NCBI GenBank assembly: GCA_010909165.1
Contig: VJWM01000193.1
Coordinates: forward strand, 351,058 to 415,057
From: Anthoceros angustus
Lineage: Eukaryota; Plantae; Anthocerotophyta
Length of the DNA stretch: 64,000 nt
Direction of reading: 5' to 3'
The position numbers were made by a program, and so were the translations under genes. Each line of letters starts with the position of its first letter. The first letter of the stretch is position 1. Of this stretch, positions 1 to 64,000 are shown in pieces. The notes under the pieces are model-generated. The model saw only the letters and a program-made list of their open reading frames with translations. It searched no databases and was not told the DNA's origin.

Positions 1-211
1 TGCTGATCCATCCGAATAGTTACGCCCTTTTAGGTCTCAATTTAGGCTCCAGGTTATGCTGCCGAACCCCGTATCTGCTGCGGGATCAGGAGGGGGAGAT
101 CTGTGGATTTGGCAACAGATCGTAGCTTCGGGGGCGGCATTTGCTCCTTCCAGACCGACGAAGGTGTCAGGGTGTGATTTGCGCTAGAAATGGTGATGGT
201 CGTGTAGCACA

Positions 212-3200
212 ATGTCGGAGGGTGGCGAGGGCCGTGCGTCCAACGAGGCCTCGTCGTTCGCTATGGACCAGAGCGTTGATTTGCTGGCCTCGATAGGTGA
301 GGCCTGTGACTTGGAATGTCATCTCGATCTGGCGGACATCGGCGAGGATTGGGTGTCGCTCATGATGCTGGATGCCGGATCTGACTCAATCCCTGTTTCA
401 GGAGACATTTCGTTCTCGGATATCTCTTGCACGGAGGTTGGGCCGAGTAATTGCTCAAGAGAGCAGGTGCACGATGGTTCAGGGTCGGACTCAGGCAGTC
501 AGAGCCTATTCCCAGCCGATACGCTCTGGGATGGCATCGAGTCTGGCGGCACTTCTGCAACCAGCTCCCTCTTTATGTCTAAGGATGGCTCCGATTCCGA
601 TCTGGTTTTTGACACTTCAAGCAACCAGTTGTTTGCTCATCTGCAGAGCAATTTCCCACACATCTCGTTGAGGAATTCCCCGGTCACAGGCTCTCCATTT
701 AGTCACATGTCTTTCTCCTCTCCTGAGGATGCCTCTAGTTGGCCCTCACCTCACTCGTCATTCATGGAAACGGAAGGCAGCAGCGGGTTCCTGATTGATG
801 CCGATCTTGCTCTGGAGTGCCTGACAGACCAAGTGGTAGGCTTTCCCGGATCAGACTTGCCGAATCGTTCTGCTGAGGTCGTGCATTTTGCAGACACCTG
901 TGCTGCCGATGGTGTTAAAAACCAGATTTGTGAAGCAAATTCTGGCCAGGGAATCACTCCTTCTGGTTCTCAGCTTGTGGTGTTATCATCACAATCAAAT
1001 TCTGCTACTTCCTCATCAGGCTCCGCGGGCGGCCGTGTTGACAAAGGCTCTCCACGATGTGGGTCTATCGATGTATTGCGACCTGGCGAGGACCACGACG
1101 AGAGCCCTATATCGTCTATGAATCCTATCTCATCAGGAAAGACTGGGGACAGGCATTGCACCAGGCTAGAGGGACGCGTGGATCAGCCGGACACCAGAGA
1201 AGAAAATATGCGTGATGGCAATGGGGAGGCGCCTAGGACGCGAAGATATGAGATGGGGGTTGTGTCTTCAGACGAAAGGCTAGGGGAATCCTATCGTGAC
1301 AGGCCCAAGGTAAGGACTAAATCTGCAAGGAAGACTGAAATGAATCGGATTTCCTGTGAGGGGGTTCTCCTGGCCCTGAAGTGATGCTTGACATCTGACC
1401 ATGACCTGTGTGTTTTGTAGGGCGATAATGGAAACGTCCCTGACATCAAGTGTGAGAAGGAGCTGGAGAACGACTTGGTTCACGTGGAAGCCTCTGACGA
1501 CAGCTCTCCGATTGTTCCCTCACGATGGAAGTACACATCCAAGAGTGCTCTGAGTGCTGAAGAAAAAGAACAGACATCAAAGGGTACAAAGCGAAAAGGA
1601 GAAGATAGATCTCTACCGAGGCCAAGTGGGTCCGCATGCTCTGATGGTCAGCATAGTGACGTGAGTGATGGAGACAAGAAAGACACTGCAGGAGATGCAG
1701 GAGACGCAGGAGAAGAAGACGATGAGAAGAGGAAGGCTCGGCTAATGAGAAATCGTGAGAGTGCGCAGCAATCTAGGCAAAGAAAGAAGATTTATGTGGA
1801 TGAATTGGAGCAGAAGCTTAGGACTATGGCTGCCACGATTGCAGAGCTCAATGCCACCATCAATCATCTCACTGCAGAGAATGTGAACCTCAGGAGGCAG
1901 CTGGGCTATCTATTCCAGCCCAATCCTGCGTTAGCTGGGAGACCTCCTGTGATGGCTCCACCATTGGTTCCTCTACCTCCTTATCCTGGCATGTATGGCA
2001 TGCGACCAATGATCCCGGGTGTCCCTGCCCCACCAATACCAATACCAAGGCTGAAACCACAGTCTTCAGTGTCCAAAACCACGAAGAAAGCAGCAAAGGC
2101 ACCAGCAGCTGGTGAGGATGTGGGCAGCAATAAGAAGAGGAGGAGGAAAGCTGCCAAGGCAGCATCCGTTGGTATTCTGGGTCTTTTCTGCTTCATTATG
2201 GTAATTGGCCCATATAGCTGGGGCCAATCTGAGCTTGAAAGCAGCCGGAGGTTGGAACACAGCAACATGGCCAGGGTCGGCAGAGTGCTGAACAGTTGGG
2301 AGGATGAGCATGAGCCGAGGGGTTATTGGCTTCCGGTCATGTCAAGTTGGTCCAGGTCTTTCAGGTGGTCAACAAGACAATATGATACAGATCCAAGCGT
2401 TGAGTCCCTGCATGAACGAAGAAGCCCTTACAGATCTAGGGATCTCTCCTTTTCCAAACAAGTGAATAGGGAGAGCATCAAGAGAGTGATGAGAAATGCT
2501 ACTAACATAAGCGGGAGGGCCACTTCTAGGCAGGTGAAAGCCCGCAGGAGAGAAAATGATGGAGAAAGTCCAGTTGGCACTGGCAGTAAACAAAAAGCAG
2601 AAGTAAATTCATCTGCAGTTTTCATAGGTGGGATGCTGTTTGCAAATGCAAGTGAGCCCTTTCCAGCATCCTTATCAGTTCCACGCAATAACCAGCTTGT
2701 GACGATAGAAGGTAGTCTCATCATCCAAGCAATCATAGCTGGGGATCAAGCTGCTGCTATGAGACATTCTAATCCAAGGAACATGAAGGAAGGGAAGGAC
2801 AGCAGTGGCAAAGTCTTGCAAGGTGCACCAAAGCATCTTCTGGAAGGACAAGAGGAACAAGGACTAGCGCTTGAAGGTACTAGTCGGCAGGTTCTTCAGG
2901 AGGTATCCCCCAAGTTATCTGGTGAACAGGGAAGTGGAGCACCTGACAAGGGGTTGGTGAGAGCGTCTGCTGTAAAACCACAGGCTCTCTCGGCGAAGCA
3001 AGAGGCGACATACACCAGTAAGTTGTCTCCTGCAATCAAATCAGGATATCATTTTTCTCAGCTGATTATGGATGATGTCACAGGTGCATCTCTGCCTCCT
3101 GGTTCATGAAGCATTAGGCATAGTCGTTGTGGTCGTCGTGTTAGGTGTCATGTCCACTGTCAAGGGTAGTATCAGATGCATCTCATTTTCTAGAGATCAA

Positions 3201-3687
3201 AATTTATTTGGAAAGCTGACGGTTGGGCGTGTTCATTGCAGGTCTAGGGTTAAGTACTGGCATCTGCACTGAAGTATTCCAGTTTGATGCAACTCCTGTT
3301 GTAGGTCATGTTGCAAGACCGCGCGCTGCAAGATCGGACGCTACACAGAACAGTACCGACAACAAAGATCAGAGCCGCAATCGTCGGGGCAGAAGAGATC
3401 CTTTTGCCATCCCCCTGCCACCTGCCCAAACCCAGGCCTCTGAGTTGAGAAATAAGACGCATGACCGGACGATCTCTGGAGACGAGGGGTTCAAGGGAAA
3501 ATCTTCGATGGTGGTTTCCGTCTTCACTGCTCTCCAAGATCTGAAAGACGAGGAGAGGACAGTGGCGAATGGGGCTAAAGGGGGCACAAAGATCTTTGTT
3601 GTCATCCTTGTTGATGGTGTGAAGTACGTGACTTACTCCTGTCCACTGCCTCCGAGCAAGTCCCATCCGCAGGTTGTGGCTGGGTAG
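212..3687 (+). CDS. bZIP17: Membrane-tethered ER-stress bZIP transcription factor, bZIP17/28/49 (ATF6-like) family; 3 exons: 212-1309, 1421-3083, 3242-3687 (1068 aa)
   Basis: Basic region KRKARLMRNRESAQQSRQRKKIYVDELE plus leucine zipper; TM segment ASVGILGLFCFIMVIGP; lumenal family motifs GICTEVFQFD and IFVVILVDGVKYVTYSC. GT-AG introns at 1310-1420 (phase 0) and 3084-3241 (phase 1) join three ORFs in frame (3207 nt). Which of bZIP17/28/49 it is closest to cannot be resolved here. Confidence 0.92.
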
Positions 3688-4517
3688 CAAGCATCTTGGT
3701 GAGCAGACAGGTTGTCGGTGCCAAATCTGCCTTGGGGCTGTGCTGTGGCTATGGGGGAATTGCTGGCGAGTTCGTGGCAGTGCTCGTATCATGTAAGTCT
3801 CTTTCCGGGGGTTTTTTTCTGTCACGGTGTTTGACACCTTGGCAGCTAAGTTTCTGTGCTAGCATAACTTTGAGAAGCTGAAGCAGAACCAGCTTCCTTC
3901 GTGATGGGGGTCACTGATAACGGGCTTGTGTTGTGTGCTTGCAGGGTCCATTACAACCCTCTAGATTCTATTGTACAGAAAGCTCAGTTTAGCACATGTG
4001 GCTAGCTGCAACGGCCCTCTCAAATGCGGGACTGTGCATAGAGCTGGTCGCAGGCCAAACCTCTTAATATTTGATACAGAGAGCCGTGTCCTAGCATGTA
4101 TTCGATGCAGAGAGTCGTGTCCTATCGCAACGGAAGATCTGCAGTACTTTTCGGTTGGCCTGCTTGCATTTCGGTTGGCCGGCTTGCGTGTCGGTGGAGA
4201 GTGAGAGTCTTGCATTCCGTGCCACTGCTGGAATAGTCATTTCCTCGACAGCTTCCATCGCATGACTCGGTCTTGCGTCCCACGAGGCCCGGTCAGTCGA
4301 ATTGGGAGCCCACATGATTTTGACCCCCCAGCTGACCAAACTGTATTGTTCTGGGTGATGATCGCGGCAAGCCCGCCGTCCCCACGGTAGTTATACATAC
4401 ACATACGTACATATGTGTGATTGCTATAACCCGGTAAATAAAATGACCTTAGAAAATATAAAGAGTGAGAGCAATGGATTCTCATAGAATTACCCTGTCC
4501 ATGTAGGTAGACCATAT

Positions 4518-4695
4518 AACGCCGTGATTAAGCATCCTGAGCTTAGATCGGTACTTAGATGGGGTGCCTAAAGGGAGTGGATGCCCTTGGTGCAAGTAGC
4601 TTAGGCACACCATGGTACAAGTTGTCAAGTACCAAGTCCCATGACGGAAATCCGTCCTTAGTGGACTCAAATAAAATTCTTCTTCTTCTTCTTCT
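4518..4695 (+). mobile_element. Short retroposon / 5'-truncated non-LTR element 3' end with AATAAAA + (TTC)n tail (copy A)
   Basis: Near-identical to 44733-45024 and homologous to 43294-43511 (- strand); ends AAATAAAATTCTTCTTCTTCTTCTT. Confidence 0.7.
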
Positions 4696-5448
4696 GCCCG
4701 AGCTTGAAATATAGCTGCAAATATAATTCTTTGATTTTAGGGATTATGTATTAGTACAAATCTACTAACATAAATAAAGTTGTTGTTGTTGTTGTGGTGC
4801 AGTCCTGGTGCATCTGACTTTTTCTTTCATGAGAAGTAATTAATTGCTCACGCCACCATTTGCTCTCACCATATGTTGGATATGATCACATGCATAGCAA
4901 AGGCAAGCACTTACCTGTATATCATGCTCTATCTTCTCTAAAAATCTTTCTACTATCATGGGCTTATAAATGGTCTTCTTGAATTAGTTTTAAAAAATCT
5001 TCATCCAAATGCGTACCTCCACGGTCATGTCTCCAATCAGGGAAGCCCAGTAAATTCTCAATTGGCTTAGCGATGTCTACAAATTGGTAATATGGATCCA
5101 CGCGCATGTTTACATATCTACATGTGTATTCCGTGGGTTAGAGGCTATTTTGCCTTACAAAGCAATGGGGCCTGCCATCAATGCCTCTGTTGTCTCATAG
5201 CTTCGCACGGAATGCGATGCTGGTGCGTGCGACATCAACTTGTCTATGGTGTGGATCGTGATGCTGGTGTGGTTGTGCGATCCACTGCAATGCCAAAGTG
5301 TCGAAATGTGTGGCCGCTCCAACAGCAAAATGCCGGCCACGGGGTGCACTGCGAGGCTGTGGTGGCAATGATGTGTTCCTTCCGCTGAATAAGGGTCTCA
5401 TTTTCCTAGCATCCTGCTGCATACAAGTGGCCTTTCATGGCGATTATA

Positions 5449-5650
5449 ATGGATCAGCCTGTTTCGGGATTACAGTATTTGGTCGATGAGCTTACAAAGG
5501 ACAACCTGGTGCATTTCAGCAATGTTCCTTTGCTTGTGCAGGTGGTTGGGTATAAGAAGGGTGTGTCGAAGTTGTATCACGATTGTTTGATTTGTAGCAC
5601 TGCCATTCGAAGGGATAGAGTGTGCAAAAAATGTGGGCACGAGGATGCTG
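5449..5650 (+). pseudogene. Fragment resembling the RPA70 C-terminal OB-fold zinc ribbon (Helitron-type RPA or captured fragment)
   Basis: KLYHDCLICSTAIRRDRVCKKCGHED fits the Y-x-x-C-x2-C-x(n)-C-x2-C pattern; no complete gene context. Confidence 0.35.
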
Positions 5651-5859
5651 GCCAGAGCCTACCTCCCTTGAGGCCTGCTGCCGTTCTTCAAGGCTCCCTC
5701 GGACCTTACCCACATCGGAGTTATCACCACTCCTACGCAGCTTGGCTGGATAAGCCTTATTATCCACGCATATCCCTTATTTCTCACACAAATCCTCAAA
5801 AAAAAATGAAAAACCCCCTTACTAATCGATCCGATGGGGAGTCAAATCATCTGTCCCTT

Positions 5860-7170
5860 GTCCACACCGCCTACCTGTCAACCTCTTCTTAGTCAAAAGA
5901 CATCTAAACTTCAAATGCTTGTGGTAAGCCTCAATGCTGCTATCGCAATTTGGCCAGCCTGTGGAACTTCCCTAGTTGCTTTAATCCACAATACCATGTT
6001 ATGGCACCATTGCCATTTGAAACATGCAATAAAAGCAGGCTTAGTAGTTCCATATATAGTATAAAACAAATTGAGGTCTCAAGGGCTTTAGCTACATCAC
6101 TTTCTCATTCATCCATGTACACAATCTTGCCTAATGTACTCATCAAGTCTCCTTTGGTGGCCTTGGTCTTCACTTTCTTCAATAACTATCGTAGAAAAAT
6201 ACGCCTAACATGACACAAACATAAGAATACGACTGTACCTTTGCCGAATACTTGTTGTATGACATTGATTTTGGCTGCAATCATCAACTAAGAAGGCATT
6301 CGAGTTCCAAGCACTGTTGGACTTCTCAATGACTTGTTTCATAGCCGGCAACCACCCACCAATATTATCCACAGCCGTTGTCAGATATGATCCACGTTAC
6401 AAGTATCTCATTCATATGATCATCAAATACTAACAATGTGAATAGTTGAAACTTCCACTTATTAGTCTCGAAAGTGGCATCCAGGGACACAATCGAGTTG
6501 TGTCCCCACTGAAAAATAGCAAAGTGTTGAAATGTAGTTTGGACACCTAATACAAAATGAAACACCTTTGATGGCTTACGAGATGAAGAAAAAAAACGTC
6601 GCTATTGTGAAGATCCACTCATATTTTCACTCTTTTCTCGTCGATATTATGAAGTCTCCAAGTACTACAATCTAGCTCTGCCTGCATGTTTCTGACATCC
6701 TTGGGCAATAAAAAATCATCACCAACCAACTACACGTTAGGGAGATCTTTTTTCCGCTAATAGACATCTATCTCATGGTTACACATAATCTAGTAATTAT
6801 TGACTTTACACAATAACTTATGTTTAACGCACTCCCGCTTAGCTGCGGATAAACTTGGTGCCAATGTGATATTAGGAGGGGCATCGCATGCCAACAAACC
6901 ATGGCAAAAATCATCATTACTATCTACATCATGCCCCTCATGAAAGCGTATCCCAGCTACTTTGGGCCATAGCAACAACCTGCTAATGAAGAGTAGAAAC
7001 TTACACCCTCGCTTTCTACTCTCACCCGCTTTCACACGAAATTTTCTACTCCCTTCCCCTGTCCGCAGATGTTGTGCGACATCAATAAAAGTTTCCTTTC
7101 CTTTCAGCTATAGGTCACCCCTCATGTACCCACAAACATATTTCATTGCGGGCAGTTTTCAAGTGTGCAT
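5860..7170 (-). mobile_element. Degenerate MULE (Mutator-like) transposase, At1g60560/At4g13970-like zinc-binding subfamily
   Basis: Minus-strand pieces KRGCKFLLFISRLLLWPKVAGIRFHEGHDVDSNDDFCHG, LGVQT...GHNSIVSLDATFETNKWKFQLFTLLVFD, NAFLVDD and DSSIEAYHKHLK give the D-D-E triad in order, broken by stops and frameshifts. Confidence 0.8.
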
Positions 7171-8880
7171 TGAAGCGCATTTTCAGCTTTGACCAATGCA
7201 CTGAATTAATGATGTCGGATTGAAATTGTCACTATGCAAGTGTTAATTGATGATGAATTGAATTGATGTCGAACATGGCTAATCAGTGCCCGTTGTCCAT
7301 CCAACATCCGATTGTGGGCACTTTAGCAAAGAGGACCGTTTTTAGATAGAAGCTAAACATACAGTTCAAACTGTTGCCACCAATGTGAAATTAGCTTATA
7401 TTCCTTGGGAAATATGATTTTCTTGCAGGTGAAGCATCAAATTCAATGTTTCTGACAAAGCTATTAAAATGGGACATCTAGAATCGAAAAGGAGATAGAA
7501 AGAATAAGGTATTTCCCACATCCGCAAATAAATACAAAAAACTACAAGTAATAGGGTGTGAAAGCTACATAATATTTTAAATTCATTAAGGGAAGTCGAT
7601 CCCCCATCCGGACACTGATCCACCCTCTCGGGTTAACTGTGACTTCGGATCCGGACGACTGATGGACATTGATGAGACTTATCAGCTGAGCAGGGATGCA
7701 AAAGCGGCGAGTGAGGAGTATCTTGCCCATAGTGCCCAGTCCATAGCAGTCCTGAGGCAAAAGATTGAGGTGTCCATACATAAATATATGTCTTTGTGGG
7801 GCTCGAGGCCCAAGGCTTCCTTTTCTTGGTAGTAAGGTTGGCTTGTAATGGGGGTTGATATTAGACCATGAGCACACCCATGATCCGCGAGGGATTGTGA
7901 GCATCCTGGTTTGCATCATTTTGGTGCGAAAACGAAAAAGGCTATGTGAGCCTGTGCCCTGGCAGCCTTGCTATGACGCAACTGGTTAGCATTCTCCTCA
8001 CGTGGAGCGATACCATTCTTTGGAGAGATATTCACCTTATTCGTTGCTTCGTGTCTGCAAATCTGTTGCTTACATTAAATTAATGTAAGCAACAGATTCT
8101 TGGCCTTGGCCATAAATGCACTCTTGGCCTTGAGCTCATTAATGTAGGTCCGTTGCTCTTGAGCTCATATATCCGCCCCGGGCCCATACCCACAATACTC
8201 AAGCCGCCTATGTTTCTGGACAATCGTGACCCGAGGCCCGAGGGCGTTCGTACATCGTACGATCTAGATCCCATATGGTCATCATGCAATTCAAGCCACA
8301 CCACAACACTGACCGTTTGAGAAACTCTACTTGCCATCTTTAGTCCTCTGTGTTCACGATTTAGTGAACTCGCGCGGAAGTTGGCCAAAGCCAAATTAGG
8401 GCTCATTTTACAACTTAGACTTCGAGGTGTACACACACTGATTAGTATTTGCTTCAGGTATGACAAGAAGATAGACTTTGCAAAAAGATGACTAGGTGAG
8501 TTGCAGCTCTTTCGTAACAACAACTACAGAATCGAGGGACAACTTTGGATAGACACCTTGCTTCTTACTGAGCAAAATGTGAGCCAGTCTTTTTGTCGAT
8601 CATGAAGTTTGTTCAGAATGAATGCAAGGGACTTGTCACTATGCACTCAGTACAGTGTGAAGTTGCACAACAAAGAAACTCAAAAACATACAATTTAAGC
8701 AGGATGTTTAGTTCACACATAGGTCAGCGAGTGACATGACCAACTCGAGCGTTGAGAGCAAGAACAATTAGCAAAATGACAGCCATAGTGAAGTCACAAA
8801 ACAAAACACGACGAGATTGACATGAAAGCATGCCTCCTCTACAATTCTCTCCTCTATCATTTTTCTTGTGCATTCTTATA

Positions 8881-9360
8881 CGGTCGGCCCCCCCTAATTG
8901 GGAACTCTATAAATGGGATTCCTCTCTAAATAGGACCTCCCATCCTACTCCCTTTAGTTTACAATGTAAAACATGATTGGGACCTTTTGAAACATACATT
9001 CATGTTAGTTTCACCTCCCCAAATGAGATTTTCAATTTTTTTACTAAAAAAATTAAAAAATAAAGAAAAAAAAAATCGATACTCTTAAGCTAAGCTTTTC
9101 CTTTATGATAGGTAGAGGTTTTTTAATGCTGATTACAGAGAGTGCTAGCTTTCAGGCAACTATATAGAGAAGTGGTAAAAATTATTTTTAGTGAAACCTA
9201 TCAATCAAAATTTAAATTATCTTTTTAAAGTACTTTTTAATTTTTTTAATTTTATGATATTATTTTATTATTTTTAAATAGGAAAAATGTAATCGGGATA
9301 CCTCCCTTAATGGGACCTCTAAAGGCACTCCGAACAAGTCCCGATTAGGGGCGTGGACTA
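8881..9360. mobile_element. Tc1/mariner (pogo-like) MITE, copy 1, internally deleted
   Basis: Starts TA|CGGTCGGCCCCCCCTAATTGGGA and ends CCCGATTAGGGGCGTGGACTA; colinear with 26007-26525 and 49543-50083. Confidence 0.85.
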
Positions 9361-9826
9361 CATGTAGTATGAAGAAAACAGAATCCAAAGTACAACTTAT
9401 GGAGCCCCAAGAGTTCGAGACAACGAAGGCCGAGTAATCAAGAAGTAGGAGTAATCAGGTAATGGGGACAACCCGGGGGCGTGGACGCGAGTGCCGGGAA
9501 GCGCCCACATGCCTTGACATGCGTTGGTTGTATGTAACATGGTGCATGCGGTGGCATGCAAAGCCATATATACCGGGGGCATCGGTGGCGGGCCCCACTG
9601 CTTTGGGAGGCGCGTGCGTTTACTTTGTAAGGCAAAATAGCCTCTAGTGTTGCGTTGAGGCTGGACGATAAAGGGCAGCGCTTTCCCAATTTCTGAGTTT
9701 CACGCATGCTCGGGGCCGGCGATAGGGTTTCTTTCTTATAGACCGACCCAGCATTCAATCTCACAGGAAAGGGGCCTGACTCTTCATCGCCAGCGGACCG
9801 AGCAGTAGGGCGATCCGACAGTCAAG

Positions 9827-12096
9827 ATGCCGGGGGGAGGGTTTCGCGTGTTGCATCTGGTAAGGCCCTTCCTCTCCGTGCTGCCGGAGGTGCAGACGGC
9901 AGAGCGGAAGGTCCCCTTCAGGGAGAAGGTGATGTACACTGTGGTGTCGCTCTTCATCTTCTTGGTCTGCAGTCAGCTGCCGCTCTATGGGATTCACACG
10001 GCCACGGGCTCAGATCCCTTCGTCTGGCTGCGAGTCATCCTGGCTTCCAACAGGGGAACTGTGATGGAGCTCGGTATCACGCCAATTGTCACCTCGGGGC
10101 TGGTTATGCAGCTCCTCGCCGGCTCCAAGATCATTGAAGTGGACAACAACGTCAAGGAGGACCGGGCTCTTCTGTAAGTCAGCTCAATTTGTAGATCTCC
10201 GAGTTAGGAGCCTCTAAATGTGACGTGTCTGGTCCTGTCAGGTTAGAGCGGCTCTAGATCTGCAGTTTGTGGCTCTGGAGGGAGGGTTTTACTGCCTGAT
10301 TTGCTCTGGACGGAGACACCGCTTCCCTTCTCTTCTTACTGCTTTGATTCCCTCTTTTAGTCCTCAGTACCACGAGTTTGAGGTCTCGGATGTAGTGAAT
10401 CGGTAGAAAGCTTCTCTAATTCCTCGGATCCAGTAATCGTTTGCTGGTTGGGAGCCACATGCGCTAGATCTTGAGCCTAGGGTCGCTGCGCTTTGATCCG
10501 TCCTGCATGTTCGTGTTCTGTGGCAGAAATGGTGCCCAGAAGCTCTTGGGAGTGATGATCACTATTGGAGAAGCCGTAGCGTATGTTCTATCTGGGATGT
10601 ACGGGGATGTCCGAGATCTTGGAGCTGGTAATGCCATTCTCATTATTGCGCAGCTATTTTTCGCTGGCATCATCGTTATCTGTTTGGACGAGCTCCTGCA
10701 GAAGGGATATGGTCTTGGTTCTGGGATCTCCCTGTTTATCGCCACCAACATCTGGTACGAATTCGGCTGTTGCTTGCAGAATGATGTGCAGCTCACCTTG
10801 TCGCTTCACACTTTTCTTGCTGTGCCTCTGCATTACGCGCTGTTGCCTTTTTTTCAAGGGTTCTTATCATAGCTTGCTGTTTTGCCAGTGAAAACATTAT
10901 CTGGAAGGCGTTCAGTCCTACCACCGTCAATAGTGGTCGTGGTGCTGAGTTTGAAGGAGCAGTTATTGCTCTTTTCCATCTCTTGATTACCAGAGCGAAC
11001 AAAGTGCAGGCGCTGAAAGAGGCGTTCTACAGGCAGAACCTTCCCAATGTTACCAATCTGCTGGCGACAGTCATCGTCTTTCTTATCGTTATTTACTTCC
11101 AGGGTTTTCGTGTTGTGCTTCCTGTGCGATCGAAAAGTGCCCGTGGACAACAGGGCTCGTATCCTATTAAGCTATTCTACACCTCCAATATGCCCATCAT
11201 CCTGCAAAGTGCCCTCGTCTCCAATCTGTACTTCATCTCCCAGGTGCGTGCACACCCCTGCTTTCTGTATGGGCTTGGGAGTCTTAGCCACTGTCTTGGA
11301 GCTTCATAGCTGATGGTTTTTGCATTCAGTGACACTCCTCGCCTCGTGATGTGTTGCAGCTGTTATATAAGAAGTACGGAAGCAACTTTATTGTTCAGCT
11401 CCTTGGGAAGTGGAAGGAGACTGAGTACTCATCCAGTGGTCAGCTTTTCCCTGTAGGCGGCCTTGTGTATTACATCACACCTCCAGCCAGGTAAAGGCTC
11501 GTATGAGTGTCCTTGCATGCTGAACAGGTTTTGTGCATCTGAGGTTTTGTGTCGCTTTATGGGCCTTTGAACATGTTTCTGTTGGTGTTGCAGCTTGAAG
11601 GATATTGCGACCAACCCTTTCCATGCGTTGTTCTATCTGACATTTATGCTGACAGCGTGCGCCTTGTTTTCAAAGACTTGGATTGAAGTCTCTGGCTCAT
11701 CAGCTCGTGATGTTGCGAAGCAACTGAAGGTTACCTTCCTCGTCTGCAATCCCAGCCCTTGTGACTGCGTTTTTATGCCAAATAGTCGCTGCTTATGGTC
11801 ATGTATGTGGACCGGAAATCTCCAGAAACTGATTTCTTACTGCTTGCTTTGATCAGGAGCAACAAATGGTGATGCCTGGACACCGGGAATCCAATCTTCA
11901 AAAGGAGCTGAATCGGTACATCCCAACTGCAGCCGCATTCGGTGGAATGTGTATTGGTGCTCTGACCGTTGTGGCGGACTTTATGGGCGCTGTGGGATCT
12001 GGAACAGGCATTTTGCTTGCTGTGACCATCATATACCAGTATTTTGAGACTTTCGATAAGGAAAGAGCAACCGAGCTCGGATTTTTTGGCTTCTAG
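9827..12096 (+). CDS. SEC61A: Protein transport protein Sec61 subunit alpha, conserved copy; exons 9827-10173, 10527-10754, 10889-11243, 11360-11490, 11594-11729, 11857-12096 (478 aa)
   Basis: [91 protein letters not shown]; five GT-AG introns; spliced length 1437 nt, in frame. Confidence 0.97.
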
Positions 12097-13027
12097 GGTT
12101 GAGAGGTCACAAGATGAGTTCATGCTGGCGCTCAGTTGGAAGGTGCAGTTGAACTAGGTTCAAGCAGGATCTGCTGCTGTAACCTTATATCTACCAATAC
12201 TTGGAAACTTTTTGACAGGGGGGGTCAGGTATTTTGGCTTCGAAGGCACAAGGGGGAGCCGGGTACGTGCACGCAAAGTTAGTCGGAAGGTAGCTTTGCA
12301 GTTGAACACCAGTGCAGGCTGGGTCCTTGGCTGGTTGTGAAGTGGCAACAGGTGTTGATCAGCTTTAGGCCCAACCAATCCGGAAGCCGGAAGTGGAAAC
12401 CGCGAGTGACTCATGTTATGTCGGTTTGTTTCTGACGTTGGAATGAGCTGCGGCAGATCTTGCTACATGTGTGAGTGAACTCAACGGTGGGCCTTTCTCC
12501 TCCTTTGCTGGGTATCATTCTTTTAGTTTTTCGTCCATCAGTTGCTCTCTTGAGCCGGGACCAGTTAGTGTTGGAAATTAGAGGATCTTATAGAGACGAG
12601 TAGTGAGGGCCTGTTGCCCATACCATCTCCAGTTGTCCAGAATTTTGGGCGTCTGGCGGTTCAGTCACTTGCGTAGAGTCACTCGCCACATTCTATACCG
12701 CCTTCATGTGGGTTATGTATTTTGTCGGGCTCGGAGGTCTCCGAGCTTTGTCTTGTGGAAATACTTATACAGTCCTCCTACCTCCTTGTAAGCAAGCTTA
12801 TGGGCCCAGACATAAACTCATAAACTCCTACCTCCACTCCCTGCATAAGCAAGCTTATGGAATCCTATGGGCCCAAGGTTGCGCATAAGCCGTGGAGCTT
12901 GAATCTCTTGACCAGCCAAGGGCCAATGCTGTGTACAGCAAGTTGTGCATATAAGGCATTTGCAAGACACGAAGGCACTGAAGTAAGAAAACACAAAACT
13001 AGAACCCGATGCGCAGTGTGAAGGGTG

Positions 13028-13094
13028 ATGTTATCGATCCACTGTATGTTATCGATCCACTGTATGTTATCGATCCACTGTATGTTATCGATCC
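13028..13094. repeat. 18-bp tandem repeat (ATGTTATCGATCCACTGT) x about 3.7
   Basis: Directly visible; lies at the left edge of the duplicated SPPL upstream region. Confidence 0.9.
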
Positions 13095-13353
13095 CTGTTC
13101 GCCTTCTCGTGGCTTTCTTCCCTTAGAAAACGCGCGAGCCAGCGGCCTGCTTCCTGCAATGGGAGCCACTTGGACTGCTGTTCTGGAAAGATTCTGCACA
13201 TTTGACGTTGCGCAGGAACGCAATTGTCCAATCCATGGGGTTTACACGCTAAAACTGAGTTGGGAGGGCTCGGCATCCATCCGATTACTGCAAGTACGTG
13301 TTGGCTCGTTACTGGGATGATTCCCTGACCTTTAGGCGTTTTCGAAGTAGACC

Positions 13354-15290
13354 ATGGGGATTTGCTCTCCTGGCCGGCAGCTTCATGGCGGTTCTGCAAC
13401 GGGGCTCTTGTAGGTTATGGTCTTACTGACTGCCTCGCTGCTGCTGCACGCCACGGCCGGGGACTTGTCGGATTATGACGATCCGCCCTCCTTGGTTGCG
13501 AAATGATCTTGTCCTGGGAGGTGCTTGCATGCATGCATGCGGATTCCTGGGTGCATTGCCGGGTGGCAGTGCACTATATGTTTGTTGGTCCTTGGTTAGG
13601 TGACAACAGGCGTTGTGGTTTCACCAAGGAGTTGGAGCCCACTGGAAAGGCTCGACTCGGTGCAAGGCTGGATGGCTTATTTGTGCAGGTTGCCGAGTGG
13701 GAACATGTTGTGGGATGCTAGGCGAAGCTTGGGAATTCGGTTAACGGGAAACAGGGGAACCAGTATGTTGGAGTCAGTGCATAGTTCGTTAGTCAGATTC
13801 CAAGCTTCTTTGTGGCCAAGCTGTCCAAAACCTGGCGTGCATCTTCCAGTTCATTTTACGTACTTGTCCACCAGGCAGGTGCCCACCATCACGTTCTCCA
13901 GCAGTCCTCTTTCGACAATCAGCGAGTGCAGCTGCAGCGAGTTGCCCTTCCGTAATGCCCCAGTGCTTGCAGAGGCCTTTTGAAGGCAAGCAAAAGTAAC
14001 ATGGCTACCCAAAATCAGCCCCTCCTGCTCCATTTGTCCATACACAATAAGTGCCTCGTGTCCCAGCAGGAAGAAGATGCTCATAGCATAGTGCACCTCT
14101 CTTCGTCGCAGATCCTGGGGAATGGTGCACAAATATTACAACCAAGGCAAGGAAGCGTGAGAAGAAGTGTACCCGATGCTGTAGTGCTTGCCTTGGAGGT
14201 GAGAATTGACGGGGGGTTTTGTTTCTAGGAGATCGCATTGTACGTTCACAAAAAGGCTTGAATCGCACAGCGGGCTGGAGCAAGAGCTTGGTTTGTTGTT
14301 AATGACCAATAAGGTGGTGACTGTAATTGCTGTGTTGGTTATTAGTGTGAATGCATTCCTACTTATCACCAACGACTTGTATTGCTTTTGTGTGGGATGT
14401 TAGGATGTCTGTGCAAGACGACGTGTGAGGATAACGATACCGGTGTCGATATCACCATCCCTGTGGCGATGTTGCCCTAAGATGGTGGAAGCCGTCCGAA
14501 AGCCCATTTTGTGGCAGGGAGCAGGGGGTATGTGCAGTATTTCTTCTGTTGTACAACATGTTGGATTTTTTTAGTTTTAGTTGCTGCGGCAGTGTTATAT
14601 TCCTCCTCTTTACCCTGTGTTTACAGTGAGAGTTCTTCTTTTCTCCCCAACTCAGCCAACCCAACTTTTGGATGATGCGGAATGTTTCTTGTGCTTGATG
14701 GCAGTTGTTACTACCCAGAGGTCTTCTTCTCGGTCTCCATGGTGGAGTGAAAAAGAGTCAAAGAGTGAAGTTGTGCTGATGGGCGTTTGGAATGTCAGCT
14801 TATATCAGAGAGCCGATCTGCTTGACTTAGCTGATAGGAATATGCGTGCATAGTGACCACCACCGACCGGAGCTGCTCTCATCTGAATTCTGCTCTCCTT
14901 ATGACATCCCAATCTCTGAAAACTACCGAGAGCAGACATCTCACTTAGTCACCGTAGAGGAGTCCTGGGTTTCCCCTGAGGAGTTTCTAGTGCTCCATTT
15001 TGATTATTGCCGTCTAATGCGTTCAGCAGGTTCTTAATGCAGAACTTTCAAAAGTGTGTGGTGTCACTTTGGTCAGGGTAACTAATCTGGTTTTCTGGGT
15101 TTTCCACCTGGTGGTTTTCCACATGGTTCATACCGACGTCCGAGGACAAAATATGATATTCCGTGTACTGCGTTTAGCAGGTTCTCAATGCAGGGGTTTC
15201 AAGCGTGTGTGGTGTCACTTTTGGTCAGGGTAACTGATTTGGTTTTCTGGGTGTTGGTGGGTTTCCACATGGTTCATACCGACGTCCAAG
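13354..15290 (+). pseudogene. Truncated SPPL pseudogene (exons 1-5 and 7 of the 19338-22506 gene; exon 6 deleted, exon 7 region duplicated)
   Basis: Exons, introns and upstream region align to 19070-21060; AAG>TAG at 13782-13784, frameshifts, insertion at 13789-14064; no catalytic YD/GxGD exons. Confidence 0.9.
13789..14064 (-). pseudogene. PLS-class pentatricopeptide repeat (PPR) gene fragment inserted in SPPL pseudo-exon 2
   Basis: GHEALIVYGQMEQEGLILGSHVTFACLQKASASTGALRKG..LHSLIVERGLLENVMVGTCLVDKYVK...AWN matches consecutive P/L/S motif consensus; absent from the intact SPPL. Confidence 0.85.
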
Positions 15291-15588
15291 GACAGAATAT
15301 ATTAAGTATTTATACAGAGGTTATAGAAGTATATCGGTTAATTAGTTCCATGGTCTATATATGTACCTAGTGTGTAGTTATGTTGACAAGTCAGTCAGCT
15401 ATATGCTAGAACACTGGATCTACATATGGTTGTTGCAAAGATATTGGACCCATTTGTTGGGCTCTGTGCATGCCAAGGGCCAGCTGTAGGGTTTTGTTCT
15501 TAGACAAGTCGGACATTCAGTCTTAGAAGAAAAGGGACACAGTCTCTATCCCAGCAGGACTAAGCAGCAGGGCCATCTGAAAGATAAA

Positions 15589-17748
15589 ATGCCAGGGGGA
15601 GGTTTTCGTGTGTTGCATTTGGTGAGGCCCTTCCTCTCCGTGCTGCCGGAGGTGCAGGCAGCCCAGAGAAAGGTACCCTTCAGGGAGAAGGTGGTGTACA
15701 CAGCAGTGTCGCTGTTCATATTCTTGGTCTGCAGTCAGCTCCCACTCTATGGGATCCACACGCCCATGGGCTTAGATCCCTTGTATTGGTTGCGAGCCAT
15801 GATGGCTTCCACCAGAGGAACTGTGATGGAGCTCGGTATCACGCCAATTGTCACGTCGGGGCTGATCATGCAGCTTCTGACCGGCTCAAACATCATTGAA
15901 GTGAACAACAAGGTCAAGGAGGACCGGAATCTCCTGTAAGTCACACCTCAGATTGTAGACCTCTAAGTCCGGGGATTCAAAATGAGTGTTATTTTTGGGT
16001 GCTGTAGGTCAGAGTGGCTCTTTACCTGCACTGTGGCGTGAGGGAGGGTGTCTCTGGCTTGATTTGCTCCTAACTCTGTCCTTAGGTTCTATTGCCACAG
16101 TTCTCAGGTCTTGGATGCTGTCTGTCATGGCTTTGCTTTGATCCACCCTGATGGTGCTCTTGTGTGGCAGAAATGGTGCTCAGAAGCTCTTGGGAGTGAT
16201 GATCACTATTGGACAAGCTGTACTGTATGTCCTATCAGGGGCGTATGGAGATCTTGGAGCTGGTAACGCCATTCTCGTTGTTGTGCAGCTCACTGCTGCT
16301 GGCATCATCATGGTCTGTTTGGACGAGCTTCTTCAAAAGGGATATGGTTTTGGTTCTGGAATCTCCCTGTTCACTGCCACAAACATTTGGTACGGATTCG
16401 GCTGTTGCGTGCCAAATGTTATGCAGCTCACCTGTTGCCTCTATGCTTTATCTTTCATCTGGTGATATTGGTTGCTGCGCCTCTCTGTACCATGAGCTGT
16501 CTCCACGGTTCTTATCATTAGGTTTGCTGTATTGCCAGTGAAAACGTTTTCTGGAAGGCGTTCAGTCCCCGCACTATCAACAGTGGTCGTGGCCCTCAGT
16601 TCGAAGGAGCAGCTGTTGCCCTTCTCCATGCGGCCTTCTTCAGGATGGGATCGATACAGGCACTGAAACAGGCCTTCTTCCGGCAGGAGCTTGACAATGC
16701 CACTAATCTTCTGGCGACAGTCGTAGTCTTTCTTCTTGTTGTCTACCTTCAGGGTTTTCGGGTTTTGCTTCCAGTACAACACAAAAAGACTCGTGGACAA
16801 AAGGGAAAGTATGCTATTAAGCTTTTCTACACCTCCAGTATGCCCATCATGCTACAAAGTGCTCTTGTCTCCAATCTGTACTTCATGTCCCAGGTGCATG
16901 CACATCCTCACTATTTGTATGGAGTTCCAGGGGGTGTTAGTAAACTACCGGTGTTTGAGCTGCAACGCCGGTAGTGTGTGCATTCAGTAATACTTGTCTC
17001 CTGGCCATGTCTTACAGTTGTTACATAACAAATTTGGAGGCAACTTTTTCGTCCAGCTTCTTGGGAAGTGGAAGGCGGATGAGCAGTCATTCGGTGGTCA
17101 GCTTATCCCCGTTGGGGGGATTGTGTATTACATTACACCTCCAACCAGGTAGAAGCTCGTGCGAGTGCCTCTCCAAGAGTCCCTCTCCAAGAAGTGTTTT
17201 TGCATGTGAGAGCTTCAGTCGTGCTATGGGCCTCTAAATGTGTTAATTGTCCTTATTCGGTGTTGCAGCTTGGGGGATATCGCGTCCAACCCTGTCCATG
17301 CGATGTTCTATTTGACATTTGTGCTGACAGCATGCACCTTGTTCTCGAAGATATGGACTGGAGTCTCTGGCACATCAGCTCGTGATGTGGCGAAGCAATT
17401 GAAGGTAAGCTTTAGCAGTCAGCAATCCCAGCCCTTGTGACTTCAAATGGCCATGTCTGTGAATCGGAAATTCCCGGACACTGATTTCGTCATGCTTGGT
17501 GTGATTAGGAGGAACAAATGGTGATTCCTGGACACCGGGAATGCAACCTTGAAAAGGAGCTGAATCGCTACATCCCAACTGCAGCTGCGTTAGGTGGAAT
17601 GTGTATCGGTGCTCTGACTGTTCTGGCCGACTTGATTGGCGCTTTTGGGTCTGGAACAGGAATCTTGCTCGCTGTCTCCACTATCTTCCAGTATTTTGAG
17701 ATCTTCGAGAAGGAAAAAGTAAAAGCGCTCGGAGCTTTTGGGCTGTAA
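15589..17748 (+). CDS. SEC61A: Sec61 subunit alpha, divergent tandem paralog; exons 15589-15935, 16171-16389, 16539-16893, 17018-17148, 17269-17404, 17509-17748 (475 aa)
   Basis: Same five intron positions and phases as copy 1; all splice sites GT-AG; 1428 nt open with one in-frame 9-nt deletion. Expression is not demonstrable from sequence. Confidence 0.92.
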
Positions 17749-18883
17749 GGTTGAGAGGTGACAGGATGACCTCACTCTGCGCTCAGTTAGAAGGTGGCGT
17801 ATAACTAGGTTCAGGCAGCATCTGCTGCAGAAGCCTTCATGTACCAACATTTGTAAGTTTGGCTTCCTTCTACTGCATTAGAAGAAGCCGGGTAGGTTCG
17901 CGCAGAGCTAGATAGAAGGTGGTTCTGCAGCTGAATTGGTGACCAGTGCACGCTGGGCTGGGTGCCCGGCTGGTTCTGAGATGGCAACAGGGCTTCTTTA
18001 CCTGTTTGGCTGTGCTTTAACCTGCTGGTCGTGATTTACATGTACGTAGGTCTTTGGGCTTGGAGATGTATTGGAAATCTTTTGTACAAAAGAGCTGAGA
18101 CTTATGTTCCCAAAATGTCTCTCACCTACAGCACCTAGTGAGTCGAAGCTTTGGATCTGGGCACTCACAAAGTAGTAGTCTACCAGGGTGCAAAGACATC
18201 GATACTTAAGTAGGTACCTATTTCCTTCTGGGAATCCGGGGTTTAAGTAGCTGAACACATATGTTACAGGTAGTCTCTTCTGAGTCTTTGCAATTGCAAG
18301 ATCAAACATCTCCCAAGACGGAATGGCCACTTGTGCGATGTATGCTTCTTTCCCACACCCTTGTCTGCACGATCTCAAACCAGCGTTCGATATCGGATCG
18401 CTCATCAAACCCCTCGAATCACAGGATAAGAGGCGTCAATGATTTCTGGTCCCAACAAGAGGAGATCGGAACCCCAAAGGTTTCTGCGTGTACGAGTTCG
18501 CAATATGGGTAAGCAACTCTACGCTGCTCACGGATACAGATTTGCGAGTGTCACCGACGGAGAGGATCGAGTGCCACTTCAGGATCGGATCGCGCGCCAT
18601 CTTCGAGGTCCTAGACTCGAGGATTCTGAGAAGTCCTTGGATTGTGCATTGAAAATCTATGAAAATCAGGGTTCTGATTCTTCGCACTCGCTAGACGAAT
18701 TTCCTTCATCGGACTTGGTACTTGACCACTTGTACCATGTTGAAGTTGAGGGGAGGAAGACACACCGGCTACATATCGGCCTCAATTTGAAGAAGAAAAA
18801 TGAAGTGAAGCGTGAGGGGTGAGGGGAGGAAGGCACACCGGCTACATATCGGGAAGCACGTCGTCTCCAGGGACAGCACATCG

Positions 18884-18966
18884 CCTTCACACGACGGATT
18901 CAAATCGGCTTCACATGATGGATGCAAATTGGCGTGACATGACGGATGCAAATCGGCTTCACATGA
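18884..18966. repeat. Imperfect 24-bp tandem repeat (CTTCACATGACGGATGCAAATCGG) x about 3.5
   Basis: Directly visible; a ~30-bp direct repeat GGGGAGG..CACACCGGCTACATATCGG also occurs at ~18750 and ~18822. Confidence 0.75.
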
Positions 18967-19337
18967 GGCAGCAAGGGCCTGAAGTCGCCGACCAAAGCGT
19001 GAACCCAAAATTCCATTCGGAGCGAACCCAAAACTCAAGATAATTTATTTCGTCTTCTTTACATACACTCTCCCTTCGCGTGGCACTCTCCCCTCACTCA
19101 GAAACTGCGCGAGCCCAGTGGTCTCCTTGCTGTGTCGGAGCTTGCTGTGGGAGCCCCTTGGACTGCTGTTCGGGCAGGATTTCGCACACTATTCGCGCGC
19201 AGGACGCGCAATCGCCCATGGGATTTCCATGCTAAACCTGATTTCAAAAGGAGCTGAGCGTCCATCAGAGGACTGCAAATAAGTGGGGGTCCATTGTTGG
19301 GATGATCCCCTGACCTCTGACATTTCCGAAGCCGACC

Positions 19338-22300
19338 ATGGGGATCTGCTCTTCTGGCCGGCAGCCTCATGGCGGTCCTGCACCGGTGCTCGTGTGGCTG
19401 ATGATCTTGCTGACTGCCGCCCTGCTGCTGCTGCAAGTCGCTGCTCGGGACATATCTGACGATGACGATTCGCCCTCGGTTCCTGGTTGCGACAATGCTT
19501 TTGTGCTGGTAGGTGCATGCATGCAGGTTCGGGGATGCATCACCCGGTGGCTGTGCAGCAGACGCATACGTTTGGTGGTTCTTGGTTAGGTTACAGCATG
19601 CGTTGTGGTTTCGTCTAAGTGGTTGGGGCACATTGGAGATGGGAAGGCTCCAATTTGGAGTGCAAGGCTCCTTCTTTCAGTGGCTGAGTGGGAGCATGTT
19701 GTGGGATGATAGGTGAAAGTCCGGAATTGGGTTAACGGCAAAGAGGGGAACGAGTATGTGGGAGTCAGTGCAAAGTTCGGTGCCAAGATACAGAGCAAAG
19801 AAGAAGATGCTCACAGTGCACCTCTCTTCATCGCAGATCCTAGGGACTGTTGCGCAAATATCACGACCAAGGCAAGGAAGCGTTAGAACTGTACGCGCTG
19901 CCGTAGTGCTTGCCTTGGGAGTGAGAATTGACCGGTGATTTGGTCTCCAGGAAATCCCATTTGTTGTTATGGCTGAGAGGGGGGATTGTACGTTCACAAA
20001 AAAGGCTCGAATTGCACAGCAGGCTGGTGCAAGAGCTTTGTTAGTTGTTAATGACCAACAAGGTGAGGATCCTCATCGGTGTGCTGGTTATTATTGGGAT
20101 GGGCACTCTTTCCTTATCACTGACAACTGGTATGTGCTCTCTGTGTGGGATGTTCACAGGGCTCTATAAGATGGTGTGTGAGGAGAATGATACCTTTGTC
20201 GATATCACCATCCCTGTGGTGATGTTGCCCAAAGATGCTGGAACCAGTCTGGAAGCTAACGTTGTAGCAGGGAAGAGGGGTATGTGAAGATTCTGCCTCT
20301 GTAGCACACCATGCTGGAGCTTCCTTGTCTTAGTTGCGGGGGCAGTAGCTAATCCGTTTGCCCTGTGTTTCTAGTGAGAGTGCTCCTTTTCTCCCCAACT
20401 CGGCCGCTTGTGGATGTTGCGGAAGTTTTCTTGTGGCTGATGGCAGTCGGTACCATTTTGGGGGCTTCTTTCTGGTCTGCATGGAGTGCAAAAGAGGCAT
20501 CAATCCAACACTACAGAAGAGTGAAGGTGTGCTGATCAGCATGTGGAATGTGATCTTGCATCAGAGAGACAATCTGCTTGATCTACCTGTCGTCCAAATA
20601 TGCTTTACATGACAACCAATGAGCAGGGCTGCCCTCTTCTGAACTTTGCTATCCTCATTTTTCATGTCTGCTGATCAGGATGTTGTCGACCCCTGTGTGG
20701 ATGAAAGCCGCGAGGAGAAAAACGTGGTTGACATCAATGTTTATTCAGCAGTGCTATTTCTCGTTCTGGCATCAGCATTTTTGGTGTTGCTCTACTTTCT
20801 CATGTCGAAGTGGTTCCTTATGATTCTGGTGGTCGTCTTCTGTATTGGTGGAGTTGAGGTAATTTCCGCCCCTCAGTCTCTGAAAGGCTACCGATAGCAG
20901 ACTTCCATCGTAGAGTTCGGTTCTCCTGCAAGGAGTTTCTAGTGCTCTATTTTCTGTCTTGACATCTAATGCGTTTAGCATGCTCTTATTGCAGGGCTTG
21001 CAAACCTGTGTGGTGTCACTTCTGTCAAGGTAAATGATCTGCTTCCATGGATTTTGGTGACTTATGGGAAGTGGGTTACGGTTTATCTATTGCTGAAATC
21101 CCTGCAAAACAGAGGTGCCTTCTGCTTTGACCTTTACAGGTGGTTTACATGTACCCATGGTTTCTTGCTTGCTCCCCCAACCCTGCAGGTTTGCGCCCAG
21201 TTTAGCTTCCATTTATGTAAACGTACCCTTAATCGGGGACATATCAGTGCTCTCGCTTCTTGTTGCTCCTTTCTGCATCACATTCGGAGTGTTGTGGGCA
21301 GTATTTCGGCATCTCTCCTTTGCCTGGATCGCTCAGGATATTCTTGTAAGTTCTCATTTGGACGTCCTCTGTCTCACCATTTCCTGCCGGCTCCCTGTTG
21401 TCATAACTGACAAATCTTATTGCACTGTGTTTGTTCTCCAGGGCATTTCATTGATTCTGACAGTGCTCCAAATTGTGCAACTTCCTAACATCAAGGTGTG
21501 CTGTTGTAATTACTCGCCTCCATAGACACCTAGGTGTGTAGAATAGGCAACAGCCCGTGTTCTCTGTACTGCTTTTGTAACCATGGGCTATTGGACACAG
21601 GTTTCCACAGTGCTATTGAGTTGTGCATTCTTCTACGACATTTTCTGGGTGTTCATATCACCTTATTTCTTCCACGAGAGTGTGATGATTGTGGTAAGTA
21701 AATCGCTGATGTCTGTGCCCTTCTCTTACCGCGTCTCCTGCCGGTTAGTCCGATCCAAGGATTCTCATCTAGTGCCCATGCCAGGTTGCTCGAGGTGACA
21801 GAAGCGGAGGAGATGGTATTCCGATGCTTCTCAAGGTTCCCAGACTGTATGACCCATGGGGTGGTTACAGCATTATAGGTTTTGGAGACATTCTTTTGCC
21901 AGGCCTGCTGGTCTCCTTCTGTCTCAGGTAAGTCACCAGCTATGAGCTTGTTGCCAGTGATCGCAGAAGAGGCTGGATCATAATCATAACCCTTGAGGTA
22001 TCGCTGTTGCCATTTCGCAGGTATGACTGGGCAGCCAAGAAGAGCCTCTCGAAAGGATACTTCTTGTGGGCAATCATGGGTTACGGTTTCGGTAGGTCTC
22101 TACACCAGCCTTGCTTGCGCTCAAAGCCCACCAGCCCGAAATCCCATTTCGGCATCTGGACTAATGAGTACTGTGATCTTGGATCCTCTCCAGGCCTCTT
22201 CCTGACTTACGTGGCACTTAACCTGATGGACGGCAACGGTCAACCGGCGCTTCTGTACATCGTACCTTGCACACTCGGTAACAAACGCAACACCTCCCCA

Positions 22301-22506
22301 CTTCCTAACGCCGTGTGCATCTCCATCTGTTCCCACCTATAGCTAACCGGCATTCCACGTGTATAACGTACCCCGCAGGAACTGTGCTCTTCCTGGCCTG
22401 GAGGAGGGGGGAGATGAACCTCCTGTGGAGCCAGGACGACGAAGACGTGAAAGGGGAAGTAGAACCACCTCACACGGCAGCAGTACCCGCAGTCGGTGTA
22501 TCATAG
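19338..22506 (+). CDS. SPPL: Signal peptide peptidase-like protease with PA domain (peptidase A22B, plant SPPL2-5 type); 14 exons: 19338-19508, 19713-19871, 19951-20062, 20160-20279, 20375-20526, 20679-20858, 20995-21029, 21189-21345, 21442-21495, 21601-21693, 21785-21927, 22021-22091, 22194-22277, 22379-22506 (552 aa)
   Basis: Signal peptide, [14 protein letters not shown] motif [18 protein letters not shown], catalytic FYDIFWVF and [20 protein letters not shown]; exon lengths sum to 1659 nt in frame; intron 2 is GC-AG. Confidence 0.95.
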
Positions 22507-23879
22507 TTCACCCAGCACGTCACCCACCACGAGCTGACAATCGGGTACATAGACCCTCCTCCTGTTTTCTGCGGACGGGACTCCAGTACAGCGGCCCCGT
22601 CCATTCATTTCTGGACAGGCCTGTTCCCAACTTGGCAGCAGTAGCACCGGTTATGGGTGAGAGCCTCTCTTCTCTCACCCAAAACGGACACCCTTCGTAC
22701 AAATTATTGGAGGAGTCCAGAAATCCGTCCCTCCACCTAGAAAGGAGGCCCAAGGACGGATAGCACGGGCAGGCCACACGCTACTTTCGCCTTCTCCTCC
22801 TTTTATTCACTAGTTGTCGGACTGGGTTGCATCAGACTTTATTCGCAGGTGAGTGCGCTTTATTCCAGAGGAGAAAGGGACGTGGGTCTGGATATCGGCA
22901 CCCTAGAGCTCCGATGTCGGAACGGAATATTATTGGGTGCTGGCGTCCCTTCTGGATGGACGGGACGTGAGTCGAACACGCAACCTTCTGATCCGCAGGT
23001 AGACGGGACACCACTTCGTAATGAGTTTTACCTCTTCCCTTCCCGATTCGTGTGTCCACGCCCCACTCGTTTCGGACGAGCACTTGCGACGTCGTTCTCA
23101 CGTACTCGCCGCCTAGCGTCACTTCCAACTTCCCTTCTGCTTTAATGGAGGCTGCCAAATCTTCTGGAACCAATTGTCTGTGCGCATTGCATTGATTGAT
23201 TGGGTAGTGAAGGCCGGCGCGGCAGGTGGGTACACGTCCAGTCTGCCAGCCCAGCGCACCAGCTGGTGGTCTGGGGCCTAAAGCTGGCCTGTGCACAGCG
23301 GCGCGTGATCTTCTGTGGCGAGGGTGTGATAGGACAGCCCAGGGCAGCTCTGCCTCTGCCTCTGCCTCTGCCGCCATCACCTGCTCCTGCCCAATCGCAG
23401 CAGCGTCCCCCAGATCCGTGCCCGCAAATATTTTGGTGCAGTTTGGTAAGCCAAGCCTTGTCTCGGCCCCACCCACCTGCCCCCTTTGTATCTTCGGGAC
23501 CACTCTCCATGCAAGGAAGGGGAGGCTCGCTGTTGCTGGGCAGGGAGGGAGACTCCGTAGAGCATTCGGGATGTGTGCGTGGAAGGCATGTACATACGTG
23601 CAAGCGGTTGAGAGACTTCAAATAATTTCGTTTTTATGTCATAATTTTATAGTTAAATAAGTTTTATGAAGGAGGTTTGTGTGCGAGCGGAGGGAAATAA
23701 AACTCCACAGCAATCCTAAGCTGCTGTGGTGGATGACTCAACTCGGTCTTGACTAGAGGGGATGACTCAACCCGGATTGAGCTCGTTCGAGAAGGTTCGA
23801 GACTGGAGGATGAAAGGCTGAAACGCTTTCGTTATTCCACGTCGGGAAGGAAGTTTTGTAACGCCTAAGTTTCCAACAA

Positions 23880-24150
23880 GAACTGGAGCTGGGATTGGAG
23901 TTTGGAGCATGAGTTGGAGCTGGAGCTGCTGATATTGGAGTTTGGAGCATGAGTTGGAGCTGAAGCTAGAATCACACTTGGAGCATAAGTTTGAAGAGGT
24001 CAAGCAGTCTCTTCGTTATTTATAAAGAAAAATGCATAAAATGCATGCGCATTGGGCTTGGGGAAGGGCTTGGGGGAGCTAGAGAGAGCTTGGGGGTGAC
24101 CTTGGGGAGCTCGGGGGTGAGCTTGAGGGAGCTTGGGGGCGAGCTTGGGT
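23880..24150. repeat. Degenerate TTGGAGC / GCTTGGGG short-unit repeats, probably inside an unclassified TE or solo LTR (~23700-24880)
   Basis: Repeats visible; a ~40-bp motif TTGGACTCCA..GGGTCTAATTTTGAGAGAGT recurs three times in 24460-24725. Confidence 0.5.
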
Positions 24151-26006
24151 GAGTTGGCACATTTCTCCGAAAGAGGTTTTATATGTCTTGAGTTTTTTTT
24201 TCGATGCGGCATGGCATGCAAGGAATACTACGTGGCCAATATCAAAATTTTTGAAGATCTATAATTCTCACCAAACACCACACGGCGTCCATGCCGGAGA
24301 AATACCATACTTCAACTTGAGTCTCCGGAAGAATTCCTCTCAAATTTATGAGTGGATAGTTTCTACTTGAAATATTAAGTTTGGAGCCAGGTTTCTAAGA
24401 GGTGGAGATGATTTATGAGCCTTACAAAAGTGGCTAATTTAGAGCTGTCATGTCACTGCACTTGGACTCCAGACTAAAGGGTCTAGTTTTGAGATAGTGA
24501 AGAGGGTTGGAGAGATGCTTGAACTTGAACTCCATATTGAAGGGTCTAATTTTGAGAGAGTCCAAGAGAGCTGGGTCTCAATATGGGCACATACCTATGT
24601 ATAGGGTAGAGAAATAGCAGCCCCTTGCGTACAGATGGTGTGTAAGCCTTAGAAAATTTTTGATCAGAGCTGCCTGATTGCTGAACTTGGACTCTAGATG
24701 GAAATGTCTAATTTTGAGAGAGTCGAGAGACCTGGAGTCCCGGTATAGTTATGGCAAACATCCATGCATACATAAGAGAAACATTGAGCCCTCTCCCCCT
24801 TCCTTTCTTCCTCGTAACTTTCTTTTTTCTCTTCTCTTTGCAGCTTGGAGAGAGGTGCCCCTTTCCTTGGGAATACTACATGACAATATACTAGTTTTCC
24901 ATCTGGCCAAGCTAGTTAGTGTGTAACTATGAAGATTCTTCTCCCATTTCTAGATATTAAACACAATAGAAAATATAGTTCTATTTCTTTCCTTTGCATC
25001 TTTTTGATAAAAATATTTAAATACAAAACAAAACGTCAACATAAGAGAGAGATATTGCATCTTTCCAATAAAAATATTGAAATAAAAAATAATGCCAACA
25101 TAAAAGAGAGATGACTCAAATACGGTATTAAAACCATAGATTAACCTCATCATATTAAGCCAACAAAAAAGAACCTCTAATCCAATAAAGAATCAGAACA
25201 AGAGCTATGATTAAAAGTTCTAAAGACAACATGAAAAACAAGAACAAGAACAACAAACAAGGACAAATAAAGATAACTATGAAAACAAGAAGACGTTCCA
25301 CAGTTTCAATAGGTAGCAAGGAATCATGATGATATTGATGTATATTGTGTAATAGATAGTACATATGAAAGACATACATACTATTGGATTTGTTTCTCCA
25401 TGACGTCCCCTTAATTCTGTCGCATTATGTGTCTGCCAAGGCAAAAAGTTTACCTGACCAAGGCATAAGGTTCACCATCACGCATCAAGGTGAAGCCTGT
25501 ACTGAAAATCGATTCTCTTTCACCCTGACAATAACCAAACAAAAAGCGAACACCGAGGAATAAATTGAACTGGGTGTTAAGAGTCCAGTCTCATTCTGGA
25601 GTTCCCCGACAATCCAACCCAACGACAGTGGGAACGAAAGAGATGAAGTGGACATGGTGTGTCACTTTGTGTACTTGCCTTGTTCCTTTCCCGACAGCAA
25701 CCAACAAGAGTGAATACATGTGCACTTGCCTTGTTCCGTTCCCGACAGCCACTAACAAGGTGTCGGGAACTAACAAGGGTGAAGACTTGAATTGTGTGAA
25801 TATGCCCAGACAACCATGGCTGGTGTCGCCATTGTATGTATGTACGCACACAACCATGCAATATGTCGCAATTGTCGCATAGAGCACTTGCCTTTCGCCT
25901 TTTGAGTTGTGATCTTCCGGCATTCATCATATGTACCAAAATTGTGGATTGGATGTGTACTTGTACTGCTATACTAGTGAATGTACATATTGAGGCTATG
26001 TACATA

Positions 26007-26525
26007 CAGTCGGCCCCCCCTAATTGGGAACTCTATAAATGGGATTCCTCTCTAAATGGGACCTCCCATCCTACTCCCTTTAGTTTACAATGTAATAAAT
26101 GGGATTTTTCCTAAATGATAATTGGGACCTTTTGAAACATACATTCATGTTAGTTTCACCTCCCTAAATGGGATTTCTATTTTTTTACTAAAAATTAAAA
26201 AGAAAGAAAAAGAATCGATTATTTGAGCACAATAGACTTTTAGGTGTGATTGAAGACTCTTAAGCTAAGCTTTTCCTTTATGATAGGTATAGGTTTTTGA
26301 TGTTGCTTAGAGAAAGCGCTAGCTTTCAAACAACTATATAGAGAAGTGGTAAAAGTTATTTTTAGTAAAACCTATCAATCAAAATTTAAAATTTTCTTTG
26401 TTTTTGGGTATTTTTGATTTTTAGATTTTATAATATTTTATTATTTTTAAATAGGAAAATATAATCGGACACCTCCTTAATGGGACCTCTAAAGGCACTC
26501 CAACCAGTCCCAATTAGGGGTGGGT
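26007..26525. mobile_element. Tc1/mariner (pogo-like) MITE, copy 2
   Basis: TA|CAGTCGGCCCCCCCTAATTGGGA ... TCCCAATTAGGGGTGGG; colinear with the other two copies; right TIR slightly eroded. Confidence 0.88.
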
Positions 26526-28677
26526 ATATGTGCTCTCGGCATTTTGCGGATCTCTGATGGACTTGTCTTTTGAACCGTGGTGTACCAGCCTTTTGAGGCG
26601 TGATCTTCCCGACATTCGTACGCCAACCTTATGGTGATCTTCTGACATTCGTATGCCAACCTTATGGATTGGATTTGCGAATGTCCTATAGTGTACTTGT
26701 CTTTTGAGCCGTGATGTAATGTGGTGTAGCAGTCGTGTGAGCCGTGATCTTCCGACATTTGTACGCCAACCTTATGGATTGGATATGACATCTGTGCTAA
26801 GACCATCACACTGTGTCGTGTACTGGTCGGTGTAAGGTGACAAGGTTCCTATGTACATTGATTGTACCAAGGTATGAAATCTCCGGACTGTATGTGTAGT
26901 GTTGAGAATGATATCCTAAACACATCCTCCCAAGAGTGCTCCATAACTAGGAATACTTACCTGCATTGGAGATGAGAAAGATGGAAATAGAATGCAGGAT
27001 TTGTTACATCCTGCGAGCCTCGGCTCAGCCAGGTTAGAGCGCCTGATCCAAAGGCAAGAACGACAAAAGCATTAGGGCGCCGAAGCGAGGGTTCAAATTG
27101 CGGGTGCCTATGAAATAATGTAGGCCCGTTCACACCGGGAAGGAAAGGACGATGCTGCACAAATCCCGCACATTTTCTGCCACACCAGGAACAAGAGAAA
27201 GGCAGACGAGAGCGGGGCATGACCTGATCGCTGCCTGCGTCCACTGCTTCCCGATTGCGCCTCTCTGAATTGGGCTTCTTCTGGAATGCAAGGTGTGCGA
27301 TGAGGTGCCGCCCCCCAGCTCCCCCCAATTCTGCTCAGGAACGAGCCCACCCGCCCTCCGGCATGGCAAGCGGGGTGAGCTAAGGCCGGCATGGGGCGAT
27401 GAGGAAGGGCGGGCCTGTGGTGGAGGGGGGAGGATTGCCTGGCCGTTCCTTGCTCTTGCCTTGCTCCTCCGCGGCTGCTTGAAGGACGAGGCCGGTGGGG
27501 ATCAGGCCGGCTTTGCGATTCCTGGGGGAGCAGGAGTCCTTGCGGTATTGGGTTTGCGCCGGCTTGTCGGGAGGGACGCAAGAAGCGAGGTTCCTGCGAT
27601 GCTGCCGCTGATTGGAAGCGCTGCTTCTTCGAATGCGACCTGCTGAGGAAGGTATGGTCACGTCCCCGATTGCTGCTTCTCTTGGGTTCCGTCAATCGCA
27701 TCTTGGAGGCGACGGGGCGGACTTGGGCGCGCTCCAAGGGTCGTTGGGCTGTCGCAGGGGAAGGGGAGGGAAGGACGAATTTTTTGTGGGTCGTGCGTGT
27801 TGTGTCTGGTGTGCTCCATTTGTTGTTTGTCTTTCCGGGCTAACCACTGCACCGCAAGCGATTAGCGCACTCACAGTCCTCGTCCTCGTCACGCTCCAGG
27901 CCCTCTCCAATCCTTGTAGGCAGGCGATGTTTGAAGGAAATCTGCATTGGTACTGTTGGGTTTAGTGCGTGAGCGAAATGTAGGGACGTTTGTTTGCGGC
28001 GACTGCGCGTTGGGTAGGGAGTGTGAGAGTTGCATCAAAGGGGCTAGTCGTTGAGCAGAGACTTGTGGAGGCCACGGATCGCTCCTCAGGCTTTTACCCT
28101 TTGGCGTGCTTTCATAGCCCAGATTCTTTGTTATCTGTATCCGTTTTGCCTGTTCAAGACGTCTCATCATCGTTTACAGCGTTCTGAACCTCCTTCTTGC
28201 CTCTCTGACGGAGTTTTATTTGACCACTCTCTTGTGGTTGATCTCTTTCTTGTGGGTTTTGTCACAGTTTTTATCTGCGTTTAGTGCATGGCAAGTGGAG
28301 GCGTTGAGAGCCATTGAGGCGCATTGGGAATCATTAGGAGGTACTGGAAGCTACTGGTAGGCTTTGGAAGGTGTTGGGAAGCATTGAGAAGGGTTGAGGG
28401 GCATTGGGGAGAATTGAGAAGCCGTTCAAGGGATTTCGGCTGTAGTGCTAAGCATCCCTTAGTGTCAGAGAATGCTGAAGTTTGCTTCTGGACAAGTCCT
28501 TGGGGCTCAGTCAGGCTGAAATATCTCGTTGCTGCAACTACTGTGGACAAGTTTTGTGAAGCTTCGGGTGTGAAACAGTTACAGTCAAGCTCGATTCGGC
28601 GACCTCAAGCTCCGTCCTCAAGCAAAGTTCGGCACCCGCAAGCTCTATTGGGCGGACGCTGCACATGTAGTTCAGCA

Positions 28678-28749
28678 ATGGAGTGTAACAGGGATGAGGC
28701 ACTTCGTGTAAAGGACATTGCTGACATAAAATATGCACAAATTTTATGA
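28678..28749 (+). other. Upstream partial duplicate of the DnaJ gene start, forming a 23-codon uORF (MECNRDEALRVKDIADIKYAQIL*)
   Basis: About 28560-28745 duplicates about 28750-28905, including the GCAATGGAG start context. Confidence 0.8.
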
Positions 28750-28843
28750 GGTTTTAGGTGTGAGGCAGTTCTAGTCAAGCACAGCTGGGTGGATTCGGTG
28801 TCCTCAAGCTCGATTGGGCGCACGTCGAACAAGTAGTCCAGCA

Positions 28844-31780
28844 ATGGAGTGTAACAGGGATGAGGCACTTCGTGCAAAGGGCATTGCTGAGAGCAAGTAT
28901 GCTCAGAGGGACCTTGCAGGTGCGAAGAAATTTCTAAACAAGGCAATGAGGCTCCACCAAGGCTTGGAGGGGCTCTCTCAACTCCATGCTGTGGTTGATG
29001 TGGAGCTTGCGGCCCAGCAAAAGGTTACCATGACCGACTCGGACTGGTATAGCATTCTCCAGACTGACCCTGTTGCTGATGAGGCAACAATAAAGAAGCA
29101 ATATCGAAAATTAGCTCTGGCGCTGCATCCAGACAAGAACAAATTTGTGGGTGCAGAGGCTGCCTTCAAGCTTATTGGAGAAGCCAATGCTATTCTTACC
29201 AACAAAGAGAAGAGACAGCAATTTGATTTGCGGAGAACTCTGTCCCTGAAGTCGGCTCTGCGGCAACCTGGAGCTTTTAATGGGCACGTATCACCTGGAA
29301 CAGATGTTCAGGAACCCTTTTGGACCATGTGCCCAGCGTGCAGGACTGAGTTCCAGTATTTGCGAAGGTATGTCAACCACCGTGTTGAGTGTGTACACTG
29401 CAAGGCTTCTTTCATAGCCACCATATGGCCCAGCGACCAATTTCGGTGGAACCAGCACACAGATGCCAACAAAGTGGCAGGAGGTTCCAATGGTTCAGCG
29501 GCTGACAAGACCCATCTTGGTACAGGGGCAGCAAATGCCTCCTTTCCTGCACCATTTGTTCATCCAGCAGCTGCAAGTGCAGCGAGGGAAGCAGGAACTG
29601 GCCAGAAATCCGAGGATGTTGTGCAGCAGACATATGCAAAGGTCAAGAGGGAAAGGGTTGAGGCTGAGAGGGAAGCAAAGAAGGTGTTACAGAGGGGAAG
29701 GAGGGGAAAGGATCAGGAGGAGCCGATCTCAAAGGATAAAATGCCAGTAGAAGATAATAATGAATCTAGCCAGAGGAAGAAGGATGATAACTTGCAGGAG
29801 AAGGTGTCGGATGTGAAGCAGGCATCGATGGAGGCAGAACCTGAGAAAAAGGCTAGGAAGTCACGGAAGAGGCCTGAGCAGAAGTCTAGCAAGTCAAGGA
29901 AGAGGTCAAGGAGGACAGGTGACGGCAGTCAACAGCTGGAGGAGGATGGTGGTGAAGAGGAGGAGGAGGAGGAGGAGGATGAGGAGGAGGAGGAGGAGGA
30001 GGAGGAGGAGGAGGAGGAGGAGGAGGAGGAGGAAGAAGAAGAAGAGGAGGAGGAGGAGGAGGATGCGATGGAGGAAGATGAGGATGAAGATTTCAAGGTA
30101 GAGGTGTCCAGTGATGGGGAGGAAGAAGAAGAACCTCCTACCAAGCTGCGTAGGTCACTTCGAAAGAGAAATAATAATGTTGCTTACACTTATGGTGATA
30201 CTGATGATGAAAAGGAGGATGATGAGCTTCTTAACTTCGTAGCTGGCAAGAATTCTAACTTGGAAGACAAAATAAATGTTTCAGCCGGTAGCAGGGCAGG
30301 GGCACCAAACTTTAGCAGCTCCACAGTTGCTGCAAATGGGAATTCCTCCATGCATGATGAGCAACAGAACACATCTACGAAGGTGGATGGGCAGTCCAAA
30401 AATCCAGGAAAGGCTCGTTCAGTGGATGGTATGGGGAATCGTCAGAGGAGTAATGGTGACTGTAAGGCAGATGGAGCCTCAAAAACTGACGAAGTGGCAG
30501 ATCAGGCAGTTGGGGGGGAGAACAGTGAATCCGAGTGGCAGGAGTATCTTTCCAAGGGTGACAAGAAAGAACGATGTGCTGTTAATCTGATTCATAGTAA
30601 AGAGGTCAAGGACAGCATGAGATACTGTCAGACAGAGCCTGATATTCCAAGATCGGGGGTAAAGGGAAAGCAGGTTGTGATAGAAAATATGTCAGCTACT
30701 ACTTTGGAGAGCTCCAGGAGGAAGGATGTGACAGGCATTATGCATGCCAATTTCTCTGCTTCCCCTGAAGGAGGAAAATTTGGCTTCAATATCAGGAACA
30801 TGGTTGAGGATTCCAAAGAGGAAGGAGGGGCTAAGTCCCGACAGCTCCGGCAGAGGAAGAATGTAGATGGGAATGGGACAGTGAATAGGAGCTCAGGAGC
30901 GAATGGACGGCAGCTGGAGCCAAAGTTATCATCAGGTGGAAGGGCGGTCGAGAAATCAAGCCCTTTATCTGCACCAGCTCCGAAGACAACATGTGTGACT
31001 TCTGCAGGAAAGCAGTCTTCCACTGCCCTGCCAACAACCCCTTCCTCTTGCCCTCCTTCCTTGAGTGAGGCTGATATTGAGGTCCCTGACCCCGATTTTC
31101 ACGTATTTGACAATGAAAGGTCAGAGACAGAGTTTGCTGAAGGGCAAGTGTGGGCAATTTATGATGATGATGATGGGATGCCAAGGTTTTATGGCAAGAT
31201 TGACAAAGTTGTTGTCTCTCCTTTCAAAGTGCGGATGCATTGGCTGGAGACATACAATCAGAGTGCCAAATGGGTGAATCACACTAAACTGGCGATACCA
31301 TGTGGGGATTTCAAGTTGGGCAAGTCTACTGATGTGAAGGCAGTTAACATCTTCTCTCATTTGGCCACGGTGGGGAAGGGTTTAAAAAACGTGCTGAAAA
31401 TATATCCCAGGAAGCAGGAGGTATGGGCCATGTACCAGAATTGGGAGGAGCAATGGCCAACTGCAAACGGAGAAGGGAGGAAGTATGACATGGTGGAGGT
31501 GATCAGCGATTTCAGTGAAGCGGAGGGTGTGAATGTAGCACCTCTGACCAAACTCTCGGAGTACAAATCTGTTTTCAGACGAAAGCCAGGTGTTGTGGAC
31601 TTTCATCCTGCAAAGCACCTGCTTCGATTCTCCCACAGAGTTCCTGCTTACAGATTGGCTGGCACCGAGGCAGAAGGATTATCCAGGGACTGCTGGAGCC
31701 TGGACACAGCATCCATGCCTAATGACCTCATGAATGCATCGCTGGGACCTGGACACAGCACCATGAATGCAGCCTCTTGA
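28844..31780 (+). CDS. Class C J-domain protein with zinc ribbon, poly-Glu tract and C-terminal DUF3444 (978 aa, intronless CDS)
   Basis: MECNRDEALRAK family start; J-domain DWYSILQ...KKQYRKLALALHPDKNKFVGAEAAFKLI; FWTMCPAC...CVHC; DUF3444 PDPDFHVFD...GQVWAIYDDDDGMPRFYG...IYPRKQEVWAMY...RFSHRVP...CWSLD. Confidence 0.95.
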   Translation: MECNRDEALRAKGIAESKYAQRDLAGAKKFLNKAMRLHQGLEGLSQLHAVVDVELAAQQKVTMTDSDWYSILQTDPVADEATIKKQYRKLALALHPDKNKFVGAEAAFKLIGEANAILTNKEKRQQFDLRRTLSLKSALRQPGAFNGHVSPGTDVQEPFWTMCPACRTEFQYLRRYVNHRVECVHCKASFIATIWPSDQFRWNQHTDANKVAGGSNGSAADKTHLGTGAANASFPAPFVHPAAASAAREAGTGQKSEDVVQQTYAKVKRERVEAEREAKKVLQRGRRGKDQEEPISKDKMPVEDNNESSQRKKDDNLQEKVSDVKQASMEAEPEKKARKSRKRPEQKSSKSRKRSRRTGDGSQQLEEDGGEEEEEEEEDEEEEEEEEEEEEEEEEEEEEEEEEEEEDAMEEDEDEDFKVEVSSDGEEEEEPPTKLRRSLRKRNNNVAYTYGDTDDEKEDDELLNFVAGKNSNLEDKINVSAGSRAGAPNFSSSTVAANGNSSMHDEQQNTSTKVDGQSKNPGKARSVDGMGNRQRSNGDCKADGASKTDEVADQAVGGENSESEWQEYLSKGDKKERCAVNLIHSKEVKDSMRYCQTEPDIPRSGVKGKQVVIENMSATTLESSRRKDVTGIMHANFSASPEGGKFGFNIRNMVEDSKEEGGAKSRQLRQRKNVDGNGTVNRSSGANGRQLEPKLSSGGRAVEKSSPLSAPAPKTTCVTSAGKQSSTALPTTPSSCPPSLSEADIEVPDPDFHVFDNERSETEFAEGQVWAIYDDDDGMPRFYGKIDKVVVSPFKVRMHWLETYNQSAKWVNHTKLAIPCGDFKLGKSTDVKAVNIFSHLATVGKGLKNVLKIYPRKQEVWAMYQNWEEQWPTANGEGRKYDMVEVISDFSEAEGVNVAPLTKLSEYKSVFRRKPGVVDFHPAKHLLRFSHRVPAYRLAGTEAEGLSRDCWSLDTASMPNDLMNASLGPGHSTMNAAS
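29954..30061 (+). repeat. (GAG)n/(GAA)n microsatellite encoding 36 acidic residues (35 Glu + 1 Asp)
   Basis: Directly visible, in frame in the DnaJ CDS. Confidence 0.95.
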
Positions 31781-34379
31781 GCTTGTGTTGTTGTAGAGCT
31801 GGTGGAGCTTGGCAAGTACTCCCAACTTTGACGTGCACATATCATCATCCTGTTTTAAGTTAGGTACATGTTATGGAGAGAATGTGCCAGGGAAGACGGG
31901 GATCTTGGCACCTCGTAGTTAAGAGATGTAGAAGTTGGTGAAAGGGAGCGCAGAGTCCTTCCTCGAGAAACTGGTGATCACGGCATGGGAAGGGATGGTT
32001 CTTAAAAACTGGGGTATAGAAACATATGGGGGAGAAAACTATGCTTGCGCCGGCTTGAAGGAACGAAGGTTATTTAGCAAACTGCTTTGCCAGGCATCGA
32101 GACCCATGACTTCTGCGGAGGAAGGTACGCTTCACCGAACAGCGGCTTCTGCCTTCTGACGCAATCAAAGATGAATGTGGGACCTTGGTAAATGCCTTTC
32201 ATGCCTTGTTCAAATATTGCAGTCACCTCACATGGCTGTGCGGTGGTGCGATGGTCCGTGCAGACACAGGAATGAAGCGAAGCCCGCAAGCCTTTCTCGA
32301 GCCCGCTGAGCTGCTGCTGCGTCTTGGGCCCCGATTGCCCTGCCAATTTTGTCCGAGTGCAGGGCACCTACGGACACTGTAGCAGCCCTGTATCCAAGCC
32401 CTAATGCGCGCCATGGGCTTGGTGAATGGGCACCCGACCTTGCTATGGGCACCGACCTTGCTGCTGGAGGTGGCATTTTTTAGAACATCGCCTTCAGCTG
32501 CTTGTAGCCTGTACTTGTGCGTTGTACATTGTAAGTCACTTGCGGCGGACTTGATGTTGCCACCAAACTGTTGAATTGTGGCATCTTCCTGACTAGAAAT
32601 TCAGGTGGGATCCTGCTACCTGTATTAGATCAGCTAATCTCGAGGCCGCGACGCCTCCAGTTTTGGGGACCTAACGCGGTTAACGTCCGCTCACGCTGCC
32701 TTCACGTCATCACTTCCAAGCTGCCGGCAACCATGGTGGCAAATTTGTTAGGCAGATTTGCCAGCTCTTCCCTCGTAAACTCTTCTTCTCGTGCTGCAGG
32801 AGTGCGGCTTTCTTTTTTATTCTTTTGTAAGTGGAATGGGAGTGCTGTTTTTTCTTTCGTAAGCGGAAAAGCACTGCGGATTATCTCTTTGTTTCGCCAT
32901 TAGCCATGTCCGGTCTCTGCATCTCGTCCACCATGGCTCTCCTTCTCCCCACCCTGTCTCCCGAGGAGAGAGCTCTCCATTGCTGTCCTCTTACCATGCA
33001 GAACACGAGTACAAATGGAGAGATCAGAGAGTGCTACTCATCCCACATAGACAGTCCTCTGTCCGAAGCTCTCAACACACGGCTCCCTTCGATTTCACAC
33101 TCTAAGCTGCACAGCTTCTTACATCCAACGGCTCTGCATCTTGTACCTTTGTTCTTGTATCTCGTCGCATTGCGACAGCGGACAGGAGTGGATTTGAAGG
33201 TATTGGATGTCAAGTGTCTGTTTTGAGTGAAAATGTGTATGTCCTTTGTATCTCATGTTATGCATCGCTACCTCCCTGCCCTACAGTACTGCAGCGCAGC
33301 GCGCAGAAGTTAGTGCGAATCGTTAGCGACTGCAGCGACAACCGACTTGGAGGACGTGTTTGTTCACTATGTGGATGTTGCGGGGAAGCTTAGTCCTCTG
33401 CAGTCACGGTAGTTGATGCCAGGAGCTAAGTCACATTGGTATTGTGCCGTTGACAATCGCCGCAGCTCGCCACTTTCAGCGGGATGGGAACCATATGCGT
33501 GCATTGTGCAACGTTATCAGAGAGGATTTGGAGAGACCTCGAAGGTCGCGGTTAAGAGCAGCTCAGCTCCAGACCTGAAGTTACCTATGCAAGTCTACAT
33601 GATGTCATCACCACGGAGGGAGAGCTCTCCATCAGTGTGAACTCTCCATCAGAGTGAAAGGTCAGAAATATGTAGTCGATGGCTATGGCATTGGCCTGCA
33701 TACATCTAGCCAGTCCGGACAAGGACAATCGCAAGTGCTACAGCCCCCTGCAGTGCATACGCCCTGCTCTCTCCAGTCTCCCTCTCCTAGCTCCGTTGTG
33801 GCCTTGAAGCAGCTCAGGATGGAGCGGCTCGGGAGCTTGGAGGGTATACATGCAGACTATGCAGTGCAGAGCAGTATTTGATTCTACGTATGGACCGTGC
33901 AGCCGCAGAGTCACAGGCTTGCGCGGCTTGCAGAGAACTCAGTCTGTCGCTGCGCACCAATATGACTGTAGACAGTCGTGTTTTCGGGATCAGCTTCTTC
34001 AGATTGATGTCAAAGCGTCAGGACTCAGAAAGTTCTGTGCCATTTTGGAACTTGTGGCTCACCTGGTGCTGCTGCCGTTCAGGCTAGGAGCACCACTTTT
34101 GAGAGGAGTAATCGACAGTACGGTGTGGGCAATCTCTTGGCAAGCTTCCAGGTTTGTTTTCAAACCTTGAGGACGGTCTCAGAACTCGTCCTCAGCAAAT
34201 GCAATAATCTTGCTGCCAGAACAACCTGGAAGAGATCTCAGTTTGTCGCTAGTTCTGTGATTGCATCTCAAGGGAAGAGTGCTTGGGCGTCTGACATGCT
34301 GGGTTTGCTAAAGATAGGTCGCCATGTATCCAAGAGAGACGCAGCTGCATGATGCAGCGGTCATAGAAGCTCCGTATGA

Positions 34380-37180
34380 CCAGCTCTATCTGGAATGTTC
34401 GGAATGTCTGGAGTTAACAACGTCGGAGACATGATGTCAGGAAGCTCCAGTTTCTCTTTCGTCAGCCCTTCAGTCTCGTCCACCAGGCTAGGCACTAGTA
34501 TTGTGCCTCCAGAAGGTTCATGACGTTCTTTCCTGACAGCATGTGGTTGGGGATGGAGGCTTTCCTCCGGACTAAACACTGCATGCTGCGATTTAGACCC
34601 GGCCCGCACAATGTCGACGGGCATGTATGCCCACAGGACTTCCCGCTCCACAGGTGACTCATGGACCTGGTCCTGCTCAGGCTGATGGACATTCTGCGGG
34701 TGGATCATCTTCACAACAACAACATCTGCAACAGCTGTAGCAGCCACAACATTACGGTGGGCGAGGACTCCCTGCTGCAGATTTAGGCCCCCACACAATG
34801 TCGACGGGCATGTATGCCCACAGGACTTCCCGCTCCACAGGTGACTCATGGACCTGGTCCTGCTCAGGCTGATGGACGTTCTGCGGGTGGATCATATTCT
34901 TCACAACAACAACATCTGCAACAGACGTAGCAGCCACAACATCACGGTGGGCGAGGCAACCATGTGCAGAATGGGGATCTGCACACTGCTCCAGCTCCGT
35001 CGCCCAGTGGTTCGTCTTGCCAGGCTGCCTCCTCAGGACGTCTTGGCAGGTGCCGTCTCCGCATCTGTACAATCTGAGACCAGCTGCCACAGGACTTCTT
35101 GCTCCCCAGGTGACTCATGGGCCAGTTCCCACTCAGGCTGACGTTCTCCGGGTGTATCTTCACAACAACAACAACAGCAACAGCAACAGTAACTGTAACA
35201 GCCACACCATTCCAGTGGCCCAGGCAACGATGTGCAGAATGGGGATCTGCCACACTGCTCCAGCCCCGACGCCCAGTATTCGTCTTGGCAGGCTGCCTCC
35301 TGAGGTGCAGGTACAGGTGCTGTCTCTGGATCTGCACACACACTGAGACCATCTGCAGCGAGCTACGGTAACATCGCCTTCAATAATCTTTAAACAAAGC
35401 ACCGGCCTCAGGGACTGTAATCCCCTCCCTCCTGCCTCCTGTGTGGCTACCGAGTGGGAGATGTGTGATTCGAAAACCCGACAGACGCATCCCGAGCAGC
35501 TATTCGAGATGCCCAGTCCACTCCCTGCACCGGCCACTTTTGGCTCTCCGCTTAGCCCAGCCTAGGTAGCGAGGATCCGGAGGAAACTTCAACTCCAACA
35601 CATCTGCTCACAGGTCTATCTTTTGTGAAGGCTAGCCATCGAGGATCAGGTACCACCCTTTACAACTTTACACAACTGTTCCTCCAGAATTTCATGTCAT
35701 CGAACGCTTCCAGATCAGACTGTGGGTCACACGCTGATTTTGGAAGCTGCCTCTGTAACAGGTCTACACGGTGCACCAGCCCGCACTGTCTGGTGTCGGC
35801 TGCCCACCCAAGGCCACATCCGACAGGAACCGCAAATGAAGCTTTCACAGACGGTTTTTGGGTCCAGAACGAAGAGAAAAAATGGTCTCCACTGCCTCTG
35901 GCACCTACGTACCATTGTCACGCAGGTGCACAGCGAGCTGGAATCCCTGTCCAAGTGGCAGGGCCGTGCATATCGACAGCCAGCAATTCTCTCGGCGAAG
36001 AAAGATACAGACGCTCTCTCCCTGCTGAAACCAGCGGGACTTGCACAGCAGCTTGGCTTGATGCAGGTGTTACACATGGGTGGCAGCGCTGAACCTGTTA
36101 ACCGTTTGTTGGCCAACTCCAAAGATTTGCTCAAAGCTGAAGTGACGTGTGAGAAGACGGCGGAGATGGGATGTGACGAATACCGGACTCCAAACTCTGG
36201 AGTCACTGGTTCCCAAGGCCCGGTGTAGAGTAAGTTTGAGAAACATGCTTGGTGCAGGCAAAGGACAAAACTTAACAAGGTGGACCCGGGGGACATCTGT
36301 GACCACTTTGTTAGATTGCTTGGATCTGGATTTCTTATATCCATTTGTTCTGACAAGCCACTGAATTTTGGAATTGATTGCCCAGTGCGACAGGTAAGGA
36401 ATAGTGGAAGACACACTGTGCGCATTGTGAAGGCATATGCAGCACCAGCTCTTGGACTATGAACGCTCTTCAGCGGATGTAAGCAGCGTCTGCAAAAGCT
36501 GAAAACATGTGCAGTGCCATGGCAAACTGTCAAACAACATAAGGAAGTCAACGTCCACATCTCCTTCACCACATCTGGAGTTGCCTTGGCAGGATAAAGG
36601 AGACCTGCCACTAGCCTAGAAGAAGCATCTGTTCGGTCTCGTTCAGTGAGGACCGGCAATTTGATCCACGATGCAAAACCGATGCTTCATAGCTTAGAAA
36701 TGGAACAGTGACGGTTTCAAGAATAAGGAATGCAAGGTTCCTCATATCGAAATCATACAAGTAGGTATGCAGTACGTAAGCTGTTCCAAAGCCACATTCG
36801 CATATAAGAAGGGAGGAGGAGGTTACTGGTTAAACTAAGCTTAAACAAGAGATGCAAAAGATTACAGATGCGCTTTGGAACACCACGATACAAGATGAAA
36901 CCAATAGCCACGCTCCTTTACCGTTTCTAAAGCAAAAGGAAAGACGCACTCTTGCAGGTCTTGAGAGAGGTATCCAGGAGTCCTCTCATGAAGAAAAAAA
37001 TTTGAGAAACCTGGTCATCATGTTTGTTGATCAAGGAAGCTTGCAAGCATCGATCCAAGAACGTAAACAAGGAGAGCATCAAAAGGAGGTAGAAAGTGTT
37101 TTGCTTGGGGCCGATAACGTGTTCCTTTTACCTTGTAGCAAGGACGCTTATTGGAGGATGGGAGATGGAACAAATCCATG
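34380..37180 (+). pseudogene. Decayed long gene with Gln/Gly/Pro-rich internal repeats; identity unresolved (possible QLQ-like segment near 35550-35660)
   Basis: Repeats of ~185-bp and longer units at 34590-35360 encode PTGLPAPQVTHGPGPAQADG..SSQQQHLQQx*QPQH. One frame runs 35347-36710 with only six stops, and several stops sit where CAG/CAA/CGA is expected. Confidence 0.45.
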
Positions 37181-40117
37181 ATAACTGGAAGATGCTTTGC
37201 AAGTGTATTCCTCAATGTACGGTGGAGATGATTTTAACCGCACACTCGTAAGGTTGATCCGCGCGAGCATCGAGATGGTAGCTTCTAGGTTGTACTTCAG
37301 GAACTCCTGACGGCCAATCCTTTAATGAATTGCTAAAATAGAAAAGTACATACCTCGGAACGTCGGAAGTGCAGGCCGCGGCCGCACCTGGTGGAGGCCG
37401 CCATGACGTAAGCTCTCCACAGTCCAGTCCCGAACTCCAGGGATTTGGTATCGAGTTGGCCTTGAACCGTGGGCTCTGCAATTAAATGTTAAATGCGTCC
37501 ATTAGGGTGGTCGTTCTTTGAAACAGCTGATGCCTAACGTCACGAAGCCACGAAGTCGGAGTTGCTCTAGGGGCAAACTTCAGAGCTGCGACCACGCGAG
37601 TGGACATCCATCCTAACATCGTGCGGACAGGGGAGCCCGACGTGGGAAGCTCGTGCGGCCATGTCTGTCGGAAATGGATATGTTCACAGAATACCAAGGC
37701 TGCGCCGCGAAGTGCATGGCGATCGACTTCTCTTGTGGCGATCATCCTGTTGCTGGTTGCTGATGAAGTGCCATCGCAAAGCGGCCGTCCACCAGTTCCT
37801 GGGAAGCCAACGGCCTCGACTGGAAGAGTTCCGATCTGTGCTCGGCGCCGGCTGCAGAGGAAACCACACCATTTTGCGATGTGGAGCTTCTGGCCACCGG
37901 GAGTTGACACAATGGACAAGACAGCGCTTCTAGCACGCGTGTGTGACTGCCCGACGTCCACCTGCTGGAAGGCGCGGCCGGGCCGTGAGCTTGTTCTCGC
38001 GATGTGATTGAGTAACGTCTTGTGATGCACCCTGGACAGTTAAGGCAGACGAGGTTCCACTGCTGGCCAGCGATATGGGATTGATCAGCACAGCAGCCTG
38101 ATTTTCTTATCAGGCTGCTGCGCAGTAGCCACGACTACTTTCGGACGGTTACGAGGGATGTTGCTCACAAGTGCGGGTCGGTAGCTGGCAACACTGGAAA
38201 CTGTCTGCGAGGGTGCTCGGTTTGGATACCTACCCGTTAGCGCGCGCTGGAACTGAACTGCAGTCTAAATTGCTGCACCTGCATCGGAGGACCATCCATT
38301 GTAACCTGCGAAGACGCTGTCGGCTCACTCTGCAGGGGTACCTGATTAAGCTTCCTTAGGTACAGCGCATGGCAGGTCGCTTTCATTGTCCATGACACTC
38401 GTAGCCGAGGACTGAGAACTGTAAACGCGTCGAGTTGATCGAGTCTGGAACAGACTTTAAGCTCACCCTGGCTTCATGGCGCAAATTCAAGCTTGAAGGA
38501 CATACGCATGTGGATGCAAGATACTGGAAAAGGACGGCAGCTGCTCAGGCGCGGCAGTGGACGATTAGCTGGTTCGAAACAACCATGGCCAGAGTTTAGC
38601 CACCGGCACAGCGTTCAGATATTAGAGGCTCCTGTACAGTTCGAGAGGTATGTATGTTGTCATGTTAGTGGTTGGATTATAAACGTTTTCCCTGCTTTGC
38701 TTGGATCATTATCTTCGACCTGCAAACCATGAACAGAGGTTGCAGGGGCCAGGGCTCAGTTGCTAAGCTGCAGCATGAGCAGCACAACCAACTCATGATC
38801 ACTACTGGCATGGAGGTGTATTGAAACTTTCTCCAGATCAATTCGCTTCCCGATGTAGAATTCAAGCAACAGATTCATGATGCAGAGGCCGGACATGCTG
38901 AACTGAACATACAGAGTCGGCCCTGGTATGGCCGGTTCTGTGGTTGTGGAGCCTAGCTTCTACATACTGCAAGGTATGTAATAACCCGTACAGAAGGATC
39001 GATGTTCCAGTTGGGGAAATTGGTCAGCTGGAGGGGTGTCTTCTGTAAGCGAATCTGCTCACGAGTAGGCTAGCTTGAATTGTCTTTGAGTGAAAGTAGG
39101 GACTGATCAAAATGAACGTACCAGTTGGAAGTCCTACTGCAGTGCTAGGGCACATTACATGTGTTATGAGAAGGTGAAAAGGTGTCACAGGTGGAACCAG
39201 CCTGATGAATGCTCGTGTGCGTATCTACGTACATGTATTCACTGGAGTCATCAGGGGTGATCGTACTCCTTAGATGAGCTGGCAGATGGGACTTCACGCC
39301 TCTTTCAAGTCTTCTTAGATCCTTATCATTGACTTAGAGTCACTTGTGGTCAGCTGACATTTGAAACCTTGCAGCTGAAATAGCATCAATCGACGATGGG
39401 CCATTTCCGAACAGCACGTGACAGTAGGCAACTGCAGTTTGATACGTACTGTACTATGTGTGCTCGTCATTTGCGAAAGGCAAGCTTGTTGAGGAGAAAC
39501 GACGCTTGAGAGACGTTCTTGTGGGTGAGCTGTTTTGATACTTGCAGGGGGCTGTCACTGAAAGTATAAATCTTAATGCACTAAATGGCAGGTGATTGCA
39601 TTAACAGATTTGTTCTCGCGTCTATGAGTTGCGAACATTCGTTCGGCCGGTTGCTGAGATTGTGGTCAGGATTGGTGCATGCATGTGTAGAGGCTGAGGA
39701 TGCGAATTCTGTTCAAGGACTGACAGGTGTTTGCAGTTAACGGCCGCCGACAGCGAACAGGTCTTTATTGTGGTATGATCGTTTGCGAGAGGGAAAAGTC
39801 ATCTGCGCTGTCAGAAGTCATTTTCTGGCAGTTGTGTCCGAAATTATGGGAGTGTGCATTGCGCTTGTGGTCAGAGCATTGGTCCAGCACTTTCGGTGTC
39901 AATTTTTTTCCAGTCATTTTCCAGAAAAACTGGCGACACATTTATTCGATTTGACAGAAAGTGTGCTGCAAATGGTCTATAAGTAGTTTCTAATTTCTCC
40001 ACTTCCTTCCCGTTTTCTAATGGAAGACCACGCGTGCAGCAATCCTCATGCGATGACCTCGTCGCTGTCGTGACCAATTGATGCCTCTTATCTGCAAGCT
40101 GTAGGCCGGCGGTCATA

Positions 40118-40222
40118 CTGATGGCACTTATCAAACTTTAATTTAAAGGCTGGCATAGTCAATTTATACATTGCCATTGCCAGCCTTCAAATTAAAGTTG
40201 GATCAGAGACACCTTTCACCAG
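40118..40222 (-). ncRNA. Candidate pre-miRNA hairpin
   Basis: 22-bp core stem AACUUUAAUUUGAAGGCUGGCA / UGCCAGCCUUUAAAUUAAAGUU (one G:U on the - strand), short upper stem with a 6-nt loop and an imperfect lower stem; no match to the conserved miRNA families I recall. Confidence 0.5.
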
Positions 40223-41263
40223 GGCGCAGCCATCCAGGGCGTCAACAATCCCATAGCGGGCCACTTTCACATGAAAAACCTCTCCGAAGGCCGACTGTAA
40301 GGCACGACCATCTGGACTCAACCACCTCATATGCAGTAAGCAACCAAAACGTGAACGCCAAAAGACAGCGAATCTGTTCACAAGGTTCGAAAACCACGAA
40401 CAACGTCCACAACAGCTAACTAGGCAACTTGATTTGACAGCCACAAAAGTGGTGTCACTCGTCCAATGCATTTACCAAAGGATACAAGACAACAGCCATG
40501 GAACGAAACGGTGGAGAACTGAAACCTTTTGTCATGACACGTCCACACGCTGAAAAACGGCCTCCAGCCGTGCTCGGCAGGGTTATAGCATTGGCGTCAA
40601 CCGAGGACCTGCAAGTTGTAAGACATATTTCCACACGCAGAAAAACGGCCTCCTGCCGTGCCCCGGATGATACAGCATGTAAAGAGAAAACGGTCGAGCA
40701 CGTACCAGGACAATACGCCTTCCACAGTCAAAGAATCAGCACATCTTCCACCGCAACAGAATCACACAGCGCCGTGACTGAAGGCCCGACGTACCGGGCA
40801 CCGACGACCGCGTACGGTCGGCGGAAAGGCTGCAAGTTCCGACGTAACCAAGCAAGATCTCGGACCCCACCTCAAAGTGTTGGATGTCCACAAGACTGGA
40901 CCCTCAAGTCCTGAGAAGACTCCTCCCGAGTGCGCAGCAGAGCTTCCCCAACCGCATCGAGATCGCCAACCGAGAGGCCTTCGCGGTGACCGCAAACGCC
41001 CCTACCGGTACCGAAAACGACTCATCTGCAACGTTAACCCCGCCTCCACACAGCGCTCGCAGAAGTGAGACCCGCAAGGCGAGCGCGTTCACACGACGTG
41101 CGGAGCTTTCGGAGACGCGTCTTGCAGCCAGATGCTAACCAGACACGCATTGAGGAGGCCAGAGGAAAGGTCCTTGCCAGGCCGAATGGCGAGACGACGT
41201 CGGAACACAATCGAGACGCGGTGAAAGGTTGTAGGTCTGTGAGGTCCGGAGCGAATGCAGCGG

Positions 41264-41880
41264 CTTTATATAGGTACCAACGGGCTCGGTCCAGCCTGCG
41301 CCTGCGCCTGCACGCCTGCACTTGGGTCTTCCTCAAAGGCTGGCGCACCGACACCAACCCCCGCTAAGCAACCCTAACTCAGGTAATGAGGGATCATCTG
41401 GGCCAATAGAAGGGCAGCCCGCAAATGATTGACGCTCTGGCACATCGGGCCCCCTGGGGCCCCCCGGAGCTCAGCTCTCCGGAGAGACCAGGTGGAGCGC
41501 ACCGGATGACGAGAGGTAATAGGTGGTAGACGGTAGACGCGGTTTATTAGGTTTAGGGCTAGTGGACCCCGCCTGGACCCACCGTCACGTGGTCGCGCGG
41601 CGCGTGGGCCCAACTTCCCCCGCTTTGGTGCTCTTTTGCCTTAACTGCACTTTGCCGCATTAGGGTTCGCGGGCTGACAGCCACGTACGAGCAGGGCACG
41701 CGCATCCCACTGCCCATCACGCCGCATCATATCATCAACATGCCGGCCGGTCAGAAAAGGTTTGAAGCGATTCGCGCCCAATCGCCGCCCAGATCCCCAA
41801 CGCACGATCCGCCCCGATTGGACGCCGGAGCGTAACTGCGTCAGGAAACTGGATACATTACTCTCCAGGCTCCCACGTGG
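41264..41880 (-). promoter_or_regulatory. Pol II promoter: TATA box CTATATAAAG (41264-41273, - strand) with upstream G-boxes CACGTG (41586-41591, 41874-41879) in a CpG-rich island
   Basis: Consensus TATA followed about 30 nt later by a pyrimidine/CA-rich leader; no credible protein ORF downstream. Confidence 0.55.
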
Positions 41881-43293
41881 CGCGCTCATCCGCGTCCTCG
41901 ACCCGTCCACATCATGGCCAGTTTAGGGACGGTACTTGTGAACTTGCGATGATGACCCCGCCTGGGTACTGTAGCACGCCTGCCTCGTTTCCCGCCTCCC
42001 CGTGACGATGCTTCTTGCAAATTTGTGAGTGGTCGTGACGCCGCGACATTACGGTCCCCACTCCCCGTTCCCGTTCCGTTACGGTGCTTCTGGCGACAGC
42101 TCTGCTCCAGCCTGCAAGGCATCCAACGAAGGTCAGTTCACGAGGCGAGGACGGATGCGCCCTGTCCGTGTACGTTATTGCAGGGTGGAGTCTTGGAAGA
42201 AGGAATGGAGAGGAAGGCATCCCAGTCTTTCAGTAGGTAACATCTCCGATCGCGATTCCTCGCCATCGCCACTTTGGCACAGGGTACCTAATGTGGCGAG
42301 AGACAGCGCAATGGACAGGTTAGAAAACAATGACGCGCCGATTGGTTGGTCCTGACCTGTTCAGTCCACACCGCAACAGAATCTTCCCCACAGATGTGTC
42401 GCAGGTTTAGGTCGGTGGGAAACGATTACCACCTCACAGGCTCCCGGCGTGTGCAGACCTTTGCCGACCACACTCCACCGACCAGTGGCAGTGGAGGATT
42501 GTATGACGTAAGGAGCGGCCTTCCGGCCATTGCATGTTGCCAGCTGATGCTCTGAGACTCGCAGGCTTGACTGCATCTTATCTCTGGTAGCTTGTCAACA
42601 GTGGAGATCCAAGACTTCCTAAAACGATGAAAAGTACATCTGCCTGCCTTCGCAAGTGTGTAGCGCTAGCTCTCAGAGCCTCAGACGGACCCAGAAGGTG
42701 CACCAGAAGTTGCACCGCCATTTCCAGCCACAAAAACAACGCGAAAAGCAGCTGAAAAGGCACCTCGGTACCAGGATACCACGTGAAGGATGCACCTGAA
42801 TACTTCCATTCAGCCTTGCTTCGCCCTATCAGTCAGCTGCAGAGCCAGATTTCCATCCCAGATGACGTCTTGTGACGCCTGAGGTCACTTCGTGGATACA
42901 CATCTTTACCACTCGGCTAAGCGTTTCCGGGATGCGGTTGGGAGCATGCTCACGACTCCTGCAGAGAAGAAGTACTCTTTAGGCTACAAAATCAGCGCAT
43001 CTTTGGCGTGCATCTGCCAAGGACTTTGGCCGCACTTGCCATGGATGCGTCCAAGCCCTCACTCAGTCGCTCGCAGTAGCTGCTGCCCCATGTCTCTCAT
43101 ACTGGCCCTAGTTACAGCTCGAACCTCCACATCCGTGACCAGCCGCCACGCTGCTGAGAGACAAGATAGGCGCGACCAGGGCTCCATCGCCACTCCTACC
43201 GTGCGAGCAGACGGGATGAACGGATGGTCGTTGGTAGACTTCGTTTTTCGTGATTTTGATGTGTGGTCCGCACCCAATCCCGAGCAGCCAAGG

Positions 43294-43511
43294 AGAAGAA
43301 GAAGAAGAAGAACAACAACAAAAGTATATTATCGTCCACTTGGACGAAATTTTAGTGAGGAGATTGCGTCGTGGCACTTGGTACTTACCATTTGTACCAC
43401 GGTGTGCCTAACACAAAGGGCATCCACTCTCTTTAGGCACCCCCATTTAAGTACCCATCTAAGCACAAGATGCTTGATCGGGCGTTCTTATAAATGTGTA
43501 TTCATTTGGAC
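43294..43511 (-). mobile_element. Short retroposon 3' end, diverged copy B, with (TTG)n(TTC)n tail
   Basis: Reverse complement aligns to 44711-45024 and 4518-4695. Confidence 0.7.
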
Positions 43512-44710
43512 AACTCTATCTATATTTTCGTATATCTCTTTCTTCCATTCTATGAATATAATTTTACCAAACTTATTACTAATTATTATTTTTACCATTT
43601 TTAATTAATTATAATTATTTTTAATATAAATCTATAAATTCCTTCTTTAGAACTAATTTAGTGTTGGCTCTAGATTAAAACCTCTCCTAAGCAGTTCTAT
43701 TGGGGCACTTGCTATACTCAATTGATCACACTTCATATGTGAGACCTTAGAAAGTAGTACTTGCTTTCAATACCTCGGCACTCTTCCTATGTGTGGTACT
43801 TGTTTTCGATACCCTTCATAAGTGAGATCTAAGGATGTGGTATTTGCTTTTAGCGTAGTTCAGTACCTCAGCAGCTTGTACAAATCATTGAATGATTCAA
43901 TATTTGGACTTAAATAAAATTCTTCTTCTTCTTCTTCTCAGTAGCTCATACACATCACATAAACTAGCATACACATCAAAGAAATCGGTATGGTGCCTTA
44001 CCATATTCGCAATTCATATATGACTTTTGAAATAAACAAATCAAGTCACAAATGGACTCTAAGCTTTATAGTCACAATCTCAATGGATTACCTACCATTG
44101 TAACCTTCATTTTGACCAAATAACTAGCTAAATAAGAGTATTTATATTTGTGATTATGTTCTCTAAACAAAATAAGTTAAACTTGATCTATACTACCAAT
44201 TACTTTTTGGTCCAAATCCGTAATTCGAGGTCTCATAAACTACTACCTACTATCCTTGTAGGACAAAAAAAACTCCCAAGAATGGCATATAGACCATTCA
44301 ATATCAAAACTCCACAATAAGTGTCCCGTAGTTGGGTCAATACTGAAATGGGGTCTCATCCTTTGACCTCGAACTAGTATGGAAATTGCCTAGTGCTAGC
44401 CTCCTTTGTGTGAGGTCTTTAGCGTAAAATTACTTGCTGATAAAAAGTAAAGTAAAAACATGATGCAAGAAATCATTTAGATTTTCAAATTTTGATTGTC
44501 TCTTACCTCCTACACATTCACAAAGATTTTTATCTCTTCTGTTTAATGGATTCGGATTAAATAGTTTTTTAATTTTACCTAAATACATAAACAATTCGCA
44601 GAGTATAATGCCTAATTTTGAGAAAATCCTCCATGTTATGAGCATGGCAACCACTTTATTGAGAGAGAGGAGCGATGCGGTGAGCTCAATGTGTGTCCAA
44701 ATAGCTTAGG

Positions 44711-45024
44711 CCAAATGGACACACATTTATAAGAACGCCGTGATTAAGCATCCTGAGCCTAGATCGGTACTTAGATGGGGTGCTTAAAGGGAGTGGATGT
44801 CGGTACTTAGATGGGGTGCCTAAAGGGAGTGGATGCCTTGGTGCAAGTAGCTGATGGGGTGCTTAAAGGGAGTGGATGTCGGTACTTAGATGGGGTGCCT
44901 AAAGGGAGTGGATGCCTTGGTGCAAGTAGCTTAGGCACACCATGGTACAAGTTGTTAAGTACCAAGTCCCATGACGGAAATCCGTCCTTACTGGACTTAA
45001 ATAAAATTCTTCTTCTTCTTCTTC
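44711..45024 (+). mobile_element. Short retroposon 3' end, copy C, with internal tandem duplications
   Basis: Same sequence as copy A, but the GATGGGGTGC(C/T)TAAAGGGAGTGGATG unit occurs four times; (TTC)n tail. A tail-only remnant is at 43906-43938. Confidence 0.75.
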
Positions 45025-45249
45025 ATCTACTTCAGGACATCATAGAGAGTACGCGCACAGATGAACACGTTTCTCTATTTTTTTTGATAAAATATACGTA
45101 TACAAGTAAATTATTTTCAATATCTAATTGAATAAAATTAAATTTGGTTTGCTAAATATCTTGCTTGAAAAAACTTATATCATTTTATCATAGTTTTTGT
45201 ATTCCAACATATGCACATATTCGTTATCCCCACGTAAAATGAAAACGAG

Positions 45250-45590
45250 GAGACTTTATTATAAAAAAGAGATGGGAAATTCCATCCACCCCGAGAAAAA
45301 AAGGGGGAACAACCTAACGAAGGGCACCATGCCAAGGGGGACTGAACCCTGCAATCGCTCATCTCGAAACTACCTACCACCCGAACAATTTCATGGTTAG
45401 GGATGTGAAAAGAACTCCTTACCATAGGGGCCGAAGAAGCCGCATCCCCAGTGCTCGCCGTCGTCCTGTACACCGCGTTGGCCAACGCCCTATGTAGGGC
45501 AATGGATACCCACTGCCTAAAAAAAGCTGCAATATAAGAAAGGGGTACCCCCATTCTTGCGGCTGTGATAAGCCTTGGCACAGGTCTTGA
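45250..45590 (-). mobile_element. 3' end of a CRE-like (restriction-like endonuclease) non-LTR retrotransposon
   Basis: AAFFRQWVSIALHRALANAV resembles the C-terminal QRxSIALQRGNA motif of CRE/MoTeR-type ORFs, followed by a short 3' region with AATAAA. Confidence 0.55.
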
Positions 45591-45859
45591 CAAAATATAC
45601 AATTTGCTTTCACACTTTAGAATAGTCTAAACTACCCAAGTTTAACAATTTGTCAAAACATCTAATTTTATTTAACACTTCAAAAAACTCTAAATCACTG
45701 AAAATCTGCAAAAACAAGCTTCATGCTTTAAACAACTCCAAATCACTTGAGTCTAACAAACTGCCCAAATAACCTACTTGCCTTAACACTTTACAACACC
45801 CCAACCTACCTGCGTTAAAGAACACGAAGAGATGAGTTAGCGAATACTGGAGAGATGAC

Positions 45860-56200: not shown

Positions 56201-59200
56201 CGCGCCTCCCGCCCCATAGCCCCCCCTTCAGCACCCGCTGTGCCCCTCAACACTCATGTTGTCCAAACGCGCCTGTGTTCAATGGGCTACCTCCTTCCTT
56301 CCTCTCTAGGTTTCCTCCTCGCCCGGCCAGGCCTTCACGCGAGGTGGCGATGTTGCCCATGGGGCTTCTCCTTCCTTCCACTATGCTCCACCGCGCCCAC
56401 CTCCGCCCAGCCTACCACAAGTGGAGGAATCACGCCAAAATCAGACTTTGTCCCTCTTTTGGATGACTCCACCGGAGGCTGCCCCAACCCTAGATTTGGT
56501 TCATCATTCCAAAATCCTAATCCTATCTAAACTACCTATTTTCCTATCCTATCCACAACCCCAAATTAGTTACCTTCTAATTAATCCTATTTACCTACTC
56601 CCCTATTGATGAGCATATATAGTGGATACCCCCCCCCTTATTCTAATTGCTTTTCGAGATCCGCTGCCCACTATTAGTGCCACCACCGTGGTAATCAGCT
56701 TCTTCCGTCGCCCATCGCAGGTGTGCAATTACCATTAGTCCGCCACCACCACCCTTTTCGGCTGCCTTCCATTCCAGGGTCATTTTTGACCGTTCCTTTC
56801 CCCAGGATATCCTCTCCTTCCTAATATCCTACAACTCACAAGGTTTAAAATTCACAGCATGCTCCTTCAATCGTTTTGGCCAAAAAAAATCAAACTCGGA
56901 CATCTCGCCTGGATCAAGTTTGCCCAAACTTTATTCCACATACTCCCCTCCTCACCGCTTGTGCTACAAACAACAGCTCGAAGGTATTTTCAACCTTCCA
57001 CCCATTTACTCCGGGTCGGCTAACTCTCCATCTAATACTCGTGGTTGCACCCATTCTCGTAACCCACCACCTCATAAGGTCCCATCCATCTCATCCTAAG
57101 CTTCCGAAGTGCAAACTATCGAGAGGAACCAAATCCCCACGCGATAGCCTCCCGCACCTTACTTTCCATCATGTCGGGTCTTTTCCGAGCTCCTGAATTA
57201 TTGAGTTTCTTCTAAAGCATCTTCCCACGTTCCTCCGCTCTATGAAGATTCTAGTCTAGCTACCGCTATCCTTACGCTCATGTGTCTGCCCTCCATGATT
57301 CTATAGGTGGGTATTTCAAATTCCACAGCATCAGACATGCCACGTCGAGATAATAAGGGGTCTTCTTTGGTTAATTTCTCCATGGGTCCTGTTAGCCCCA
57401 AAGTCGAATGTAATTTTGCATCCCAATCATACATGTGCTATAGCTACCTTACGTGAGGATTGCAAGAACCCGTTTGTCTTTTCCACAATCCGCTTCGCCT
57501 TGTAGGGGGTGCCTTTCGATGCGGATGTTGAAGTAGGTGGTTAGGGACTCAAGAGTTGAGGAATGTCCCCACGACTCAACCCAAAGGACACTGACTCGTA
57601 TGATGTTCTGAAGAGAAACTTTCATATCTGGGCGGCCGTCCTTCCTCGTCGCCTTCACCTCCACCATCTTCGTAATAGTCCGGAGCCACCAAAATGTACC
57701 GCTTCCTTGTCCATTGGGTCGGTGGTTTGATCGGTCCCACAAATTGATTCCCCATTCTCGAATGGTGCTGAGTAGTATATAGGTGAGGGGCCATTGTGTC
57801 AATGAGGCCGCCCAACCTCCTCGACACGCATCACACCTCCGAAAGTGACCCCACACATCCTTGCATCGTAGCCCACCGTAACCCCGCATTCAAGATCTTC
57901 TTCACGGCCACCCATCAATAGTGTCCGCCGGCCTCTTCTGCATGTAGTGCCTCCGTGACAAGTGCAGCTTCTTCAACCTCGAGACACCGCCGAATCTTCT
58001 CGTCCGGGCCTAGCTTGTATAGGACGCCTCCCTTTAGGCAATAGGGCACGGCTTTATGGAGGAAAAAAGCCCGTCCCTCCCTAGACAAACCATCAGGCAT
58101 GATCCCATGCTCTAGAAATTTGCGTACCTCACCACTCAACAGATACCTTGGGCATGATCGCCCCTCACGTTCTAATCTCCTCCTTTCAAGCATACCACGT
58201 CACCTCCTGCTAGTTTGCCCACCAGCAGCCTAGGCGCGTTGATCCACAAATCCATTTTCTCCACGCTTGTCCATGCGAAGTTTCTTGCACTGTTGCATGC
58301 TCCTCCTCCGACAACGCTCGATTTCTTCCATTCTTGCTGGTCTAGCCTCGTGTCTAGGTCCAGCTCAGGCTCCCATGGCGACCTCGCCTTCCTCACCTCC
58401 ATGGCCGCCTCATGAGTGATTCCATGAATGCCATTTTCCTCCTGCTTTTCTTCAAGCTTGTCATGGGATGAAACTCCTTCCTCGCCCTCCGGGCGCACCC
58501 ACCCCTTCCTCCTCGCGGCCCCATGGCGTCTCGGCTTTGGCCATGCCACGTGTGGCGCCCTTCCTGCTCAAAACGCACGCTCATGTCCGCTTTTGCTCTT
58601 GCCAACGTGGCCTCCACTTGCAGCCTCCTCCTGATCGCCACCCTTGAGGAGCATTCCAGCCTCCTTGTGCCCATGCTGGCGCCATCCTATCTCCCCTCAT
58701 TTCCAGATTGTCCCGCCGCAGTTTTTCTGCACAACGCCCCTTCTTGCTCATTTGGACCTCTCGCCGGCAACAAGACTTGCTGATCAATTCTTAGGTCGTT
58801 TACAACATGCTCACGTCCTCCCCTTCGACCAGCTGGCAACCAAATCGTCAGAACGGCCATCCGTGGCCTCAAGTGTTTCTCCGCCACGAGAAATCAAATT
58901 CGTGATGTCGCTCGCCTAGTTTCCACGCCATAATCAAACTCTTGCAGCAGAGTAGTATCCATCCGCAATCCTTCTGCCCGGCTTGTTTACAAGGTACTTC
59001 AACGCAAAATGGTCAACATGAACGCCACCTTGCAAGCAAGCGATAGTGTCTAAACTTCTTCTGAGTAAATGATACAAGACCCTCTCTCGTGGTTGAGTAG
59101 TTCTTCCTCGATCCGTGAGCCGCCTACTCTGCATAGAAAATCGGATGATCCCGCTTTCTTCGCCCTTCCGCTTAAGGCGGTCCCAATGGCATAAGCGGAC

Positions 59201-62200
59201 ACATCCACGTATACATGAAAACGGCCCCAATCGTTGTAACGTGGTGCGCCACCAGCCCCTTCACCGGTGGCCCTCCTATCTTGCATTCGTCCATTCGAAA
59301 GGGGTATCCTTCTTGGTCAATTGTGTCAGCAAGGCTGCCTTCTTAGCAAAATCCCCCCTCCTGTAATATCCTACCAACCCTACAAAAGCACACACCTGCC
59401 TCACCGTTTGTGGTGGGTCCATCTCAGCTATGACTGCCACCTTTCTCCTTATCTACCTGCAATCCTCGTACTGAAACTCGATATGCCAATAAAATGCCTT
59501 CCGTCATACCAAAATAACACTTCCCCGGATGAAGTTTCATGTTTGACTTCGCATCGGAAACATTGTCTCAAATCCTATTCGTATGCGCTTTATAAACACG
59601 CAAAAATCATCCAAGAATACCTCCATAAACTTCCGCAAGAAGTCTCGGAATATCGCGTTCACCACCCGTTGGAAAGTGGCAGGCGCATTACACAACCCGA
59701 AAGGGAGCTTCGAATAAGCGTAGGTTCCCCAATCCGTTGTGAACGTTGTCTTGTCCTGATCTTCCTTCCGAAAACTGATTGTACCCAGTATCCGCTCAGA
59801 ACTATACATGTCCGCCACCGTATCCAGACACCGCCCATGAAAGGTAAGGGGTGGTGATCCTTCTTCGTTGCTTGAGTTTCCGAAATCTTGCACCAACCTT
59901 TCCTGCTTCTTTGGTACAATCACGGGCGACCCACCCAGTAAGCGGATAAATCACCGCCTCCAACAACTGATCCTGGCGCACCACGAATACTTGGATTCAC
60001 CAGATTGTTTGATCCTCAGGGCGTCCTTCGTGATCAATCCGATGTATCTCTTCAATCTGCCATGTCGAATCTTGAAGGCAAACACATCGATCCCCTAAGC
60101 ACACTACGAAACTCCTTTCTACTTCTAGACACTGAAACCTTGACTACCTTGCTAGGTTCTAACTCTAAGTCTTCACGGCCGGTCTATCGTCCCTCCTGAT
60201 CGCCACCTGCACTAGTTCCATCCTCCTCGGAAAATCACGATCATAGGCTTACCTACTCCACAAGGCTACTCCTCTCTGTGCCTCATCTTCCCACTCTTCG
60301 ACATCCTCTACATATGGTGAATACACCAAATCACTCTTTATTTCGGTGACCTCGACTGAAGGTCCCCGGTAGGCTCGGTCACTGCCCGAGGAGCTTACCC
60401 CCGTGCTACCTAAGGTGTACCCATCAGGCTGGAGCGCAGACTCCCCCTCGTAAGGGGCCTTGCTCCATGACACAAAGGCGACCTCAGCAGGTCCGGATCC
60501 TATCCTACTAGACTTGAACGTGATGCCGCTATGACCGAAATCAAAGACACATGCAGACTTCAGGAGAACGCTCTTTTCCATCTTCATTCCTCTCCATGAC
60601 ACCATCACCCTCGCTCGGCCTCCCATATACCTTTAATGATGTCGGACAGTCCCACCCTTGGATCCTCTCCTCCATGTTCTGTTTCTCCCTACTAAGTCAT
60701 GCAGCAAGTGATTCAACCAATTCCATTAGAATAGGCCCAATGTCTATCGGAAAACCCTTAGTGCTGCGTTGTCATCGTTGCCTGTAAAAATCCCATAAGT
60801 CTCGAAGAAACTTGCCTGAAACATAAAACCACGGCCCTCCTTCTCGGCTTCCTAGGTCTTCTCGCCTCCTTTCCGGTTTTCTCCTTCTTTTCCTTCTCGG
60901 CTTATGTGCATTCCTCTTTCAGCCGGACGCCTTGCGCACTCCTCCAGGACTGTTGCGCGTCTTCATCTTCAACTTCTGCCTGCTGGATAGTGGATCTTCT
61001 TCTCCTTCGTCCTTCCTGCTGTACAGTCTGATTTCCTCCCTTAAAATTCTTCTAAGTATTTCTTCAGGTTTGTCCTTCGACAGACTGCCTCCGTCGCTCC
61101 GTCCGCCAGTCCTCCTGACCAACTGAAATGAGCTAATCACTCCCCTGCTACTTACATATGTATATAGGGCGAGAAGGGATTTTCCACACCCCAAAAGCCA
61201 AGGACGAAAATTTCCCCTGTCCGAAGGCCAAGGGCCTTTCCTCCTTGTAAGCGTTGAATTCTCAACCACGAAGGCCAAGGAAAATTTTCACCTGTTACAA
61301 AGTCAAGGAAGAAATTTCGGCTGACATGCAAAAGGGGTCACCAGCCGTGTGAGCCTAAACCTACCGCCACGCCTTCCGTCATCTCAACCTCCTGGCGAGG
61401 AGCCGAGGGCGCCTCCTCCGGCGCCAAGGACTTCGCTATATGGCGTAAGCGCTCCTCCTTGGTGTTGTTGTGCCTCCTTCCTTGTCCGTTCAGCAGCCCG
61501 TCGCAACCCGCTAGCGCAGGAGATTGCGCTGGCGCAACCTCGCGACCTCTCGCGTCTTCCAGCTGGAGTAAGAGCCTTACTCTGCTGCATGTTTGAACCA
61601 GGCAGGAGTGACTGCCTGGCCGCCACCAGGCCTGCATCAACCCTCCTTTCTGTTCTCTTCTCCGCGAACCTACCTCTCAAGGTTTCTTCCAACCCTCTGT
61701 CCCGGACCTCCAGTCCTTTCTAGCCGTTGGACTGTTCTTAGGCTTTTCTTCCGATCGTCCAGTCTAAATCGGACCGTGAATCGTCTTGTTTTCTCCACTG
61801 CAACTTCCTTTTCTATCTTCCGTCAACAACCTGTTGATGAGAAAAAGAAAAAAAAGAAAAATGAAACCTAACTAATATGAACAAAACTGGCATCCGCCTC
61901 TCTTCTAACCGTGGACCCAAAATTTGGCGTTCCACAATGTTGTACGTTGTTACCATGTACCAATGCCTTCCAAAGGCCACCCCCCACACGATTCCCAAAC
62001 GCCTTCCCCCGGCCTCCTGTGATAGATCGGCATTCCTCACGACGTCACACGCACATGCTCACGCATCCGGTGAGCTCTATTCTCTCACTACCCCATAAAT
62101 TGGCAGTCATGTACACATCCTTTGGTAGTTCTATCGTGGATCGACCCTGGCTGGCGTGTACTCCCCTCACCAACGGCGTGGGACGTAAGGTCGGTCAAAC

Positions 62201-62450
62201 CGAGTGAGTTGAATGGTGCTAGAAGGTAGATAGGCTTGAACTGTCGCAGCTACCTTTCTTCTCGATACCGCTTGTTTTCTTTTAAACATGGACTCGCAGG
62301 CCGATGTCCCCAGTTTCTCCTTGCATTGGAGCATGGCGCTTGCTGGTGACCCATAGTTAGAAGTACAGACCGCGTTGGTTATGGTTACCTTAGCTAAACC
62401 CAGCGTGGTCATACCCTTTGGTATCTAGTACCGAAGAGGTACAACTCTTG
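53230..62450 (-). mobile_element. Degenerate Ty3/gypsy LTR retrotransposon, non-chromovirus (Athila/Tat-like), with an extra ORF 3' of integrase; boundaries approximate
   Basis: RT EDQDKTTFTTDWGTYAYSKLPFGLCNAPATFQRVVNAIFRDFLRKFMEVFLDDFCVF (~59570-59770); RNase H FHVYVDVSAYAIG and DHFALKYLVNKP (~58970-59230); integrase IRRCLE...LHAEEAGGHY, CDAC, VGPIKPP..RYILVAPDY (~57250-58050). Order RT-RH-INT; very many small indels. Confidence 0.93.
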
Positions 62451-62960
62451 ATGTGCTAAAAAGCCCACCTCTTGTAATCAATTGTATCAATTAGTAAAGC
62501 ACTATCTTTGGTCAAGCGCTTCCGCAACCTCAAACTTGGTATCGGAGCATAGTTTGATTACTAAGTCCACCATGCATTATGATGTGAATCTAGATGTTCT
62601 TCTAACATGCAACGTCTTTCCAATGCTTTTGGTATTTGTAATATGAAGCTATTTTATACTTATTCATAGTTTCTTTCACATTCAACCAAACATATTTTAC
62701 TAATAAAATAGTTTGGCTTCTTCTATGATTAACCTTTATATTCATTAAAGTTTCATGGCTCATTGCCACTCTCTCATTCTTCATCTTATTCTTTCTAGCA
62801 TTCTACTCACTCTTCCTTGTACAAGACATTGTTCCTTATTGTTTTACATAAAGTTACAACATGGCAAGAAGAAACAATCACAAGAGTATTCATGCTAAGA
62901 GAACTAGAGAATTAGAGAGGAAAGTAGAAGAATTGTGCACTCTCGTCGATCCTACAAACA
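62450..62960 (+). mobile_element. Fragment of a second LTR element: LTR end, Met-tRNA primer-binding site (62537-62548) and possible gag start
   Basis: TGGTATCGGAGC is one mismatch from the canonical TGGTATCAGAGC; preceded by LTR-like TGTAATC..TAAAG sequence; orientation opposite to the gypsy element. Confidence 0.5.
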
Positions 62961-64000
62961 TAGTCGATTTAATTCTTCTCTTTTCAATAACCTAGGGAGC
63001 AAGATAGCCTACATGCTATCCTGCTTCTTCCTAGAAAACAATTTGGTGTCATCATCATGCAACAGGAGCTTTTAGCAATCAAAATCAGCAAGGCCTTGGT
63101 CCACAAGTGATGATCCTGATCTGCTTCGATGCTGTGGAGATATCTCGAGTGATGAGAATCAGAAGTCCTCCTCCTATCATTCACACAACAAGGAGACCAA
63201 CTCACCATTTTATTCTCCTACCACACCAAGACAGAGTAATTCTTACATCATTCTAATCGATCAAGATCATTCCACGGTTTACGCTAAGAAACTCTATTAT
63301 GCTGATGGACTGACAGGAACATGGCGATTCCGAGTGCACAGATGGAGAGCGCCAAGTGGAATGAGCTCGTCATTCCTCTGGAGTTGTCGCAGTTACCGTG
63401 TCGTGGTTAAGGGGGTGTGTTGAGATACCTACCTAGGTATAGGTAACCACGTCACTAGGGCTTAATATATTTATCAACCCAGCTAGCCCTAATATGAACA
63501 GTCACTTAGTCAATTTTGTACTTAAACACTTTTGTTGATTGATTAATGTAATTCATCTTTTGCCAAATATACAACTTCTCTCTCACTCTCCGCTCTAGGA
63601 AATCTGACATCTTCCCCCTTACCATTGAGAATCATGGGGCTAAGGGCAAGGATTCTTCCGGCTCATTAAGGATTGTGCTAAAGCCTACCAATCGTCCGGA
63701 ACCGGGTGGGTCTCCCTCTTCCTTGGTGGTGGCTTTCTGCACTAGTATCCATCGCCCTATAGAGGCTGGCCAATGCTATTTACAGGACGGCAAGAGACAT
63801 GGCGTTATCGCCAGTTGTAGGTATGCCTTCCTCATCTTGGACCATGACATAATAGGGGCGGTAGGTAGCTTCATGGTAGACATTTGTGGGGGCTAGCCCT
63901 TTAGTAGGTTGTCCCCCTCGGTTCGGGGTAGATGGGTTTTCCACCTCTTCTTTTAATAGTCTCCATGGTCTCTTGACTCCTACATGAAGTCGGACTCGTG

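Follow-up and report, generated by a model that had tools for sequence, protein, structure and literature searches.

A spliced and fast-evolving tandem duplicate of Sec61-alpha in Anthoceros angustus

Two Sec61-alpha genes and a broken neighbour

The window, a stretch of 64,000 nucleotides of contig VJWM01000193.1 from Anthoceros angustus, carries two Sec61-alpha genes on its plus strand, referred to as copy 1 (9827-12096) and copy 2 (15589-17748); the Sec61-alpha and SPPL features below lie on this strand unless stated. Both belong to a tandem duplication of ~5.7 kb, in which 9704-15103 and 15468-21055 match in blocks of 73-79% identity (blastn). The duplicated unit consists of a Sec61-alpha gene and the 5' part of a signal-peptide-peptidase-like (SPPL) gene. 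Copy 1 is canonical, with 478 amino acids in 6 exons, and its five introns are all joined in sequencing runs X6 and X1. It is 93-94.5% identical to Sec61-alpha of liverworts, mosses and lycophytes and groups with none of these sequences in the tree, which points to a non-seed land plant. Just upstream of it, at 8879-9359, lies one of three copies (~80% identical) of a dispersed AT-rich element of ~500 bp, the others being at 26004-26520 and 49541-50082. Elsewhere in the window are a bZIP-containing frame (1421-3106) and a gene with DnaJ, zinc ribbon and DUF3444 parts (28775-31777) that holds a long poly-glutamate tract at 29905-30132.

The SPPL gene of the first unit is a broken 5' remnant at 13087-15300, co-duplicated with Sec61-alpha, matching 19073-21059 at 73% and covered by unspliced contigs. 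Six frameshifting indels were counted in its exons 1-5, exon 6 being mis-aligned and therefore excluded from this count, although included in the codon-position tallies. The intron-1 donor is altered, and exon 2 is interrupted by an insertion of ~260 bp (13806-14066, minus strand), recognised as an alignment gap on which hundreds of contigs pile up, as if it were a fragment from a gene family with many copies. By its motif we take the insertion to be PPR-like; it has no Pfam match at E 0.05. The full SPPL gene lies at 19338-22508, with a PA domain and Peptidase_A22B (Pfam), its first eight exons open, splice joints in X1 and X6, and a 3' end read by eye. Each duplicated unit retains one conventional gene, and Sec61-alpha copy 2 is the odd survivor.

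Copy 2 encodes 475 amino acids in six exons (15589-15935, 16171-16389, 16539-16893, 17018-17148, 17269-17404 and 17509-17748). As the initial annotation had it, the frame is fully open and the splice sites are conserved: the five GT..AG introns occupy the same positions as in copy 1. The Pfam domains Plug_translocon (56.9 bits, cut-off 22.1) and SecY (55.6 and 48.6 bits in exons 3 and 6, cut-off 32.2; 28.7 in a short exon-1 part) are both recognised. Its upstream and 5' UTR segment, 15468-15588, is homologous to 9704-9826 of copy 1 (blastn, 71% identity) and marks the duplication junction; the motif TAGGGTTT stands upstream of both copies, at 9723 and 15487. Identity between the copies is 71-80% in introns and 71-78% in UTRs. 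In the proteins, 111 of 475 aligned residues differ, and copy 2 lacks three further residues in the loop after TM3, its only gap against full-length Sec61-alpha/SecY. With helix limits taken from general knowledge of the fold, it is colinear over its full length, including all ten membrane helices. Polarised against 19 near plant and algal sequences, the 114 differing columns comprise 95 derived in copy 2 (the three-residue deletion included), 6 derived in copy 1 and 13 derived in both.

Contigs of five sequencing runs (X1, X2, X6, X11 and X19) of the 19 listed were examined, and X19 gave no match. These runs carry no RNA annotation on record, and splicing was read from joints at GT..AG. In X1, a contig of 1617 nt matches 16184-18297 letter for letter, copy 2's introns 2-5 being spliced out, and the spliced model matches five depth bins exactly. 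X1 leaves 15655-16183 uncovered, a gap that is uninformative because it is flanked by 31-mers identical in both copies. Contig depth in X1 is ~23 for copy 2 and ~374 for copy 1, values that are not an expression ranking. Runs X2, X6 and X11, from three other organisms, contain spliced copy-2 contigs with intron 1 joined, the X11 contig reaching about 410 nt ahead of the start codon. Spliced transcripts thus occur in four organisms, which dates the duplication to before at least these four diverged.

Of at least 106 difference rows between species, 33 were used for copy 2, and seven more were dropped as copy-1 contigs. The indels of the relatives' copy 2 amount, net, to one codon lost in exon 3 and one base at 17730; this base gap, found in all three relatives, affects no more than the final six codons, which belong to the conserved C-terminal tail. 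Also in all three, the aromatic residue after TM1 is replaced by leucine at 15748-15749 (contig-end sequence). Of the marks of a pseudogene (stops, frameshifts, lost splicing), copy 2 shows none in A. angustus, and the differences listed for the relatives give only the tail frameshift at 17730. The 64-kb window does not contain a motif read from the relatives' contig ends. No copy-2 orthologue appeared among the best 120 listed longer proteins for exon 1 and exon 3 queries (best 82% and 71%), which is weak evidence of absence. Over 17265-17760, X2, X6 and X11 hold extra contigs restricted to exons 5-6, with a depth that in some exceeds that of the full transcript; in X2 and X6, 226-315 unrelated letters precede exon 5, and in X2 and X11 there are two distinct 3' ends. 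These contigs likely represent a further partial duplicate or a chimeric transcript with TM8-TM10.

Rate, selection and the likeness to yeast

Copy 2 has changed ~16 times faster than copy 1, with protein branch lengths of 0.38 and 0.024 in the tree. Between the copies, dN is 0.14 and dS 0.36-0.40. Assuming an equal split of synonymous change between them, branch dN/dS with transition-weighted sites is ~0.7 for copy 2 and 0.09 for copy 1, and ~0.6 for copy 2 by another site count; the second codon positions of the SPPL remnant, at 0.17, are in line with the equal split. In a neutral point-mutation simulation the frame remained stop-free in 13/5000 runs at d=0.15 and 3/5000 at d=0.2. The 81 single-step changes favour residues used by 50 other homologues (18.1 against 9.5 +/- 1.3 for mutation only, 0/20000 simulations), and tolerant columns are preferred, with 9, 17, 32 and 47 changes in successive column-tolerance quartiles. 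Relative to neutrality, non-synonymous changes number 0.34x in residues 1-60, 0.61x in 76-193 and 0.69x from 289 to the end. The open frame together with the bias to tolerated residues indicates that the protein is still selected to fold as a channel.

Comparison between species gives a similar contrast of the two genes. Residue-changing differences make up 3 of the 31 coding differences listed for copy 1 and 19 of the 29 codons listed for copy 2, three of which sit in a gapped stretch. Copy 2 differs between species by 4-6% in exons 1 and 2 and by 14-17% in exon 3, and its differences are uneven across exons (chi-square p 5e-8, 5e-7 and 0.007). In exon 3, 11/353 bases differ in copy 1 against 60/350 in copy 2 (p=2e-10).

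The initial annotation had counted about ten changes in copy 2 that match yeast, and had proposed convergence. The matches are there, and they are more numerous: of the 105 derived copy-2 sites, 61 have a non-ancestral residue in yeast, and at 16 of these it is the residue of copy 2. From mutation alone 7.0 would be expected (p=0.0004), and the matches are therefore not drift. When mutation is combined with the residues tolerated at each site, 15.6 are expected against the 16 observed (p=0.51), and the proposed convergence beyond tolerated residues is not supported. The site profile was built from 51 non-yeast homologues (50 for the single-step test), with Ssh1-like sequences and yeasts excluded. 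At plant-conserved sites, S. cerevisiae has 14/40 matches against 12.7 expected (p=0.35; binomial p 0.043). Pooled, the 56 other divergent homologues match at a rate of 19.4%, and five of them lie above the 26% of yeast. Two other budding yeasts rank first and near-first (22/68 and 20/69; binomial p 0.008 and 0.035), with p of 0.02 and 0.07 under a profile-only null; under the mutation x profile null, these other-yeast and conserved-site signals have p 0.13-0.50. The verdict against convergence leans on this last null. Seven diatom paralogs, mutually non-independent and with some states possibly ancestral, match yeast as often (22-29%), and five grass paralogs do so at 11-20%. The apparent likeness to yeast probably arises because selection on the channel fold filters changes to residues tolerated in Sec61/SecY.

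Plug, pore ring, gate and loop 5

Every motif change that had been listed for copy 2 against copy 1 is present in the sequence. Alignment to the mammal-type sequence P0225 upholds the human numbering used for F62, V67, I68, Q127, M136, I183 and I292, and the yeast motifs that had been cited match PDB chain 6n3q_A and metagenome loci L002 and L008, which encode the same protein as judged by eye. The plug changes are F62L, V67A, I68M, L69M and N72T (15781-15813, by alignment). F62L is present in A. angustus and absent from the three relatives, which keep F. The tyrosine at human position 63, which had been read as a copy-2 change, is ancestral: it occurs in all green-plant sequences covering the site in a 138-sequence set, in the mammal and in yeast, and the valine of copy 1 is the derived state. 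This valine is encoded at 10020-10022, and the same codon is found in contig-end sequence of X1 and X2.

In TM3, alignment gives E127Q, A130L and M136A (16214-16243); E127Q, described as a yeast-type change, is present and not yeast-specific, mammals also having Q127. The pore ring has changed at I183T (16373-16375; yeast T185) and I292M (16849-16851; yeast M294), again by alignment. It reads I-V-I-T-M-L against I-V-I-I-I-L, with four canonical residues and two as in functional yeast Sec61p. Within a set of 227 sequences, copy 2 shares the pair T183 and M292 with just five yeast loci and two highly divergent proteins. Copy 2 keeps the polar cluster T86, Q127 and N300 and the ribosome-binding arginines R273 and R405 (yeast R406), the role of R273 being presumed here.

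The view that plug, pore ring and lateral gate had been re-tuned holds in part. The plug, ring and polar cluster together show a weak excess, with 8/24 residues changed against 3.6 expected (p=0.015, unadjusted, for a set suggested by the same data), and the ring by itself has 2/6 against 0.6 (p=0.12). The lateral-gate helices show none, with 13/84 changed against 17.8 expected given column tolerance. The differences listed between species spare the plug (15784-15854) and TM3 (16201-16266); in exon 3 the difference amounts to 14-17%.

The largest effect, which the initial annotation had missed, appears to be erosion of lumenal hinge loop 5 (human 194-240; 16555-16695). This is the fastest-changing part of copy 2, with 18/47 residues changed against 9.4 expected (p=0.0018, best of 20 segments whose limits were taken from general knowledge), and at none of them is the yeast residue acquired. 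Among 205 residues common to plants, mammal, yeast and diatoms, copy 2 has changed 11/31 in loop 5 and 14/174 elsewhere (Fisher p=0.0002). Of the six regions compared, the loop has 1.7x as many non-synonymous changes as neutrality would give (p=0.004), and its synonymous divergence is also raised (14.5 of 36.9 sites; between species, 4/19 of the codons listed at 200-239 are synonymous). It is still changing fast between species. Because synonymous divergence too is above average, lost constraint and positive selection are not separated by the rate data. Loop 6/7 carries nine changes.

Interpretation and known relatives

Taken together, copy 2 is probably a working, non-essential ER channel, a tandem-duplicated and spliced Sec61-alpha under relaxed purifying selection. 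Copy 1 would do the housekeeping, and copy 2 would thereby be freed to accept many amino-acid changes, which selection on the channel fold would filter toward the residues found at the corresponding positions of other members of the Sec61/SecY family. Many of these tolerated residues also occur in the divergent Sec61 of budding yeast, and this would give the appearance of convergence. The core remains constrained (the N-terminus, TM1-TM5, TM7-TM10, the polar cluster and the ribosome-binding arginines), and loop 5 and the TM6-loop 6/7 stretch change at or above the neutral rate. From its sequence, copy 2 is expected to be translated, to assemble with beta and gamma and to act as a channel.

The relaxed-selection reading is preferred to the neofunctionalised translocon with altered gating that had been proposed, of which an adaptive form is retained as a distinctly less probable option. 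This would make copy 2 a channel that opens more easily and independently of lumenal gating partners. The less hydrophobic ring (T183, M292) and the changed plug would loosen the closed state, and this would compensate for lost docking of TRAP and Sec63 on loop 5 and for the altered loop 6/7. TRAP alpha/beta and the N-terminus of Sec63 dock on Sec61-alpha at loop 5 (PMC9309488), and the loss there of 11/31 pan-conserved residues, against 14/174 elsewhere, speaks for the idea. The ring residues are I81, V85, I179, I183, I292 and L449 in mammals and V82, I86, I181, T185, M294 and M450 in yeast (PMC11695074). The yeast ring is less hydrophobic, and hardening it is harmless alone; combined with a broken contact between Sec63 FN3 and loop 6/7, it becomes synthetic-sick, with impaired growth, while the soft ring (M90/T185/M294/M450) tolerates the loss of that contact (10.1101/2020.12.14.422728). 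Copy 2 has two of these four soft-ring residues beside its nine loop 6/7 changes, and polar ring changes are reported to ease channel opening and relax signal fidelity (PMC3164448). The freedom of plug and TM3 from listed between-species differences, in a gene whose exon 3 differs by 14-17%, also fits. However, the ring excess is non-significant, the gate helices are not enriched, and with synonymous divergence raised in loop 5 plain loss of constraint fits as well. It is conceivable that copy 2 is a pre-loosened translocon opening without lumenal helpers for special clients or in a special tissue, with loop 5 under diversifying selection, although the odds appear to be against it.

The remaining readings are much less probable. 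Slow decay, in which copy 2 would be mainly read-through from the broken SPPL promoter, poorly translated and a future pseudogene after earlier constraint, is unlikely. Unspliced X1 contigs with depth 15-21 do span 13087-15654, including one (14704-15654) that bridges the SPPL remnant and the copy-2 start codon, and a leader from 13087 would hold 50 upstream ATGs, 16 of them within the bridging contig; the duplicated SPPL promoter may partly drive copy 2. The contigs cannot locate the RNA start, however, and copy 2 keeps ~120-140 bp of copy 1's upstream DNA. The difference to organism C, 9.3% (112/1201), is near the neutral level, the relatives are frameshifted in the conserved C-terminal tail, and the share of non-synonymous codons listed between species is far above that of copy 1 (19/29 against 3/31). 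Yet the body of copy 2 shows no stop or net frameshift among the difference rows listed for four organisms, its differences are concentrated by exon (4-5% against 14-17%), and its changes are biased to tolerated residues.

Target-site resistance, by which copy 2 would serve as an inhibitor-insensitive back-up against natural Sec61 blockers, is slightly more doubtful still. M136 is indeed a cotransin-resistance position, as the initial annotation stated: M136T confers resistance that is dominant in heterozygous cells (PMC3913039), and copy 2 has A there, which differs from the reported substitution. Plug residues line the common inhibitor pocket (10.1101/2022.08.11.503542; PMC9984176), and yeast Sec61 has been suggested to bind cotransin less well (10.1101/2022.08.11.503542). 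On the other hand, ten contact or resistance positions (D60, R66, S71, E78, G80, P83, T86, V102, Y131 and N300) have stayed the same, and the two copies agree at residue 82. The gain of Q127 points the opposite way, Q127 being an inhibitor contact whose loss gives resistance in yeast, and loop 5, the fastest-changing part, lies outside the pocket parts named in the same source (10.1101/2022.08.11.503542). These positions come from the cited parts of 10.1101/2022.08.11.503542, PMC11695074, PMC7427319 and PMC9984176, to which a yeast scan of 84 mutations could add more; none of the resistance substitutions named in those passages occurs in copy 2. The sequence thus does not support the suggested toxin resistance. 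To our knowledge, no Sec61 inhibitor acts on such plants.

Horizontal transfer or gene conversion from a fungus, for all or patches of copy 2, has almost nothing in its favour beyond the 16 residues that match yeast. Fifteen of these are scattered single-base steps from the copy-1 codon, the five introns, UTRs and neighbouring gene are homologous to those of copy 1, and the protein, 74-76% identical to its best plant matches, falls among green plants, split from fungi by branches with 100/100 and 100/98 support. The tree placement and the introns common with copy 1 refute a fungal origin of copy 2, and local duplication, as had been proposed, accounts for the gene.

Canonical Sec61-alpha/SecY proteins (Pfam PF00344, PF10559; PDB 8b6l_A, 6n3q_A) resemble copy 2 in colinearity, plug domain, T86/Q127/N300, R273 and R405; copy 2 differs in the 105 derived residues that fall on its single young branch, in its eroded loop 5 and in the altered ring. 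S. cerevisiae Sec61p (6n3q_A; L002, L008) shares the 16 derived residues, including T185 and M294, but they arose independently, and the loop-5 residues lost from copy 2 are retained in yeast. Budding yeast also has Ssh1p, whose specialisation is co-translational. Like copy 2, Ssh1p (PDB 2ww9_A) is a diverged second Sec61-alpha beside an essential one; unlike copy 2, it is an old fungal duplicate, non-orthologous, and the Ssh1-like P0353 is 34% identical to copy 1.

Comparable too are the lineage-specific fast paralogs that grasses and centric diatoms carry beside a conserved copy. The highly divergent grass sequences P0370, P0239, P0345, P0322 and P0364 are from rice (Os09g0512000), Eleusine, wheat, Paspalum and Dichanthelium; the diatom clade P0227 and P0393-P0431 (Thalassiosira, Conticribra, Stephanocyclus) is ~58% identical to plant Sec61-alpha, with M at position 127 in P0227 and P0419. 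F62L, F258L and F437L recur in grass or diatom paralogs and in copy 2, and I183T recurs in rice and Paspalum. The grass paralogs have 40-50% identity and have lost N300, whereas copy 2 has retained the core and 77% identity to its parent. No published report of the A. angustus paralog was found in the literature searched, whose scope left subscription journals mostly outside.

These comparisons carry a caution, that matches to one divergent model organism are to be expected in any fast, still-functional paralog. Sec61-alpha is among the most conserved eukaryotic proteins, and copy 2 is a natural mutational scan of it with the unchanged parent adjacent as control. With the core maintained, loop 5, TM6-loop 6/7 and the C-tail are the parts from which constraint can be lifted. 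Of most interest for further work is loop 5 in combination with the soft ring. If independence from lumenal partners were true, copy 2 would offer a natural test of the coupling between ring hydrophobicity and Sec63/TRAP that is known from engineered yeast mutants.
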